Shown piece by piece: positions 1 to 64,000 of a stretch of 64,000 bases of DNA (within the stretch, counting starts at the first letter, position 1; each line of letters begins with the position of its first letter). The translations under genes were made by a program, and so were the position numbers. Origin of the DNA: Gammaproteobacteria bacterium (GTDB lineage Bacteria; Pseudomonadota; Gammaproteobacteria; Pseudomonadales; Azotimanducaceae); assembly GCA_031385325.1 (NCBI GenBank), contig JANNBJ010000123.1:6771-70770 (forward strand), in the 5' to 3' direction. The notes under the pieces were generated by a model, which was not told where the DNA came from, did not search any database, and worked only from the letters and a program-made list of their open reading frames with translations.

Positions 1-2274
1 GCCAAAACCAACTGAGTGCGTCCGCTCGGGATGCAAGCCTGGATTGCCGCCGTAGACAACGACAAACTGATTCAGCGACGGATCTGATTGAGAAAGACAA
101 CCCGACAGCCTTCCTACGTTGCCAGCCTCATTGCATGGATCGTTGATCTGTTCGAAAGACGTCGACGGCCCGCCGAACAGCTGATTCAGATCTGGTGCAC
201 GAAAGCCTTCAGCCCAACTGGCTCGCAAGCCGACTCCCATCAAGGGCTCCCATCGAAGCACGACTCTCGGTGCAGTCTCACCGTCGAATTCGTCATAAAC
301 CGAATGTCGAACTGCGAAGTTTGCATCTATCCGACCTAGAAGCGGGTGACCCCTGAGGATAGGTAGTCGAGATTCCAGATAGGCTTCCCACACCGACCGC
401 TGCCCCCTGGTTGCCATCATGTTAGCGGTGCCGACTGCCAAACCTTGCTGGATCAACGAGTCGGGTCGCGTGAAGAGTTCTTCTTCCCGATACTCCGCAC
501 CGGCTGCAAGTTCGATATGCCCTGCGGGCAACGAAAAAAAACTACCTTCCAGATTGAGATTCAAGCTGCGCATCCGGCTGGTACCACGACTGTGTGTCGA
601 CGATCGTATAGTCCCGAGCATCTGCTCATTGAGGCTGCCAACAGGGCCGAACAAGTTGATCGGGACACAAGGACTCAGGCAATTCGAACTTAACGCAGCA
701 CCGATGCGATTGGCGTCAGCGACGCCATTGAGGTCTTCAAAAGCCGATGTGCGTGCGTACAGCCCTGAGACATCCCAGGTGAAATTGCCGAAGTCTCCCT
801 TCATCCCGGCCACGAGACGCCGATTGTGGCTCTCATTGCGCTGCTTGCGTGGACCCAGTTCAACGAGACGACGGCGTAAATCATTGACGACGAGATCGAA
901 GGGGTTAAATGGCTGATCAGCGGCGATGGAAATCGGTATCGGTTCGAACCCGGTAAACAGCGGTGTTGGTGCCAACTGGTTAGTGGCTACGTAGTCGGTC
1001 GCCAGTCCTTCAACAAAAATGTGCACGTCGTCTCGCCACAACCAGCTTGCATCGACAAATGCCGCAGCGCGCCGTGATGGGACAATCAAAGAGGTCAAGT
1101 CTCGGTATTCGAACTTGTCTTCTGCTGTGACAGCACGAAACTGACTGGGCTGGCTGCCATCGTATTGAGCATCGGCCAGGATCATCGGCCCCTCGCCGAA
1201 ATCCACCCACGCAGGAACGGTCGCGCTGGATCGCCTGTCGACCCCGCCACGAGAGCGACCATCTGACGAGCGGGAGAGCTTACGCTCACGGGAGTAGAGG
1301 GAACCCTGGTCGTACCAGGATGCCGTCGCGAAAACTTGCATACGCTCAGTTTGCCGACCGAAACCCAGGCTCGCATGTTCCGTGTCCAGCCCCCCGGCAT
1401 CGGCGCGACCGACGTAGAAATCACCAAAGACGCCGTCCTGGTCTTGTCGGGTTTGGACATTGACAACACCAGCCACCGCGTCAGAGCCATACACTGCCGA
1501 GGCGCCATCTTTGACAATTTCGATACGGTCGATCACTGCCAAGGGTAGCGAGTTAAGGTCTACTGCATGTCCCGCATACGCATCCGGGTTCATCCGGCGG
1601 CCGTTCAGCAATACCAGCGTATTGCTGGCAGGCAAGCCACGAAGCGTGACTGACGCGCTGCCATCGCCGCCATTGGTGACCAGCGTGCTGGTGGAATTGC
1701 CAGTCACGGCGGTTGTGTACCGAAGGATGTGACTGAGGCTTTGATGGCCAGACATTTCAATTTCCGGTCGCGAGATGATCTGGACCGGTATCGGTGTGCG
1801 AACACCAGCTGAAGGGAGCCGTGTGCCGGTGATGCGTCGCTCAATCACCATTACCTCTTCGATCACGGGTGGTTCCACGAGTGCTTTGATTTCCACAGGT
1901 ATCGCGGATTTGACCACCTCGGCCACACGTGGCTGTGCACATCCTTGTTTGATGGCAACAAGCGTGGGTCGGATCCACTCAGAAGTCAGGCACTTGCCTG
2001 TCAACAACAGGTTTAGCGCAGTGGTAGGATCAATCGACCCGGCAACTGCGTCGCTGTTCTGGTCGACAACTGCCTCCTGACCGAACACGATCGATATTCC
2101 GGTCTGGCGACCAAATTCTACCAATGCCTCAGCGAGCGGTCCGGTAGGAATTTCGAGCGTGGTGTACTGATCAGCGACAGAAAAGCGGGTCGAGAGCACC
2201 AACAGCACTGCAAATACGACAGATCCCTGTCTACGAACGGCTGAGTGGATCGACTGATGGATGTCCGCACCCAA
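1..2274 (-). CDS. TonB-dependent receptor/transducer with N-terminal STN signalling domain (FecA-like); the 3' end runs off the window
   Basis: My own translation of the minus strand from a TTG at 2274 stays open to position 1. It is absent from the ORF track because no stop lies in the window. It shows a signal-peptide-like N-terminus (VVFAVLLVLSTRFSVADQ), an STN-like segment (LEIPTGPLAEALVEFGRQTGISIVF) and plug motifs (VTLRGLPASNTLVLLNGRR; DRIEIVKDGASAVYGSDAVAGVVNV). It lies directly downstream of the FecR and ECF sigma genes. Confidence 0.85.
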   Translation of the reverse strand, partial: MGADIHQSIHSAVRRQGSVVFAVLLVLSTRFSVADQYTTLEIPTGPLAEALVEFGRQTGISIVFGQEAVVDQNSDAVAGSIDPTTALNLLLTGKCLTSEWIRPTLVAIKQGCAQPRVAEVVKSAIPVEIKALVEPPVIEEVMVIERRITGTRLPSAGVRTPIPVQIISRPEIEMSGHQSLSHILRYTTAVTGNSTSTLVTNGGDGSASVTLRGLPASNTLVLLNGRRMNPDAYAGHAVDLNSLPLAVIDRIEIVKDGASAVYGSDAVAGVVNVQTRQDQDGVFGDFYVGRADAGGLDTEHASLGFGRQTERMQVFATASWYDQGSLYSRERKLSRSSDGRSRGGVDRRSSATVPAWVDFGEGPMILADAQYDGSQPSQFRAVTAEDKFEYRDLTSLIVPSRRAAAFVDASWLWRDDVHIFVEGLATDYVATNQLAPTPLFTGFEPIPISIAADQPFNPFDLVVNDLRRRLVELGPRKQRNESHNRRLVAGMKGDFGNFTWDVSGLYARTSAFEDLNGVADANRIGAALSSNCLSPCVPINLFGPVGSLNEQMLGTIRSSTHSRGTSRMRSLNLNLEGSFFSLPAGHIELAAGAEYREEELFTRPDSLIQQGLAVGTANMMATRGQRSVWEAYLESRLPILRGHPLLGRIDANFAVRHSVYDEFDGETAPRVVLRWEPLMGVGLRASWAEGFRAPDLNQLFGGPSTSFEQINDPCNEAGNVGRLSGCLSQSDPSLNQFVVVYGGNPGLHPERTHSVGFG

Positions 2275-2369
2275 AGGAAGACAACAACGGCAGTCATGCT
2301 AAACCCGCAAGCAACGGAGGCAAGCGCCGAACTGTCAAATCTATGTTGGAAAGTGGCTGGCGATGCAGG

Positions 2370-3308
2370 TCAGCCTCGCGAAATCAGCACCAGACCTTTT
2401 GAGACTTCGCTCCACTCGAGGTTGAGGCTGCTGGCCAGGGCATCCAGCATCGCTGGTCGATCGCCAACTTCAAGAACCGCGGTGACACGAATGTCGGCCA
2501 GATCGTCGTCGGCAAGACTCACTTTGCCAGGCAGATAACGATCCAGATCAGCCAGGAGTTCACCCAGCGGAACATCCCGATAAACAACCTTGCCATCACG
2601 CCAGGGTGCGCTGTCTGCAGCAACAACGGACAGTAGTCGTTCCTCGAGACCGTCGTATTCCACGCCTTCCGCGGCTCGCAATTCGCGCGGCGCGTCGAGC
2701 CCATCGTGGGCTACCTGAACGATTCCTTCGAGCACTTCAACACGAAGTACCCCTTCGATGTTTCGTACGTTGAAAGATGTCCCGACTACCCGGATCGTGG
2801 CCTGGCCGGTATCGATTTCAAAGGGCCTGTTCGCGTCCGGTGACACCGAGAAGAAGGTTTCTCCGTCCAGTAAATCCACGTGCCTCAGATGCTCCCGGAG
2901 TTCGACCTGAACCGCCGTTTGCGTGTTCAGCTGCAGGTGCGAGCCATCTTCCAGAACTACCGATAGTTGCTCACCCGTCGCGGTCTGATAGCGCTCCGTG
3001 CCTGGAGTCAGCGACCAGATCGAGATCGCAAACAGCAGAGTCGCTGCCGCGGCAAACCAACGCCAATGACTACCTGTCTGGGTCGATGTCGATCTGCTCT
3101 GAATTTCTCCCGTCAGATCCCACACCTCCAGCAACTCGTCGAAGATCTGCTTGTGAGCAGGCGCTGCAGCAAGCCAGACCGCAAATTCAGCGTGTTCCTC
3201 GGCAGAAATTTTCGGACGGCGCAATTTTGCCAGCCATTCGATGGCCTGAGTTTCGATCCGATCGGCTTCCCTTGAGGCTGGTATACCTTGTTCTGGCTCA
3301 GTGGACAT
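2370..3308 (-). CDS. FecR-family anti-sigma factor / transmembrane sensor
   Basis: 312-aa ORF. The N-terminal cytoplasmic segment (AIEWLAKLRRPKISAEEHAEFAVWLAAAPAHKQIF) is typical of FecR. It has one central TM segment (WFAAAATLLFAISIW) and a periplasmic FecR-like domain. It sits between the ECF sigma and the STN-type TonB receptor. Confidence 0.85.
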   Translation of the reverse strand: MSTEPEQGIPASREADRIETQAIEWLAKLRRPKISAEEHAEFAVWLAAAPAHKQIFDELLEVWDLTGEIQSRSTSTQTGSHWRWFAAAATLLFAISIWSLTPGTERYQTATGEQLSVVLEDGSHLQLNTQTAVQVELREHLRHVDLLDGETFFSVSPDANRPFEIDTGQATIRVVGTSFNVRNIEGVLRVEVLEGIVQVAHDGLDAPRELRAAEGVEYDGLEERLLSVVAADSAPWRDGKVVYRDVPLGELLADLDRYLPGKVSLADDDLADIRVTAVLEVGDRPAMLDALASSLNLEWSEVSKGLVLISRG

Positions 3309-3461
3309 GCATAAACCGTAAAGTTGTCTTCCGATGACCTACCAATTCAGACGAGCCGCAGAGTCGATACCTCAACGACCGCACCAAATAAATGCCTGTG
3401 ACACGTTTTGGATCACAGTTTCGGGCGTTTTTGCCTCGCAACCCACCTTGCTTGAAAACAG

Positions 3462-3962
3462 TCACTGGGTACTCCGAGTAGCTTCAGCGGCTTTCAGGCA
3501 AGCACGCAATGCCTTCAGTGCCTGGATGATGTGCTTCTCTACCATGCTTTCGGACACTCCCAGAGTGACCGCGATTTCGGCATACGACAGACCGTCAAAA
3601 CGGTGCAGGGTAAACGCTCGACGGCACTTGTCGGGAAGTTCGTTCAGCGCCTGTTCAATCAGTGCGAGTGATTGTCGATGGCTGACGGTTTCTTCGACAG
3701 ACGGAGCGAGTGATTCCGCTTCAATCTCTTCAGCGCCTGAGCGACGAGCCAACTGAGTGCGTCGAAGGCGATCGATACCGAGGTTCGTTGCAACTTGAAA
3801 CAGGAAAGCGCGCGGATTTTCAAGGGCGGATGGTTCCCTCAACCTTGAGATACGAAGCCAGGCATCCTGAGCGATGTCACGCGCTGCATCGGGATCGCCG
3901 AACTTGTTTGTCAGGTAACGCACCAGCCCGCCCGCGTGTCGGGCGTACAGTTCAACAACCAA
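3462..3962 (-). CDS. ECF (sigma-70 family, FecI-like) RNA polymerase sigma factor
   Basis: 166-aa ORF with a region 2-like segment (DIAQDAWLRISRL) and a region 4 HTH (LSYAEIAVTLGVSESMVEKHI). The start is a TTG at 3962 and is uncertain. Confidence 0.85.
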   Translation of the reverse strand: MVVELYARHAGGLVRYLTNKFGDPDAARDIAQDAWLRISRLREPSALENPRAFLFQVATNLGIDRLRRTQLARRSGAEEIEAESLAPSVEETVSHRQSLALIEQALNELPDKCRRAFTLHRFDGLSYAEIAVTLGVSESMVEKHIIQALKALRACLKAAEATRSTQ

Positions 3963-4076
3963 TGGTGCGGCAGGGGTCTTGGACAGAATGGCATTCCGTC
4001 GTTCATTGGGGCTGCGAGTCTAACACCTGTCACATTCCTGCGGCACAATGCCCGGTCTAGTGTGCATCGGCCTGAT

Positions 4077-5630
4077 ATGATTCAACTTTCTCCGCCCATT
4101 AATGCGAAGCCTGAAATGCATGGTGTGATCAACGACAATGGACAGCGTGAATCAGAGCACGCGACACGATTGCCGTTTGCCTATGCAAAGCGCCATGGTG
4201 TGGTGCTGACGGATACACCCCTGCCATCGCACCAGGTTGAAGTCGCGTGCAGAGCAAAACCCAGTCTCGCAGTGCTGTCGGAAATCAAAAGAGTCGCCCG
4301 TCGAGAGCTGCTGCTCAAATCCGTCACCGAAGCCGAATTTGATCGTCTGCTCAACGATGCGTACGCCAGAGACACGTCCGCCGCCAAACAAATGGTCGAG
4401 GACATGGACGATGAGATCAATCTGCTGAGCCTGGCTGAAGCGTTGCCGCAGCCAGATGATCTGCTCGACCAGGCAGATGATGCGCCAATCATCCGTCTCA
4501 TCAACGCCCTCCTGGCGGAAGCCATACGTGAGGCGGCCTCCGATATTCACATCGAAACGTTTGAACGAGCCCTTGTTGTCCGCTTTCGGGTGGATGGTGT
4601 AATGCGGGAAGTGGTGCAACCCCGACGAGAGCTGGCACCGCTTCTCGTCTCGCGCATCAAGGTAATGGCCCGACTCGACATTGCAGAAAAGCGTGTCCCG
4701 CAGGATGGTCGAATCAGCGTTCGCATCGGCGGCAGGGAAGTCGACGTCAGGGTATCGACCATGCCAGCCAGCAATGGCGAGCGCGTCGTCATGCGCTTAC
4801 TCGATAAACAGGCCGGCCGACTTCGTCTGGACAATCTCGGGATGTCACCGGACCGGCTTGACACACTTCGCCGGCTGGTCAATTTGCCGCACGGTATATT
4901 TCTGGTCACCGGCCCGACCGGATCCGGCAAGACCACCACCCTGTACGCCTCGCTCGCCGAACTCGACTCCAGCGCGATCAATGTTCTGACGGTAGAAGAC
5001 CCGATCGAATACAACTTGCCCGGCATTGGGCAGACGCAGGTCAACACCAAGGCGGACATGACGTTTGCTCGCGGATTGCGCGCCATCCTTCGTCAGGATC
5101 CTGACGTTGTCATGGTCGGCGAGATACGCGATCTGGAAACCGCTGAAGTTGCGATTCAGGCGAGTCTGACCGGACACCTTGTGCTTTCAACCCTGCACAC
5201 CAACACCGCCGTAGGCGCCATTTCCCGACTGGTCGATATGGGCGTTGAGCCATTCCTGTTGTCGTCCAGCCTGGTTGGTGTGCTGGCGCAGCGCTTGGTG
5301 CGCGTGCTGTGTCCGGATTGCCGAAAGTCGAGATTCGCCACACCATCCGAGCTGCGTCTCATGAGCGTCTCGCGGGCGCAGGTTTACGATCCGGTGGGTT
5401 GTGACAGCTGTGGCCACACCGGTTTCAAGGGACGCACGGGAATTTACGAGCTCATTCCCATCGATGACCGGTTCCGTCAACTGGTGCATGACCGAAGTTC
5501 AGAGATGTCGCTCCGGGACTATGTTCGGCAAAAATCGCCGGACATCAAAGCGGATGGATTCGACAAAGTCATGGCAGGTGTGACAACCGTCCAGGAAGTG
5601 CTGCGTGTGTCCCTCGAAGGAGTGGCATAG
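4077..5630 (+). CDS. gspE: Type II secretion ATPase GspE
   Basis: Walker A GPTGSGKTTT, LPFAYAKRHGVVL N-terminal motif and a tetracysteine CPDC...CDSC motif. The track start 3936 overlaps the divergent sigma gene, so I trimmed to the ATG at 4077. An ATG at 4116 is also possible. Confidence 0.95.
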   Translation: MIQLSPPINAKPEMHGVINDNGQRESEHATRLPFAYAKRHGVVLTDTPLPSHQVEVACRAKPSLAVLSEIKRVARRELLLKSVTEAEFDRLLNDAYARDTSAAKQMVEDMDDEINLLSLAEALPQPDDLLDQADDAPIIRLINALLAEAIREAASDIHIETFERALVVRFRVDGVMREVVQPRRELAPLLVSRIKVMARLDIAEKRVPQDGRISVRIGGREVDVRVSTMPASNGERVVMRLLDKQAGRLRLDNLGMSPDRLDTLRRLVNLPHGIFLVTGPTGSGKTTTLYASLAELDSSAINVLTVEDPIEYNLPGIGQTQVNTKADMTFARGLRAILRQDPDVVMVGEIRDLETAEVAIQASLTGHLVLSTLHTNTAVGAISRLVDMGVEPFLLSSSLVGVLAQRLVRVLCPDCRKSRFATPSELRLMSVSRAQVYDPVGCDSCGHTGFKGRTGIYELIPIDDRFRQLVHDRSSEMSLRDYVRQKSPDIKADGFDKVMAGVTTVQEVLRVSLEGVA

Positions 5631-5642
5631 TTGTGAGGGTCG

Positions 5643-6854
5643 ATGGCGGCGTTTGAATATCTCGCACTCGATTCCCTGAGCAAGGAGCGCAAAGGGGTTC
5701 TCGAAGGAGACAGTCAGCGACACGTTCGGCAGCTATTACGTGATCAAGGGCTGGCACCACTGGAAATCAAACCAGCGGTCGGTAATACGCCCACGAAAGT
5801 TGCCGGCTGGTCGCTCCGGCGTTCGCTCAATCGTCTCGATCGGGTACTCATCACTCGTCAACTCGCAACCTTGTCGAGAGCAGGCTTACCCATCGAAGAA
5901 TCCCTGCAGGCCATTGCCCAACAAGCTGAAAAACAGTCCGTGAATGCACTTGTCATGGGAATCCGCAGCAAAGTACTGGAAGGGCATTCGCTGGCTGCAA
6001 GCCTTGCCGAATTTCCATCGAGCTTTACCACGCTCTATCGTTCAACCGTCGCTTCAGGCGAACAGTCAGGGCATCTGGACAAGGTACTGGAAAACCTGGC
6101 CGACTATCTGGAGCGTCAATATGAATCCAGCCGAAATGTAGAAATGGCTCTGATTTATCCGGTTGTGCTCTTGGTACTTGCGGTATTGATCGTTGGCGCA
6201 TTGATGGTGTACGTCGTACCAGACATGGTTTCCGTGATTGAGAACTCCGGTCAGGCGTTACCGACCGTCACTGCCGTGTTGATTGCCATGTCCGATTTTC
6301 TGGCCAGTTGGTGGTGGGCTGTCGCTCTTGTTGTTGCCGGTGGGGTCAGCCTGATGCGCTGGCTGTTGCAACAACCTGACTTTCGTCTTCAATGGGACCG
6401 ACGATTACTCGAGTTGCCTCTGCTCAAACGCATTTCTCGAAGCACCAACGCGGCGCGTTATGCCAATACGCTGGCGATTCTCGGTGGTAGCGGCGTTCCT
6501 CTTGTGGATGGAATGACAATCGCCAAGGACATCGTGAGTAATACCTGGTTGCGACAGAAATTGTCCGAAGCAACCCAACGTGTCAGTGAAGGGGCCAGTC
6601 TGCGCACTGCACTGGAAGGTGTTGGGTATTTTCCGCCGATGCTTCTGCACATGGTTGCCAGCGGCGAAGCGAGCGGAGAGCTCGATACCATGCTCGAACG
6701 TGTTGCCGCACATCAGCAGAACGAAGTGGAGCGGGTGGTAACGACGATTGTGAGTCTCTTCCAACCCGCCATGCTGGTCGTCATGGGCGGCGTAGTGCTG
6801 TTCATCGTGATGGCCGTACTGCTACCTATTCTGAATATGAATTCGGCGATCTGA
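5643..6854 (+). CDS. gspF: Type II secretion inner-membrane platform protein GspF
   Basis: 403 aa. The N-terminus MAAFEYLALD...GVLEGDS and the duplicated GspF/PilC-type domains with three TM segments fit GspF. It lies directly after gspE. Confidence 0.95.
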   Translation: MAAFEYLALDSLSKERKGVLEGDSQRHVRQLLRDQGLAPLEIKPAVGNTPTKVAGWSLRRSLNRLDRVLITRQLATLSRAGLPIEESLQAIAQQAEKQSVNALVMGIRSKVLEGHSLAASLAEFPSSFTTLYRSTVASGEQSGHLDKVLENLADYLERQYESSRNVEMALIYPVVLLVLAVLIVGALMVYVVPDMVSVIENSGQALPTVTAVLIAMSDFLASWWWAVALVVAGGVSLMRWLLQQPDFRLQWDRRLLELPLLKRISRSTNAARYANTLAILGGSGVPLVDGMTIAKDIVSNTWLRQKLSEATQRVSEGASLRTALEGVGYFPPMLLHMVASGEASGELDTMLERVAAHQQNEVERVVTTIVSLFQPAMLVVMGGVVLFIVMAVLLPILNMNSAI

Positions 6855-6864
6855 AGGAAAACAC

Positions 6865-7308
6865 ATGCAAGCTCAAACATTTTCAAACCATGCGGCCCGA
6901 AGTGCAGGTTTCACGCTAATTGAAATCATGATTGTGGTTGTGATCATCGGGATTCTTGGCGCCATTATTGTCCCCACCTTCATGTCACGACCGGATCAGG
7001 CACGGGTAACCGCAGCGCAGACCGATTTACGCAGCATTGGCGCCGCGCTCGATCTGTATCGTCTCGATAACTTTCAGTATCCGTCCAGCGAACAAGGCCT
7101 TGATGCGCTGGTGACACGTCCGAGCGGCTTCCCCGAGCCGAAAAACTACAATCCCGACGCCTACATCAAGGCGCTGCCAACTGACCCATGGGGTTCGCCC
7201 TATGTCTATGAGCGAAGTGGGGCCTCGTTTGACCTGTATAGCCTGGGTGCCGACGGCAACGAGGGGGGAGAGGAGTTCGATGCCGACATCAGATTTTCAG
7301 ATCTTTGA
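6865..7308 (+). CDS. gspG: Major pseudopilin GspG
   Basis: Prepilin leader and N-methylation site GFTLIEIMIVVVIIGILGAIIVP. Conserved GspG core (DLRSIGAALDLYRLDN, DPWGSPYVY, LGADG). Confidence 0.95.
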   Translation: MQAQTFSNHAARSAGFTLIEIMIVVVIIGILGAIIVPTFMSRPDQARVTAAQTDLRSIGAALDLYRLDNFQYPSSEQGLDALVTRPSGFPEPKNYNPDAYIKALPTDPWGSPYVYERSGASFDLYSLGADGNEGGEEFDADIRFSDL

Positions 7309-7317
7309 CCTGGTCGG

Positions 7318-7911
7318 ATGAACCATCAAAGAGGGTTCACGTTGATCGAGATGCTGGTGGTCGTCGCGATCATCGGCATTCTCGCAGGGGTGGTACAAAT
7401 TGCTTTTTCGGGCGGTAGTAACCGCCAGGCATTAACCAGCAGCTCTGAGGCGGCAGCGCTTCGCATAGAACTCGCGCGCGCGCAGGCACTACAACGTAAT
7501 CGGGAATGGGGCGTCCTTGTTCGGCCGGACGGTTACCGGTTTTTTGAGTTCGACCCGCAACTCGAAACATGGCAAGTCCCGAGTGGTTCAGTTTTCGAAC
7601 CGGTCACCGTACCCGCTGGAGTGACCCTGGAACTGGAAAGTGACGGGTTCGATCACAATGCGTTAAAGGCTCAGTTATCTGCAGCAGATCCCGATGACGA
7701 ATCAGCGGACAGCGAGAACGCTCGAGACGAACGACCGGATCCAAAGAAGAAACAGGATAGTGAGGTGATTCCCAACATCCTTCTCCTGTCCAGTGGAGAG
7801 GTGACGCCATTTTTGCTCCGGTTTGTGCCTGCCGGAGAGGGAACACCCTGGATCGTCAGCAGTGATGGTTTGCAACGCGCGCTCGCCCGGCTCGAAGAAG
7901 CGGACGAATGA
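7318..7911 (+). CDS. gspH: Minor pseudopilin GspH
   Basis: RGFTLIEMLVVVAIIGILAG prepilin-type N-terminus and a position after gspG. It carries an acidic, low-complexity insertion (DPDDESADSENARDERPDPKKKQD). Confidence 0.85.
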   Translation: MNHQRGFTLIEMLVVVAIIGILAGVVQIAFSGGSNRQALTSSSEAAALRIELARAQALQRNREWGVLVRPDGYRFFEFDPQLETWQVPSGSVFEPVTVPAGVTLELESDGFDHNALKAQLSAADPDDESADSENARDERPDPKKKQDSEVIPNILLLSSGEVTPFLLRFVPAGEGTPWIVSSDGLQRALARLEEADE

Positions 7912-8288
7912 GATCCGGTTTTACCTTGATCGAAATGCTGGTGGCGCTGGTGATCCTTGCGACCGCCGGTATTATTGTCTCCACTACCGTCAGCAACATC
8001 GCTTCCCAGACACACAGCATCGAGCGACGACAAATCGCACACTGGATTGGTGAAGATCACCTCACGCGCATGCGTTTGGCCCAACGACTTCGTTCAGAGG
8101 CGCTGGCGAACGGGCGTGAAGTGACCCGGATTGACTCCGGAGGGCGCCGTTGGGAACTACGACGTGAGGTGAAAGCCACCGATCACCCATTTGTCCAGCG
8201 AGTGGAAGTAGACGTATTCGAACTGGATTCAAATGGCAAGGCAATCGGGCCACTTGATCACCAGGCTGCGTTCCTGGGTCGATTCTGA
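7908..8288 (+). CDS. gspI: Minor pseudopilin GspI
   Basis: MRSGFTLIEMLVALVILATAG prepilin-type N-terminus, about 126 aa. Its start overlaps the gspH stop by 4 nt. Confidence 0.85.
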   Translation: MRSGFTLIEMLVALVILATAGIIVSTTVSNIASQTHSIERRQIAHWIGEDHLTRMRLAQRLRSEALANGREVTRIDSGGRRWELRREVKATDHPFVQRVEVDVFELDSNGKAIGPLDHQAAFLGRF

Positions 8289-8290
8289 TC

Positions 8291-8911
8291 TTGCGTAGTG
8301 TCATCAACCATCAGGCACGCGGCTTTACCCTGATCGAAATTCTGGTCGCCCTGTTCATATTTGCAATCGTCGGACTTATGGGTACGCAATTGATCAGTCG
8401 CGTATCCAATCAACAAACCATTCTTTCTGAACGGGGCGCGCGTTTGATTGAACTGCAGCGCGCAATGACGATGCTCAAGCGTGACATCATGCAGATCGAG
8501 CATCGCAGCATTCGTGACGGCCACGGCGATCAACAGCCAGCCGTGCAGCTTGATGACGATGATCTCTTCGAATTCACACGCACCGGCTGGCGCAATCCAC
8601 TCGGCCAATCACGTTCGGACCAGCAACGCGTGGCTTATCACCTGGATGAAGAAAAACATGAACTCCAGCGCCTTTATTGGTCGGTACTGGATCGGGCGCA
8701 GGATTCCGAGCCACTGGTTCAGGTCCTGCTGAGTGGCGTCAAGAAACTCGAAATCACGATCTTGGATCAGACCGGGAACGAGCACTCGTTCTGGCCTCAG
8801 GTCAGTGCTGGCGGTCCTGCAAACGGAGCTGCATTGGCTGCCGTGATCATGAAAATCGAGGCGCCTCCGTTCGGTGCGCTGGAGAGAATCTGGGAGGTGC
8901 CAGGTGGTTGA
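8291..8911 (+). CDS. gspJ: Minor pseudopilin GspJ
   Basis: ARGFTLIEILVALFIFAIVG prepilin-type N-terminus, about 206 aa, with a TTG start. Gene order I-J-K is conserved. Confidence 0.85.
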   Translation: MRSVINHQARGFTLIEILVALFIFAIVGLMGTQLISRVSNQQTILSERGARLIELQRAMTMLKRDIMQIEHRSIRDGHGDQQPAVQLDDDDLFEFTRTGWRNPLGQSRSDQQRVAYHLDEEKHELQRLYWSVLDRAQDSEPLVQVLLSGVKKLEITILDQTGNEHSFWPQVSAGGPANGAALAAVIMKIEAPPFGALERIWEVPGG

Positions 8912-9935
8912 GCAAGTCAGCCCACACGCTTCCCGACGGGTCGCGTTTCTGCCCTCTAAAGTCCGTGGCGTCGCACTCATTACCGTGCTTTTGTTCTTCG
9001 CGTTCCTCGCCGCCATTGCGGTACGGCTCAGTGTGAACCACTCGCTTCTCATCGCTCAAAGTCACAACGCATTCGCATCTGATCTCGGTCTGAGTTATGC
9101 ACTGGGCGGGGAAGATATGGCGCGCCAGGTGTTGTATGAAGACTTCACACAGTCCGGCAAGGACAGCGATCATCTGCAAGAAATCTGGGCGAGGCCACTA
9201 CCGCCGTTATCACTCGATGAAGGCGGGCAGATCGAAGTACAGATCCGTGATCTCAACGGCTGCTTCAATCTCAATGCGCTGGGCAGTGAAACTCCCGCTC
9301 CAATCAAGGGCTTTATGGTCAATCTGGTCACGGGCCTCGGTTTTGGACCGGAAATTGCTGACCGCATCAGTGACTGGATCGATGCCGATGATGTTGCGGT
9401 CGGATTTGGAGCTGAAGACAGTGAGTACCTTCTCGCTGATCCGGCCTACAGGACACCCAATACAGCCATGGGCGATGTATCAGAATTGCGTTTGCTGCAC
9501 GGGCAGGATGAGGATCCGACCCGTGTGCTGTCACGTTACACCTGCGTCTTGCCGGTCGCCTCAATGAGCCTGAATATCAACACGGTGGATGGCGATGTGC
9601 TGGCGTCGCTGATCGCCCAACCGGACCTGTCACGCTATCGGGCATTTGCCCTTGGAGCCAGGAATTTCAGGACCGTTGCAGATTTTTTGCAGACCAACCC
9701 CGAATTCGCTCCATTTGCGACGTATCTTACCGTCGTCAGTGAGTATTTTCGGATTGACTCCCAGGTGCAGATCGATGAGACGCTGACCATAATGTCGTCC
9801 GTCGCACGCCGCGACCCAACCACTGGCAAGGTTTCAATCCTCTCGCGGGATTTCGGCAGGGATTTCCGCACCAGAGTTCAGATCAAGGTCGAGGAAGATG
9901 ACGGCGCGCAAACGACGAGACCACAAGGCACATGA
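8904..9935 (+). CDS. gspK: Minor pseudopilin GspK
   Basis: The N-terminus RGVALITVLLFFAFLAAIAV is typical of GspK, which lacks the Glu+5. I prefer the GTG at 8904, which overlaps the gspJ stop, over the track start 8874. Confidence 0.85.
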   Translation: MVEQVSPHASRRVAFLPSKVRGVALITVLLFFAFLAAIAVRLSVNHSLLIAQSHNAFASDLGLSYALGGEDMARQVLYEDFTQSGKDSDHLQEIWARPLPPLSLDEGGQIEVQIRDLNGCFNLNALGSETPAPIKGFMVNLVTGLGFGPEIADRISDWIDADDVAVGFGAEDSEYLLADPAYRTPNTAMGDVSELRLLHGQDEDPTRVLSRYTCVLPVASMSLNINTVDGDVLASLIAQPDLSRYRAFALGARNFRTVADFLQTNPEFAPFATYLTVVSEYFRIDSQVQIDETLTIMSSVARRDPTTGKVSILSRDFGRDFRTRVQIKVEEDDGAQTTRPQGT

Positions 9936-9984
9936 ACACCTGCAGTGCAAAATGGGCTGACTACCACGTGAAACGGAACTGAAG

Positions 9985-11211
9985 ATGGCTTTGCTTTGCT
10001 TGCGTCTGCTATCAGCGGCGCGTGAGGAAGAATCTGGTTGGTCCCTCGCCGCCGAGTGGTTGATGCAGGGCGAAGATGGCTCGTTGCGTGGCAGAGGCGT
10101 CACCGACTATCGGGGGCTCGCTGATCTGCTGGACCCCAGCCAGACGTGGGTCAAGGACGCGCGAAATGTGCTGCTCCTGGTACCCCATGATCAGGTTCTC
10201 GAGCTGACTGTGACAGTGCCGGGCAAGAGCGCAGCGCAAATGCGTCGTGCGTTACCTTTTGCGGTTGAGGAGTTTGCCTCGGCCGATATCGAGAGCCTGC
10301 ACATTGCCAGCGATCAAGTCCGTCCTGGTCGACCTGTTCGATGCCAGCTGGTTGATCGTTCACTCCTGAACGGTTGGCTGAAGTGTCTTCGTACTTTAGG
10401 TATCGAACCCGGTTATTTGCTGGTCGATACGGAATTACTGCCGTTTGATGACAAGACGACACACGTCTTGATGGACGGACCGATCGCGCTCATCCGCTCG
10501 CCAGATGAAGCGGCAATGATCGATAGAGGCAATCTCCTGATGGCTTTGCAGATGATTGCTCCGGCTACTGTCCATATTGCCGGGGGGCAACTCGAACCTC
10601 TCGAAGCTGCCCAGTTACCTGACACCGAGATCATTACGGTCGAATCTGGCGCCAGCAGCATCGAATATCTTGTCAGTCACTGGCGAAGAGACGAGAACAT
10701 CAATCTGCTGCAAGGCAGTTATGCGCCAGTACACACCGCGAATAATCGGACGAATCTCTGGCGCCCCGTTGCGTTGGTTGCATCCCTGTGGATCGTCATC
10801 GCCTGGGTGCTCATGATCGGCGAGAGTTTCTGGGCTGGCTGGCAGCGCGAGACGCTGGATACACAAGCTCACGGCTTGTATTCCTCGATCTATCCCGACG
10901 ATTCCAGCGTACGCAATATACGTCGTTCGCTGGCCGAAAAATTAGGCCAGCACACCGATCCTGGAGGACCTGGCTTTGCTCATCTCACTGCCAGTCTCGC
11001 CTCTGCTCTGGAAGGTGTAGCGCGCCTGCGTTCTCTCGAATTTGATCAGGAAGGCGCAGAGCTCAAAGCAGAAGTTCTGGTCGGTAGTCATGAGGAGGCC
11101 GAAGCCGTGAAAGTTGCACTGGCCAAGCTTGGCATTGCATCGCAACTGTTGAACGCCACTCAGGAAGACCAGCAGATTCGAGCGTACTTCAGCCTGCGGA
11201 GTGCTTCGTGA
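9985..11211 (+). CDS. gspL: Type II secretion protein GspL
   Basis: 408 aa with a cytoplasmic domain, a single TM segment (WRPVALVASLWIVIAWVLMI) and a periplasmic domain. It lies between gspK and gspM, and its stop overlaps the gspM start by 4 nt. Confidence 0.8.
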   Translation: MALLCLRLLSAAREEESGWSLAAEWLMQGEDGSLRGRGVTDYRGLADLLDPSQTWVKDARNVLLLVPHDQVLELTVTVPGKSAAQMRRALPFAVEEFASADIESLHIASDQVRPGRPVRCQLVDRSLLNGWLKCLRTLGIEPGYLLVDTELLPFDDKTTHVLMDGPIALIRSPDEAAMIDRGNLLMALQMIAPATVHIAGGQLEPLEAAQLPDTEIITVESGASSIEYLVSHWRRDENINLLQGSYAPVHTANNRTNLWRPVALVASLWIVIAWVLMIGESFWAGWQRETLDTQAHGLYSSIYPDDSSVRNIRRSLAEKLGQHTDPGGPGFAHLTASLASALEGVARLRSLEFDQEGAELKAEVLVGSHEEAEAVKVALAKLGIASQLLNATQEDQQIRAYFSLRSAS

Positions 11212-11720
11212 GCCGCTGGCAACGCCTCGCGAACAGTTCGCTCGGTCGAGCGTATCTTGATCGAAGCGACTCAGATCGCCGATCGATAGCCATCCTGGCA
11301 ATCGTCATTGGGCTGGCCCTGGCATGGTTGCTGTTGTGGAAACCCGTGTCCGATTGGCATCTCGATGCCGTGTCTCGTCTTGCCGTCTCACAGTCGACAC
11401 TTGACTATGTGCGTACCAACGAGGCGGTGGCCAGACGACTGTCCGAGCAAGGTTCCGGAGCACAGGAATCCTCACTCATTCCAGTGATCACCCGTGCCGC
11501 CAACGCCCAGCAACTCACGCTCAACCGCCTGCAGCCGGAGGAAGGCGGCGTATTGAATGTGGTCCTGGAAGGGCAACCGTTCGACAAGGTCTACCAATGG
11601 ATCAGTCAGCTTGAACAAAACAACGGCGTGCGCGCACGCTGGGTGAGCATTCGCAGTGAAGATCGGACCGGTTATGTGAATGCACAGATCCGCTTTGTTG
11701 CTGCGACTCCCGCTCTGTAG
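11208..11720 (+). CDS. gspM: Type II secretion protein GspM
   Basis: 170 aa with one N-terminal TM segment (IAILAIVIGLALAWLLLW). It is translationally coupled to gspL. Size and position fit GspM. Confidence 0.75.
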   Translation: MSRWQRLANSSLGRAYLDRSDSDRRSIAILAIVIGLALAWLLLWKPVSDWHLDAVSRLAVSQSTLDYVRTNEAVARRLSEQGSGAQESSLIPVITRAANAQQLTLNRLQPEEGGVLNVVLEGQPFDKVYQWISQLEQNNGVRARWVSIRSEDRTGYVNAQIRFVAATPAL

Positions 11721-11865
11721 CTGGCAGTCCCGGGCGCTGAACCAACACTTACAAGTCACTAACAGCTTTCCAGACGGTGGGCTGGCTCGCGTGATCCTCA
11801 TCACAGATGCGTTTGACTCGGCTTCATACACTGCCTGCGACTCGGGACATACCAGAGGCGCTGGG

Positions 11866-12477
11866 ATGGATCGCTCCGTTGATCCGCATCGTCCCATATT
11901 GACGATGCATGACCTGGTCACAGTGGAAGTGACAGGATTGATGGAAGGATTCTATTCAAATCTCGAGGACGGCTTGTTCGAACTCGCGTACCGCAATACA
12001 GATCATGAATATCAGCGGTACTGTTTCGAACTCATGCGCGAACTGCGTTACCGACGACCTTTGCTGATGTCGACTTTCACTTCGAGCCTGAAGGACGCCG
12101 TTGGTCAGTGGTTTGCATCGGACGACCTTGTTCGCCCGGAGCTTGAGCCCGAACTCGAATCTCTGGCCGACTCCATGTCACGCAAATGCATAGCGCACTT
12201 CAGCGGCTTGCTTGGTGGGTTGAGTCGAAGAACGGCGGGTATTACCGGTGTCACTCATGCCCTGGAGACACTGCCTATTGGCCCGGTGCAGATATCGCGA
12301 CATTTTGTGTCGTCGTGCCGGCGCATCGAATTCGAGCCATCGTCAATCCTCGTCGTACGAGAGTTATTTCTCAGATTCGTGCTTGATCGACTGGGATCAG
12401 TTTATGGTCGTTGCAACCAGGTGTTGAATCCTGAAGCTGGCGCGGACGCGGTACCTGTGCTTCTGGCTCTCGCTTGA
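11866..12477 (+). CDS. Hypothetical protein resembling only the N-terminal region of DUF1631 proteins
   Basis: The segment LEDGLFELAYRNTDHEYQRYCFELMRELRYRRPLLMSTF matches my memory of the DUF1631 N-terminal signature (..DDALFELADKA...YFDAMRELR..R). The start is uncertain: ATG 11866 or ATG 11905. The track start 11680 overlaps gspM. Confidence 0.45.
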   Translation: MDRSVDPHRPILTMHDLVTVEVTGLMEGFYSNLEDGLFELAYRNTDHEYQRYCFELMRELRYRRPLLMSTFTSSLKDAVGQWFASDDLVRPELEPELESLADSMSRKCIAHFSGLLGGLSRRTAGITGVTHALETLPIGPVQISRHFVSSCRRIEFEPSSILVVRELFLRFVLDRLGSVYGRCNQVLNPEAGADAVPVLLALA

Positions 12478-12487
12478 AAGAACCGAC

Positions 12488-13657
12488 TTAATCAGTTTGT
12501 TTTGTCTGCGCGTGCTGGTGTTCGATTGTCTGAGCTATCTGAGGTTGCTCGCCTGCATGCGAAGCAGGCCCATTGATCAATGACTTTCCCGCTCTGCCAC
12601 TTTCTGTATGAACGACTGCGATTCGTGTTTTCTCGTGGTCGCGCTGCAGTGACAAGTAGTCGCCATTGATATTGTATTGAACATGATTTTGCCTGGCCTT
12701 GAACGGGGTTCCGAATCGACTTGTAAGCGCCTCGGTCAGTAGATCAAAGTCGATTTCCTTGAATTCACCGACCAGACGAACTGGATAGCCACCGTCAGCA
12801 AGTTCCAGCTCGTAGGTAGCCTTGTCAAAGGGCGGGGAGAGTCGAAGCCCCGCATAGGTGATCTTCTGTGCGATCGGAAATGACTGATGATCGGGTATCG
12901 GGACATCAAACAAGAGACCAAATGCGCCCATTAGACTGTTGTCATTTCCCGGCAGGAGTCGATTTGCATGGGCTATCAGATCCAATCTGACTCGTTCGAT
13001 CGCAGCTTCATTTAATACTGCCAGATGCTCACTCCACTGCCGGATTCGTGCGGGATCCGAGTAAAGCAGGTATCCCGATTTTCCGCAGGTAAGAGCTATC
13101 TGACGGTTGCCGATCATCCAGCTTCGAATCGATCCGAATGACTGCAATGCGTTTCCGGAAGACGCAACGTTTTGACCGTCGAGGTGATATTTATGGGTGA
13201 TCGAGCGGTCGAGAAAAGCTGTTAGCTCATCACATGGACCTGGCAACAGCGCCGCGATCATCGCAACTTCACCTTGGGTGCTCTGGAGCAGATAAAATCG
13301 CATGCCGCTTGAACGCAGCTTTGGCGAGAGTACAGAGGGTTCAAAGTGACGCCACCCAATAGATGCGATGCGCATATCCGCTGGAAGGATCGATGCTATT
13401 TTATCCGCACCAGCAACGGTGTTGTACAAGACAATCGGGATCGGAGAGCCATCGAGAGTAGCTCCGGTGAGTAGAGAATCTGGCGATTTGCCAAACTCAA
13501 TCCCGAATGCACTGTCGACAGCCTGAGTTTCCTCCGCCTCGACCACATGCGCTGGCTGAATCGATAACAGAACAGCACACAGCGGGAGGATCAGTTTCAA
13601 CAAATAAAGCGGCCGAGTTCCTGGCGTCGTTTGCACTCTTTCTCCACGTTTCCGCAT
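12488..13657 (-). CDS. Secreted hypothetical protein with two related halves
   Basis: Signal-peptide-like LLKLILPLCAVLLSIQPAHVVEA. Both halves open with AFG(I/L)xF, which suggests an internal duplication. The start could be the ATG at 13657 or a TTG at 13603 or 13600. The TTG at 13600 overlaps the stop of the upstream small ORF (TTGTTGA). I recognised no family. Confidence 0.5.
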   Translation of the reverse strand: MRKRGERVQTTPGTRPLYLLKLILPLCAVLLSIQPAHVVEAEETQAVDSAFGIEFGKSPDSLLTGATLDGSPIPIVLYNTVAGADKIASILPADMRIASIGWRHFEPSVLSPKLRSSGMRFYLLQSTQGEVAMIAALLPGPCDELTAFLDRSITHKYHLDGQNVASSGNALQSFGSIRSWMIGNRQIALTCGKSGYLLYSDPARIRQWSEHLAVLNEAAIERVRLDLIAHANRLLPGNDNSLMGAFGLLFDVPIPDHQSFPIAQKITYAGLRLSPPFDKATYELELADGGYPVRLVGEFKEIDFDLLTEALTSRFGTPFKARQNHVQYNINGDYLSLQRDHEKTRIAVVHTESGRAGKSLINGPASHAGEQPQIAQTIEHQHAQTKQTD

Positions 13658-13827
13658 TGGATCGCCATGCCGGGGTTCATTTCTCCCCCTTTTGCACATT
13701 CGCTGGCTTGCTCCTTGAGATTTGTATCGGTAACCGAGTCCATCGCACTTCCGCACGCTCCAGCAAACATCAACAAAGCCGTCAGGCAGACACACCGTAC
13801 GCGCCACTGCGCTGTGGTACTTTCCAT
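13597..13827 (-). CDS. Small (76 aa) Cys-containing secreted protein or putative lipoprotein
   Basis: The ATG at 13827 is preceded by a good SD (GCTGAGGAACAAACATG). The hydrophobic N-terminus ends in FAGAC, a lipobox-like sequence, and the mature part contains five Cys. Confidence 0.45.
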   Translation of the reverse strand: MESTTAQWRVRCVCLTALLMFAGACGSAMDSVTDTNLKEQASECAKGGEMNPGMAIQCGNVEKECKRRQELGRFIC

Positions 13828-14075
13828 GTTTGTTCCTCAGCTTACCGGCGGAAGATGAGAGACTCTTCCCATACTTGCCAACATCCGTTTACATCAAGCG
13901 TAGACACCACAGTGAAGTTATCGGCCGGCAAGGACGTCCATTGAGTTCCGCTGTTGCGGAAGTCGACATTTTTTGGCTGAGGAAGGTCACAGCGCAGGCA
14001 GAGGAGGGCTGCTGCAGGTAACGCAGCAGAACGTGCAGGGGGAGGAAAACTCTCTTTATTCGATTCTTTTTTCAA

Positions 14076-14549
14076 CTATGGGGACTGATCCTTAGCAGAA
14101 TGGTCAGGCGTCCGCTCCTCGGGTTTGCCCCGCTGGCGGACGACTTTGTCGAGCTGACTGCCGATGTGGGTTCCGACATGTTTCAGCTGGGGATTGCTGT
14201 GCAGCTCGGCAAACACCTTCTTTTGCAGGGGTTCGAGCAGCTTGTCAGCCGTGTCACCCTGTTGGTGTCCGAACAGATTGATCCAGGCTTCCGTGCGCCG
14301 GCCAAACTGAAGAACCGATTCCAACGGGCGATCTGCGTCTGGACCACCACGAACAATTCCGACTGTGCCGGCAATCAACGAAACGGGAACCAGTACAACA
14401 TCACGAATTCCGTCCATCACCAACTTGAGTTGAAAGACCATCAATCGCCACAGCAGATGCGCCCGAGTCAGACTCCCAGGAACCATGAGGGCTTGAGACT
14501 GATCTACTGTTTCTTCGGCCTTGGGTTCATCCGGATTATCCATGATCAA
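14076..14549 (-). CDS. Hypothetical membrane protein (157 aa)
   Basis: The start ATG overlaps the stop of the upstream sugar transferase (ATGA at 14546-14549). It has an acidic N-terminus and then a hydrophobic stretch (LLWRLMVFQLKLVMDGIRDVVLVPVSLIAGTVGIV). I recognised no family. Confidence 0.5.
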   Translation of the reverse strand: MIMDNPDEPKAEETVDQSQALMVPGSLTRAHLLWRLMVFQLKLVMDGIRDVVLVPVSLIAGTVGIVRGGPDADRPLESVLQFGRRTEAWINLFGHQQGDTADKLLEPLQKKVFAELHSNPQLKHVGTHIGSQLDKVVRQRGKPEERTPDHSAKDQSP

Positions 14550-15949
14550 CGTGCCCCTTCACCAACCAGTACCACTTCTACAGTCTGCAGCATAATGATC
14601 AGATCCAGAAACAGACTCTGATTCTTGAGGTAGTACAAATCGTATTGCAGCTTTTCCTTGGCATCGGAAACGGTGGTGCCATAGGGATAACAAAGCTGTG
14701 CCCACCCAGTTATGCCCGGTTTGATGCGATGTCGCTGCTCATAGTAGGGGATCTCTCTGGCAAACCGGGCTACGTGAACCGGCTGCTCTGGACGAGGCCC
14801 GACAAAACTCATTTCTCCACGAAGCACATTAAACAGTTGCGGTAACTCATCAATCCGCGCCTTGCGTATGAAGCGGCCAACTCGGGTCACTCGAGGGTCA
14901 TTATGCAGCGCAAATTCGCTGTCGTTGTCGGTCACATCGGGACGCATGCTGCGGAACTTGTAGACACGAAAACCGATAGCCCCCCGGCCGACTCTTTCTT
15001 GCCGATACAGCACGCTGTGTTGCCCGCGACTTTCAAGAAATATACACATCGCTGTGAGCAACATGATCGGCATGGTCAACACCACCATCACTGAGGCTGC
15101 GACGATGTCAAAAACGCGCTTGTTGATGCTGCGCAGCCGATTCGTAACAAATCCGTCGGAGAACGCAAGCCAGGTTGGCCGCAGGATATCGACGTCGAGT
15201 TTGCAGGCTTCTCGCTCGAAAAATTCCTGAACATCGCACACTTCAATGCCAGACAGACGACAGTCAACAAGATCATCGACAGGGACTGTGCGGTCCTCTT
15301 CGTAACCATCGACGGCGACCACGATTTCATCAATCTTCTGTTCGCGGCAAAAATCCAGCAGGGAGGAGGGTGGTGATATCACGGGCACATCGTGATCGCG
15401 GACAACATTCTTGGCCGGATCCAGATCTATGAAACCGAGCAGTACAAACGCTCGACGGTCAGCCCTCCGTCTCATTCTGGTGGCAATCTTCAGGGCACGT
15501 CGGCCGGCGCCCAGTACGATGATCCGGCTCTTCAGCGCATCTTCAGACAGGAACAGGAACACGAACCACCGAAAGATAACCAGTGCCGCGAAGCCTTCAA
15601 TGACCGACAGAACAAGCACGCCGCGGGGCATCGCCAGTTGAGGCAAAAAGAGGTAAGCAACCAGAATGAGGACGGTGCCAAGAAGAAAGATCGCAACCGC
15701 CGTACGCAGGGTCATCCCGGTCAGTCCTTCGCGTATGCGCGACTCGTAAACTCCCATGGCGGCCATGGCCCCGACAATCGTGAATCCGAAAAACACTGAG
15801 GTCGGAAGCCAATTCTGCAAATCGGGTAAAAACTGATAGCGGCTGAAAAAACCCAGATATCCGCAGAGCGTCAGTAGAAAAACCTCAGCACCAGCCATGT
15901 ACAGAAACGGCGTGTGGATGTAATGGCGCAGCACGCGAATATGCGGCAT
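14546..15949 (-). CDS. Polyprenyl-phosphate sugar-phosphate transferase (bacterial sugar transferase family, WbaP/EpsB-like; resembles the PEP-CTERM-associated subfamily)
   Basis: C-terminal catalytic motifs YKFRSM and [24 protein letters not shown]-terminal TM bundle and a central Rossmann-like linker ([10 protein letters not shown]). The N-terminus [12 protein letters not shown] resembles the PEP-CTERM-associated subfamily, from memory. Confidence 0.9.
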
Positions 15950-16127
15950 CAGGAAACCTGTTCAATCCAGTAGGTACGTCCCGAAACATCGTCAATCACG
16001 AGATCGGGGCAGTCGGTCATTCTCCGGGTAAATCCTGACGTGCGCCACACGGGGTTTGATGGCGTGACCCAGAACAGGGGTGCCTTCAATGAAGTTCGAT
16101 TCGCTCTACGAAACCTCTTATATTTAA

Positions 16128-16143
16128 CATAATATATATTATG
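16128..16143. promoter_or_regulatory. Perfect 16-bp AT-rich palindrome CATAATATATATTATG in the AT-rich region upstream of the priming transferase gene
   Basis: Read directly from the sequence; the reverse complement is identical. It lies in the only strongly AT-rich stretch of this region, about 180 nt upstream of the ATG at 15949. Confidence 0.4.
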
Positions 16144-16169
16144 CGTCATTTAGGTCGACAAGCGTCACT

Positions 16170-16448
16170 GTGACTCCGCGCGCGGCATTCGCTCGGTGGA
16201 CCATCGACAATCCGTCCATGCACGAAACCGATCCCATCGAACTTGAACTCAAATCAGAAGCTGAGCGTATGAGCGTCCGCTTCTCTGGCGCCCCCGTGGT
16301 CATTGTGCTGGCTGGCGATAAATCAGCTGACATCCCACGCACGATCACAACGTCTGCTTCCTCGACGCCACTTCGGTTGCGGGACCTGCTAGGCATCCTG
16401 CAGACAGCAATCCAGACCGAAAGCTGGAAGCACTTCAGAAACTGGTGA
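16170..16448 (+). CDS. Hypothetical small protein (76-92 aa)
   Basis: This ORF has ordinary-looking codon usage, and an ATG at 16218 is an alternative start. An antisense 211-aa ORF competes with it. I recognised no family. Confidence 0.3.
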   Translation: MTPRAAFARWTIDNPSMHETDPIELELKSEAERMSVRFSGAPVVIVLAGDKSADIPRTITTSASSTPLRLRDLLGILQTAIQTESWKHFRNW

Positions 16449-16830
16449 AGTTCTTTTCGCCACTGGTCAAAGCCGCCAGCGCCAGATACGCGTTGGTTAG
16501 CGCGAGCATCAGGATGACCACCCAGGTTGCCAGCAATGCAGGCATCGATTGGCCTGACCACTTGCCTAACTGACGAACCAGCGCACGGACGTGAACAACC
16601 TTGGCGGCGACCAACAACATGGCGCACACATGCAGCCAGATAGTAGGTGCACCAAGCAGTTCTCCAAGCAACAACATCAGCAATGCCGTCGGCGCGTCGC
16701 CTGCAATCTCCGATCTGTGCATCAACGGTATGCGCAACGTTCTTGCGAAAATCCATGCGCGCCATTGAGCCCATGCCAACAACAGCACCAGCACGCTCGA
16801 ATATAGGGATGTGATCACTGGCACGGTCAT
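16435..16830 (-). CDS. MAPEG-family-like small inner membrane protein
   Basis: 131 aa with four hydrophobic helices. The size and pattern (..EIAGDAPTALLMLLLGELLG...HVCAMLLVAAKVVH) recall YecN/MAPEG proteins. The assignment is tentative. Confidence 0.5.
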   Translation of the reverse strand: MTVPVITSLYSSVLVLLLAWAQWRAWIFARTLRIPLMHRSEIAGDAPTALLMLLLGELLGAPTIWLHVCAMLLVAAKVVHVRALVRQLGKWSGQSMPALLATWVVILMLALTNAYLALAALTSGEKNFTSF

Positions 16831-16980
16831 GTTGCGGGAAGCTGGTCAGACTCTCTCATGTAACGTGTTTGGCCTGGCAGTGTAAAACCTGATGGATGGA
16901 CTTGCCGGCGACCGCGTCTCATCAATGGTAATGCGCAGTGCTTTGCCACCGTTGAGTGGATTGTCAAAAGGAAGTTGCTT

Positions 16981-17793
16981 ATGACCCTGCCGACTGGAAG
17001 CGGACTGAAGAACACCATCGTCATTGGCATGCCTCGCTCCGGGACCAGCATGACCGCAGCCATTTTCGCCAGACAAGGATATTTCCTTGCAGCTGACACC
17101 GACGAAGAACTGCGCCCAGGCGATGAACATAATCCTGCAGGGTACTTTGAAGCCGCAGGCCTCGTTGATCGTAACGTGCACTTGTTCAGACGGGTTGGCT
17201 ATACCGCTCACAATTCCTGGCTGTTCCAGCCGATCACGGATCAACAAGCTGACCAGCTACACCTGCTTGAGCGTACACACACCGACGCTCAATTCGTCAG
17301 TACCTATGAACAACACTCACCCTGGTTGTGGAAAGATCCCCGCCTCTGTTACACGCTCGGCTATTGGTGGCCGCTGCTCAACCCTGATACCACGCGTGTC
17401 CTGGTGTTACGCCGAAGACCAGAGGAAACATGGAACAGCTTTCTCCGCCTGGATTGGCGCGAATACGATGAGGACGCACGCGCTGATGTCTACCAGAGAA
17501 TCAATCATCATCTGTCAGCTGCGATGCAAACCATCGAACGATTGGCTATTCCTCATATCGTGGTGAACTACGACGAATATTCCGAGGCGCCACTCGAAGT
17601 GGCCGACCGTATCAACGGGTGTATGGGTCTGCAGTTGGACGTCGACGCACTGGGCTTTGATGGAAGCCTGAACTCAACTACCCTGCCTCGCCGGTTAGGT
17701 ACGTTTATTCAAAAGCAGCGCTCAAGATTGGGGGCATTGTTACCCAGGCCTGAACGCGCGGCTAAACAGGCCGGTCGGAGCTCAGCGGCTTGA
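16981..17793 (+). CDS. Sulfotransferase family protein
   Basis: 5'-PSB-like loop IGMPRSGTSM near the N-terminus and a WLWKDPR ... VLVLRRRPEETWNS segment resembling the 3'-PB region. The ATG at 16981 follows an AAGGAAG SD, whereas the track start is a TTG at 16975. Confidence 0.7.
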   Translation: MTLPTGSGLKNTIVIGMPRSGTSMTAAIFARQGYFLAADTDEELRPGDEHNPAGYFEAAGLVDRNVHLFRRVGYTAHNSWLFQPITDQQADQLHLLERTHTDAQFVSTYEQHSPWLWKDPRLCYTLGYWWPLLNPDTTRVLVLRRRPEETWNSFLRLDWREYDEDARADVYQRINHHLSAAMQTIERLAIPHIVVNYDEYSEAPLEVADRINGCMGLQLDVDALGFDGSLNSTTLPRRLGTFIQKQRSRLGALLPRPERAAKQAGRSSAA

Positions 17794-19350
17794 ATCCGCA
17801 AACACCATCTGCAAGATTTGCTTGCGATCATATTTGCCGTTGGGCGTTCGTGGAAATGGGTCGGTCGTGCATTTCAACGTTCTCGGCAGCATGTATCCGG
17901 GCACTGCCTGCTTGAGAAGAGCAAGGACGTCATTCGAGTGCAATCCTGATCTGGTACTGACCAGAGCGCCGATACCTTCCTGCGCCGCATTCTCTCCACT
18001 TTGGAAAACCACAACAGCCTCGTCAACGTCATCCAGCGCCTGCAGGTGCGCCTCGATTTCACCCAGTTCGATACGATGACCGAGATATTTGATCTGCTGG
18101 TCAGCACGCCCTTGGAACAGTAAGGCGCCATCTTCCCGCATACGTACCAGATCTCCAGTGCGATAGAGCCGGTCAGGAAAACGAGACGAAGGATGTTGTA
18201 CAAAGGCCTGGGCCGTCTTGTCTGCATCTCCAAGATAGCCGTATCCCACGGATAACCCTCGTACCCAAAGCTCACCTGCGGAACCAGGGGATTGCGAGAG
18301 TTCTCCGTTTTCAAGTGCAATGAACACTTCCATATTCGGTCTCGCCTTGCCAATGGGCACCGGTTCATCGCCAGGCGGCGTAGTTACGACATGATAAGTA
18401 CAGTCGACGGTGATCTCTGTTGGACCATACATATTGGTGAAGCGAACTTCCGGAAAGAGATTCATCCATGCCGTCAGCACGTCTGGTTGAACCACTTCTC
18501 CGGCAAACACCAGTTCGCGAAGCTCTGGAAACATACCAGCTCGAAGTCGTCGGGATTTCAACAAAAGTGTCAACACAGAGGGGACACAGAAAAATACTGA
18601 TATGGCCCGATCCCTGAGCCAGCCAGCCAAACGGGGAACCACCGAATTCAATTCTGGCGGCACCAGATGTAACGTCGCGCCCGCAGCAAATGCGGTATAG
18701 AGATCAAATGTCGAGTTGTCGAAATACAGCGGCGCGTGATTGGATATCTGATCCTTGGCGGTGATCTGATATTGATGCACACACCAGTCGATGTAGTCGA
18801 CCACCGCCTGGTGCGAGATCATGACCCCTTTTGGATTGCCCGTGGATCCGGACGTGAACAGTACATAAGCAATATCCACTGAAATGGCTTCGTAGCGAAT
18901 TGGCGTGAGCATCACTTCAACCTGATGAGCATCGTCAACGTCGATCAACGTCAATCCGGACACCATGGGCTCATATTCGGTGGTCGACAATTTCGCGCGC
19001 CCCGCCCGATTCACCAGCATCAAACCAGATCCGCACGCCGCAACGATGCCGGCAACGCGTGCAGCAGGTGACTCGGTATCAATGGGTACGTAGGCTCCAT
19101 CGTTGCGCAAAACACCCAGTATCGAACAGATTGCATCAACACTCTTGGGCATGAACACGGCAACACAATCCGCTCGACGCATGCCGGCAGAGCGCAATCG
19201 GTGCGCGATCACCGACGCCGCCTGATCAACCTGCAGATAGGTCAGCTGTTCCGATTTACACGTCACCGCGATCTTGGCAGGATCATTGGCAAGCGCTCGA
19301 TCAAAATAGTGCTGCACAAGCCAGGGTTTATGTGGTGCCAGCACGCTCAT
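17782..19350 (-). CDS. Stand-alone adenylation (AMP-forming) ligase, NRPS A-domain type (cf. exosortase-A-associated acyl-CoA ligase / DltA-like)
   Basis: Core motifs LFTSGSTGNPKGVMISH, NMYGPTEITV, GELWVRG..GYGYLGD, YRTGDLVRMREDGALLFQGRADQQIKYLGHRIELGEIE and PRTPNGKYDRKQI. FDNS occupies the FDxS position. The ATG at 19350 is preceded by GAGGA. Confidence 0.9.
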   Translation of the reverse strand: MSVLAPHKPWLVQHYFDRALANDPAKIAVTCKSEQLTYLQVDQAASVIAHRLRSAGMRRADCVAVFMPKSVDAICSILGVLRNDGAYVPIDTESPAARVAGIVAACGSGLMLVNRAGRAKLSTTEYEPMVSGLTLIDVDDAHQVEVMLTPIRYEAISVDIAYVLFTSGSTGNPKGVMISHQAVVDYIDWCVHQYQITAKDQISNHAPLYFDNSTFDLYTAFAAGATLHLVPPELNSVVPRLAGWLRDRAISVFFCVPSVLTLLLKSRRLRAGMFPELRELVFAGEVVQPDVLTAWMNLFPEVRFTNMYGPTEITVDCTYHVVTTPPGDEPVPIGKARPNMEVFIALENGELSQSPGSAGELWVRGLSVGYGYLGDADKTAQAFVQHPSSRFPDRLYRTGDLVRMREDGALLFQGRADQQIKYLGHRIELGEIEAHLQALDDVDEAVVVFQSGENAAQEGIGALVSTRSGLHSNDVLALLKQAVPGYMLPRTLKCTTDPFPRTPNGKYDRKQILQMVFADSSR

Positions 19351-21079
19351 CTCCAATATCCTCAACGATTGTTCTGATCAGTTCATCGCGCTCATGAACT
19401 CGTTTGAAAGTGTGATCGGCACCTTTGAATGTTCGAATCTGCAGCATCTTGGACCTGGACAACAGCGACAGGCATCGGTTTCCCGCTGTTCTCAGGATCT
19501 CAAGCCCTGGGTCACGCTCTGCAAAATAAAACCGCAGACGGGAACCCGAAGCCGCAATTCGGAGAAGATCTTGTGTGAGCAACGGCGGTTCACGCAACCC
19601 CAGATACTGAGCGAGTTCTCGAGAACGTTTCATGAGTCGACTGGTGATTGAACCGAGTAGATGCTGTATCAGGAGCAAGTAGTCGATGTCGCCTGTAAAA
19701 AGTCTCTTCCAGTGCTGCCAATCCCTCGACGCTGATTGATACGCTTTTGCCTGTTGCAGGTTGCTGTACTCACTCGGAATCTCCAGTGACATGCCTTCAC
19801 GCCACTGGAAAGTCAGGGGATTGATGAGTATGAGTTCAATCGGAAATGAATCATCCGACTGTCTCGCCAAATCAAATGCGGCGTATGCTCCAGCGCAGAG
19901 TCCGGCCATCAAGATACGTGAATAACCTTGTTGGCGAGCCCAGGACAGAATGGATTGAAGGTCTCCGCTGGCGGAATCCGGATACGGCGTAATCGCTTCT
20001 GGCGTCGGATCCACACCGCCTGATTCGAACTGCGTCTGCAGGTCGACACTGTCGCCGAGATTCGCAAGATCGTAACGAAGGCAGTCGATATGTTGTTCGG
20101 AGAGTGTTCTGGCGAGGTCAACGTACAGTCGATTGGGGCCGACATGGTGAGCAGAGCCGCCATTACTCATCAGCACGATACTCTTCGAATCAACCGCGTG
20201 AGTGAGAATCGCGAACAACGTGTTGATCCGCAGCACGCTTTCAGCGACGGCCGGCACTACGCCGGGGAGTTCGGTTGACAGCGCGGAACTCTCGTCAACC
20301 ACCGGGTTTAAAACTTCGACATTCGGGTACTTCGAGAATAACCACTGCACAGCAGAATCGATGAACTTCAGGGGAATACGGGTATTGTGTGGTTCACGGA
20401 ATGCAGAGACAAATTCATCAGAAGTAGCATTTTGCAGTGAGGCAGCACGTTGTCTGATCGAATTGGCGAGTGTCACATCTGCCGGTCGATCAACTTTTTC
20501 CACCAGCAAAACATGTCCTGTTCGTGATTGATTGTCCTTGACCTGCAACCCTTCGATGGCTTGTTGGAGCGGGTCATCAAAAACCAATCCACCACTTTCG
20601 AGAACCGCCCGTCCAGATGCGGACGGATCGATTTTTCCGAGGACCTTCAGTTCTCGTATGAAGGTCCGACCAGAGGAACAGGGATTCCACAGGATGATAC
20701 CCTCCTCCGCCTGGGCACTTTCCAGCACAAGCAAGGCAGAAGCACGAACACCGACCAGCACGACACTTGCCAGACCACGTGTCTGCAACAAATAGCTACG
20801 GGCGCGCTCGATGTCTTCAAGCCAGGTCTCCACGCCGACCCTTGCGCCTTCGGTCGAATTTCCTGTGCCGCGTAAATCAGGTCGAATTACGAAGTAACCG
20901 GCTGCCGCCGCCGCACATGCGAGGGCGCGTAATGCGCGGTAACCATGGGTGTACTCATGTCCCAGAGACGGGACAATGATGACGCCCGTCGATCTCTGTT
21001 CGGTTGTCTTCCGAGGCATATGCAGATGCGCAAATGTCGCTCCACCTTCCCTGCCAATCCAGAAAGACTGCTGTGTCAT
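19328..21079 (-). CDS. Fusion of two alpha/beta-hydrolase-fold domains (resembles exosortase-A-associated hydrolase 2 + hydrolase 1)
   Basis: The N-terminal half reads VIIVPSLGHEY...IRPDLRGTGNS...VVLVGVRASALLV, with Arg at the nucleophile-elbow position. The C-terminal half reads IVLMSNGGSAHHVGPNRLYVDLART...LRYDLANLGDS...ILMAGLCAGAYAAF, with Cys at the elbow (GxCxG). The start overlaps the GH2-like stop (ATGA). Confidence 0.75.
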   Translation of the reverse strand: MTQQSFWIGREGGATFAHLHMPRKTTEQRSTGVIIVPSLGHEYTHGYRALRALACAAAAAGYFVIRPDLRGTGNSTEGARVGVETWLEDIERARSYLLQTRGLASVVLVGVRASALLVLESAQAEEGIILWNPCSSGRTFIRELKVLGKIDPSASGRAVLESGGLVFDDPLQQAIEGLQVKDNQSRTGHVLLVEKVDRPADVTLANSIRQRAASLQNATSDEFVSAFREPHNTRIPLKFIDSAVQWLFSKYPNVEVLNPVVDESSALSTELPGVVPAVAESVLRINTLFAILTHAVDSKSIVLMSNGGSAHHVGPNRLYVDLARTLSEQHIDCLRYDLANLGDSVDLQTQFESGGVDPTPEAITPYPDSASGDLQSILSWARQQGYSRILMAGLCAGAYAAFDLARQSDDSFPIELILINPLTFQWREGMSLEIPSEYSNLQQAKAYQSASRDWQHWKRLFTGDIDYLLLIQHLLGSITSRLMKRSRELAQYLGLREPPLLTQDLLRIAASGSRLRFYFAERDPGLEILRTAGNRCLSLLSRSKMLQIRTFKGADHTFKRVHERDELIRTIVEDIGDERAGTT

Positions 21080-23517
21080 TTTCTGCCGAGCTCAGGGACA
21101 CGAAGTTCACGACGGTTATTCGCAGGCTTGAGGCGAAGACTGGGTACGCCTGTATAGCCGCGGTCCATGAGAACTTCGATTTGACGAGAAACACCGGGGA
21201 TGATGTGAACGTAGTTATCTATGCACTCAAACCCCGCTGATTCGAGACGCGTCCACTCAAGCAATCTGTCTGATTCCAGTTGCAGGCGGACCGCGCCTGA
21301 GTGATCAACCAGGCAAGCAGTTAACTGAATGTCCGCTGACGTCTCGATCCCGGCAGATCCTACCGTTGCGACATGTTGGACGGAGGTTCCGTTGGACAAT
21401 AACAGATCAGCGGCCACGGCTCTGAACGCTGGTGGACCAAATCGATAGGACCAGGTGGTGTCTTGAAACCGATCAAAACAACCATCAACCGAGAGAGTCT
21501 GTGCGGATCGAGGCGGCAGTACGATGTTGCGTACAACCTTTCCGCCGGCACGGCCGTCCAAAAGCACCAGCGTTATCGTCAGAACTCCGGACAGCTCGAT
21601 GCATCTTTCATTGATGAGGTGAACATTGTGACCATCAAAAATTTCGTCAGTAACAAGAACCTGTACGGGGTGAAGTACACTTCGAACCAGGTGATACGCG
21701 GGTTTCGGACGCCCGAGTGCATCAATAAGCCCCCAACCCGCGCCAGGCCTGACGTCGTGCATCATCCAGATCAGAGCGCCTTGACACAGTGACCGTGTGG
21801 CACGCCACCGAGCAAATACTGCAGCCATGGCAACGCCGCTGGCGAGCCGGGATAGCTCGAAATACCTTGGCAAATCGTGCATTCGAAGGTCAAGTGCATT
21901 CACCGAGAACAGTTGTTCTGTGTAGTGATCACGAATGTCGTCGAAGTCCCAGCCAACACCGTCGTCTCTCGGAGTACCTGACTTCCAACTTGCGCCAGTG
22001 GGCGAAGGTAGTGAAGATCCGAACAGCTCATTCATGGACGAGGGGTCGGGCAGGTTGGCAAAGCCCAGACATTCACTGGCGAAACGAACCTGTTCGACAC
22101 TTCGATCGTCAACCGATCGGCGATACGCACCTACCCCAAAGAAGCTGCTGATTCCTGCGGACAGATGAGTAGGCAACGTTCCGAAACCAGGCGCTGAGGG
22201 AATGTACGTCTGACTGGGAAAGAGCTCGGCGCTCCACGCCTGGATAGTGGTTGTGAAGAGCCGCTGCGTTCGTTTTTCGTCGTGCAAACCCAACAGCGTT
22301 GCCTGTTGTTCGGCGTCACTGTTCCCACAAATTACCGCGAGACTGGCTCGCCACGCCAGTCGACTCGACTGCCACTCAAGCTCACGATACACGCCATCGG
22401 TAAAGCCATCAGAATCAGGATAGGCCATATTCGCGAACGGCAAGTCCTGCCAGACCAGAATGCCCAGCCGATCGCACAAGTCGTAGAACACGTCGCTCTC
22501 ATAACAGGAAGTGCCGACAACACGGAGCATGTTGAATCCTGCTTCGCGTACCTGAAGCAAGCGTTCTTCCAGATCAAACTCCGTTTCAACTTCCGCTGCC
22601 TGTAGCGCAACCCAACAAGCACCTCGACAGAAAAAAGGCACTGTGTTAACGGAAAACTGACCCGTATCCTGATCGAAAGACACCGACTTGAATCCCACTC
22701 TGCGCTCAAGAGTCACGTTCGGATCCAGCGTTATCGTGATGTCGTGTAGAACAGGTTCACCATGGGTATGCGGTAACCACCGATCAAGATCGCTGCAATC
22801 CAGCTGAAGCTCGGCGCTGCGTTGTCCATCGTCATCGAGGGAAACAGGAGCGGTGTTTTTTCGACCGCCGATTGTGACCGTCAGCTCGTCCACACATGCG
22901 GTTGTTTTCACGTGCACGCGAAGTTGCGCCCGCTCGTTATCGACCAACGTTGTCATCGTGACTTTTGTGGTCTCCTCGATCGGCTCAACCGTCACCGGAC
23001 CCCGAATCCCTACCAATGGCGTACTGTTGAACCAACCGGTGATACGACCGGCCAGAGACACTCGGTGACTACGCAGATGCTGAATGGTCACCAGGTTGGT
23101 GCGCCAACGCGTGCGGCCGTGCGACTGCATCAGATGCGTGGTCAAGGAGGGAAAGTGAAAGGCGATCTGATGCGGCGATCCGCGTCCCTCGACCGGAATC
23201 TGCCATGGACGGAAAGCATTATCGAAAACTGCAGCTTGGGCTCCATCCAGCCAGACATTGGCATGTCCGAACACGGAGGGAAAGGTCATGATCGACAATA
23301 CTGGAGATCGAAATTGCGCTAACAACCACCAATCAGACTGGTCGGGTTGCGCACCCCTGACAAGAGAACCAACCGTCAGCAGATCAGTCGATCCACACCA
23401 GACTTGAGTTGATTCATTCAGCTCTGAAGGACTTGTGACAATTCCGACATCACAACGCCAGAGTCTCCACGTCATATCGGCATTGCCATCGAACGACGTA
23501 GTACGCTCGCACGGCAT
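21076..23517 (-). CDS. Glycoside hydrolase family 2-like protein (beta-mannosidase-like)
   Basis: DVFYDLCDRLGILVWQDLPFANMAYP and FASECLGFANLP match the beta-mannosidase-type GH2 core. The usual GNNE acid/base stretch reads ICGNSDAEQ. The start ATG overlaps the upstream stop (TGATG). Confidence 0.8.
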   Translation of the reverse strand: MPCERTTSFDGNADMTWRLWRCDVGIVTSPSELNESTQVWCGSTDLLTVGSLVRGAQPDQSDWWLLAQFRSPVLSIMTFPSVFGHANVWLDGAQAAVFDNAFRPWQIPVEGRGSPHQIAFHFPSLTTHLMQSHGRTRWRTNLVTIQHLRSHRVSLAGRITGWFNSTPLVGIRGPVTVEPIEETTKVTMTTLVDNERAQLRVHVKTTACVDELTVTIGGRKNTAPVSLDDDGQRSAELQLDCSDLDRWLPHTHGEPVLHDITITLDPNVTLERRVGFKSVSFDQDTGQFSVNTVPFFCRGACWVALQAAEVETEFDLEERLLQVREAGFNMLRVVGTSCYESDVFYDLCDRLGILVWQDLPFANMAYPDSDGFTDGVYRELEWQSSRLAWRASLAVICGNSDAEQQATLLGLHDEKRTQRLFTTTIQAWSAELFPSQTYIPSAPGFGTLPTHLSAGISSFFGVGAYRRSVDDRSVEQVRFASECLGFANLPDPSSMNELFGSSLPSPTGASWKSGTPRDDGVGWDFDDIRDHYTEQLFSVNALDLRMHDLPRYFELSRLASGVAMAAVFARWRATRSLCQGALIWMMHDVRPGAGWGLIDALGRPKPAYHLVRSVLHPVQVLVTDEIFDGHNVHLINERCIELSGVLTITLVLLDGRAGGKVVRNIVLPPRSAQTLSVDGCFDRFQDTTWSYRFGPPAFRAVAADLLLSNGTSVQHVATVGSAGIETSADIQLTACLVDHSGAVRLQLESDRLLEWTRLESAGFECIDNYVHIIPGVSRQIEVLMDRGYTGVPSLRLKPANNRRELRVPELGRK

Positions 23518-24485
23518 CAGACAGCACCGGAACGTAACGCGTCAATTCCAGCCTTCCAGGCGCTGCTCATCTGGTCGAGCGGCGACAGGTCCAGTGTTTT
23601 GTTTCGTGCAATTGCGCGTGCCAATTGGAATTGCAATGACCGGGCCTGCTGGGCAATCTGCAAAAATCGTGTCGCCGCGTCACCAGCCACCCAGGAACCC
23701 CGTGCCACTAGCCAATCAACGTGACTAGCCAGTAACTCAAAACAGGCACCCAGCTGTCGAAGCGTTGCGAAGGCATAACGATGAAAATAATCCATATCGT
23801 GGTTTTCACGCATCACCTGCAGCTCGGATTCCAGGCTGGCTGCATAGATGGAGATTGGATTGTCGGAAGGCACTCGCGCCAGTTCTCGACGCAACAGTGT
23901 TGCTGCTGCCGATGCCAAAGAATCAGTTCGCTCAGGATGCGACCAGGCAACACGTTCGACGAAGGGAGGTAACCAGGAATGGCCACGTTTCGAACCCGGC
24001 AACCAAAGACACTGGTAGTCGCTGCCTGCAAGTTCATAACAACCTCGCCCATGCAGATACTGCATGTCCTGCGTTGCTGGCGCCATCGCAAGCACAGCTA
24101 TGGTGGTCTTGACGTGTTGTTGCTGGTAGGACGAGCCACGTGTGTCGGGCAGGTAGAACGAGTCCGCTTCGATCAGGACGGGGTTTCCCTGTTTGAGCTG
24201 TTCAACGACGTGAAGATCCAGTTCTTTCCAGGGATTCAGCTCCTGAATGTCTGCACCAAACAGAAAACGCAGATCTTCGTCGTTGAACTTGCAGAATGTC
24301 CACTGATCACCTTCCCAACGGGTTGAAGCGGTAACACTCAGTGCAGCCAAGGGCTCGTGACCAAAGGCATGCAACAATTCAATAACTACATCGAGATAGC
24401 AGTTCGTTTCATCCCACACTCGGCTGCTGCCATGGATAGGGTGGGACTGGTGAGAGTAACTTTGAGGCAAAGCAGAAACAGACAT
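23517..24485 (-). CDS. DUF1839-like protein of unknown function
   Basis: SRVWDETNCYLDVVIELLH...WEGDQWTFCKF...EADSFYLPDTRGSSYQQQHVKTTI matches my recollection of the DUF1839 signature. The ATG at 24485 lies 1 nt after the ACAD-like stop codon. Confidence 0.6.
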   Translation of the reverse strand: MSVSALPQSYSHQSHPIHGSSRVWDETNCYLDVVIELLHAFGHEPLAALSVTASTRWEGDQWTFCKFNDEDLRFLFGADIQELNPWKELDLHVVEQLKQGNPVLIEADSFYLPDTRGSSYQQQHVKTTIAVLAMAPATQDMQYLHGRGCYELAGSDYQCLWLPGSKRGHSWLPPFVERVAWSHPERTDSLASAAATLLRRELARVPSDNPISIYAASLESELQVMRENHDMDYFHRYAFATLRQLGACFELLASHVDWLVARGSWVAGDAATRFLQIAQQARSLQFQLARAIARNKTLDLSPLDQMSSAWKAGIDALRSGAV

Positions 24486-24486
24486 G

Positions 24487-25662
24487 TCATCGCTGCGCAA
24501 GCTGCATGGCCGCGTTGTGAGAACGAATTCGATCGTTGTTGACCATCAGCATGGCACCGTACGCATCCCGTAAATGACGGCCAAGCGCGGACTCGTGATC
24601 ATTACGATAGCCATTTACGCCCGTGATCATCAGCGCCTTGCCGACGATGTCGACCACGGCCTCTGAACACACCAGCTTGATGTTGTTCATCGCAATGCCG
24701 AAAGAAAACGCAGTTGTCTTCTGCCAGGACTTTGTAGTGACGATGTTCTGATAACGAATAATGGCATCGTGCAAAGTGCTTCGCATCTTGAACAACGCCT
24801 CATCGAGTTCTGCCAGACGAAGTTGTGTCGTGGGTGGAACCTCCGCCTTCCTGGCAGAAGCCCGGACAGCACGGCGCGCGATACTGGCTGCATCCTGAGC
24901 TAACCCCAACCACAGCGAACCCCAGAGCAAATGAGCTACTGGCTGCATGGTCTGAGACAGAATCTGAGAAAACGGCACTGGCTGGATGTGCTCCCTGGGA
25001 ACATCCGCAATCAGATGGAAGCCAAGACTACAGGTGCCGCGGAACCCCAGGCTGTCCCAGGTTGAGATAGGATCAAGTGACACGTCCTTCTTCTCGACCA
25101 GGACATGAACCTGGTCGTTACCCGTAGCTTCCGGATGACTGCGGGCAGTGACCATGATCGCGTCAGCCTGACTGCCGTACGAAATCACGGGAGCCATCTT
25201 GTCTATTCGAACTCGACGCCCATCTGCACTCACTTCCGCCGCACAAACACTCGTCCCCAAATCTCCACCGGTGCCAATTTCCGTCGTCGCAGAAGCCAGC
25301 AACAACTGGCGATCCGTGATTTTCCGCAACAAGTCGGCTTCATAAGAGCTGTTACCTGCGTGATGTACAAGGCAGGCAACCTGGATCTGATGCATCGCAA
25401 AAATCATTGCCGAAGACGCGCAGTAGGCACCCAGCTTTTCGGTGATTGCACACAGGGACTGAAAGTCCACTCCCATTCCGCCGTGCGAAGCAGATATATA
25501 GGCACTCAGCAGCCTGTGCTGTCGCATGGCCGAAATCGCCTCTTCCGGGAACCGAGCCTTGGCATCCACGTCTGCTGCATGGACACCCAGCACATCATTG
25601 CCAATTCGTTCAACAATTGAGTCAATGGCGGGCGCGGTCGTGACAATCCTGGGTTGCGTCAT
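24487..25662 (-). CDS. Acyl-CoA dehydrogenase-fold flavoenzyme (probably acting on a carrier-tethered substrate)
   Basis: 391 aa with ACAD architecture (FPEEAISAMRQHRLLSAYI.., ATTEIGTGGDLG, RGTCSLGF). The C-terminal stretch RDAYGAMLMVNNDRI aligns where MCAD-type enzymes have the YEGT catalytic Glu. Confidence 0.85.
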   Translation of the reverse strand: MTQPRIVTTAPAIDSIVERIGNDVLGVHAADVDAKARFPEEAISAMRQHRLLSAYISASHGGMGVDFQSLCAITEKLGAYCASSAMIFAMHQIQVACLVHHAGNSSYEADLLRKITDRQLLLASATTEIGTGGDLGTSVCAAEVSADGRRVRIDKMAPVISYGSQADAIMVTARSHPEATGNDQVHVLVEKKDVSLDPISTWDSLGFRGTCSLGFHLIADVPREHIQPVPFSQILSQTMQPVAHLLWGSLWLGLAQDAASIARRAVRASARKAEVPPTTQLRLAELDEALFKMRSTLHDAIIRYQNIVTTKSWQKTTAFSFGIAMNNIKLVCSEAVVDIVGKALMITGVNGYRNDHESALGRHLRDAYGAMLMVNNDRIRSHNAAMQLAQR

Positions 25663-25741
25663 GGAACGTGCTTCTCTATCCGCTGATCCTCAAATCTTTG
25701 TTTGGGTCCAGATGCGAGTGTAGACAACAATGTCGTGATCA

Positions 25742-25996
25742 TCAGGCCGTGATCACTCTGACGGCTTCTGCAATGGCCTGTATGCTCTGAAACGTCTCTC
25801 TCGCCAGCATTTCCTCCGGGAATTCGCAATCGAAAAAATCTTCGACGGCCAGCATCAGGTTGACCGTATTGAGCGAGGTCAAACCTGCATCGTAGAGATC
25901 GTCGGTGTCATTCAGAGAATTCACTTCGACGGCGAGTTGGCCGCATTCTGCAAGCGTCTGCCTGATGCACTCCACCAAGTCGGCTCTGTTCTGCAT
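25742..25996 (-). CDS. Acyl/aminoacyl carrier protein
   Basis: 84 aa, acidic, with the phosphopantetheine-site-like sequence DLYDAGLTSLNTVNLMLAVE. The ATG at 25996 follows a GGAG SD; the track start is a TTG at 26008. Confidence 0.8.
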   Translation of the reverse strand: MQNRADLVECIRQTLAECGQLAVEVNSLNDTDDLYDAGLTSLNTVNLMLAVEDFFDCEFPEEMLARETFQSIQAIAEAVRVITA

Positions 25997-26118
25997 GACG
26001 AACTCCAAATCCTTGTACGGTGCCGTGGTCGGTAACCGGCCTCGTAGAAATACTATCGTTGACCCGGGTTGTTGAATGCGATGACGGTCTCAGAGGGGCG
26101 GACTACAACTGCGAATCC

Positions 26119-27108
26119 TCAGAATGTCTGAGCGAAATCACGTAATACCGTGGGTTCAAGTGTAGCTGCATGACTGGTCAGAAACCGGTTCAGCGCGTCA
26201 AGGCTGTTTCGAGTCAAGGACTTCGGATGGCCCATGACGTTGAATATTGTGTGACGCCGTTCTCGGGTTTTCCGGAAACTGTGTTCAAGCAAATTGGCGC
26301 GTGCGCCATCGATTGAAGCGACAGTGTCTTCCGCGCTGAACAATTTACGAAGGTAGTATTCCTTCGAATTATTCAGCGCTTGACCATCACCCAACGGCCT
26401 GTCGCCAGCCTGTTTGAACAGCTTTCTCCACAACGCTTCCCAGTAGAACAACGGCGACACACGATAAGCCGATATCGGAATCTCCAGAAAACGGCCTGAA
26501 CTTTCTACGTTTAGTGGATCGCCATCGAACGTCCAGCGATCAAGATCCGGCGCAGCGGAAAAATCGAATTCTCGACCCGGGTTAACACTTTTGCCGCGAG
26601 TGTAAACCGTCGAGTCAATGTGTATGCCGGCACCCTTCAATGGACCTGCGAGCGACTCGAACGGCTGCAGACACCATCCACCAGCACGGAACGCTGACGG
26701 CCGAATGCCAGTTATCGAACCGAGTAAGCCAGCGTAACGTTCGAGTATTTCTGTTATCGCCGGACACGAAAAACTCTGTAGTCGATAACGCGTGGTATCG
26801 ATATCCCACTTGCCGTTCGACCAGTGAGAGTCTTCCCAGTGTGGATGGACGTGAAGTTGTATGTCATGGCCCCGGCTCACCAACTGCTGGAGTTGGGTCG
26901 CTATCCTCTCCAGTTGGAACTTGTGCAGTTTTTCCGGGCTGTGGGACAACCGGTCCAGGTAACCTGCGTCAACGAACAGTGTGACGAGGAACCCATGTCG
27001 CTCGAGCTCATCTGTGAGCACTCGTGTCGGATAAATCAGGCACCCATCTGGAGAACCTGTGTTCGATCCAAAGAACAGTTCGTAGTCGAGCGTCAGAAGA
27101 AACTTCAC
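26119..27108 (-). CDS. Polysaccharide deacetylase-like / carbohydrate-esterase-like protein (divergent)
   Basis: The N-terminus KFLLTLDYELFFG and the HVHPHWEDSHW His-rich segment resemble divergent deacetylase-superfamily proteins from capsule loci. I prefer the GTG at 27108, 1 nt after the upstream stop codon. Confidence 0.6.
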   Translation of the reverse strand: MKFLLTLDYELFFGSNTGSPDGCLIYPTRVLTDELERHGFLVTLFVDAGYLDRLSHSPEKLHKFQLERIATQLQQLVSRGHDIQLHVHPHWEDSHWSNGKWDIDTTRYRLQSFSCPAITEILERYAGLLGSITGIRPSAFRAGGWCLQPFESLAGPLKGAGIHIDSTVYTRGKSVNPGREFDFSAAPDLDRWTFDGDPLNVESSGRFLEIPISAYRVSPLFYWEALWRKLFKQAGDRPLGDGQALNNSKEYYLRKLFSAEDTVASIDGARANLLEHSFRKTRERRHTIFNVMGHPKSLTRNSLDALNRFLTSHAATLEPTVLRDFAQTF

Positions 27109-27109
27109 T

Positions 27110-28147
27110 TCAGTACTCGAGCACCGCGGCAAGTCGCTGCTTGTAACTCAGGAGTCCGCAAGAAAGCGCCTCGACATGTGCGGCGTTGAACCGCAGAGGC
27201 AAGAAGACGCGTCGAATGGTCAGCAGGTCACAACCTACCGCATTCAGCCCGGGTTCCACGGAAAAAGCCGCGTCGTACCCGGCGGCAGCAACCGCTTTGC
27301 GGGAGCCATCATCCCAATCACCGTTCGGATAGCAGAACATCCTGCACGGCTGTCCGGTCATGGCTTCCAGCTCAAGCTTTGATTGGGTCAGTTGATACGC
27401 GCGGGCGTCGTGATCGAGCTTGTCGATTCGCATGTGGTCAATGGTGTGACTGCCAACATCAATGGCGCCGCGCGCGACAGCGCCCCTCAGTTCCTCGTTG
27501 GAAATGGTCGCCGAGACCGGGTCACTGGCCTGGAAGCTGCCCAGGGACTTTCCCGAGTCAGCTTCCAGTGCATCGCATGTTTCGCCAAAAAAGTCGTGGA
27601 AACGTTGATCATGCCAACCCTGTCGTTTTGCATAACGCCGAAGCGACTGGTACTCGCTGTGCATACCACATCGATCCCCGGGTTCGAAGGTGAACGTTCG
27701 ACCATCAACTTCCAGTTTCCAGAGACGATCGATCTGCTGAATCGCATAGTCAAATCGGTCAAACCAGAACGTTCGAGCGTTGCTTAGATAGCCGGTAGTG
27801 ACGAATAACAACGGGCGAATGTTACGTGCTTCAAGAACCGGCAAGGCAAGATCAAGATTGTTTCTATAACCATCATCGAAGGTCAACAGTACCGGATTGT
27901 CGATGCGCAGGTCGCCGCGCAGGTGAGCTATGGCGCCGGCTGCGTCCACCCAATTGTGGTACCTGGAAATCGCATCTATCTGCGCTGTAAACGTCGGTAC
28001 ATCCACTTGTTGTCGCAAAGGGTCCCAAAGCAAGTCCCCACGAACGGGCGCAACCCCGTGAACAGTCAGCACGGTCAGCGATGAACGTCGCGCCTGGCGG
28101 ATGAAGCTGAAGAGACCCAGCTGACGCATCACATCAAGCGTGGTCAT
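27110..28147 (-). CDS. Polysaccharide deacetylase (NodB homology / CE4)
   Basis: Motif 1 LLTFDDGYRNN, motif 2 GSHTIDH and FCYPNGDW. The start overlaps the asnB-like stop (ATGA). Confidence 0.85.
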   Translation of the reverse strand: MTTLDVMRQLGLFSFIRQARRSSLTVLTVHGVAPVRGDLLWDPLRQQVDVPTFTAQIDAISRYHNWVDAAGAIAHLRGDLRIDNPVLLTFDDGYRNNLDLALPVLEARNIRPLLFVTTGYLSNARTFWFDRFDYAIQQIDRLWKLEVDGRTFTFEPGDRCGMHSEYQSLRRYAKRQGWHDQRFHDFFGETCDALEADSGKSLGSFQASDPVSATISNEELRGAVARGAIDVGSHTIDHMRIDKLDHDARAYQLTQSKLELEAMTGQPCRMFCYPNGDWDDGSRKAVAAAGYDAAFSVEPGLNAVGCDLLTIRRVFLPLRFNAAHVEALSCGLLSYKQRLAAVLEY

Positions 28148-30141
28148 CGTTTGACCTGATACTGACGTTCGGTTTGCCCGTTCTTCCCGTCATTGATTTT
28201 TTCTTGAGGCACTTTCGTAACAGGCTGTCTGACACGATCAAACGGCGCTGGAATCACCGAATCGTTGATCGTCGAATCGAGTCGGCTACCGTCCTCTATG
28301 TGCCTCCGGTACCAGTATTCAAGCGACAGTACGCTCCACAGTTGCATGGAGTAGTCCTGACGGCCGCGTAGATGGTCCTGAACCAATCGGTCAACCTTGT
28401 CGGGATCAAGAAGTCCGGTGGCTGCAACCTGACGCGGATCCAGAATCCGGGTCATCCACGGACGCAGTGCTGATTTGAACCATAGTCCTACAGGCGCATC
28501 GAATCCGGTCTTGGGTCGATCCACGATTGATGCAGGCAGGTATCGGCTGGCGACGTCCTTGAGAATTCGCTTGGTTCTGCCTTTGTGAACACGATAGTGG
28601 GCTGGAAGTCCCGCCGCAAATTCAGCGACCCTGAAGTCACAAAGCGGCGAACGCACTTCCAGGCTGTTCGCCATGCTCATCCGATCCATATACGTGAGCT
28701 GGAACTCCGGCAGATAGGCTGCGGTGTCGACGTCAAGAACTCGATCATGGAAGTTACCGGCTTTTGCCAGACAGTCGGCCACATAGTGATCCGCAACAAA
28801 GTTCCGATCAACGCCGAGTATCAGCCCCGAGCCTACTTCGGGCGCCAGTTGATTCAGCCACTGCCGATATCCTTCAATCTGCGTCTTGCCAAGTGCTCGG
28901 CTGAATCGTTTGGCTCGACGGATGAAACGACTGCCATCGGTCGAATCACTGAATCGACCGAGCAGGTGTTGCCCCATCAGAGCTATGGGTCCGGGCACCC
29001 TGGACGACATCGCCAACAGGCCAAGTTTGCTGTGGCGTGGATACCCATGAAACAGTTCGTCGCCTCCAGTACCACCCATTGCAACCTTGACATCCTTGAC
29101 CACTTCGGCACATAGCAGATGAACGAGCATCGAAGTTGGCTCGCCATTGGGTTCATCATAGTGATCAAGAATCCGCGGGATCAGGCCAGCGGCCTGTTGG
29201 GCTGAAACGACAAAATTCCGGTGTTCGGTGCCAAGGTGGGCCGCGACCGTTTCTGCATAAGGAAGCTCGCTGAAACCACGCGCTGACTCATCAAAACCGA
29301 TCGAATACGTCCGAACCCTGGTGCCCCCCTGTTGCATCAATGCGCTGATCAACGAAGAGTCCACCCCACCTGACAAGAACGCAGCAACTTCGACGTCACT
29401 TTTGAGGCAATAACGGATGGCTTCCTTGAGTTCACTATCGAGCTGATCCACGGCATCTTCGTAGTCGATCTCGATGGGTTGTCGAGGCAGCAGCGACCAG
29501 TATCTGCGCAGATGCAGTTGACTACCCTCATAGATAGCGATTTCACCTGGACACAGCTTGCGGATGCCCATGAATGCCGTGGCCGGAGCCGGAATGTAGC
29601 CCAAGGCGAGAAAGGTCGCCGCACTTTCCCGGTCAACGGAACGATTAAGGGGAGTGGTCAGCAGACATTTTATCTCCGACGCAAACGTCAGCCCCGAGCT
29701 GCTCAGATGGTAGTAAAGTGGTTTCTCGCCTAGCCGGTCTCGCGCCAGTAACAGTCGTTGCCGTTTAACATCCCAGACCGCAATCGCAAACATGCCTCGC
29801 AGATGTTCCGGAAATGAATCTCCGTATTCCTCGTACGCATGCACGATGGTTTCGGTGTCCGAATGGGTGCGGAACACATGGCCCCGTGCCTGCAATTCCC
29901 GGCGCAAGTCTTCGTAGTTGTAGATTTCGCCATTGAAGACTGTCCAGACGTCGCCAGTTTCGTTGGCTATCGGCTGACTGCCACCCGCTACATCGATGAT
30001 CGCCAGTCTGACCATGCCGAGAATGGCTTGGCCAAACTGTCTGACATCACTGTGATCCGGACCTCGATAACGCATGACGTCACACATTCGGTGGACAGCT
30101 GCAACACTTGAGTTACCGACAGCTCCAGCGATTCCGCACAT
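28144..30141 (-). CDS. Asparagine synthase (glutamine-hydrolysing)-type amidotransferase
   Basis: N-terminal nucleophile MCGIAG, the Ntn glutaminase domain and the PP-loop AAFLSGGVDSS. Trimmed to the ATG at 30141 so that Cys is residue 2. Confidence 0.9.
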   Translation of the reverse strand: MCGIAGAVGNSSVAAVHRMCDVMRYRGPDHSDVRQFGQAILGMVRLAIIDVAGGSQPIANETGDVWTVFNGEIYNYEDLRRELQARGHVFRTHSDTETIVHAYEEYGDSFPEHLRGMFAIAVWDVKRQRLLLARDRLGEKPLYYHLSSSGLTFASEIKCLLTTPLNRSVDRESAATFLALGYIPAPATAFMGIRKLCPGEIAIYEGSQLHLRRYWSLLPRQPIEIDYEDAVDQLDSELKEAIRYCLKSDVEVAAFLSGGVDSSLISALMQQGGTRVRTYSIGFDESARGFSELPYAETVAAHLGTEHRNFVVSAQQAAGLIPRILDHYDEPNGEPTSMLVHLLCAEVVKDVKVAMGGTGGDELFHGYPRHSKLGLLAMSSRVPGPIALMGQHLLGRFSDSTDGSRFIRRAKRFSRALGKTQIEGYRQWLNQLAPEVGSGLILGVDRNFVADHYVADCLAKAGNFHDRVLDVDTAAYLPEFQLTYMDRMSMANSLEVRSPLCDFRVAEFAAGLPAHYRVHKGRTKRILKDVASRYLPASIVDRPKTGFDAPVGLWFKSALRPWMTRILDPRQVAATGLLDPDKVDRLVQDHLRGRQDYSMQLWSVLSLEYWYRRHIEDGSRLDSTINDSVIPAPFDRVRQPVTKVPQEKINDGKNGQTERQYQVKR

Positions 30142-30223
30142 TACCGACGTCCTGGATGTAGCCAACAAATCGATTGGCCTGTATAGCGGAATTGATTTTG
30201 CTCGCTTCTTGTTCTGAACATGT

Positions 30224-31651
30224 TCACAACACCGGTCGACGCCAGGCAGGACGAACTGTCAGCGGCACCGGTACCCTTGATTGATGCCACCTGATTGTCA
30301 GCAATATCGCAACCCACATACACACCGCCCCTTCTCGAGGATAGAAGGTTTGCGATCCAAAACCGGCGATCAGTATGGATCCGACCAGCGCAATGGTCAT
30401 ACCTCCCAATCCGCTTTCAATTGGACTGCCTTTCAACAAACGAAACGCGTAAACAAGGACCGTTCCGAAGAACAACAGCACAGGAATCGCGCCGATCAGG
30501 CCGTTGTCGAACACCCATTCCAGGTACATGTTATGTGGATGCGGGAATTCTTCTCCATATTCAGTAAGCAGGTAGCCCGATACGCCCGATCTCTGCATTG
30601 CCAATCTTCCATACCCCAGCCAGGGCTTTTCCGAAATCTTGTCGAGCACAAACGGCCAGGCAAAGGTTCGGCCAGACGTCACGGTATAGAGGTCTACTCC
30701 CGATGTTTCCGCGACGTTTTCTTCGCTCTGAATCGCGACATTGGTGTCGACGTTTTGTCCACCGAACCCAGCCGAGAGACGATCGCTGAGGCCGGGAATC
30801 AATGGAATCGCCAGCATCACCAGAACGGGCAGCAAGAAGAACATCTTTCGTGACCGTGTCCAGGCATAGAGCATTCCCATCACAGCCCAGGTTACGTACC
30901 CCGTGCGACCGCCTGTCAATGCCATGGCGAACGAAATGGCGCCAGCTGCTACATACAGTGCCGTCCTGACCGACCGATTCTGGAAGACCGTCGCCGCAAA
31001 TACTGCCGCCCAGGCAGAGCCTGACATCATCATTGAGAGGTTGACCCGGTGGAACCCCACCTCGTTCGACAGGATTTTGAGTGCGCGTTCGCCAAGATCC
31101 TCACCTCCAGTCAATGCTGACAAGGGCATCCACCGAATGATCTGTATGGCCAGCATGAGATAAACACCGACGATAACCAGTACAGCTTCACGCAGCCGGG
31201 CCTCATCCCTGCAACCATCGTAGAGCATCAACGCCGGAATGAGCCACTTGAGTCCGTTGATGATATGTTCAGAAAATAGTCCGGCAAAGGTCGGGATGTC
31301 CTGCGTTCCGAGCAACTGCGCATAATCGATGACGCTACCCAGATCAGTAGCCGCACGAGTGAAGGCGACGATGATAAGAAAGACATAAGCCATGAGGATG
31401 AAGCTGATCCCTCTGGGCATGTCCCATGAGTAGCCTTCCTTGCGACGATTGATGATCCACGAGAGCACGGTGATCGCCAGCAGAATATTCCATGGATTCA
31501 GTCCCTGGATACCCGCCAGCGACTTGGGAAAGTCTGGATGCTCAACGACGGCAATCAGGGCTACCAGACCGAGCACGCCTCGGTACCAGTTCTGTAATGA
31601 AAGCGCACCCACGGCGACAATAAACAGCCAGAGCGCTGTAATGCGGATCAT
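30224..31651 (-). CDS. O-antigen ligase/polymerase-like membrane protein (resembles exosortase-A-associated O-glycosylation ligase)
   Basis: 475 aa and polytopic, with a Wzy_C-like central loop. The N-terminus (..GLNPWNILLAITVL..) recalls the exosortase-A-associated subfamily. The start overlaps the GT26 gene stop (ATGA). Confidence 0.75.
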   Translation of the reverse strand: MIRITALWLFIVAVGALSLQNWYRGVLGLVALIAVVEHPDFPKSLAGIQGLNPWNILLAITVLSWIINRRKEGYSWDMPRGISFILMAYVFLIIVAFTRAATDLGSVIDYAQLLGTQDIPTFAGLFSEHIINGLKWLIPALMLYDGCRDEARLREAVLVIVGVYLMLAIQIIRWMPLSALTGGEDLGERALKILSNEVGFHRVNLSMMMSGSAWAAVFAATVFQNRSVRTALYVAAGAISFAMALTGGRTGYVTWAVMGMLYAWTRSRKMFFLLPVLVMLAIPLIPGLSDRLSAGFGGQNVDTNVAIQSEENVAETSGVDLYTVTSGRTFAWPFVLDKISEKPWLGYGRLAMQRSGVSGYLLTEYGEEFPHPHNMYLEWVFDNGLIGAIPVLLFFGTVLVYAFRLLKGSPIESGLGGMTIALVGSILIAGFGSQTFYPREGAVCMWVAILLTIRWHQSRVPVPLTVRPAWRRPVL

Positions 31652-32421
31652 GGGTCAGGCGGCGTAGAGCGCGCGACCATACGCACGAATTTCAGATTGC
31701 TCACCAGGTAACGTCGCCATAATCGGCCAGGTTCCTGAAAGACACGAAACAACCACTCCAGTCCCAGCCTTTGCATCATTACCGGAGCGCGTCGCACTTT
31801 TCCAGCGAAAACGTCAAAAGAGCCGCCGACGCCGTGGGTAATCGTTGCGTTCATGTGCTCGCCCCAGCGTGCCATGAAGTTCTCTTTTCGTGGCGACGTC
31901 ATGGCGACAAAAAGAATATCCGGTCGAGACTCGCGAACTTGATCAGCTACCGATTGTTCTTCTTCCTTGCTGAAATACCCGTTTCGGCAACCTACCAGTT
32001 GAACACCGGGATATGCATCATTGATGTTCTGAGCGACCTTGGCGTTGACCCACTCTTCCGCCCCAAGACAGAACACACGATAACCAACCTTGCTGCCACG
32101 CTCCAATAACGAATACATCAAGTCGATACCGGCGACTCTTTCCGGGAGTTTTTTGCCGATCAGTCCTGAGGCCCAGACAACACTTTGTCCATCTGCAAAT
32201 ATGACATCTGAACCCAGAACGCTCGCGCGAAGTTGCGAGTCCGTTTGCATGGCAACAATTTTCGCTGCGTTGACAACACCAATGTCCAGTCGACGACGGT
32301 AGATGATGTGATCTTCAACAAGGCGAACCGCCTGTTCAAGCGTAACGCAGGCGAGAGGAATGTCGAAGAAACTGATCGTTTCGTAGCTGACATCGGTTGA
32401 CGCGACGGGCATGTCAGTCAT
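31648..32421 (-). CDS. WecG/TagA/CpsF-family (GT26) glycosyltransferase
   Basis: 257 aa. FFDIPLACVTLEQAV, GADVIFADGQSVVWA, ILFVAMTSPRKE and GVGGSFDVFAGKVRRAP...LGLEWLFR are typical of the family. Confidence 0.85.
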   Translation of the reverse strand: MTDMPVASTDVSYETISFFDIPLACVTLEQAVRLVEDHIIYRRRLDIGVVNAAKIVAMQTDSQLRASVLGSDVIFADGQSVVWASGLIGKKLPERVAGIDLMYSLLERGSKVGYRVFCLGAEEWVNAKVAQNINDAYPGVQLVGCRNGYFSKEEEQSVADQVRESRPDILFVAMTSPRKENFMARWGEHMNATITHGVGGSFDVFAGKVRRAPVMMQRLGLEWLFRVFQEPGRLWRRYLVSNLKFVRMVARSTPPDP

Positions 32422-32590
32422 TTGCGTTCCCGATTGCAGTCGCGAGCCAGATGATCAAGATTGAGTGTTCACTTGAGTAATTCCTGCGTTCGATGCTACA
32501 GCTCGTTACCAATCTGCTATTGGTGCCGATTCCCATTTCTTGTGGGTAGGATGCAAGATTTGAGAGCTATCTCACGGAACATCAGGCTGC

Positions 32591-32618
32591 GAACCAACAA
32601 AGCCACACACGTGTGCGG
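32591..32618 (-). terminator. Weak intrinsic-terminator or attenuator candidate inside the EPS operon
   Basis: The near-palindrome CCGCACACGTGTGTGG (minus-strand reading of 32603-32618) lies just after the stop of the 394-aa ORF. A U-rich CUUUGUUGGUU tract follows. The stem has two mismatches. Confidence 0.3.
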
Positions 32619-32635
32619 GCGTTGTAATTCGCTTG

Positions 32636-33820
32636 TCAGAGAGGGTAGGACAATCGCTTGAACGGGACGGAACAGGATGGTCTGGCTGTATGGTCCGCCG
32701 GATTCCACCGTGGGTGCAGCGTTTGACCATTCAACTCGATCTGCTGCCCTGGCTGCAGTCCATAGATAGTGAGTCCGGATGGATCAAGACCAGCGGTGTC
32801 GATCACCAAACGGTTCTCCTTCATGGCGTAGGAGACTCTGTGAATGAGCGAGTTGTAGTCCAGCAAACGCCTGGTCGTCGTGACAAGAATTTCGCCGCGA
32901 CCGTGATGCTCCGCAAGAGCCTCCAGGCTCTGTCTGGTCTGGCCCGAAAGCAATTGTGCTCCAGCCAATTGTTTACCCAGGTGAGTGTAGAGAACAGACC
33001 AACCTTCCCTGTCGATGAGTCGCCGCATACTGATCGGTTGTAGTGCACTACCCAGACCGGCAGCATCATCGCCGATCGAGACACCGTAGGGATGAGGATT
33101 ACAGCGCATGAACTCGGTCACCGTCTGGCCGCTGCGCAGCACATAAGGACGGGTCAGACGATTACCCCGGTGCAGCGCATATTTGGGATCCCCAATTTCG
33201 CCACGCACAACCTTGGTTGCATCTTTCAAGGTATTCACAAGGGACTTTCGATCCCTGACCTGGGAGAGCCCCGTGGTTGCTGAATAAGGTACATCCTGAC
33301 CCATGCAACTACTGACTCGACCAAGCCACACGTATCTGACCCCGTGAGCCAGGCTCAGATCCGCGTGGTAAGCCGCAGCGCTTGTGATGTCGCCTTGACC
33401 GAGCATGATGTCTGGCCCCAAATTGGTTGGCGCCACTGCGTGATCAACCCACACCGGCAACTGACAATCGTGTTGGGCTAGTGCGTCCAATGCACGAGCG
33501 GCATGCGACCTGGTGGTAGCAAGATCACCGAAAGAATGAAAGCAATCGATGTGGCCTGAACGGATGAGTGCATGTATGGCATCTCGCCCTGCATCGGAGG
33601 TGTTCCAATAACTCAGATCACCGGGAGCCATGTCAAAGTAGACGGTATTGCCGGTTTCCAGTCCAAGTCCGCGACCGATGTCAGTCTCGTCTCTGGTATT
33701 GAGATAGCGCGAGAGCGTCAGATAACTCTCAAGATCGGGTGTCTCATCCAGATCACTACAAATCGCTAGCATCGCCCGATACGGCCAAGGAAATTTGCGG
33801 ATTTCAATCACGGTGTGCAA
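32636..33820 (-). CDS. Conserved-looking hypothetical protein (394 aa)
   Basis: This long ORF is embedded in the operon and overlaps the flippase stop. Acid/His clusters (AICSDLDET; FHSFGD; WVDHAV) hint at a metal-dependent hydrolase or deacetylase-like fold, but I cannot assign a family. The start is a TTG at 33820 or a GTG at 33811. Confidence 0.6.
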   Translation of the reverse strand: MHTVIEIRKFPWPYRAMLAICSDLDETPDLESYLTLSRYLNTRDETDIGRGLGLETGNTVYFDMAPGDLSYWNTSDAGRDAIHALIRSGHIDCFHSFGDLATTRSHAARALDALAQHDCQLPVWVDHAVAPTNLGPDIMLGQGDITSAAAYHADLSLAHGVRYVWLGRVSSCMGQDVPYSATTGLSQVRDRKSLVNTLKDATKVVRGEIGDPKYALHRGNRLTRPYVLRSGQTVTEFMRCNPHPYGVSIGDDAAGLGSALQPISMRRLIDREGWSVLYTHLGKQLAGAQLLSGQTRQSLEALAEHHGRGEILVTTTRRLLDYNSLIHRVSYAMKENRLVIDTAGLDPSGLTIYGLQPGQQIELNGQTLHPRWNPADHTARPSCSVPFKRLSYPL

Positions 33821-35369
33821 AAACGAAATAACCGCGGATCTTGTCCTTGAGTTGATTCGTCAAGACAAAACGCCAGTACAGAGCAGACACCAACACCCCG
33901 TGACACAGACCGCCAGCGAGAATATTGACCATGACCGACCACGTCTCAATCGCCTTCACCCCTTCAAGGAACAGGAAACTGACAGCTCCGATCAGTACTG
34001 CTCTATGGCCAGCCTGCCAGAGATACTGAATCACGCTGATGCCGAGCATCCGGGCCATGTGGAACGGCACCAGAACAGCGTTGAACAGTACCTCACCCAA
34101 CACGAAAATACAGGCAGCTGCCAACAATCCACCTTCCCAGACCGTCATCCACGCGATGCCCATGCACAACGTAATGAGATAGATGATCAGACCTTGATAG
34201 GACACCGCGCCATGCATGTTCATCCCTGACAAGATCCGGTAGCCCACCCTGTTCGCAGACGCGAGGCACCCTCCTATGGCAAGTATCCAGAGCAGCGGCG
34301 CGTTGATGTACTCCGGACCCATCCACACTCCTATCAATTCCGGGCCAAACACGACCATGAACACACCAGCCGGCAAGGCCAGCGCCCAGCCAACCTTGCT
34401 CATTTCGATGGCAAATTCCTGCAACTCTTCAGTCCGTCCCATGCCATGCATCGAACTGGTGGTTGGCATGAGAATGAACGCGAATTTCGAGATGAAATTT
34501 TCAATATGACGCATGAGCGCAGCTGGCCGGGCAAAGACCGCGAGCGCTGCCGGGCCCAAATTTACGGTGATCAGTATGCTGACGGTCTGCTGCACAGATA
34601 AGGAACCAGCCAACGTCGCCAGTGTCTTCACACCGAAGGAAAGAATTCTTCGCGCGTCTTCTCTATTCGCATGTCGAATTCGTATCTGTACCTCAGGGCA
34701 CACACGCCGACTCATGAAGTAGCGCAGAATCTCTGCAGCTGCGGTGCTTACGAAGTACACCCCTGCCAGCCATTGAATACCTAGACCAAGCAACAGCGTT
34801 GTGATCATTCCGATAGCGGAAGAAATATTGTGGAATGTGTTTACACCGTTGTGAACATCCCAACGATGACAGCCAGTAATGATTCCCCTGTAGGCATCTG
34901 TCAGCATCTGAATGCCCAGGCTGTAGCCGAGCAGTAGTAGAACCATGGCGGTTTCATCCACATCAACTGCTGCAGATGAAAAAATGGTGTCTACATTCGC
35001 GTAGAGAACATAAACGCTGATAAACACTGCCGCGCAGATCACCAGTTGCATGAGATGTGCGGTGGACATGACTTCGCACAATCGTCGAATCTGCCCATTT
35101 GGTCTGTATTCTGCGACGAACTTGCTGGAATTCGAGCCAATGCCAAAATTGACGAGAGACAAATAGGAAACGATTGCCCAGCCGAAATCCCACACACCCA
35201 AGGTAACCTGACCAAGTTGGTCATGGATAAGTCGAGGCATGATGAAGCCAATGCCGACGGTAATCAGCTGACTCAGCCACGACACCAGAACATTCCAGGT
35301 GAGACGTTCTCGACCACTGTGGTCAATTACCGAACTCTGCGTTTCAGTCATGACGTCACTGGTAGCCAT
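33804..35369 (-). CDS. MOP-superfamily polysaccharide flippase (Wzx-like)
   Basis: 521 aa with about 12-14 TM segments and the polysaccharide-biosynthesis-protein pattern (WNVLVSWLSQLITVGIGFIMPRLI). The start could be 35351 instead. Confidence 0.85.
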   Translation of the reverse strand: MATSDVMTETQSSVIDHSGRERLTWNVLVSWLSQLITVGIGFIMPRLIHDQLGQVTLGVWDFGWAIVSYLSLVNFGIGSNSSKFVAEYRPNGQIRRLCEVMSTAHLMQLVICAAVFISVYVLYANVDTIFSSAAVDVDETAMVLLLLGYSLGIQMLTDAYRGIITGCHRWDVHNGVNTFHNISSAIGMITTLLLGLGIQWLAGVYFVSTAAAEILRYFMSRRVCPEVQIRIRHANREDARRILSFGVKTLATLAGSLSVQQTVSILITVNLGPAALAVFARPAALMRHIENFISKFAFILMPTTSSMHGMGRTEELQEFAIEMSKVGWALALPAGVFMVVFGPELIGVWMGPEYINAPLLWILAIGGCLASANRVGYRILSGMNMHGAVSYQGLIIYLITLCMGIAWMTVWEGGLLAAACIFVLGEVLFNAVLVPFHMARMLGISVIQYLWQAGHRAVLIGAVSFLFLEGVKAIETWSVMVNILAGGLCHGVLVSALYWRFVLTNQLKDKIRGYFVFAHRD

Positions 35370-36324
35370 ACCGGCTGTTCATATCGCCAGCGACGCGGGC
35401 AAACGTCGACAACTCTGTTGTGACAAGTGCGTCTCGCCATCGATCATCAAGCACCACTCGGTTGTCGGTATCCAGTCGCATACCGTTACCGATGACGTGG
35501 TGCGGCAGTGATCGAAAATTCGCGAGGCTGGAAACCGGAGTCAAACCCAGCCGGGAAAATATGTGATTCACGGTGTCGACCGGAGCTTTGCAGAGGTCTT
35601 CGTAGTGAACGTGTATGACCTGCACTCCGGGAAGTTGCTGTAACAATGCTTCAGCTTCTTCATTGCTGCGACGCCACTCGCGAGCCGCCTCCTCCATGCT
35701 CAGTCGCGTATCCCGATTGACACCAGTACCACCGCCGCGGAGTTTTGCGTCGCGAGCGTCAGCAAACTCATCAGGTCGCATGTAGGTCAGTGCAACAGCC
35801 CGTCCATCGCGAATGAGTCGGACAACGGTGAGATCAAGATCCTCGCACTGCGCCAGATATTTCAGCCGTAAACCGACCTTGGAACTCTCTACCACTACGT
35901 TGGCACCGGCAACCTCGGCAACACAGTGCACAAGATCGACCGACCGACGGAGCATTCTGGGGAGCCCACGACGCCATACCGGTGACAAAGAAAGTGCAAC
36001 GCCGCGTATTCGTTCAGTTCCCGCATCACGTACCAGTGGTCGAAGCAATCGCTTGACCCACACGCTATCCATACTGCCAAAGTGAGTTTGAGCGTCAGTG
36101 ATGGAAAATTCGTGACCACGAGCATGCATGTGATCAGCTACAGTTCGCCAGAACGAGCACTCCTTGAGTAGTTCATGGCATGAACAACGATAGCGATCGG
36201 GATCGCCGAGGTGTTCTGCCTTCAGTTCCCCTGCAGTGACAACACCGGGATGAGCATTGAGCAGCATGGACAGCAACGTTGAACCAGAGTGACTTGCCGC
36301 CAACACGTACAAGAGCCGAGTCAT
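35356..36324 (-). CDS. Sulfotransferase family protein
   Basis: N-terminal PAPS-loop-like LAASHSGSTLLSMLLNAHP and later VVESSKVGLRLKYL...VVRLIRDGRAVALT, typical of bacterial sulfotransferase-family proteins. The ATG at 36324 lies 1 nt after the upstream stop codon. Confidence 0.7.
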   Translation of the reverse strand: MTRLLYVLAASHSGSTLLSMLLNAHPGVVTAGELKAEHLGDPDRYRCSCHELLKECSFWRTVADHMHARGHEFSITDAQTHFGSMDSVWVKRLLRPLVRDAGTERIRGVALSLSPVWRRGLPRMLRRSVDLVHCVAEVAGANVVVESSKVGLRLKYLAQCEDLDLTVVRLIRDGRAVALTYMRPDEFADARDAKLRGGGTGVNRDTRLSMEEAAREWRRSNEEAEALLQQLPGVQVIHVHYEDLCKAPVDTVNHIFSRLGLTPVSSLANFRSLPHHVIGNGMRLDTDNRVVLDDRWRDALVTTELSTFARVAGDMNSRYGYQ

Positions 36325-36325
36325 G

Positions 36326-37732
36326 TCAGCTTGCACCTGATCCCTTCAGAACAACCGGAATCACTCGTAACATGATCTGGAAGTCGAGCGCCAGCGACCA
36401 GGTGTCGATGTACTGGAGATCCAGTTCCAGCCAACGATCAAAGGTCAGCTTGCTGCGTCCGGAAACTTCACGCAAACAGACGATGCCCGGCCGTACACTG
36501 AACCGCTTGCGTTGTATTCCCTTGTCAAAGAGATCGACATCGCGAACCGACATGGCTCTGGGTCCAACCAACGACATGTCGCCAGTGAATACATTGATCA
36601 ACTGCGGAATTTCATCGAGACTGGTCTTGCGGATGAACTTGCCGACTCCAGTTACCCGGGGATCATTGGTCATCTTGAAGATCGGCCCTTCGGCTTCATT
36701 CAGATGTTCTATTTCCTTCAGGCGAGCTTCGGCGTCGGCATACATGCTGCGAAACTTGAGCATCCGGAACCGACGTTTGCGCAAACCAACCCGTTCCTGA
36801 CGAAAGAGAATCGGGCCTGGTGAACTAAATTTCACAGCCACTGCTACACCAACAAAGAGCGGGATGAGGATCGGCAAGGCAATGGATACCAGGACAATGT
36901 CCACGATTCGTTTGACGACCAATTTGTTTTCATCAAGGGACACAGGACTGAAACTGAGCAGCGGCACCTTGTCCTGATATTCCAGACGTACTTCGGCTTC
37001 GATGTCATAGAAATCAGCGAGGATCTTCAGTTCTATTCCCTGCTCGGAACATATTTCCACCATCAGACCAATGTCATTGAGGCGCGATCTGGGTAATGCG
37101 ACGACGAGCTCATCCACGACCTGGTTAGATACGATCTCTTCCAGATCATCAAGAGTGCCGATCACCTTTGATCCATCGCAAGCTTGACCAACCTTGGCAG
37201 GATCAGGATCGACACAACCAATCACTTCCATGCCCCATTCAGCGTTTGGCATGATTTGCTTGAGATAGAACTCCGCACGGGGTCCGGAACCCACGACCAG
37301 GACTTTGGTGTAGTTGTCCCGCTTTTCGACCCGTACCGTAAAGTACCACCAGCGTAAAAACAGGCGAACAAACGCAAGCGCTGCCATGTTCGACGTCATC
37401 GCCACAAGCAGCACACTACGGCTGACGAGATCCAGCTTGAACAGGAATACAACTGTAATCAGCATCCCGAAGAGCAGCAGGTTGTAACGCAACATCTCCA
37501 GCAGAATGCGTGTCACCGTCTGGCCGGCAATGGTCGGCTTTGCCCATGTTGAAAGCGGTGCAGCCAGGAAAGGCAGCACCAGGAGGAGCATCACATGGAC
37601 TTCCCATGACTCTGGGCTAACCCGGCCGAGGAAATAGGCTGCTGCGCAAATCGTGGCGTACACGGCTGCAGTAGTCGTTGTATCGAGTACGACCAGCAGT
37701 TTACGCAGCAGCTTCGATTTGGAAACGGTCAT
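36326..37732 (-). CDS. Polyprenyl-phosphate sugar-phosphate transferase (second priming enzyme, WbaP/EPS type)
   Basis: LKFRSM and SLDEIPQLINVFTGDMSLVGPRA catalytic motifs, an N-terminal TM bundle and the VLVVGSGPRA linker domain. Confidence 0.9.
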   Translation of the reverse strand: MTVSKSKLLRKLLVVLDTTTTAAVYATICAAAYFLGRVSPESWEVHVMLLLVLPFLAAPLSTWAKPTIAGQTVTRILLEMLRYNLLLFGMLITVVFLFKLDLVSRSVLLVAMTSNMAALAFVRLFLRWWYFTVRVEKRDNYTKVLVVGSGPRAEFYLKQIMPNAEWGMEVIGCVDPDPAKVGQACDGSKVIGTLDDLEEIVSNQVVDELVVALPRSRLNDIGLMVEICSEQGIELKILADFYDIEAEVRLEYQDKVPLLSFSPVSLDENKLVVKRIVDIVLVSIALPILIPLFVGVAVAVKFSSPGPILFRQERVGLRKRRFRMLKFRSMYADAEARLKEIEHLNEAEGPIFKMTNDPRVTGVGKFIRKTSLDEIPQLINVFTGDMSLVGPRAMSVRDVDLFDKGIQRKRFSVRPGIVCLREVSGRSKLTFDRWLELDLQYIDTWSLALDFQIMLRVIPVVLKGSGAS

Positions 37733-37744
37733 GGTCAGTCTCGG

Positions 37745-39331
37745 TTACTTGAGCAAACCATGGACGAGGTTAGCACCAGATTCCATGCCTAGAATGACAA
37801 CAACCATAACAACCAGGTATCCACTGGTGCCGGCGATGAACCTGCGCAGATCTGTACTTCGCCTGGTGGTCACCTCAGGCGTGACGAACATCGAGATGCT
37901 GCCGGCCACAGGGATTTGCATGCGAGCGAGTTGCCCCTCAGTCGAAAATGCAGGATTGATCTGATCGAGAACGAAAGCCAGAACGACAGCAACTCCAATG
38001 GATAACAGGAGCACGGCAACCAACAGCAACATTCGTGGTGGAGATACGGGATTCAGCTCCGCCTCCGGTGGCTCGATAACATTGAAGCTGACGACATCCT
38101 GCTCTTCTCCTACCCGGCCGATTCTTTCTTTCTCAGCCTGCATCAGGACCTGATCATACAAGCCGCGCCATTTGTCATAGTCACGTGTGAGTTCCAGATA
38201 GTGACGCTCGATTTCAGGTGCTGAGCTCAGCCGCGTTTCGTATTCCTGAACGGTTTTGCGTGCATCGCCAAGTTGGCTCTCCAGCTCGGTGATCGCCAGA
38301 TTGGACTGCCCGAGTTGCAACTGGATCTGCATATAGACAGGGTTGGTGGCACTGCGTGCTCCATCCACACCGCCCTCCGCTATGCCAGCTGCCAGTTCCT
38401 TGGCCAGCTGCTCCCGGAGAATCACGAGTTGCTGATCAATGCCTGCGACATCGGGATGTTCCGCCGTAAACGTCAGCAACAATTGCGCTCTTTGGGTTTC
38501 CAGCTGGCTGATCACCCCACGAGTTTTGGCACCCGGAATCAACGAAGCGGCTTCCGACTGTTGTTGCATGCCCGTGGGTGGGGCATACGGGTCAACTTTT
38601 GAGAGTTGTCGTCTCAGCTCCTCTCGCTTGTCGACTTCTACTCGTCGAGCCCGTTCGATCCGGCTGACTTCGCTGCGTGCAGTCTGCAGACGTTCAAATG
38701 TGCCGCCATCGGTGCCTGAAACAACAAATCCAGGATTGCTGCGCTTGAACTCCTCCAGTTTGGATTCGGTTTCCGCCAGCAGATCACGATAGTAGTCAAG
38801 CTGGCTCACGAGAAAGCTGCCTGCCCTATCAGTATCTTTTTCCTTGGCCTGCAGGATGTGTTTTTCAAAGCCCTTGAGAATGTTATCGACGACGGCGATA
38901 GCCTGATCGCGGTCGGTGTGGCGATAGGTCACCGTGAACAGATTCTGTGCTTCGTCACCACGACCGGATTCCAGTTCCAGTTCTTCCATCATCTCCAGAA
39001 CGAGTGACTCCCGCTCTTCCTCGGTCCCGGCATCTGCATCGAGACCGACCTCAGAAATAACGCGTTCGATCTGTGGTCGGCCAAGCAACGCCTGACGTAC
39101 CAGAAAGACCCGTGATGAAACGCTCGGTGTCATACCAAGCTGAGAAACGACATCTCGCAGGCGCGAACTGGCATCGATATAGAATCGCGCATTGGCTTCG
39201 TAAACATCAGGCAAAGCGAGTACAGCCAGGCTGCCGAGCATCCCTACTGCCCACATGGCAATCATGCTGGATCGACGAAAACGCCACATCTGATGCAGTA
39301 GATCGATCAGCAGGTAGTAGATGTCCTTCAT
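37745..39331 (-). CDS. Polysaccharide chain-length determinant (Wzz/PCP type, no kinase domain; resembles the PEP-CTERM locus subfamily)
   Basis: N-terminal WRFRRSSMIAMWAVGMLGSLAVLALPDVYEANARFYID, a long coiled-coil periplasmic region and a C-terminal TM segment (MLLLVAVLLLSIGVAVVLAFVL). No Walker A kinase domain is present. Confidence 0.8.
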   Translation of the reverse strand: MKDIYYLLIDLLHQMWRFRRSSMIAMWAVGMLGSLAVLALPDVYEANARFYIDASSRLRDVVSQLGMTPSVSSRVFLVRQALLGRPQIERVISEVGLDADAGTEEERESLVLEMMEELELESGRGDEAQNLFTVTYRHTDRDQAIAVVDNILKGFEKHILQAKEKDTDRAGSFLVSQLDYYRDLLAETESKLEEFKRSNPGFVVSGTDGGTFERLQTARSEVSRIERARRVEVDKREELRRQLSKVDPYAPPTGMQQQSEAASLIPGAKTRGVISQLETQRAQLLLTFTAEHPDVAGIDQQLVILREQLAKELAAGIAEGGVDGARSATNPVYMQIQLQLGQSNLAITELESQLGDARKTVQEYETRLSSAPEIERHYLELTRDYDKWRGLYDQVLMQAEKERIGRVGEEQDVVSFNVIEPPEAELNPVSPPRMLLLVAVLLLSIGVAVVLAFVLDQINPAFSTEGQLARMQIPVAGSISMFVTPEVTTRRSTDLRRFIAGTSGYLVVMVVVILGMESGANLVHGLLK

Positions 39332-39395
39332 TAACCCAATCCTCAGGTTGTCATCCGGTGCATCGTGGTGAGTGCAACGGTTTCCTCAATCATCC

Positions 39396-40493
39396 TTAGT
39401 TCAACAATATTTTCGCGATACGCTCGGCCGCTCGGCCATCCCAGAATTTCGGTGTCGAGGACACCCTATGCTCTGCATGTGGGTGATTCTTGAAGGCGTG
39501 CCAGATGGCGTCGGGATTCGTCCCTGCGAGGACGTTGGTACCGTGTGTAACCGTCACCGGCCGTTCGGTGTTGTCTCGCATGGTGACGCAAGGTACACCC
39601 AGAATGGTGGTCTCTTCCTGCACACCACCACTATCCGTCAGCACCATTCGGGCGTTGGCCGTGCAGCAGATGAAGTCCAGATACCCGAGTGGTTCCACCA
39701 ACATTATGTTGCCGCGCGCCAGTACAGCGTTGAGTCCGGTCTGCTCAAGTTGGCTCTTGGTGCGTGGATGCAATGGCCAAAGCAGTGGCAACTCCTGACT
39801 GATTTTGAGCAGGAGAGCGACCATGGCACGTAGTCCACAAGCATCATCGACGTTGCTCGGACGATGCAGGGTCACAACGCCGTAGCCCTTGTCGACCAGA
39901 CCGAGTCGACGAGGGGTTCCACGCAACACCGCAGCATCTCTATGCTTGAGCAGGGTATCGATCATGACGTTGCCGACGAAGTGAATCCTGCGATCCTCGA
40001 TTCCCTCGCGAAGCAGGTTATCGCGAGCACCCTCTTCCGTCGTAAACAACCAATCCGAGATCTGATCGGTAAGAATTCGATTGATTTCTTCCGGCATGGA
40101 GCGATCAAAACTTCGCAAGCCGGCTTCCACGTGCACGATCGGAATGCCCATTTTCGCCGCATCAAGTGCGCAGGCAATCGTCGAGTTCACGTCGCCAACG
40201 ACGAGCATCAGATCCGGTTGTTGCGCTTTCAGCACTTCTTCAAAGGCAATCATCACCCGACCGGTTTGAGCACCGTGGGATCCGGAGCCGACATTGAGAT
40301 TGATATCCGGTTTGGGCAGCCCAAGCTCATCGAACAAAAGCTTGGAAAGCTCGGGTGAATAATGCTGCCCGGTATGGACCAGAATCTGTTCAAGCTCTTT
40401 GCCCTGGATGGCCGCTTCACACGCCATCGACTCAATGAGCGGCGCCACCTTCATCAGGTTTGGCCGCGCTCCGACCACATGCAAGACTTTCAT
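39396..40493 (-). CDS. wecB: UDP-N-acetylglucosamine 2-epimerase (non-hydrolysing)
   Basis: MKVLHVVGARPNLMKVAPL, HVEAGLRSFDRSMPEEINR and TDSGGVQEE motifs. Trimmed to the ATG at 40493. Confidence 0.95.
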   Translation of the reverse strand: MKVLHVVGARPNLMKVAPLIESMACEAAIQGKELEQILVHTGQHYSPELSKLLFDELGLPKPDINLNVGSGSHGAQTGRVMIAFEEVLKAQQPDLMLVVGDVNSTIACALDAAKMGIPIVHVEAGLRSFDRSMPEEINRILTDQISDWLFTTEEGARDNLLREGIEDRRIHFVGNVMIDTLLKHRDAAVLRGTPRRLGLVDKGYGVVTLHRPSNVDDACGLRAMVALLLKISQELPLLWPLHPRTKSQLEQTGLNAVLARGNIMLVEPLGYLDFICCTANARMVLTDSGGVQEETTILGVPCVTMRDNTERPVTVTHGTNVLAGTNPDAIWHAFKNHPHAEHRVSSTPKFWDGRAAERIAKILLN

Positions 40494-40605
40494 TGCGCTC
40501 TTGAAGATCCATTCCACGAGAGCGTCATGGTAGATGACGTGGCTTCAGGTCGGCGTGATGAAGATACGATTCTCTGTATCGATATGGTAAAAAATGTTGT
40601 CTTGT

Positions 40606-41820
40606 TTAGAGACCCAGTACCAATTTTGACATGATGTTTCTTTGAATCTCGTTCGAGCCGGCGTAGATGCTGACCTTGCGCGTATTGAAATAGTCCTGTG
40701 TGACGCCGTTGGATCCAGCGGGCCCAACGGGTTTGAAAGGGTCTTCATCCAGTGGTGTGGACTCATCCTTTACTGCGGCATAAACACCGGCCACTTCCAT
40801 AGCCAGCTCAGTGGCTGCCTGCTGCAGTTCGGTTCCCCTGGTTTTCAGCATCGATGATTCAGGCCCCACGTTTTGACCGTTTGCCAACTGACCGAGGATA
40901 CGAAGTTCGGTGTATTCCATGGACAGCAGTTGAATGCTCACATCGTCAAAACGCGCTTTGAACGAAGGATCGTTGGCATAGGCACCACCGTGGCCATCCG
41001 GAGTTGCAGCGGCCATCGAGTGAATATGCGCCATGGCCCCGTTCAATCCGAGGGAATAGGCGTTGCCTCGTTCAAATTCGAGCAGGTATTTTGCACATGT
41101 CCAACCCTTGCCCTGTTCACCGACGAGTTGGCCTTTCGGAACAACAACGTCAGTAAAATAGACCATGTTGATTTCCTGGAAGCCGGCTTTCGGATCATCC
41201 AGCGTAATGATCGGTCTGACTTCGATACCGGGGGACTTCATGTCGATCAGCAGAAAGCTGATACCAAGTTGCGGTTTCGCTTCCTGGCTGGTTCGCACCA
41301 GACAGAAGATCCAGTCTGCGTATTGAGCCAGGGTCGTCCAGGTCTTCACGCCGTTCACCAGATAATGATCGCCCTTGTCTTCCGCCCTGGTCTTCAGTGA
41401 CGCAAGGTCTGACCCGGAGCCAGGTTCTGAATAACCCTGACACCACCAGACATTGGTCGCGAGAATATCGGGCAAGAATCTTTGTTTTTGCTCTGCCGTG
41501 CCGAACTTCATGATGACCGGCGCGACCATCGTCATGCCAAAAGGGATCACTCCTGGGGCCCCGACGCGGGCGCATTCCAGTTCAAAAATGTAGTTCTGCG
41601 TTGAGGTGAACCCAGCCCCACCGTACTCTTCGGGCCAGTCTCGTGCCGCCCAACCTTTTTCAGCCAGTCTCTTTTGCCACGCGATGCGGTCTGCCTTCGA
41701 CAGTCGCTCAAGAGCACTACGGCGTTGCTTGTTGCGCACAGATTCAGGCCATGCGGTATCGAGCCAGGCGCGAACTTCCGCTTGAAAGCGGCGATCTCCT
41801 TCGGAAAAACTCACGTCCAA
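40606..41820 (-). CDS. Acyl-CoA dehydrogenase
   Basis: 404 aa with CQGYSEPGSGSDLASL, YLVNGVKTWTT and a C-terminal IYAGSNEIQRNI. The start is a TTG at 41820 or a GTG at 41814. Confidence 0.9.
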   Translation of the reverse strand: MDVSFSEGDRRFQAEVRAWLDTAWPESVRNKQRRSALERLSKADRIAWQKRLAEKGWAARDWPEEYGGAGFTSTQNYIFELECARVGAPGVIPFGMTMVAPVIMKFGTAEQKQRFLPDILATNVWWCQGYSEPGSGSDLASLKTRAEDKGDHYLVNGVKTWTTLAQYADWIFCLVRTSQEAKPQLGISFLLIDMKSPGIEVRPIITLDDPKAGFQEINMVYFTDVVVPKGQLVGEQGKGWTCAKYLLEFERGNAYSLGLNGAMAHIHSMAAATPDGHGGAYANDPSFKARFDDVSIQLLSMEYTELRILGQLANGQNVGPESSMLKTRGTELQQAATELAMEVAGVYAAVKDESTPLDEDPFKPVGPAGSNGVTQDYFNTRKVSIYAGSNEIQRNIMSKLVLGL

Positions 41821-41918
41821 CTCTGCTCTCCGGAACTATTGATGACACCGGTAGTTTAACAGCTTGGAGGATCGGGACGAGAGCGTGCACACTGGCGCGG
41901 GGAGGATCAGGGAAACGT

Positions 41919-43226
41919 ATGTCGTCCAATTCAAACGGCCGGTCGGTTGGTGCGGCCTTCAGCCCAGCCTATCGATGGTACGCCTTGTGTTTGTTGGTCA
42001 CGGTTTACGTGTTCAACTTCATCGATCGTTCGATTCTTGGCATTCTGGTTCAGCCAATCAAGACCGACCTCGGGGCCAGCGACACGCTCATGGGGTTTCT
42101 CGGCGGGATTGTCTTTGCGCTCTTTTATACGGTTCTAGGGATTCCGATCGCTCGAATGGCAGACCGCGGCACCCGACGCAATGTCCTGGCGGTTTGTCTC
42201 GCTCTGTGGAGCGGAGCGACGGCGCTGTGTGGTTTTGCACAGAATTTCGTTCAACTGGCGCTCGCCCGAGTGGGTGTTGCCGTGGGAGAAGCGGGTGGCA
42301 GCCCCCCTTCCCACTCCATGATTTCGGACATGTTCCCCCCTGACCAGCGAGCTACGGCGCTGGCGATTTACGCACTCGGCATCCCCATCGGCACCATGCT
42401 GGGCAATCTCGGCGGTGGCTGGATCAACGAAGCCTTTGATTGGCGCACTGCTTTCATGGTGGTCGGATTGCCGGGTGTTGTCCTTGCGATCATTGTCCGA
42501 CTGACACTGCGAGAGCCACCGCGCGGGTTATCGGATGGTTTTGTCGATTCAACGGTCGCGCCACCACCGGTCAAGACGGTGTTCAAGTATCTCTGGTCGT
42601 TACGCAGTTTCAGACTGGTTGCACTGGGCGCAGCAACTCACGCGTTTGTGGGTTATGGCGCGGGTTACTGGATCGCCGCCTTGTTTGCGCGCTCCCATGG
42701 GTACACCACTGGCGAAATGGGAACCGCACTCTTCTATCTGGGCTTTGCGGGAATCGCTGGAACGTTTCTGGGCGGTTATCTGTCTGATCGTCTCGGCCGT
42801 ACCGATCAACGCTGGTATGCCTGGCTGCCCGCCATCGCCATCGTCTGCTCAATTCCATTCGGGGCTGTCTCGTACCTGCACGACGATCCAGAAATCGCAC
42901 TGCTGGCCATGATCCTGCCGAATATTCTCGGTGGTTTTTACCTTGGCCCCAGCTTTGCCGTGACGCAGGGGCTGGTGGGTTTGAGAATGCGGGCGTTGGC
43001 ATCAAGCATTCTGTTGTTTGTCCTGAACCTGATCGGGCTTGGACTGGGGCCTCAAGTTGCTGGCGTTCTCAGTGACGTACTCAATGCAACAACGAGCCTG
43101 GGCACCGACTCATTGCGATGGTCATTGACGATCTGTCTGGTGTTCAACCTGATATCGGCAACGCTGTTTTTCTTCGCCAGCCGCTCCCTTCGAGCCGATC
43201 TGGCCCGAAGCCGAGAACTTGGCTAA
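41919..43226 (+). CDS. MFS transporter (spinster-like subfamily)
   Basis: YRWYALCLLVTVYVFNFIDRSILGILVQPIK and GIPIARMADRGTRR (MFS motif A), with 12 predicted helices. Trimmed from 41643, which overlaps the divergent ACAD, to the ATG at 41919. Confidence 0.85.
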   Translation: MSSNSNGRSVGAAFSPAYRWYALCLLVTVYVFNFIDRSILGILVQPIKTDLGASDTLMGFLGGIVFALFYTVLGIPIARMADRGTRRNVLAVCLALWSGATALCGFAQNFVQLALARVGVAVGEAGGSPPSHSMISDMFPPDQRATALAIYALGIPIGTMLGNLGGGWINEAFDWRTAFMVVGLPGVVLAIIVRLTLREPPRGLSDGFVDSTVAPPPVKTVFKYLWSLRSFRLVALGAATHAFVGYGAGYWIAALFARSHGYTTGEMGTALFYLGFAGIAGTFLGGYLSDRLGRTDQRWYAWLPAIAIVCSIPFGAVSYLHDDPEIALLAMILPNILGGFYLGPSFAVTQGLVGLRMRALASSILLFVLNLIGLGLGPQVAGVLSDVLNATTSLGTDSLRWSLTICLVFNLISATLFFFASRSLRADLARSRELG

Positions 43227-43248
43227 GTGTGGGTCCTGGCTGGATTCG

Positions 43249-44277
43249 CTATGTCGGCCGGATGGAATCACGAGACCCAAGGCCCAACTCAGGCGCCAGC
43301 AACTCGTAAACTCTGCACCGGTCGCGAACGTCGTGGGTTATGGCCACGATAGAGAGTTCCTCCGCACCCGTTGAATCGACCAGGTCGCGCAGGTTTTTCC
43401 CAACCTGGATAACATCACCCACGAACTGACGACGTCTGCGACTCTCGAGCAGTCTCTCCTCTTCATCAGTAAACGATTGATTCCTTGCAGATTCAAGGGA
43501 AGGAAATGGTTGAAAATTCCCCTTCTCCGACCGCACGCGCCACACGTCGATACAACGGCCGAGCAACTGTGCATGCTCGTTAGTGTCAGCGACCAGCGCA
43601 GATACCCCAAGGCCAAGTTTCGGTCGGGCAAGGTACACAGAGGGTCTGAATTCACGTCGATACACTTCCACCGCCTTTTCCATACCGGACTGGCTGATGA
43701 AGTGCGCATAACAAAACGGCAATCCAAAGTGTGCCGCCAACATTGCACCATCGGGGGTCGACCCCAGCACCCAGGTTTCAGGTGCCACGGGAGGCACAGG
43801 CAACGCGCGAACTGGCGCGAGCGCTTCGGTAAAGGGTGGTGTGTCGTTGAGAAATCCGAGCAAGTCTGCCGTGCGAGCAGCGAAATATTCCATGCCAAGC
43901 TTCGAACCGTACGCCAAAGCAGCAGCAGTAAGTCCATCGCTGCCCGGTGCCCGTCCGATTCCCAGGTCGATCCGGTCCGGATATAGCGTCCCCAATACCT
44001 TGAAGACCTCAGCCACCTTGAGAGGGCTGTAGTGCATCAGCATCACACCACCAGAGCCGACTCGAATTCGTGTTGTCCTCGCAGCAATGTGGCTAATGAG
44101 TATTTCTGGAGCACTGCCGGCAAAGGAGTCGGAGCCATGGTGCTCGGCAACCCAGTAACGATGGTACCCAAGCCGCTCGGTAGTCTGCGCCAGCAGTACC
44201 GAGTTCAAAAACGCTTGCGTGGCGTCACCACCCTCGACAATCGGTGACTGGTCAAGGACACCAACCCGCAGCGTCAC
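43249..44277 (-). CDS. LLM-class (luciferase-like) flavin-dependent oxidoreductase
   Basis: LRVGVLDQSPI...LGYHRYWVAEHHGSDSFAGSAPEILISHIAARTTRIRVGSGGVML is typical of the luciferase-family oxidoreductase group. The GTG start overlaps the ACAD stop (GTGA). Confidence 0.9.
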   Translation of the reverse strand: MTLRVGVLDQSPIVEGGDATQAFLNSVLLAQTTERLGYHRYWVAEHHGSDSFAGSAPEILISHIAARTTRIRVGSGGVMLMHYSPLKVAEVFKVLGTLYPDRIDLGIGRAPGSDGLTAAALAYGSKLGMEYFAARTADLLGFLNDTPPFTEALAPVRALPVPPVAPETWVLGSTPDGAMLAAHFGLPFCYAHFISQSGMEKAVEVYRREFRPSVYLARPKLGLGVSALVADTNEHAQLLGRCIDVWRVRSEKGNFQPFPSLESARNQSFTDEEERLLESRRRRQFVGDVIQVGKNLRDLVDSTGAEELSIVAITHDVRDRCRVYELLAPELGLGSRDSIRPT

Positions 44278-45866
44278 GACCTCGCTCGACTCACCAGATC
44301 CTTGCCGATCACACGGATGGCCAGCGTCTCTTCAGCCCCTTCGAAGATCGACAACACACGTGCATCCACAAAGTAGCGACTGACCGGAGTCTCTTCGGCA
44401 TAACCCATGCCACCATGGATCTGCAGCGCCTCGCGGGTGACCCACTCGGTGGCACGACAGGCGAGGAGTTTGACCAGACTGGCTTCCATCGCGCCTTCGC
44501 CCTTGTCCATCAGCCGCGCAACCGCATACGTAAACTGTTGGCAGGCCATCAGCATCATACCCATGCGGGCAATCTTCGCCAGAGTCACAGGATAGTCCGC
44601 CAGTGGTTTACCAAACACGCGTCGATCCTGGGCATATTGCATGGCCGAACTCATCGCCGCCTGGATCAATCCACAGGCACGGGCAGCCGTTTGCAATCGG
44701 CCACCCATGAAACCGCGCATCGTGAAGTAAAAACCGCGGCCTTCACCGGATGCTCCGCCAATCAGATTGTCAGCCGGCACGAAAAAGTCGTCATACCGCA
44801 TTTCGAATGAATGCATGCCACGGTAACCGAGGGTCGGAATAGCTCGACCGGACATGCGCCCACCGGCAGCCTGTTCGTGCACAAACTCGTGACCGTCGGA
44901 GCTCGGCTTCTCGACGACGAACAACGACAGGCCTTTATGCAGGGGACGTGCGTCGGGATGGCTTCTTGCGAGCACCAGAATGGCCCCGGCCTTGCCGGCA
45001 AACGTGCACCAGGTTTTATTCCCGGTCAGATTCCAGCCGCCTGGTACGCGCTCGGCTTTCATGGTCACGGCTGCGACATCGGAACCGGTGTCTGGCTCAG
45101 TCACAGAGATTGCACACAAGGGCTGGCCGGCTGCGAGACCAGGCAGCCAACGTTCCTGCTGCTCGACCGTGCCTCCTTCCATGATGGCCCGTGCCATGAT
45201 TTCCGGCCGGGTAATCAGACTGCCAGCGGCGCCCAACGACGCACGTGACAGCGCCTGGGTGACCACCACCATTCCAAGCGAATCCTCATGGTCATCTGGC
45301 TTGAGACCACCCAATCGGGTTGGCACAGACAATCCAAAACAGCCCATTTCACGCAGTGGCTGCAGAATGGCGTCGGGAATGATGAGGTCAGCACGATGAA
45401 TGTCTGCCGCAAGCGGCACGACGACGTCCCGGCCAAATTGTTCGAAGCTATCCCTCATCATGCGCTTCTCGGCGTCCAGGCCATCAGGCAGATGATCCTG
45501 TTGCCGGTCCATGAATTGTCGCCCGATCTCGACCAGACGATTGGCGCCAAGCAGATCACCGATGTCGGGCAACGTCAGATCCTGGGCTTGCAGACCGAAG
45601 TCAGCAGGCCGAGCCACCAACCTCGTGTGCACATCCAGCAGAACCTGTGCGATACAAGTCGAAGTAATGACACTTAGAAAATCGGCATCAGCCGAATTGT
45701 TCAGGGCGAACTGCGCAAGCGCGTGTGCACCGTCAAGTTCAGCGCGACAGAGTGCGAGGTCATACAACTGAACCTGCTCCCCGTCGAGATCACCTTCCAG
45801 ATGCGCACAGGCACGGCCAACTCTCGCCTGCATGTCCGCAAGCGAGTCAAGTATCGATTGTTGCAT
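44274..45866 (-). CDS. Acyl-CoA dehydrogenase with an extra N-terminal domain
   Basis: ISVTEPDTGSDVAAV, GNKTWCTFAG and a C-terminal SIFEGAEETL. Trimmed to the ATG at 45866, 4 nt after the thiolase stop. Confidence 0.9.
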   Translation of the reverse strand: MQQSILDSLADMQARVGRACAHLEGDLDGEQVQLYDLALCRAELDGAHALAQFALNNSADADFLSVITSTCIAQVLLDVHTRLVARPADFGLQAQDLTLPDIGDLLGANRLVEIGRQFMDRQQDHLPDGLDAEKRMMRDSFEQFGRDVVVPLAADIHRADLIIPDAILQPLREMGCFGLSVPTRLGGLKPDDHEDSLGMVVVTQALSRASLGAAGSLITRPEIMARAIMEGGTVEQQERWLPGLAAGQPLCAISVTEPDTGSDVAAVTMKAERVPGGWNLTGNKTWCTFAGKAGAILVLARSHPDARPLHKGLSLFVVEKPSSDGHEFVHEQAAGGRMSGRAIPTLGYRGMHSFEMRYDDFFVPADNLIGGASGEGRGFYFTMRGFMGGRLQTAARACGLIQAAMSSAMQYAQDRRVFGKPLADYPVTLAKIARMGMMLMACQQFTYAVARLMDKGEGAMEASLVKLLACRATEWVTREALQIHGGMGYAEETPVSRYFVDARVLSIFEGAEETLAIRVIGKDLVSRARS

Positions 45867-45870
45867 TGGG

Positions 45871-47070
45871 CTAGTCGTACGCGCCGACGATACAGACCGC
45901 TGCCACGTTCGACATGGGCGAACCACCCAGATTGTGGGTCATGCCGATTCGCGGATTCTTGAGTTGTCGTGCGCCGGCTCTGCCGGTGAGTTGCAAGTAC
46001 ATTTCGTACAGCATGCGAATACCGGACGCGCCAATGGGATGACCAAAACATTTGAGTCCGCCATCAATCTGGCAGGGAATCTGGCCATCGGCATCGTAGA
46101 AGCCGTTCATCACATCCTTGATGGCGCCACCTTCCGGTGACAACTGGAGGTCTTCCATCGTCACCAGTTCGGTAATCGAGAAACAGTCGTGGCACTCGAA
46201 CATGCTCACTTCATCCCGCGCTTTTTTGATTCCCGCTTCCTTGTAAGCCTTGGCTGCAGCGATGCGCGTCGTGTGGAAGTAACTTCCGTCCCACGAGTTG
46301 TGTCCGGATTCCGACCCGTTCGAAAGCGCAAGTTGCAACGCCTTGATGCTGACGAGTTTGGCCTTGCCCAGGCTTCTGGCAATTTCTGGCGTCGTCACGA
46401 TGGCACACGCAGCGCCATCGCTGACCCCACAACAGTCGAACAGACCAAGCGGCTCGGCGATCATGGGTGCATTGAGTGCCTGCTCCTCCGTGATCGGCTT
46501 TTGCAGGTGGGCCTTGGGATTTTTTGCACCGTTGGCGTGACTCTTCACTGATACGTGTGCAATCGCTCGTTTCAGATCGTCGCGCGACACGCCGTGTTTG
46601 GCACGGTAGGCACTGGCGAGCTGGGCAAAATTTCCGGGTGCGGAGCCATTCGCGGACCATTGTGGCGCAAGCGTACCGCCGCCACCGGCCGGCAGACCGC
46701 CATAGCCCGTGTCTTTCAGCTTTTCAACGCCCAGCGCCAACGCGATATCAGCCGCGCCGGATGCTACAGCGTAGACAGCACCGCGAAATGCTTCTGACCC
46801 GGATGCACAGAAATTCTCCACCCGGGTAACGGCGATATTTGGCAGCCGCAACGCTATCGACAGTGGCAGTCCACCCTTCCCGACATTGATTTCTTCAAAG
46901 TGTGTGGAGAACCAGGCGGCGTCGATCTGCGTCACGTCGATGCCCGCATCTGCGATCGCTTCGCCAAAGGCCTCGACCATCAACTCTTCAGCGCCGCAAT
47001 CCCAGCGCTCACCGAACCGTGAACAACCCATGCCGAGGATTGCGACCTTGTCCTTGATTCCTGCTGCCAT
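45871..47070 (-). CDS. Thiolase (SCP-x/archaeal-type acetyl-CoA C-acyltransferase)
   Basis: KVAILGMGCSRFGE, the nucleophile region NFCASGSEAF and GHPIGASGIRM. Trimmed to the ATG at 47070. Confidence 0.9.
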   Translation of the reverse strand: MAAGIKDKVAILGMGCSRFGERWDCGAEELMVEAFGEAIADAGIDVTQIDAAWFSTHFEEINVGKGGLPLSIALRLPNIAVTRVENFCASGSEAFRGAVYAVASGAADIALALGVEKLKDTGYGGLPAGGGGTLAPQWSANGSAPGNFAQLASAYRAKHGVSRDDLKRAIAHVSVKSHANGAKNPKAHLQKPITEEQALNAPMIAEPLGLFDCCGVSDGAACAIVTTPEIARSLGKAKLVSIKALQLALSNGSESGHNSWDGSYFHTTRIAAAKAYKEAGIKKARDEVSMFECHDCFSITELVTMEDLQLSPEGGAIKDVMNGFYDADGQIPCQIDGGLKCFGHPIGASGIRMLYEMYLQLTGRAGARQLKNPRIGMTHNLGGSPMSNVAAVCIVGAYD

Positions 47071-47113
47071 AAGAGCCTCCGCCAAAGAAGATGCTGAAGT
47101 TGAAACGAGTGGT

Positions 47114-48574
47114 CTAACCGGCCGTCCGATCTGGCACGGCTTTCCAGAAATAACGAACAAACCCACGCAAACGATCGAATGACTTGATGCGAAACACCAT
47201 TCGCACCGTCATGCCGACGTCTATTTCACCGACGCTGACATCGCTGAAATCGGTCATGAACCGGCCGCCGTTGAAAAAACTGATCATACCGTAGTGGGCT
47301 GGCGGATCCGCCGTATAGGTCAGGTAGTCCGCCGACCAGGTAACGATGTTGGCCATTTCTTCACGAAACGGATGCGGCTCCTGGGTGTGGGTTGCTCGGC
47401 ATTGCGGATTCACGCAGATGTCGCTTCGCGGAAATTGCAATGTTCCACAGACGGTGCAGCGTCCACCGACGAGACCAGTCAGCATGTCGCGCTTGCGGAA
47501 GTTGGTCGTCAAGGCGGTCTTGTAGTCGTCTTTCTCGGCACGCATGCCCTTTTCGAGTTCCACCAGGTTATTGAACGCCAGATACTTCTGATAGTTCATT
47601 TCTGGCAGTCGCGCTGCCAGCGCTGCCTTGAATTGGGCACCGAAAGCGCGAGCCCGCGTCGCGTCTGCAATCTGCAGAACAATCGCGTCACAACCCTGGC
47701 CGAATCCACAGACCACGATCAGCTGTCCAGAAGCGATTTCGCTGTTCGCCAGCCGAGCCGCCAGCATCATGAGTGGATGAGCCACCCCAGTCTCACCAAC
47801 GTTTGCCACAAGGGTATCTGCAACCGAACTCGTCGGTACGCCGATGGCCTTTGCGACACTGGCGGCCGCCCCCTTGATCGTACCGGGCAACACAAAGTGG
47901 GCGACGTCTGCTGCTTTGATTCCGGCTTTGGCGAGTGCCTTGTTCACTGCCTCCGGGACGATATGAGCAAGACCTTCATCGCGAATCCATCGCTCCTCCC
48001 AGCCGTAATCGAACTTCTCGCCAGCACCTCGAAAATGGTCGATGAAATCCACTGTAACCGTATGACTTGCGAGGAATTCAAGGACCGAATCCTGGTTAGT
48101 TACGAGGATCGCTACAGCGCCATCCCCGAACTCCAGCTCGCCTGGACTTGCAGCCTTTGCACGGCGTTTGTCGCTGATTACGACCAGCCCATCAGTGTGC
48201 AGGCCACTTTTGACCGCAGCGATGGTCTGCAACACTGCGGAGGTTCCGGCACGTTGTGAGGCACCGATATCGAGCGAGGCCAGATCCTCTGGCAGATTCA
48301 GCGCCGTGGCTACGATCCCCGCATTCTGACGATCTGCGAATGGTGCAGTGGTGCTGGCAAAAACAAGGAGGTCAGTCGTGGTCTTGTCGGCGAGACAGGC
48401 GCGGGCAGCTTCAACGCCCATCGTGACCGAGTCTTCATCCCAGTTGCACATGCTGCGCTCACCCTGAGCTTTTCCGGCGAGACCGGGATCCGCCCAGCGA
48501 TGTGCTTCAACAATGGCTTTACGAGCGAGGCGAAGCCGCGGCAGATAAGCGGCCAATGAACTGATTCCAACCAT
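47114..48574 (-). CDS. HMG-CoA-synthase/KAS-III-like domain fused to a C-terminal DUF35 OB-fold/zinc-ribbon domain
   Basis: The N-terminal domain reads SSLAAYLPRLRL...NWDEDSVTMGVEAARACL...DIGASQRAGTSAV. The C-terminal domain reads CTVCGTLQFPRSDICVNPQC followed by an OB-fold-like tail. The track's 738-aa ORF is trimmed to the ATG at 48574 because its 5' part is antisense to hemF. Confidence 0.75.
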   Translation of the reverse strand: MVGISSLAAYLPRLRLARKAIVEAHRWADPGLAGKAQGERSMCNWDEDSVTMGVEAARACLADKTTTDLLVFASTTAPFADRQNAGIVATALNLPEDLASLDIGASQRAGTSAVLQTIAAVKSGLHTDGLVVISDKRRAKAASPGELEFGDGAVAILVTNQDSVLEFLASHTVTVDFIDHFRGAGEKFDYGWEERWIRDEGLAHIVPEAVNKALAKAGIKAADVAHFVLPGTIKGAAASVAKAIGVPTSSVADTLVANVGETGVAHPLMMLAARLANSEIASGQLIVVCGFGQGCDAIVLQIADATRARAFGAQFKAALAARLPEMNYQKYLAFNNLVELEKGMRAEKDDYKTALTTNFRKRDMLTGLVGGRCTVCGTLQFPRSDICVNPQCRATHTQEPHPFREEMANIVTWSADYLTYTADPPAHYGMISFFNGGRFMTDFSDVSVGEIDVGMTVRMVFRIKSFDRLRGFVRYFWKAVPDRTAG

Positions 48575-48673
48575 GGTGAACCTTGAAAAGCCGAAGTGGC
48601 GAGTATACGGGAATTCGCCAATCCGTCCTCCTGGTCGCTTGGTGCACAATAGGCCCGCCCCAGGTTCCACAGG

Positions 48674-49573
48674 ATGATCATGACCGTCGATGTGCCAAAG
48701 GTTCGTAGTTATTTCATGGCGTTGCAGGACAGCATCTGCGCATCTCTTGAAAGTCTGGAACCCACCGCGCGGTTTTCCCGTGAAGACCTGGCAGGACCTG
48801 GTGGTGGTCTCTCCCGCCCGCGCGTGATTGCAGGCGGAGAAGCCATTGAAAAGGCCGCTGTCCAGTTCACCCATAGTGTCGGTGCATCCCTGCCACCCGC
48901 AGCCACAGAGCGCAATCCGCATCTGGCAGGTCGGTCCTTTCAGGCAGTCGCCATTTCCCTGATCGTCCACCCGCTCAACCCATACGTTCCGACAACGCAC
49001 ATGAACCTGCGTTATTTCAGTGTCGAAGGTACTGATGGCACGTGGTACTTCGGTGGTGGATTTGACCTGACGCCTTACTATGCCTTTGAGGAGGATGCGG
49101 TGTTCTGGCATCGCCGAGCGGCGCAGGCAAGTGGTAGTTACTACGCCAAAATGAAAGCGGATTGTGATACGTACTTCTACCTCCCCCATCGTCAAGAACA
49201 TCGGGGCATCGGTGGATTGTTCTTCGACGACTGGACTGACGGAGGAGCAGATTCCAGTCTGGCGCTGGTCAAACAGATTGGCGACACCTTTCTGCTTGCT
49301 TACATGCCAATCGTTGAAAAGCGGCGACATCAGCCTTATGGCGAACGGGAACGGAGCTGGCAGCTGTACCGCCGAGGGCGGTATGCCGAGTTCAATCTGG
49401 CCATAGATCGTGGCACACGATATGGACTACAGAGCGGTCGACGAGTTGAAAGCGTTCTCGCCTCTCTACCGCCACTGGTCGCTTGGGAATATCAGCGCCC
49501 GATCGTGCCAGGCAGTCCTGAAGCGAGTCTGAGTGATTATCTGAAACCCCGGGATTGGCTGACCACCACATAA
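48674..49573 (+). CDS. hemF: Oxygen-dependent coproporphyrinogen III oxidase
   Basis: AISLIVHPLNPYVPTTHMNLRYF, WYFGGGFDLTPYY and YFYLPHRQEHRGIGGLFFDD are diagnostic HemF motifs. Confidence 0.95.
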   Translation: MIMTVDVPKVRSYFMALQDSICASLESLEPTARFSREDLAGPGGGLSRPRVIAGGEAIEKAAVQFTHSVGASLPPAATERNPHLAGRSFQAVAISLIVHPLNPYVPTTHMNLRYFSVEGTDGTWYFGGGFDLTPYYAFEEDAVFWHRRAAQASGSYYAKMKADCDTYFYLPHRQEHRGIGGLFFDDWTDGGADSSLALVKQIGDTFLLAYMPIVEKRRHQPYGERERSWQLYRRGRYAEFNLAIDRGTRYGLQSGRRVESVLASLPPLVAWEYQRPIVPGSPEASLSDYLKPRDWLTTT

Positions 49574-49591
49574 CGCCCCGCCAAGGCCATC

Positions 49592-49608
49592 GCGCCAATT
49601 TTTGGCGC
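49592..49608 (+). terminator. Hairpin candidate after hemF (GCGCCAA-TTT-TTGGCGC)
   Basis: This perfect 7-bp stem with a 3-nt loop lies 19 nt after the hemF stop. No U-tract follows. A second palindrome, ATTGAATCAAT, sits at 49609-49619. Confidence 0.3.
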
Positions 49609-49824
49609 ATTGAATCAATGCACAACCGAGCAAAAACAATCCCGTAGTTAACGTCTTTTTTGTCGTCTGGTCGTTCTGCGACCTGCTTCCGCGCCATCAA
49701 CGCGCATCCCCGGCACCATCACAACGAAGCTCCTGTCAGGCCCGCGACCTGTTTCCTGGTGTGACCTTGAAGAGCTGGCGCCGCAACGAAAGCGGCTATC
49801 AACCGCTATGGAAGTTCAGACAGC

Positions 49825-52800
49825 ATGCCATCAGCGACGACTGAATCGCTCAAAGTAGCCGCACACCGCGACATTGAGGTAGATTCGCGATTCAAGGCAA
49901 GCAACCTTACGCTCCGCCAGTTTCGATTCTGGCAGGAACAGGAACTGCATCCCGAAGCGCCAGTGGAGCGGATCCTGAGAGTGACGCTGTTGCCGGAGAA
50001 TTTCGCCGCTCATCTCGACAGCGCGTGGCAGTTTGTTACCGAAGAAATTGACGCCGCTCGAGCTCGCTTGGTGTGCAAAAACTTCACTCCCCGAATCGAA
50101 TTTGGCCAAGTCGGCGGGGCAGTGGACCGTGCGGCGGTAACTGCACGCGAACCACTGGGGGCTGAAATTATGGCCTGGGCCACACCCGACTGGCTCCGCT
50201 TCTCCGAAAACGATCTGTTGATAAAACAGGGATTGATATCAATCAACGACGGCCGCAAGTGCTGGCTCATTACTGCCAGTCATCTGGTCTGCGATGGTCG
50301 AGCCATGGATCTTCTATACGCAGAAACACTGCGAGTGATGGAAGATCTGGCGGAGGGTCGTCCTGTGCAGCAACGAGCTTTTCCGTCATTGGAAGGCAAC
50401 ATGGCGGTCGAGCGTCAGCGAGATCTCGCCGGCAAGGTTTGGAACGCAGATTCGGCCATTGCAACCCGGATCGCTGCGCTGAAGTCCAGCTTCCAGTTGT
50501 TTGGCAAGAGTTTTTCGCCGGAGAACACATCCGAGGTTCGCGGCTTTTTGACGCTGTCGAAAGTGCTAACCGATCGCCTCATCGAGACGGCTGGCTCGGC
50601 AACGTATTTGCATCGATCGACTGATGTCACGCTGTCGAACATGCTCACTGCGCTGACCGCGGCGTGGGTGTGTCGCCACAGCGGCCAACACGAATTCATC
50701 GTTGGGATTCCCTTTCATGGCCGTGCGTCAGATGAACATTCATTGGTTGGATTCAAATCGGAAGTCCTGCCGTTCAGCGTAACCGTCGATCCGCAGACGC
50801 TTTTTCCGGATCTGGTGAAGTCGGTCAATCGCGAAGCGGCCACGCGTCTGAAGTACCGCGGCAGGACATTTGCAAATCCGCGCTACGCACCCAACTACCA
50901 TGTTCGATCGAACTATATGTTCGTCATCGACCGACACCCGGACGAGAGAACTCCTTTGACGAGGATCGAGATACCGGCCAGCAGCAACCAGGCAGAATCC
51001 GTCATGTTCACCTGGTCATCTTCGACCGAGGACAAGGGACAGTTGCGTGTCGGTGTGAGTCTCAACGAAACCTTCCTTCAATACACGGACATGGACCGCG
51101 TACTTGAGGGTTTGCGCGCCGGATTGGAGGCGCTTGTTGCCAACCCCACGCTTCGTGTCGGCGACCTCTCGTTCCTTGATCGACGAACTGCACAGGCGTT
51201 CGACCAGCCACCTATTCCACCAACCAGTCATTTTTCTTTGCGCTGGATAACACGGTGGACTGCCGCTCTGGCCGAGATCGGTTCAAAAATTGCGGTCGCG
51301 CACGGCGATGAGCAGTATACCCACCGCGAACTACACACCGCCGCAGCACGTTGGTTGACCTGTTTACGGACACATGGCGTGAAACCGGGTGACGCGATAG
51401 TGGTCTGGTCGGCATCCTCGAATGCACTTTCCGCGGCCTATATTGCGATCGCAAGTTCGGGCGGAAGTTATGTACCGATGCACATCAACACCAGTGCGGC
51501 GCGCGTGGCAGAGACTGCGCAGCGACTTGGCGCAAGCCTTGTACTTTGTGCCCCAGGCAAGGAATCAGAGATTACTGCCTGTGGACTCAAAGTGCTCGCG
51601 CTGAGTGATGACACCTTGAAAACACACAATCCCGGTCAACTGGAGGACCCCAGCACGGAGGCGGTATCTCACATTTTTCATACGTCGGGCAGTACCGGGA
51701 TTCCCAAAGCGATCGCTGTCTCGCACGGCGCCCTCGCCGCTTTCACCAAAAGCTGGATCGAAGCGAATGCACTGCAGAACGGCGAGAGAATCCTGCACTT
51801 TTATTCAACGACATTTGATCCGTGGTTGAGTGGACTACTCCCGGCGATCTGGCTCGGAGGCAGTTGCATCGTCAGTCCGCATGGACAACCGCCTACGGGT
51901 GAAGAGTTGCCAAAACTCCTGGCAAAACACGCAATCACAACGCTGTGCACACCAACCGCCTACTTCCACGCCCTGTGTGATCTGTCATTGCCAACTCATG
52001 TCGAGCGCTGGATCGTCGGTGGAGAAGCCCTCGCGGCCGACAAGTCACAACGCTTCCTTCGCTCACAAGCGCCCAAACAGACCACCCGACTGATCAACGC
52101 CTACGGCCCAACCGAGACAACGATCTGGACTTCGATCCTCGAAGTTCGACCCGAACACGAGATTGGCATACCGATCGGCAAACCCTTCCCGACGTGCGGC
52201 TATCGTGTCTGTGATGAACAAGGTTCCCTGCTGCCGTTTGGCGTACCCGGAGAACTGTGGACCAGTGGTCCTCAGGTCGCCGTGGGTTACGTCGGGCAGC
52301 CTGAGCTTACCGCGCGACAGTTCGTTGAGACTGAAGGGCTGCGTTGGTACAAAACTGGCGACATCGTGCGATGGCGGCCTGACGGAGATCTCGACTTCCT
52401 GGGACGCAAGGACCGTCAGGTGCAGATCCGGGGTTATCGAGTTGAGCCTGGTGAAATCGAAATCGCACTGCGCGGATTGAACAGGATCGAAGATGCGGTG
52501 GTGGTACCCATTCAACTCAAGACCACTACCGCGCTGTGCGCCTATGTCATCGCAAAGGATAAATCCGACACGCTGGACGCCTTGAAACTACGGGCAGAGC
52601 TCTTTCGTTCTATTTCCGAATACAAAGTTCCGAAGTGGATTCTGGTTGTGGAGAGTTTTCCCAAGAACAGCAATGGCAAAATCGATTTGACCCAACTGCC
52701 GGCACCAAACTCGGATCGCGAAGAGACGGCTCTTGATCGATTGCCCACGCTTACGCTGTGGGATCTTCGCCTGGCCTTTGAGGAAGTTCTGGGTTTGCCG

Positions 52801-53766
52801 CGGATAAAACTCGATGACGATTTTTTCGATCTCGGTGGTGACTCGCTGCTACTGGTTGAACTTCTGGCGGTGATAGAAAAACGCTTCGGCAAGACGTTGG
52901 AGCCCGTGCAGGTGATGCAACATCCGACGATCGGCGGTCTTGCGCCATTGCTTGAAGCGGCGCGCACAAACAAGGCAAGCCTCGTGGTGACCATGAAAAC
53001 CGGTACTCGCGCGCCCCTGTTTTGCATTCCCGGCGCAGGTGGAATCGGTGTTGAGTTTTATCCACTTTCGCGTCGCCTGCCTGAAGGTCAGCCAGTCGTC
53101 GTCTTACGATCTTCCGGCACCGATGGGCACAGCCACCCTCCGGGTTCAATCGATGAACTGCTGGAAGAACACGTCGAACATATCCTTGCTTATCGCAGGT
53201 CGCATGGTGAAACGCATCCGGTGCATCTCGCCGGCTATTCCCTGGGTGGGATTTTTGCCTATGAAGTTGCGCAGCGTTTGAAGAGTCGAGATGTTCCGAT
53301 TGGTCACTTGTTCATTATCGACGCGCACATTGCGGTGACTGAAGGACGAAGTCTGTTCAAACTGGGTGTTTTTGCGTCCGGCGCGCAACGAAGGAAAAAA
53401 GTAACCGATAAACGAAAACTCGACGAGCGCGCGGACCTGGCTGCGCAACTGGACGATGCGATCCGTGCCGGCAGAATCATGGAGGCCTCAGCCCTCGGCC
53501 GATACAACCTGATGGTTCAAGCAGGATTTTTCAACGACATTCACAGCGCACCCGGCGCGTTCAAGGCGACTTATTTTCTAGCCACCAACGGGCCGCGACT
53601 TGATCACTCCAGGCTCTGGCAAAAACTCGTAACCGGGCTTTCGGTGGAGGCGATCAGTGGCGATCACGATGGAGACAATTCGATTGTGCGGGAGCCAAGC
53701 GTTGCTGCGCTGGCTTCAATCATCGCGTCCAGATTGCGCGACTGGTTTCATCCATTGCATGCCTGA
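49825..53766 (+). CDS. Single-module nonribosomal peptide synthetase, domain order C-A-T-TE
   Basis: The C-domain active site is SHLVCDG (50278-50298). A-domain motifs are FHTSGSTGIPKA (51676-), NAYGPTETT, YKTGDIVRWRPDGDLDFLGRKDRQVQIRGYRVEPGEIE and NSNGKIDL. The T domain reads FFDLGGDSLL with its Ser codon at 52843-52845. The TE domain reads GYSLGG with its Ser codon at 53239-53241. Confidence 0.95.
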   Translation: MPSATTESLKVAAHRDIEVDSRFKASNLTLRQFRFWQEQELHPEAPVERILRVTLLPENFAAHLDSAWQFVTEEIDAARARLVCKNFTPRIEFGQVGGAVDRAAVTAREPLGAEIMAWATPDWLRFSENDLLIKQGLISINDGRKCWLITASHLVCDGRAMDLLYAETLRVMEDLAEGRPVQQRAFPSLEGNMAVERQRDLAGKVWNADSAIATRIAALKSSFQLFGKSFSPENTSEVRGFLTLSKVLTDRLIETAGSATYLHRSTDVTLSNMLTALTAAWVCRHSGQHEFIVGIPFHGRASDEHSLVGFKSEVLPFSVTVDPQTLFPDLVKSVNREAATRLKYRGRTFANPRYAPNYHVRSNYMFVIDRHPDERTPLTRIEIPASSNQAESVMFTWSSSTEDKGQLRVGVSLNETFLQYTDMDRVLEGLRAGLEALVANPTLRVGDLSFLDRRTAQAFDQPPIPPTSHFSLRWITRWTAALAEIGSKIAVAHGDEQYTHRELHTAAARWLTCLRTHGVKPGDAIVVWSASSNALSAAYIAIASSGGSYVPMHINTSAARVAETAQRLGASLVLCAPGKESEITACGLKVLALSDDTLKTHNPGQLEDPSTEAVSHIFHTSGSTGIPKAIAVSHGALAAFTKSWIEANALQNGERILHFYSTTFDPWLSGLLPAIWLGGSCIVSPHGQPPTGEELPKLLAKHAITTLCTPTAYFHALCDLSLPTHVERWIVGGEALAADKSQRFLRSQAPKQTTRLINAYGPTETTIWTSILEVRPEHEIGIPIGKPFPTCGYRVCDEQGSLLPFGVPGELWTSGPQVAVGYVGQPELTARQFVETEGLRWYKTGDIVRWRPDGDLDFLGRKDRQVQIRGYRVEPGEIEIALRGLNRIEDAVVVPIQLKTTTALCAYVIAKDKSDTLDALKLRAELFRSISEYKVPKWILVVESFPKNSNGKIDLTQLPAPNSDREETALDRLPTLTLWDLRLAFEEVLGLPRIKLDDDFFDLGGDSLLLVELLAVIEKRFGKTLEPVQVMQHPTIGGLAPLLEAARTNKASLVVTMKTGTRAPLFCIPGAGGIGVEFYPLSRRLPEGQPVVVLRSSGTDGHSHPPGSIDELLEEHVEHILAYRRSHGETHPVHLAGYSLGGIFAYEVAQRLKSRDVPIGHLFIIDAHIAVTEGRSLFKLGVFASGAQRRKKVTDKRKLDERADLAAQLDDAIRAGRIMEASALGRYNLMVQAGFFNDIHSAPGAFKATYFLATNGPRLDHSRLWQKLVTGLSVEAISGDHDGDNSIVREPSVAALASIIASRLRDWFHPLHA

Positions 53767-53795
53767 GTTTCTACGCACCGTCAAATTGAAGCGCG

Positions 53796-54116
53796 CTATT
53801 CAGTGATCAGCGCCAGGCTGTCGTGGACTTTGACGACGCCGCGAACTTCAGTTGCAATCTTGAGCGCCCGGTTCCGCAGCACTTCGCTGGGGATACGACC
53901 ACTCAGTGTGACCGCACCCTGATAGACGTCCACGTTGATTTTCAAGCCTTGAATATCCGGATCGGCAATCAGCTTCGCTTTGACAGCGGTATAGATCGCC
54001 GAGTCATCAGTCAATTCTCCCGGCGTGCGTCGGTTTGGATCGTCGTATGTCTGACAGGCAGAAAGGATAGCCATGAATACAGCAAGCAAGGCAAATCTGA
54101 GGCGCGTCGTGATCAT
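53796..54116 (-). CDS. BON-domain lipoprotein (OsmY-like)
   Basis: Lipobox AILSAC, then a single BON domain (VKAKLIADPDIQGLKINVDVYQGAVTLSGRIPS...ATEVRGVVKVHDSL). Confidence 0.8.
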   Translation of the reverse strand: MITTRLRFALLAVFMAILSACQTYDDPNRRTPGELTDDSAIYTAVKAKLIADPDIQGLKINVDVYQGAVTLSGRIPSEVLRNRALKIATEVRGVVKVHDSLALITE

Positions 54117-54191
54117 CGATAGTCCCTGGCAGATGAGTGTTATCGCGTGACAGGATTAGAATGGCCGAGAGTGTAACAAAGCAGGCTGAAC

Positions 54192-55112
54192 ATGTCCGAC
54201 CTCACCATACTTGCAGAAGGATTGAAGTTTCCGGAAGGCCCGATAGCCATGGCGGATGGCAGCGTACTGCTCGTTGAGATTGCCCGCGGCACCCTGTCGC
54301 GCGTACGTGACGGCAAGACCGAAGTCGTGGCCGAGCTGGGTGGCGGACCCAATGGCGCGGCCATCGGTCCGGACGGCGCGGTATATGTCTGTAACAACGG
54401 TGGCTTCCAGTGGATTGAACGAAATGGCCGGATCTTTCCCGGTGAAGAACCGGAAAACTACGCGGGTGGCCGGATCGAAAAAGTCGATATCAACACCGGC
54501 AAGTCAGAAATCCTCTACACCCACTGCCAGGGTCAGCCGCTGCGTGGACCAAACGATCTGGTGTTTGATAGGCAGGGCGGTTTCTGGTTTACCGATCATG
54601 GCAAGACACGCCGGCGCGAACGCGATCGCACCGGCGTTTTCTACGCCAAAGCCGATGGGTCACACATTCGCGAAGTGCTGTTTCCGATGGAAGGCCCGAA
54701 TGGCATTGGATTATCGCCGACAGAAGACGAACTGTACGTTGCAGAAACCCTGACCGGTCGGGTCTGGGCCTATGCCATTGCCTCGCCGGGTGTGCTCAAG
54801 CATGAACGCCGCGACCGGCCGGATGGCGGGCGGCTGCTGCGTGGCCGCAGTGGTTACTTTCTGTTCGACTCCCTGGCGGTAGACAGCGCAGGCAACGTCT
54901 GTGTGGCCACCATTGTCGACGGTGGGATCACCATCCTCTCTCCTTCCGGCCGCGAACCGGGATTTGTACCCATGCCCGATCCACTAACCACCAACATCTG
55001 TTTTGGCGGCAAGAATCTTGCGACCGCCTACATCACCTTGAGCTCGATTGGACAACTCGTCTCGATGCCGTGGCCAACGCCAGGACTAAAGCTGAATTAC
55101 CAATCGTTCTAG
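54192..55112 (+). CDS. SMP-30/gluconolactonase/LRE-family protein
   Basis: LAEGLKFPEGPIAMADGSVLLVE, PNGAAIGPDGAVYVCNNGG, GPNDLVFD..GGFWFTD and PNGIGLSP are beta-propeller lactonase motifs. Confidence 0.85.
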   Translation: MSDLTILAEGLKFPEGPIAMADGSVLLVEIARGTLSRVRDGKTEVVAELGGGPNGAAIGPDGAVYVCNNGGFQWIERNGRIFPGEEPENYAGGRIEKVDINTGKSEILYTHCQGQPLRGPNDLVFDRQGGFWFTDHGKTRRRERDRTGVFYAKADGSHIREVLFPMEGPNGIGLSPTEDELYVAETLTGRVWAYAIASPGVLKHERRDRPDGGRLLRGRSGYFLFDSLAVDSAGNVCVATIVDGGITILSPSGREPGFVPMPDPLTTNICFGGKNLATAYITLSSIGQLVSMPWPTPGLKLNYQSF

Positions 55113-55114
55113 TT

Positions 55115-55146
55115 GTTCAGGAAAGGCGGTGTTCAGGAAAGGCGGT
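55115..55146. repeat. Perfect tandem duplication of the 16-nt unit GTTCAGGAAAGGCGGT
   Basis: Read directly: 55115-55130 is identical to 55131-55146. It starts 3 nt after the stop of the SMP-30 gene. A direct repeat of CTAGCCAC follows at 55150-55157 and 55174-55181. Confidence 0.9.
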
Positions 55147-55208
55147 TGTCTAGCCACATTCAAGCTGGTTAGACTAGCCACCGATTCAAATGGGGGCGGT
55201 GAAGAGCA

Positions 55209-55622
55209 ATGCGCAGGTCCTTTGGAAGTTCGTCGGATGAAGTACAGGATCAACAGATCAACCTGACCCCCATGCTCGATGTCGTGTTCATCATGCTGAT
55301 TTTCTTCATCGTGACAGCTACTTTCGTGAAGGAAGTCGGGCTGGATGTCAACCAGCCTGAGGACACCAACAAGCCATTAACCGTCGATCCGAACAAGAAG
55401 AGCATTGTTGTTCGAATTACCGATCGGGACCGCATCATCATCGCCCAGCGGGACGTCGACGTCCGCAGTGTGCGGGCCAACATCGAGAGACTGCACGCTG
55501 AGAATCCGGAGGCTCCGGTCATCATTCAACCGCACCCGCAATCCAGCACTGAAGCGATGATCACTGTCATGGACTCGGCGCGTCAGGCGGGAGTGTATGC
55601 GGTGTCGTTTGCCTCGAACTAA
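55209..55622 (+). CDS. exbD: ExbD/TolR-family biopolymer transport protein
   Basis: INLTPMLDVVFIMLIFFIV is the TM signature with the conserved Asp. The periplasmic domain is about 137 aa. Confidence 0.85.
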   Translation: MRRSFGSSSDEVQDQQINLTPMLDVVFIMLIFFIVTATFVKEVGLDVNQPEDTNKPLTVDPNKKSIVVRITDRDRIIIAQRDVDVRSVRANIERLHAENPEAPVIIQPHPQSSTEAMITVMDSARQAGVYAVSFASN

Positions 55623-55637
55623 CACTTTTCAATGAGA

Positions 55638-55666
55638 TTGGGAGTGCACATGCAACTGCCTCCCAA
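55638..55666 (+). terminator. Hairpin candidate after exbD (TTGGGAG-15 nt-CTCCCAA)
   Basis: This 7-bp stem begins 16 nt after the exbD stop. No clear U-tract follows. Confidence 0.3.
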
Positions 55667-55776
55667 GCGCAATTCCAATCCTGCGGGGTCATCGAGCAGA
55701 GTTTAAAAAAACCTGTTAGCCGCCGTGCTATCCCCTGGTTGTACATTGTCTCACTCAACTATCGAGTGGTATTCAC

Positions 55777-56901
55777 ATGCTGAATCAACTGGACGACTTT
55801 CCAATCCATCAGACGCCTGAACCCCTGGCGCACCCGGGCACCAGCGACCGGAATGTTTATGACCGTACCTGGTTCAATGGTTACGCTCCCGATGGTTCGT
55901 ACTACTTCGGGATCGGCATGGCGGTCTATCCTCATCGTGGCATCCTCGATTGCGCCTTCAGCGTGGTTCAACCGGGAACACGACAACACTGCTTTTATGG
56001 CTCCAGGCGAGCACCGATGGAGCGCACGGACATGTCCGTTGGTCCATTCAGGTTGGAAGTGGTTGAACCGCTCCGACGCACGCGCGTGATCCTCGATGAC
56101 AACAGCAGTGGCCTCGCCTGCGACCTCACCTTCTCTGCCCGCACGGGGGCGATTCAGGAAGCCCGCCAGACCTTGTGGTCAGGTTCACGGCGAGTCATGG
56201 ACGCCACCCGCTTCGATCAATTCGGACGATGGTCAGGCGTGGTTCGGACACCTGATGGCGAGATCAGGGTCGACGAGACTGTCTGCCATGGCACCAAGGA
56301 CCGTTCATGGGGTGTCCGTAACGTCGGCGAACACGAAACTGGAGGCGCACCAGTCAACCCTAACGGTATCGCCTTCATGTGGGCTCCCCTGTTCTGGGAC
56401 GATCACATCACCCATGCCATCTTTTTTGACGGCCAGAAAGGCGAACCGCTGGTTCGGGAGGGAATCGTCGCCCCGCTCTACCCCAACGAAGCAGCCATTC
56501 CTGGTCTGGAAGGCAGTCGAGACGAGCGCATGGCGACTGCGCGCCATCGAATCCAATATCACAAAGGTTCACGCCTTGCCTCCAGAGTGGAGATCGATCT
56601 GGTAGGCCACAATGATGTGACCCGCTCCATAACCCTTGAGCCGATCCTGAAATTTCAGATGAAGGGACTTGGCTACGGTCACCCTGAGTGGGGTCAGGGT
56701 ATGTGGAAAGGGGAACTGGCAATTGGTGGAGAATCTTTCGACACACGCCAGCTTGACCTGCTCGCCCGGGAAAACCTGCATACACAGCAGGTGGTTCGAG
56801 CCACGGATGGATGTCGTCAGGGCGTCGGCGTGTTTGAACAGATCGTGGTAGGCCCCTACGCTCCAGCCGGATTTACCCAGTTTTTCGACGGTGCCAGCTA
56901 A
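55777..56901 (+). CDS. Conserved-looking hypothetical protein (374 aa)
   Basis: This long ORF has ordinary composition. The N-terminus reads FPIHQTPEPLAHPGTSDRNVYDRTWFNGYAPDG. I cannot name a family. Its stop abuts or overlaps the ltaE start. Confidence 0.6.
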   Translation: MLNQLDDFPIHQTPEPLAHPGTSDRNVYDRTWFNGYAPDGSYYFGIGMAVYPHRGILDCAFSVVQPGTRQHCFYGSRRAPMERTDMSVGPFRLEVVEPLRRTRVILDDNSSGLACDLTFSARTGAIQEARQTLWSGSRRVMDATRFDQFGRWSGVVRTPDGEIRVDETVCHGTKDRSWGVRNVGEHETGGAPVNPNGIAFMWAPLFWDDHITHAIFFDGQKGEPLVREGIVAPLYPNEAAIPGLEGSRDERMATARHRIQYHKGSRLASRVEIDLVGHNDVTRSITLEPILKFQMKGLGYGHPEWGQGMWKGELAIGGESFDTRQLDLLARENLHTQQVVRATDGCRQGVGVFEQIVVGPYAPAGFTQFFDGAS

Positions 56902-57931
56902 CAACGTGCAACCCATCGATCTGCGTAGCGACACCGTTACTCGACCGACCCCGGCCATGCGAGCAGTCATGGCGGCTGCCGAGGTCGGCGACGACGTATT
57001 CGGCGAAGATCCAACCGTGAATCGTCTGCAAGCCGTATTGGCTGAACGCCTCGGCAAAGAAGCCGGCCTGTTTGTAGCCAGCGGCACACAATCGAACCTG
57101 CTGGCACTGATGTCACACTGTGAGCGCGGGGATGAATTCATCGCTGGACAGCGTGCGCACGCGTACATGTACGAGGGCGGCGGCGCCGCTGTTCTGGGTG
57201 GTATTCAGCCGCAGCCCATCACCGTGCCTGAAGATGGCACCTTACCGTTACATGAAATCGACGCGGTGATCAAACCGGATGACTTTCACTTCGCTCGCAC
57301 GCGGCTGGTCTGCATCGAGAACACTTACAGCGGCAGAGTGCTGCCAATGGGGTACGTGGAATCACTCGGACACTTCTGCGTTCAGCGAAATATCAAGCTG
57401 CATATGGATGGCGCGCGTTTTTTCAACGCCTGTATCGCCAGCGGTCAATCTGCAGTGCAACTGGCCGCCCCTTGCGACAGCATCAGTATCTGTCTCTCCA
57501 AAGGACTGGGAGCACCTGTGGGATCAGTACTCGTTGGCAGCGCGGAACTGATTGCCAAAGCACGTCGTTTGCGAAAGATGCTCGGAGGTGGCATGCGGCA
57601 GGCTGGCATACTTGCGGCAGCAGGACTATACGCGCTTGAGCATCACGTGGACCGGCTTGTTCTGGATCATCGTCGAGCTGGAGTGTTGTCCGCAGCGCTG
57701 AGCCGGATATTTCCCGGCCGTGTCGAGCAACACACCAACATGATTCATCTTGATTTACCGGACTCAGAGTTGAAGCCGTTGCTCGCTCACATGAACACAC
57801 ATGGTGTGAAAATTCATCGGCCCAGATGGGTTCTGCACCTCGACATCGGCGACGAAGACCTCGAGCACCTGATCAGGACTGTTGGTCGTTATGATCCCCA
57901 GCGCCCGGCTCATTCAATCACCTCCACCTGA
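56891..57931 (+). CDS. ltaE: Low-specificity L-threonine aldolase
   Basis: IDLRSDTVTRPTPAMRAVMA..VGDDVFGEDPTVNRLQ...ASGTQSNL and the PLP-Lys region CLSKGLGAP. The start is a GTG at 56891 or a GTG at 56906. Confidence 0.9.
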   Translation: MPANNVQPIDLRSDTVTRPTPAMRAVMAAAEVGDDVFGEDPTVNRLQAVLAERLGKEAGLFVASGTQSNLLALMSHCERGDEFIAGQRAHAYMYEGGGAAVLGGIQPQPITVPEDGTLPLHEIDAVIKPDDFHFARTRLVCIENTYSGRVLPMGYVESLGHFCVQRNIKLHMDGARFFNACIASGQSAVQLAAPCDSISICLSKGLGAPVGSVLVGSAELIAKARRLRKMLGGGMRQAGILAAAGLYALEHHVDRLVLDHRRAGVLSAALSRIFPGRVEQHTNMIHLDLPDSELKPLLAHMNTHGVKIHRPRWVLHLDIGDEDLEHLIRTVGRYDPQRPAHSITST

Positions 57932-58695
57932 TCCCCAACACGAATAACGCCTGTTCCTCTGGCCACCAGATTCTGGCCAAACATCACACCACCTGGCGTC
58001 CGCCGATAAGTGCCCAGCGTACGCAGTGGCTGCATGTCAGCCGAAGGTTTCGCGGTGTCCGGGTCGATGGTCGTGAACACGCAACGATCACAGGGTTTCA
58101 TGTGTTCGAACATCACGTCACCAACGCGAATCCGGTTCCATTGGTCTTCTGCAAATGCCTCAGTACCGTCGACGACCATGTTTGGCCGGAAGTTTCGCAT
58201 GGATACGGGACGCTCCAATCGTCCGTTGAGATCTGCCAATGATGCGGAGCCAATCAACAAGTAGGGATAACCATCGGCGAACGAAAACCGGATTGTGGAA
58301 TCTGCCCGCAACACACGGTGCGAAGTTGCGCCGATGTACAACAACCGGGCAGCGATTCCCAGGTACTGGCTAAACCACTCGTCGGCAGCGCTGTCGCCCC
58401 ACCACGCATCGAATCGATAGGCCCACACGCCGGTCGACCGCAATCGGTTGAATAGTACACGGCGGACTACAAGCTCCGGCATCCCGGGTGCCTGCAGGGA
58501 CAATCCCTCAATGGTTGGAACAGCCCTCACGAGCACGAGCTTAGGATGCATGCGACCAGTGAGAAACTGCCCTGAGTCATCAGTGACCATCCACTCACGG
58601 TCGTAGGCAGGTCCCGCCGAGGTGATCCTGGCGCTGGATCCTTCGATCCCCGCACACGACTTGACCGGGTAGTTCCACAATTGAGTGAGTTGCAT
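57910..58695 (-). CDS. MOSC domain protein (YcbX-like, N-terminal beta-barrel + MOSC)
   Basis: LWNYPVKSCAG at the N-terminus and PCDRCVFTTIDPDT, the MOSC Cys motif. Confidence 0.85.
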   Translation of the reverse strand: MQLTQLWNYPVKSCAGIEGSSARITSAGPAYDREWMVTDDSGQFLTGRMHPKLVLVRAVPTIEGLSLQAPGMPELVVRRVLFNRLRSTGVWAYRFDAWWGDSAADEWFSQYLGIAARLLYIGATSHRVLRADSTIRFSFADGYPYLLIGSASLADLNGRLERPVSMRNFRPNMVVDGTEAFAEDQWNRIRVGDVMFEHMKPCDRCVFTTIDPDTAKPSADMQPLRTLGTYRRTPGGVMFGQNLVARGTGVIRVGDQVEVIE

Positions 58696-58732
58696 GAGTT
58701 GAACCCTCCGATTTTTTTCAGCGATCAGGCTG

Positions 58733-59878
58733 CTAGCCTGCTGTTCGAATGATTTCGGTGTGCCTGAGCGATTCGATGTTGTCGCAGCCTAACTGAGCCA
58801 TGACATTGTCCACTTCGTTTTCAAGCAGATCGGCCAGCAGCTTGGCGCCACGCTCTGCTCCAGCAGCGGCACAGGCGAACAACCATGGCCGCCCTGTCAT
58901 CACGAAGTCCGCGCCAAGCACGAGGGACTTGATCACGTCCTCTCCGGAGCGAATCCCGCTTTCCATAATCAGGGGATAGTCCAGTCCAACCGCTGTTCGA
59001 ATGGCAGGCAATACATCCAGTGGTGAAACTGCGCAACCCAGCTGCCGTCCACCGTGATTGGAGATAACAAGAGCGTCAATGCCCAAGTGCTTGAGTCGGA
59101 TGGCGTCGTCCGTCGCCAGCACTCCTTTGACGATCAACTGATGAGGCCAGAGTGCACGAACTTGCTCGAGCATCTCCCAATCAAGTTTCGCCTGCATCAT
59201 CGATGCCATGAACGCTCGCGTTGCCTCGGGACCGTTCTGCTGCAGATCGTTTTGACTGAAGTTGACCATCTTCGGCACCCCACGCATCAGGGTAGAGAGC
59301 GACCACCCGGGATGCAGGGCGTAGTCAAGCAGCAGCTTCGGTGATCGCCAGATGGGTTCTGCGAAGTGGTTACGACGGTCACGAAACCGCAGTCCGGGAT
59401 TAGCTGCGTCAACCGTCAAAACAAGTGCACGCACACCGGCTGCCTCAGCCCGCTGCATGAGGGACTCGCTGACCCGAAAGTCGGCACCAATATAGAGTTG
59501 AAACCAGAGCATGCCGTTGGCGAGTTCTGCTGCGGTTTCGATGCTCGTGCTGCCCGCTGCAGACAACGTATACGGCAGGCTTTTACTCGCTGCAGTCGTC
59601 AGTAGTGCCCGATCAGTCCCAGACCATGCCAGATTCCCCAATCCCATGGGCGAAATCCCGAATGGAACGGCATAGTCGACACCCAACAATCGGACCACAG
59701 TGCTACGCACCATTGGTGCACGCAGCACTCGGGGTACCAACGCCATGCCTGAGAATGCAGACTCGTTGCGACGCTGCGCGGCCTCCGATCCCGCCCCACC
59801 TTTGATGAAATCAAATATCGTTCGTGGTAAACGACGGCGCGCTGCCCTTTCAAGATCGCTGGTTTGGAGGAATGTCAC
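58733..59878 (-). CDS. FMN-dependent alpha-hydroxy-acid oxidase/dehydrogenase (LldD/mandelate dehydrogenase family)
   Basis: FDFIKGGAGSE, WFQLY, LTVD and ISNHGGRQLG motifs. The GTG start lies 3 nt after the upstream PPTase stop. Confidence 0.9.
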   Translation of the reverse strand: MTFLQTSDLERAARRRLPRTIFDFIKGGAGSEAAQRRNESAFSGMALVPRVLRAPMVRSTVVRLLGVDYAVPFGISPMGLGNLAWSGTDRALLTTAASKSLPYTLSAAGSTSIETAAELANGMLWFQLYIGADFRVSESLMQRAEAAGVRALVLTVDAANPGLRFRDRRNHFAEPIWRSPKLLLDYALHPGWSLSTLMRGVPKMVNFSQNDLQQNGPEATRAFMASMMQAKLDWEMLEQVRALWPHQLIVKGVLATDDAIRLKHLGIDALVISNHGGRQLGCAVSPLDVLPAIRTAVGLDYPLIMESGIRSGEDVIKSLVLGADFVMTGRPWLFACAAAGAERGAKLLADLLENEVDNVMAQLGCDNIESLRHTEIIRTAG

Positions 59879-59881
59879 GCG

Positions 59882-60604
59882 TCATGACCCTGGCAGGTTG
59901 GAAACCGGGAACGTCAACTTGCCGCGGCGAACACGCAGAGGTAACCAGGTGATGACAACCGAGTGTGTGGTCGTCAGTCGTTTGGAAAAAATGGTCATCG
60001 AGATCGCCTTCCCTGCTCCAGGATCGGTCCCGATGTAGTGGGCCTCGTTGGAGTCAGCTGCGTCATCCACAAACGTCACATCAGTGAAGTTGATGAACTT
60101 CCCAACCAGTGGATGCACCGCCTTGTAAAGTGCTTCCTTGGCACAGAACAGCTCCGTGGCAGATCTTCCACCCCGGATTGCGTTTTGTTCATGCGCTGTA
60201 AACAAGGTGTCGAACAGATCTTCGCCAATCCTGCTGCGACGTTCGACATCAACGCCAATCCCGCCACAGCTTCGAGCGTGAGCCACAACCGCAATTGCTG
60301 CGTCATCACAATGTGCGATGCTGCCCAACAGGTGGCCCGGCCACACCGGTGAACGATCTTCTCGTCGCGTGATCGACGCCGGAGTCTCACCGAGTGCAGA
60401 CATGGCCAGATGTGCAAAATGCCTGCCGGTGCTGTACTCAAGTTGGCGTTTCATTGCCCAGTGGTCAATGCCTTGCGCTTCTGCCCCCAGAAGCTGCCCG
60501 CGAAAATCGCCAATCGGACCAACGACACCTACACACTCATCGATATCGAATTGAGGGAGTTGCTCCTTGCTGATCGGACTATCGGCTTGAACCAGCCAAT
60601 TCAC
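59882..60604 (-). CDS. 4'-phosphopantetheinyl transferase, EntD/Sfp-type (copy 1)
   Basis: WPGHLLGSIAHCDD, GIGVDVERRS and FCAKEALYKAV are PPTase motifs. The GTG start overlaps the nupC stop (GTGA). Confidence 0.8.
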   Translation of the reverse strand: MNWLVQADSPISKEQLPQFDIDECVGVVGPIGDFRGQLLGAEAQGIDHWAMKRQLEYSTGRHFAHLAMSALGETPASITRREDRSPVWPGHLLGSIAHCDDAAIAVVAHARSCGGIGVDVERRSRIGEDLFDTLFTAHEQNAIRGGRSATELFCAKEALYKAVHPLVGKFINFTDVTFVDDAADSNEAHYIGTDPGAGKAISMTIFSKRLTTTHSVVITWLPLRVRRGKLTFPVSNLPGS

Positions 60605-61842
60605 GGAAACAAACCGATCAACGTCACGATGGCGCCGGTCATGGAAGCCGTCAAAGTGCCGGAAATCAGCGTGGCCGGCGCAATCCTGAGAATCTCATCA
60701 CGGCGCTGTGGAGCAAGTGTGGCGAGCCCACCGATCAGTATTCCGAGACTGCCGAAATTGGTAAATCCGCAGAGTGCATAAGTCATGGTAAGTACGCTGG
60801 CACTTGATAACATGCCGGCGGGCAAGGCTGCCATCTGCAGATACGCGACGACCTCATTCAGAATCAATTTGCTCGCCAGAAGGCTGCCAGCCGTTTCCGC
60901 CTCCCTCCAGGGAATGCCAATCAACCAGGCAACCGGTGCAAACAACGGCCCGGTCATCCGTTCCAGACTGAGCGGCGCACCGAGGATTTCAACGTTGCCG
61001 ATGATGTAGTTGACCAGCGCCACCAAAGACACCAGCACCAGCACCATGGCGCCCACATTGACTGCAAGTTGCAGGCCGTCGACGGTGCCTCGGGTGATGG
61101 CGTCCATGTGGCTGTTATAGATCAACCCATCCGAAACCTCTCCCGCCGGGCTTTCTTCATCTGGCGGATACATGATTCGAGCGACCACGATCGCACCGAT
61201 AACGTTGAGCACCGACGCAATGATGATGTGCCCGAGCGCTCCGTCAATTTGATCTCTGAGAATGGACGCATAAAGCACCATGATCGAACCGGCGACCGTG
61301 CTCATGCCGCAGGTCATCAGTGTAAAGAGCTCCGATCGACTCATCCGGTCGAGGTAGGCTCGGACCACCAACGGTGTCTCTGCCATGCCGAGAAATATAC
61401 TGGCCGCCGCCCCGGTGCCTACCGCGCCACCGACACCGAGCAATCTGGTCAACGCACGCCCCAGGATTCGTACCAGCGTCGGCAGGATCCGCCAATACCA
61501 CAACAACGCGACCAGAACGCTGAACACGATGATCTGGGGCAACACACGAAACGCAAACAGGAACAGACCATTTGAATCCGTGACGCTATAGGGCGCAGCG
61601 GCCCCACCCAGGTAGCCAAACACAAACGAAGTACCCGACAGGGAAGCGGTTTGGACGGCATTGACCACTGAATTGAGACTGAGCAACGCGCTGGCAAAGA
61701 TGGGTACATGAAACAACAGATAGGCCAGTACCAGCTGCGTGGTGATGCCGACGAACACCATCCGCCAGGGCACTTTCGCCCGCTCCTGGCTAAGCAGCCA
61801 GGCGACACCAACGAACACCGCGATACCCAGTACTGATTGCAC
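60601..61842 (-). CDS. nupC: NupC-family (CNT) nucleoside transporter
   Basis: LGIAVFVGVAWLLSQERAKVPWRMV at the N-terminus and CGFTNFGSLGILIGGL near the C-terminus. I prefer the GTG at 61842, which overlaps the upstream PPTase stop (TAGTG) and follows GGGGAG, over the track start 61899. Confidence 0.9.
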   Translation of the reverse strand: MQSVLGIAVFVGVAWLLSQERAKVPWRMVFVGITTQLVLAYLLFHVPIFASALLSLNSVVNAVQTASLSGTSFVFGYLGGAAAPYSVTDSNGLFLFAFRVLPQIIVFSVLVALLWYWRILPTLVRILGRALTRLLGVGGAVGTGAAASIFLGMAETPLVVRAYLDRMSRSELFTLMTCGMSTVAGSIMVLYASILRDQIDGALGHIIIASVLNVIGAIVVARIMYPPDEESPAGEVSDGLIYNSHMDAITRGTVDGLQLAVNVGAMVLVLVSLVALVNYIIGNVEILGAPLSLERMTGPLFAPVAWLIGIPWREAETAGSLLASKLILNEVVAYLQMAALPAGMLSSASVLTMTYALCGFTNFGSLGILIGGLATLAPQRRDEILRIAPATLISGTLTASMTGAIVTLIGLFP

Positions 61843-62510
61843 TAACGATGCTCCCCGATTTCGAAGCGGGTCAGAACCGCCTCTTCGATCAAACCCCAAT
61901 GACCGATGCCGTCTTCAAGTGGCCGATTCGACTCATTTTGCCCCACATAACTGGCGCGAAATTCGGCTTCTTTCGGATTCAGCGCGATCTCTACTTCCCG
62001 ATAGCCCACATACAATCCGGCGATCGGATAGATCGCTTTGTAGACCGCCTCCTTGGCGCTGAACACAATCGTCGCCAAACGCAGAAAATCTTCGTCCAGC
62101 GGGAGAAGCGCCTGACTTTCCGTCTCAGTCAGAATTTTTCCGGCGGCTCGTTCAGACAGCCTGCCGAAGTGCTCGATATCGAGCCCCAAACCAGCCAGGG
62201 ACCCGCTGACCGCAGCGCCAACCAGCTGCCGACTGTGCGTGAGACTGCCACGCATGCCATTCGGCCACACTGGCGATCGGCTCACCCCAGTCAGGACGGC
62301 TCCTCCCGGCAGTCCTCGCGCCGCCATGGCTCGCCGTGCACAGTATCGCCCGGACGAAAATTCGTCTCGACGGCGACGCGCGCGACCCTCCAACAGAGGC
62401 AGCTCGGTGGGCAGAAGCAGATCGCATCGGTCAGCGATATGGGCGACATAAATCGTCGAATGCGTACTGTGAGGAATCGCCGGTTGAATGAGCTCGACGC
62501 CACTTTCCAT
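61842..62510 (-). CDS. 4'-phosphopantetheinyl transferase, EntD/Sfp-type (copy 2)
   Basis: WPNGMRGSLTHSRQ, GLGLDIEHFG and FSAKEAVYKAI motifs. Trimmed to the ATG at 62510 because the track's 5' extension is Ser/Arg-rich and crosses a palindromic element. Confidence 0.8.
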   Translation of the reverse strand: MESGVELIQPAIPHSTHSTIYVAHIADRCDLLLPTELPLLEGRARRRRDEFSSGRYCARRAMAARGLPGGAVLTGVSRSPVWPNGMRGSLTHSRQLVGAAVSGSLAGLGLDIEHFGRLSERAAGKILTETESQALLPLDEDFLRLATIVFSAKEAVYKAIYPIAGLYVGYREVEIALNPKEAEFRASYVGQNESNRPLEDGIGHWGLIEEAVLTRFEIGEHR

Positions 62511-62534
62511 CAGCACCGTCAATGAATCACCGCA

Positions 62535-62720
62535 CCAGGAGCCTGTCGGACTTGAGCGATCGTCGCGAGTCGTGTGGGAGAGCGAGGACAGTTTTTCGCC
62601 ATTTCGAGACGCATAGTGAGCCTTTCCAAAGGAAACACGGGGGCAACGAGAAATCGGGGAAAAATGGACCGCTCTTCCCACCGACGCAGTAGATCAGTCT
62701 CAATTCCGACAGGCTCCTGG
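62535..62720. repeat. 186-bp imperfect palindrome (rod-like hairpin) with perfect 16-bp termini
   Basis: CCAGGAGCCTGTCGGA (62535-62550) is the exact reverse complement of TCCGACAGGCTCCTGG (62705-62720). An inner pair, GTGGGAGAGCG (62574-62584) and CGCTCTTCCCAC (62670-62681, one bulge), shares the same symmetry centre. The tip forms the hairpin TTTCC-AAA-GGAAA (62623-62635). Confidence 0.85.
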
Positions 62721-62775
62721 GTTAAGACAATTCGGCAATTGTGGTTGATCCGTGTGGCAGATACCATCCGACCTC

Positions 62776-63426
62776 ATGACTAGTTCGCCCCCAGGGTCAC
62801 AAAGACTCATCCTGTTGAACGGCTCCTCAAGCGCCGGAAAAACCACACTCGCCCTGAAACTTCAGCAATTGCTGGCCGAGCCTTTCCAGCACATCGCGCT
62901 TGATCAGTTTCGCGACGGCATGGCCGGTCGCTTTCGCGGATTCAATTCGCCACCCGAAAGCCCAGGCGGTCTCGGGCTCAATATCGTGCCAATGGATTCC
63001 GACGAGGGTCGCCTGACCCATATCCAGTTCGGTAGCGCTGGCGAGCAGATGTTACGAGGCATGCGTCGGGCAATCGCTGCGTTTGCGCTCGCTGGCAACA
63101 ACGTCATCATCGATGACCTGCTTTTCAAACGCGCTTACCTGATCGACTATGTCGAAGCGCTGGCCGGTCTGGATACCTGGTTTATCGGCGTGCGTTGCAG
63201 CCGCGATGTCGTGCAGGAACGCGAAGGCAAACGGATGGGTAGATTTCCTGGAACAGCGATTTCCCATTTCAAGCAGGTGCACGCACATGGCGCCGCTTAT
63301 GATCTTGAAGTTGATACGTCAGCCACTTCTCCGCGCCATTGCGCTGAAGCCATCATCGCGCGATTGCAGCGAGCGCCAGAGAGTTTTCCTTGTCTTGCCC
63401 GTTCTATTGCTTCAAGCGGATTGTAA
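62776..63426 (+). CDS. Chloramphenicol-phosphotransferase-like (CPT family) P-loop kinase
   Basis: LILLNGSSSAGKTTLALKLQ is the Walker A motif. The size of about 216 aa and DDLLF..AYLIDY fit the family. Trimmed to the ATG at 62776. Confidence 0.75.
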   Translation: MTSSPPGSQRLILLNGSSSAGKTTLALKLQQLLAEPFQHIALDQFRDGMAGRFRGFNSPPESPGGLGLNIVPMDSDEGRLTHIQFGSAGEQMLRGMRRAIAAFALAGNNVIIDDLLFKRAYLIDYVEALAGLDTWFIGVRCSRDVVQEREGKRMGRFPGTAISHFKQVHAHGAAYDLEVDTSATSPRHCAEAIIARLQRAPESFPCLARSIASSGL

Positions 63427-64000
63427 TTTCAGACGAGCCTCGATCAGGGGCAAACGATCGTTGCCGAAGTACATGTCCGTATCATCGATGAAAAAGGTTG
63501 GTGATCCGAATCCGCCACGTTTGATCAGCTCTTCGGTATTGGCTCGCAGACGGTCCTTGTAGGGCGCACTGTCGATCGCCGAAAAGAACTGTTCAACGTT
63601 GAGACCCAGGTTCGCAACGATTGGCGCGATGGTCTCGGATTGGGAGATGTCCTTGAGTTCTCGCCAGTAGGCGGAAAAAAACGCCCGTGCATACGGCACC
63701 AGGCAATCCTGCTCGAGAGCAAAAAAAGCACCGCGCATGACCTTGACCGAATTGACGGGAAACACTGGCGGGTTACCGATTTCAACGCCGACATACCTCG
63801 CCCAATCCTGCAGATCCTTGGTGTAGTACTTCTGCTTCGCAGGGACCGGTTTTTCACGATTCTGGTACACACTCGGATTGACCGTGTTGAAAACCCCACC
63901 CACCAGAAACGGTCGATACACCACCTGACAAGACAAGCGTGGCAGGATTTGTTGCAGGGATTCAAAACCCAGCCACGTCCATGGACTCGAGCAGTCAAAG
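63412..64000 (-). CDS. 2-hydroxychromene-2-carboxylate isomerase / DsbA-like thioredoxin-fold protein; the 5' end lies beyond the window
   Basis: The reading frame is open to position 64000 (FDCSSPWTWLGFESL...). The C-terminal GGFGSPTFFIDDTDMYFGNDRL is typical of the HCCA isomerase family. Confidence 0.8.
   Translation of the reverse strand, partial: FDCSSPWTWLGFESLQQILPRLSCQVVYRPFLVGGVFNTVNPSVYQNREKPVPAKQKYYTKDLQDWARYVGVEIGNPPVFPVNSVKVMRGAFFALEQDCLVPYARAFFSAYWRELKDISQSETIAPIVANLGLNVEQFFSAIDSAPYKDRLRANTEELIKRGGFGSPTFFIDDTDMYFGNDRLPLIEARLKLQSA

Follow-up and report, generated by a model that had tools for sequence, protein, structure and literature searches.

A ligase-swapped aminoacyl-carrier cassette in an exopolysaccharide operon with a likely role in transferring an amino-acid-derived acyl group to an amine

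Six consecutive minus-strand genes (Table 1) in the window, the whole 64,000-nt stretch of DNA analysed here, represent a variant form of a widely distributed gene set that charges a carrier protein with a small amino acid. Judged by sequence, the ligase is the part that has been replaced, an NRPS-type adenylation (A) domain having taken over from the aaRS-like amino acid:[carrier protein] ligase. This ligase-swapped cassette most likely moves a small, amino-acid-derived acyl group by thiotemplated transfer from the carrier to an amine, here that of an exopolysaccharide (EPS) sugar, a reading that is held with slightly better than even confidence. The setting of the six genes suggests sugar polymer decoration, with a Wzx/Wzy exopolysaccharide sugar that has lost its N-acetyl group as the probable acceptor.

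Table 1. Genes of the cassette and of the surrounding EPS locus, with positions in the window and the matches on which the names are based
Feature	Position	Strand	Matches and remarks
XrtA/PEP-CTERM-system priming glycosyltransferase, downstream of cassette	14546..15949	-	TIGR03013, 515.6 bits vs cut-off 393.35
Stand-alone NRPS-type adenylation-domain ligase, 522 aa	17782..19350	-	TIGR01733 (NRPS-type A domain), 379.7 bits vs cut-off 317.4
Fused double alpha/beta-hydrolase-fold protein, 583 aa	19328..21079	-	TIGR03101-like N half, TIGR03100-like C half
GH2 beta-mannosidase-like protein, 813 aa	21076..23517	-	E 9e-41 to beta-mannosidase 5N6U
DUF1839 protein, 322 aa	23517..24485	-	PF08893, E 4e-106
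ACAD-fold flavoenzyme, 391 aa	24487..25662	-	PF02771 and PF00441 above cut-off
Aminoacyl carrier protein (ACP), 84 aa	25742..25996	-	NF005480/PRK07081 and PF00550
Deacetylase-like gene 1	26119-27132	-	No family match; no signal peptide
Deacetylase-like gene 2	27110-28147	-	Weak CE4/PgaB-type matches; no signal peptide
EPS genes upstream: AsnB-like amidotransferase, Wzy-like polymerase, WecG/TagA glycosyltransferase, flippase-like, sulfotransferase, priming glycosylphosphotransferase, XrtA-type chain-length determinant	28144..39331	-	TIGR03007, 323.3 bits vs cut-off 278.85; TIGR03025 and TIGR00696 passed; TIGR03108 below cut-off; PF04932 and PF13469 matched

The relation to the wider gene set was established by a survey of contigs from one genome per species, in which 361 relatives were found and 80 loci were fetched with DUF1839. 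The gene order of the window cassette recurs in most of these loci, in unrelated phyla. DUF1839 and GH2-like genes occur together in 70 of the 80, an ACAD-like gene in 62 and a double hydrolase in 59, with the order fixed. These counts reverse the view of the initial annotation that the ACAD-like, DUF1839 and GH2-like genes are insertions: these three genes, the ACP and the double hydrolase make up the cassette's conserved core. In 57 of the 80 loci a 308-aa PRK07080 amino acid:[ACP] ligase (443 bits), related to PDB entries 3MEY and 4H2W, lies between the ACAD and DUF1839 genes. The window and nine further loci have no aaRS-like ligase; in these the ACAD gene abuts DUF1839 and an orthologue of the A domain is present, and such orthologues were seen only in cassettes without the aaRS-like ligase. 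Within the window a 1-nt spacer, with no ORF, separates the ACAD gene from DUF1839, and a tblastn search of the entire window with the aaRS-like ligase of locus L026 gave a best E of 1.3. The combination had been taken as undescribed; the DUF1839/GH2/amino acid:ACP ligase/ACAD/ACP neighbourhood was in fact already reported in 2023 (PMC10318531 supplement), and the ligase-carrier pair is represented by crystal structures 3MEY and 4H2W. No physiological role is given for the amino acid:[carrier protein] ligases in PMC9437257.

All six ORFs are present in the ORF list of the window at the coordinates of the initial annotation. The close spacing that it described at four junctions is confirmed, as are the A-domain signature of the ligase (FDNS/Lys) and the GLTSL site of the carrier. 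Direct reading of the sequence places the stop codon TGA of the ACAD gene, a single C and the ATG of DUF1839 in succession (24485/24487), with TGATG at 23517 joining the DUF1839 and GH2-like genes, ATGA at 21076-21079 joining the GH2-like and double hydrolase genes, and the hydrolase stop overlapping the ligase ATG by 23 nt (19328-19350). The longest ORFs of the ligase, DUF1839 and the ACP open a few codons further upstream, at TTG (19365, 24500 and 26008, respectively), and the ATG starts chosen earlier agree with the N-termini of homologues. The spacers are 79 nt from the ACP to the ACAD gene and 122 nt upstream of the ACP, and no convincing terminator-like site was found in either of them or at the cassette gene junctions. 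The six genes are taken to be co-transcribed within the polysaccharide operon. None of the six proteins has a signal peptide or transmembrane segment, and all appear cytoplasmic.

Profile searches with the six proteins, as proposed earlier, assigned their domain families or placed them against cut-offs. The ligase carries FDNS at residues 209-212 and keeps the equivalents of Asp235 and Lys517 when aligned to GrsA. Its pocket code is DNFFVAMVDK, conserved as DNFF[VIL]AMV[DC]K across orthologues of 50-84% identity; to our knowledge no A-domain code fits this pocket, the best overlap being at most 5 of 10 positions. The carrier has a PP-binding domain with the phosphopantetheine-site Ser in DAGLTSL and passes NF005480 with 102.9 bits against a cut-off of 72. 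Among solved structures it is closest to two aminoacyl carrier proteins, 4H2W_C and Atu2571 (2JQ4) (E 2e-16), it shares 49-65% identity with the ACPs of aaRS-type cassettes, and the window encodes two Sfp-type PPTases. The ACAD-like protein exceeds the Pfam cut-offs in its N- and C-terminal domains (PF02771, 52.6 bits; PF00441, 29 bits) and reaches no NCBIfam equivalog. A profile of its family gives similarly weak matches to true ACADs and to oxygenases of the ACAD fold (DnmZ, nitrososynthase), and the models for the prolyl-PCP dehydrogenases RedW and PigA are also matched weakly (E 1e-9 to 1e-10). An invariant MVNNDRI lies where canonical ACADs have IYEGT, and the catalytic Glu base (the position of MCAD Glu376 or IVD Glu254) is absent, with Ala242 at the IVD Glu position in a hand alignment. 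The idea of a carrier-protein acylation machine is upheld in that the cassette contains each of its parts: a ligase of the A-domain type for an alpha-amino acid, a carrier of its own and a tailoring enzyme with the ACAD fold. The oxidation step proposed for it is uncertain, since the usual catalytic Glu is missing from the ACAD-like protein.

The DUF1839 protein is a predicted carrier-protein-dependent transacylase with Cys29 as nucleophile. This residue, in the motif ETNCY, is invariant and begins a helix, and the family also has several invariant His and Asp residues. The AF2 model (pLDDT 88) consists of a papain-like N-domain and a helical C-domain. A Foldseek search with this model, one of the checks suggested in the initial annotation, had as its only matches 18 chains, all from CtaG, CcbD or AziU3/U2 (E 6e-7 to 1e-4, TM 0.51-0.66, probability 1.0), and BtrH_N was matched weakly by 12 of 19 DUF1839 members. 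DUF1839 has been classed as papain-like, with a non-canonical, rearranged C-(T/S)-H triad (PMC10318531). CtaG is a papain-like, PCP-dependent ligase with the homologues BtrH and AsbE, and CcbD acylates an amino sugar (PMC12865890). The transfer step envisaged earlier gains from this match of the model to carrier-protein-dependent, amide-forming transacylases, CcbD included.

The setting, an XrtA/PEP-CTERM-type EPS operon beside deacetylase-like genes, is borne out. The deacetylase-like pair lies directly upstream of the cassette and has the same position in loci L001, L003 and L004. Alternatively, the cassette could make a separate, thiotemplated small glycoconjugate or soluble metabolite, its place in the EPS operon reflecting co-regulation or chance insertion, which we regard as possible but rather unlikely. 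This alternative draws on the behaviour of the six genes as a self-contained module that crosses unrelated contexts: no polysaccharide gene was seen within 10 kb in 18 of 43 full-size loci, by a raw neighbour count with no background control, and in L082, from a 9.3-Mb genome, the cassette adjoins squalene/phytoene-synthase-type (SQS_PSY), phospholipase D and housekeeping genes. The cassette is therefore self-contained, and its acceptor need not be an EPS. The structural relatives of DUF1839 (CtaG, CcbD and AziU3/U2, with BtrH and AsbE by homology) likewise all belong to small-molecule pathways. Against this, L001, L003 and L004, which form the clade of the window, keep the cassette in an identical position, between the deacetylase-like genes and the priming transferase, and every full-size A-domain-type locus (at least 18 kb) has polysaccharide-type neighbours (for example exosortase, deacetylases or Acyl_transf_3). 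Furthermore, across the surveyed loci the cassette has neither an exporter nor a regulator as a conserved companion.

The initial annotation had framed the genes as the TIGR03098/TIGR03100/TIGR03101 set minus its PLP decarboxylase and plus the ACAD-like, DUF1839 and GH2-like genes, which is now improbable. These three models are the only hydrolase-family matches of the ligase and both hydrolase halves, and the operon is of the XrtA/PEP-CTERM type; yet all three scores are far below cut-off, at 243.4 bits against 592.35 for the ligase (TIGR03098), 95.4 against 168.45 for the C half of the double hydrolase (TIGR03100) and 75.9 against 202.75 for its N half (TIGR03101). The model that the ligase does pass is that for amino-acid adenylation, the supposed insertions are the genes that the cassette conserves best and the ligase is its variable part, and neither a PLP decarboxylase nor an exosortase was found among the scanned window ORFs of at least 300 aa. 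The genes are thus not read as a ligase/hydrolase set of the exosortase type into which three genes were inserted. The exosortase set and the cassette are probably distant relatives, because similar double hydrolases recur beside other ACP-loading enzymes, for example FkbH with an ACP in Reinekea. In the double hydrolase, Arg112 is invariant at the nucleophile position of the N half. The C half combines Cys395, Asp523 and His556; G393-x-C395-x-G397 and H556 are invariant there and D523 nearly so. By these residues one half is judged dead and the other a Cys-Asp-His half. The AF2 model has two alpha/beta domains (pLDDT 82.5), with only generic fold matches, to esterases and thioesterases.

The GH2-like protein, which also matches BtMan2A (E 1e-31), has weak GH2 matches in the family libraries that fall below every Pfam and NCBIfam cut-off. 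Its nucleophile, Glu482, is invariant in 70 of 70 homologues, and the acid/base position 401 is Glu in 65 of the 70 and Asp in the clade of the window. A catabolic or editing module, in which a substituent on a sugar is removed or recycled, not built, by the hydrolases and the GH2-like enzyme, would suit the retention of both catalytic carboxylates of a retaining glycosidase (with Asp401 as acid/base in the window) and the intact Cys-Asp-His set, but it is very improbable given the biosynthetic signature of an ATP-consuming ligase with a dedicated carrier, the formation of amide bonds by all known DUF1839 relatives and the translational coupling with the loading enzymes.

In the preferred reading, transfer of an amino-acid-derived acyl group from the carrier to an EPS-sugar amine, the stand-alone A domain would adenylate a small alpha-amino acid, possibly Gly or Ala by analogy with the displaced ligase, and load it on the holo-ACP. 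The ACAD-fold flavoenzyme without a Glu base may then alter the tethered residue, by oxidation of the amine to an imine or 2-oxoacyl group or by hydroxylation. Cys29 of DUF1839 would accept the acyl group and hand it to an amine, as in CtaG, BtrH and CcbD. More tentatively, the Cys-Asp-His half of the hydrolase might be a second thioester-handling transferase or an editing thioesterase, and the GH2 beta-mannosidase-like enzyme might bind or trim the sugar acceptor. The acceptor would be a sugar of the Wzx/Wzy EPS repeat unit that is de-N-acetylated by the adjacent deacetylase-like enzymes, and it would be nucleotide-linked or undecaprenyl-linked because all six proteins appear cytoplasmic. Such a scheme would follow, by analogy, the NodB/NodA and LpxC/LpxD logic of deacetylation and then ACP-dependent N-acylation. 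A broader proposal, which we consider doubtful at present, is that two unrelated enzymes, aaRS-like ligases and A domains, were recruited interchangeably to charge one aminoacyl carrier and that the widespread cassette is a thiotemplated pathway which re-acylates de-N-acetylated surface-glycan sugars with an amino-acid-derived group on the cytoplasmic side. If true, the amino acid:[carrier protein] ligases would gain their first physiological role, after having none since 2010.

Several known systems share parts of this arrangement. In ZmaJ/ZmaH/ZmaI and PltF/PltL/PltE-type triads an A domain, a carrier and an ACAD-like enzyme act on a tethered amino acid, and the window has the same three-part logic along with the RedW and PigA matches, but differs in that no equivalog is reached, the catalytic Glu is missing and there is no downstream PKS/NRPS. 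The exosortase-A-associated set (TIGR03098-TIGR03101) likewise combines a ligase with two alpha/beta-hydrolase units in an XrtA-type EPS setting, and the hydrolase halves of the window match hydr2_PEP and hydr1_PEP best. Apart from the sub-cut-off scores, the window differs from that set in its fused hydrolases with one inactive half, the lack of a decarboxylase and a ligase that is an amino-acid A domain. In DltABCD and AlmEFG an A-domain ligase works with a small carrier, and teichoic acid or lipid A is decorated with D-Ala or Gly. The window similarly pairs a stand-alone, DltA-like A domain with a dedicated carrier for what may be polymer decoration, but the ligase stays below the cut-off of the DltA equivalog TIGR01734 (about 306.7-309 bits against 559.85), there is no MBOAT, DltD or AlmG-type transferase, and the window adds the ACAD-fold enzyme, DUF1839 and the GH2-like protein. 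In the NodB/NodA/NodF and LpxC/LpxD systems a sugar is de-N-acetylated and then N-acylated in an ACP-dependent manner, and in the window, too, deacetylase-like genes stand beside a dedicated ACP and transferase, all cytoplasmic. Here adjacency of the genes suggests the link between deacetylases and cassette, the transferase fold is unrelated, and the acyl group would derive from an amino acid rather than a fatty acid.

With CtaG (closthioamide), BtrH (butirosin), AsbE (petrobactin), CcbD/LmbD (lincosamides) and AziU3/U2, the DUF1839 protein shares the bipartite papain-like and helical fold, the Cys at the N-terminus of the first helix and a gene position beside a stand-alone carrier protein and loading enzyme. 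CcbD and BtrH acylate amino sugars or aminoglycosides. In contrast to this group, with which it is only 9-15% identical, DUF1839 is reported to have the rearranged triad (PMC10318531). Its partners also differ, being the GH2-like protein and the double hydrolase in place of natural-product tailoring enzymes. The window cassette departs from the system built on the amino acid:[carrier protein] ligases, which reportedly goes back to Mocibob et al. in 2010 and 2013 and which we take to comprise Bll0957/Bsr0959 and Bll6282 of Bradyrhizobium, Atu2573/Atu2571 of Agrobacterium and PRK07080/PRK07081, in being embedded in an EPS operon and in having, instead of the zinc-dependent class II aaRS-like (atypical SerRS-like) ligase, an unrelated ANL-superfamily A domain at the far cassette end. 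The two nevertheless have the same carrier family, as seen in the PRK07081 match and the nearest structures 4H2W_C and 2JQ4, and the same ACAD-like, DUF1839, GH2-like and double-hydrolase partners in identical order.

The six minus-strand open reading frames of the cassette were found at the coordinates reported in the initial annotation, and family searches upheld all of its domain calls. The PP-binding carrier (84 aa) contains the motif DAGLTSL, ACAD N- and C-terminal domains are present in the 391-aa protein, the 322-aa protein belongs to DUF1839 (E 4e-106), the 813-aa protein is a distant GH2 and the 583-aa protein consists of two alpha/beta-hydrolase halves. The ligase scores 379.7 bits against the TIGR01733 amino-acid adenylation domain model (cut-off 317.4), with FDNS and the Lys517 equivalent both present. 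Direct reading of the sequence bears out the tight junctions: one base separates the stop TGA of the ACAD-like gene from the ATG of DUF1839, TGATG is common to the DUF1839 stop and the GH2-like start, ATGA is common to the GH2-like stop and the hydrolase start, and the hydrolase stop lies 23 nt within the ligase gene. Real spacers occur only between the ACP and ACAD-like genes (79 nt) and ahead of the ACP gene (122 nt), and a simple terminator scan showed nothing convincing in either or at the cassette gene junctions. The ligase is the last gene of the transcription unit, as indicated by a convergent Sulfotransfer_3 gene that overlaps its stop by 12 nt. No signal peptide or membrane segment was found in the six cassette proteins or the two upstream deacetylase-like proteins, and the proteins appear to be cytoplasmic. 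These observations stand, and the interpretation first placed on them holds only in part.

A DUF1839 alignment, run against a single genome of each species, gave 361 relatives, of which 80 loci with 10-kb flanks were examined, many on truncated contigs; core genes were counted by comparing the window proteins with every ORF of the 80 loci by BLAST and then clustering. The loci come from Acidobacteriota, Planctomycetota, Chloroflexota, Verrucomicrobiota, Gemmatimonadota, and Beta- and Gammaproteobacteria, and the close relatives of the window locus are gammaproteobacterial or Pseudomonadales MAGs. DUF1839 and the GH2-like gene were each present in 70/80 loci, the ACAD-like gene in 62/80 and the double hydrolase in 59/80, with the constant order ACP, ACAD-like, (gap), DUF1839, GH2-like, hydrolase. 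The ACAD-like, DUF1839 and GH2-like genes, at first regarded as insertions, thus form the conserved core. No further gene family among the clustered ORFs of the 80 loci was conserved alongside the cassette, indicating that it is self-contained. The combination had also been considered undescribed; the supplement of a 2023 survey of papain-like enzymes already notes DUF1839 genes adjoining GH2, amino acid-[ACP] ligase, ACAD and ACP genes (PMC10318531), so the gene combination is not new. The cassette is a known, functionally unsolved system, and what is new here is a variant, with a ligase swap and integration into an EPS locus, not a new kind of system.

The gap between the ACAD-like gene and DUF1839 is filled in 57 of the 80 loci by a gene for a ~308-aa protein matching the Bll0957 crystal structures 3MEY and 4H2W (E 1e-76 or better). 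Bll0957-type enzymes are class II aaRS-like proteins that reportedly aminoacylate carrier proteins, according to Mocibob and co-workers. A 2022 review (PMC9437257) gives Gly and Ala as the substrates of these amino acid:[carrier protein] ligases, for which, as for their carriers, crystal structures and in-vitro activity are available, and calls their biological role unknown; no functional study of Bll0957, Atu2573 or an aminoacyl carrier protein was found in the literature searched. In the window the gap gene is missing, the ACAD-like gene directly abuts DUF1839, and no aaRS-like ligase is encoded anywhere in the 64 kb (best tblastn E 1.3). The same abutment without an aaRS-like ligase occurs in nine related loci (L003, L004, L005, L017, L022, L053, L054, L074, and L080), each with an orthologue of the window A-domain ligase (50–84% identity) that follows the hydrolase, precedes the ACP, or lies close by, and no such orthologue was found in the aaRS-type loci among the 80. 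With an A domain in place of the aaRS-like ligase, the loading enzyme has undergone non-orthologous displacement. The ACP of the window scores above the cut-off of PRK07081, the companion model, and is orthologous to aminoacyl carrier proteins, its nearest solved relatives being the cognate carriers 4H2W chain C and Atu2571 (2JQ4); ACPs of aaRS-type and A-domain-type cassettes share 49–65% identity. The carrier and its partners are kept although the loading enzyme is displaced; this singles out the aminoacyl-S-carrier as the essential intermediate and argues that it is what the remaining cassette needs. In a DUF1839 neighbour-joining tree the A-domain-type loci fall into several groups among the aaRS-type loci, the tree being too weak to tell one swap from several. 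A third arrangement, with neither an aaRS-like nor a DNFF-type A-domain ligase, is seen in three betaproteobacterial MAGs (L008, L011, and L051).

The window A domain has the ten pocket residues DNFFVAMVDK, read off an alignment to GrsA, and every orthologue fits the pattern DNFF[VIL]AMV[DC]K. This conserved code, together with the retained Asp235 and Lys517, argues that the ligases of the swapped cassettes would share one substrate, an alpha-amino acid, and the pocket lining of Phe, Phe, and Met appears to fit a small side chain. We know of no Stachelhaus code with more than 5 of the 10 positions in common with DNFFVAMVDK, and with this best overlap, prediction of the substrate by code was dropped. 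Because the code is unmatched, Gly or Ala may be proposed only by analogy. An apparent match to the LgrA glycine module (PDB score 459 bits) was likewise set aside, being the sum of two A domains (220 + 237 bits) with no specificity signal.

The GH2-like protein is related to beta-mannosidases (E 9e-41). All 70 homologues share the nucleophile Glu, and 65 of them have Glu as the acid/base residue, which is Asp in the window clade. In the double hydrolase (model pLDDT 82.5), the N half has an invariant Arg at the nucleophile position and the C half an invariant G-x-C-x-G with Asp523 and His556, so that catalytic residues are kept in one half. Among alpha/beta-fold enzymes, those with a Cys nucleophile, for example CmaE, SyrC, and PhaC, act on thioesters, and the idea of the double hydrolase as a Cys transferase is based on the invariant GxCxG motif and this background; a fold search returned only generic esterases, lipases, and thioesterases, with no CmaE, SyrC, or PhaC. 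The ACAD-like protein has an invariant MVNNDRI in place of the IYEGT of true dehydrogenases and hence lacks the catalytic Glu. Its family profile is equally distant from true dehydrogenases and ACAD-fold oxygenases in the PDB, and thus does not separate the two chemistries that we infer as candidates for the flavoenzyme.

The minus-strand locus around the cassette is an XrtA/PEP-CTERM-type Wzx/Wzy EPS locus, matching TIGR03013 and TIGR03007, that further encodes a Wzy-like polymerase, a flippase-like protein, WecB, WecG, an AsnB-like amidotransferase, and sulfotransferases (see table). The two Sulfotransfer_3 genes suggest that the polysaccharide is sulfated. Given WecB and the WecG/TagA-family transferase, the repeat unit should contain beta-ManNAc(A), with a possible tie to the beta-mannosidase-like GH2 protein. 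The cassette ACP could be activated by either Sfp-type PPTase of the window. One 211-aa ORF of odd Arg/Ser/Ala-rich composition has no family match and a 56% BLAST match to an ORF of the closely related locus L003; as called it is unlikely to be a real gene, or else it masks a true gene in another frame.

Coordinates of the cassette, its surroundings, and units in related loci
Locus	Feature	Position	Strand	Details
Window	Type II secretion operon	3936-12477	+	GspE, F, K, L and neighbours; abuts EPS locus end
Window	Priming polyprenyl glycosylphosphotransferase	14546-15949	-	XrtA/PEP-CTERM TIGR03013
Window	ORF, 211 aa	16139-16774	-	
Window	Sulfotransfer_3	16975-17793	+	
Window	A-domain ligase	17782-19350	-	
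Window	Double hydrolase	19328-21079	-	
Window	GH2-like	21076-23517	-	
Window	DUF1839	23517-24485	-	
Window	ACAD-like	24487-25662	-	
Window	ACP	25742-25996	-	
Window	WecG/TagA-family transferase	31648-32421	-	
Window	Sulfotransfer_3	35356-36336	-	
Window	Priming polyprenyl glycosylphosphotransferase	36326-37732	-	General TIGR03025
Window	WecB (UDP-GlcNAc 2-epimerase)	39396-40517	-	
Window	Lipid-type cluster beside EPS locus	40606-49330		Pimeloyl-CoA-dehydrogenase-like ACAD, second ACAD, MsnO8-family luciferase-like oxidoreductase, thiolase, 738-aa protein with HMG-CoA-synthase-like domain
Window	NRPS gene near both PPTases	49825-53766	+	A-domain region passes TIGR01733; end-to-end alignment with EntF
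Window	Sfp-type 4'-phosphopantetheinyl transferase	59882-60604	-	4PPT_N and ACPS domains
Window	Sfp-type 4'-phosphopantetheinyl transferase	61842-62681	-	4PPT_N and ACPS domains
L051	Upstream unit	905-5026		TIGR03098-like ligase (472 bits, below cut-off 592), second separate ACP, NAD-synthase-like, unknown 370-aa protein
L082 (9.3-Mb genome)	Genes following aaRS-type cassette	15440-17328		Two SQS_PSY (squalene/phytoene synthase-like) genes, phospholipase D-like gene
L084 (Reinekea blandensis)	Second thiotemplated unit, directly downstream of cassette	15058-20978		Acyl_transf_3, second ACP, FkbH-domain protein, second fused double hydrolase, GDSL lipase, A-domain ligase

The position of the cassette is identical in the three closest loci, and in lineages of Gammaproteobacteria, among them the cultured Cellvibrio, Reinekea, and Saccharospirillum, it lies within polysaccharide and exosortase loci with deacetylases adjoining. 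In Reinekea it is flanked on one side by an exosortase, a FemAB-like protein, and a deacetylase, and on the other by Acyl_transf_3, ACP, FkbH, and a second double hydrolase. The FkbH-domain protein of this second unit is of the glyceryl-ACP loading type; similar units occur in L015, L022, L039, L067, L071, and L075, and an FkbH-like cluster in 12 loci. Within exosortase loci, fused double hydrolases seem to accompany ACP-loading enzymes in general.

The main rival to a role in polysaccharide modification is that the cassette produces a small glycoconjugate or some other soluble metabolite of its own, in keeping with its autonomy and its frequent location outside polysaccharide loci. By raw count, at least one polysaccharide-type neighbour was present in 25 of the 43 full-flank loci and none in 18, all full-size A-domain-type loci being among the 25; near the cassette of L082, polysaccharide genes were not found. 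A catabolic role of the cassette is unlikely, and its assignment to the exosortase-A-associated set (TIGR03098/TIGR03100/TIGR03101), the frame of the initial annotation, fails and was rejected on scores under the model cut-offs; neither an exosortase nor a PLP decarboxylase was found among the scanned window ORFs of at least 300 aa.

For polysaccharide modification, we propose that an amino-acid-derived acyl group would be passed to an amine in a thiotemplated reaction catalyzed by DUF1839; in this genome the acceptor is likely a sugar of the EPS repeat unit that has been de-N-acetylated, with transfer on the cytoplasmic side. If confirmed, this would explain the route by which some amino-acid-derived N-acyl groups reach bacterial polysaccharides. 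The variant offers concrete handles on the role of amino acid:[carrier protein] ligases, a question dating from 2010: the unrelated A domain replacing the aaRS-like ligase provides a second enzyme family for identifying the substrate, the DUF1839 fold a lead to the transfer step, and the polysaccharide and deacetylase setting a lead to a candidate acceptor and testable organisms. In the AlphaFold model of DUF1839 (pLDDT 88), the N-domain is papain-like, with the invariant Cys29 where a helix begins, and the C-domain is helical. Searched against the PDB, the model significantly matches only CtaG, CcbD, and AziU3/U2 (18 chains, probability 1.0, TM 0.51–0.66), and a weak BtrH_N match is present in 12 of 19 DUF1839 sequences. 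CtaG, whose homologues include BtrH and AsbE, is a ligase of the papain-like type whose Cys accepts the acyl group of one carrier protein before the amide is formed, and CcbD uses a PCP-bound amino acid to acylate an amino sugar (PMC12865890). DUF1839 is a candidate for the transfer step because it has the same fold as these carrier-protein-dependent amide-forming enzymes, among them one that acylates an amino sugar.
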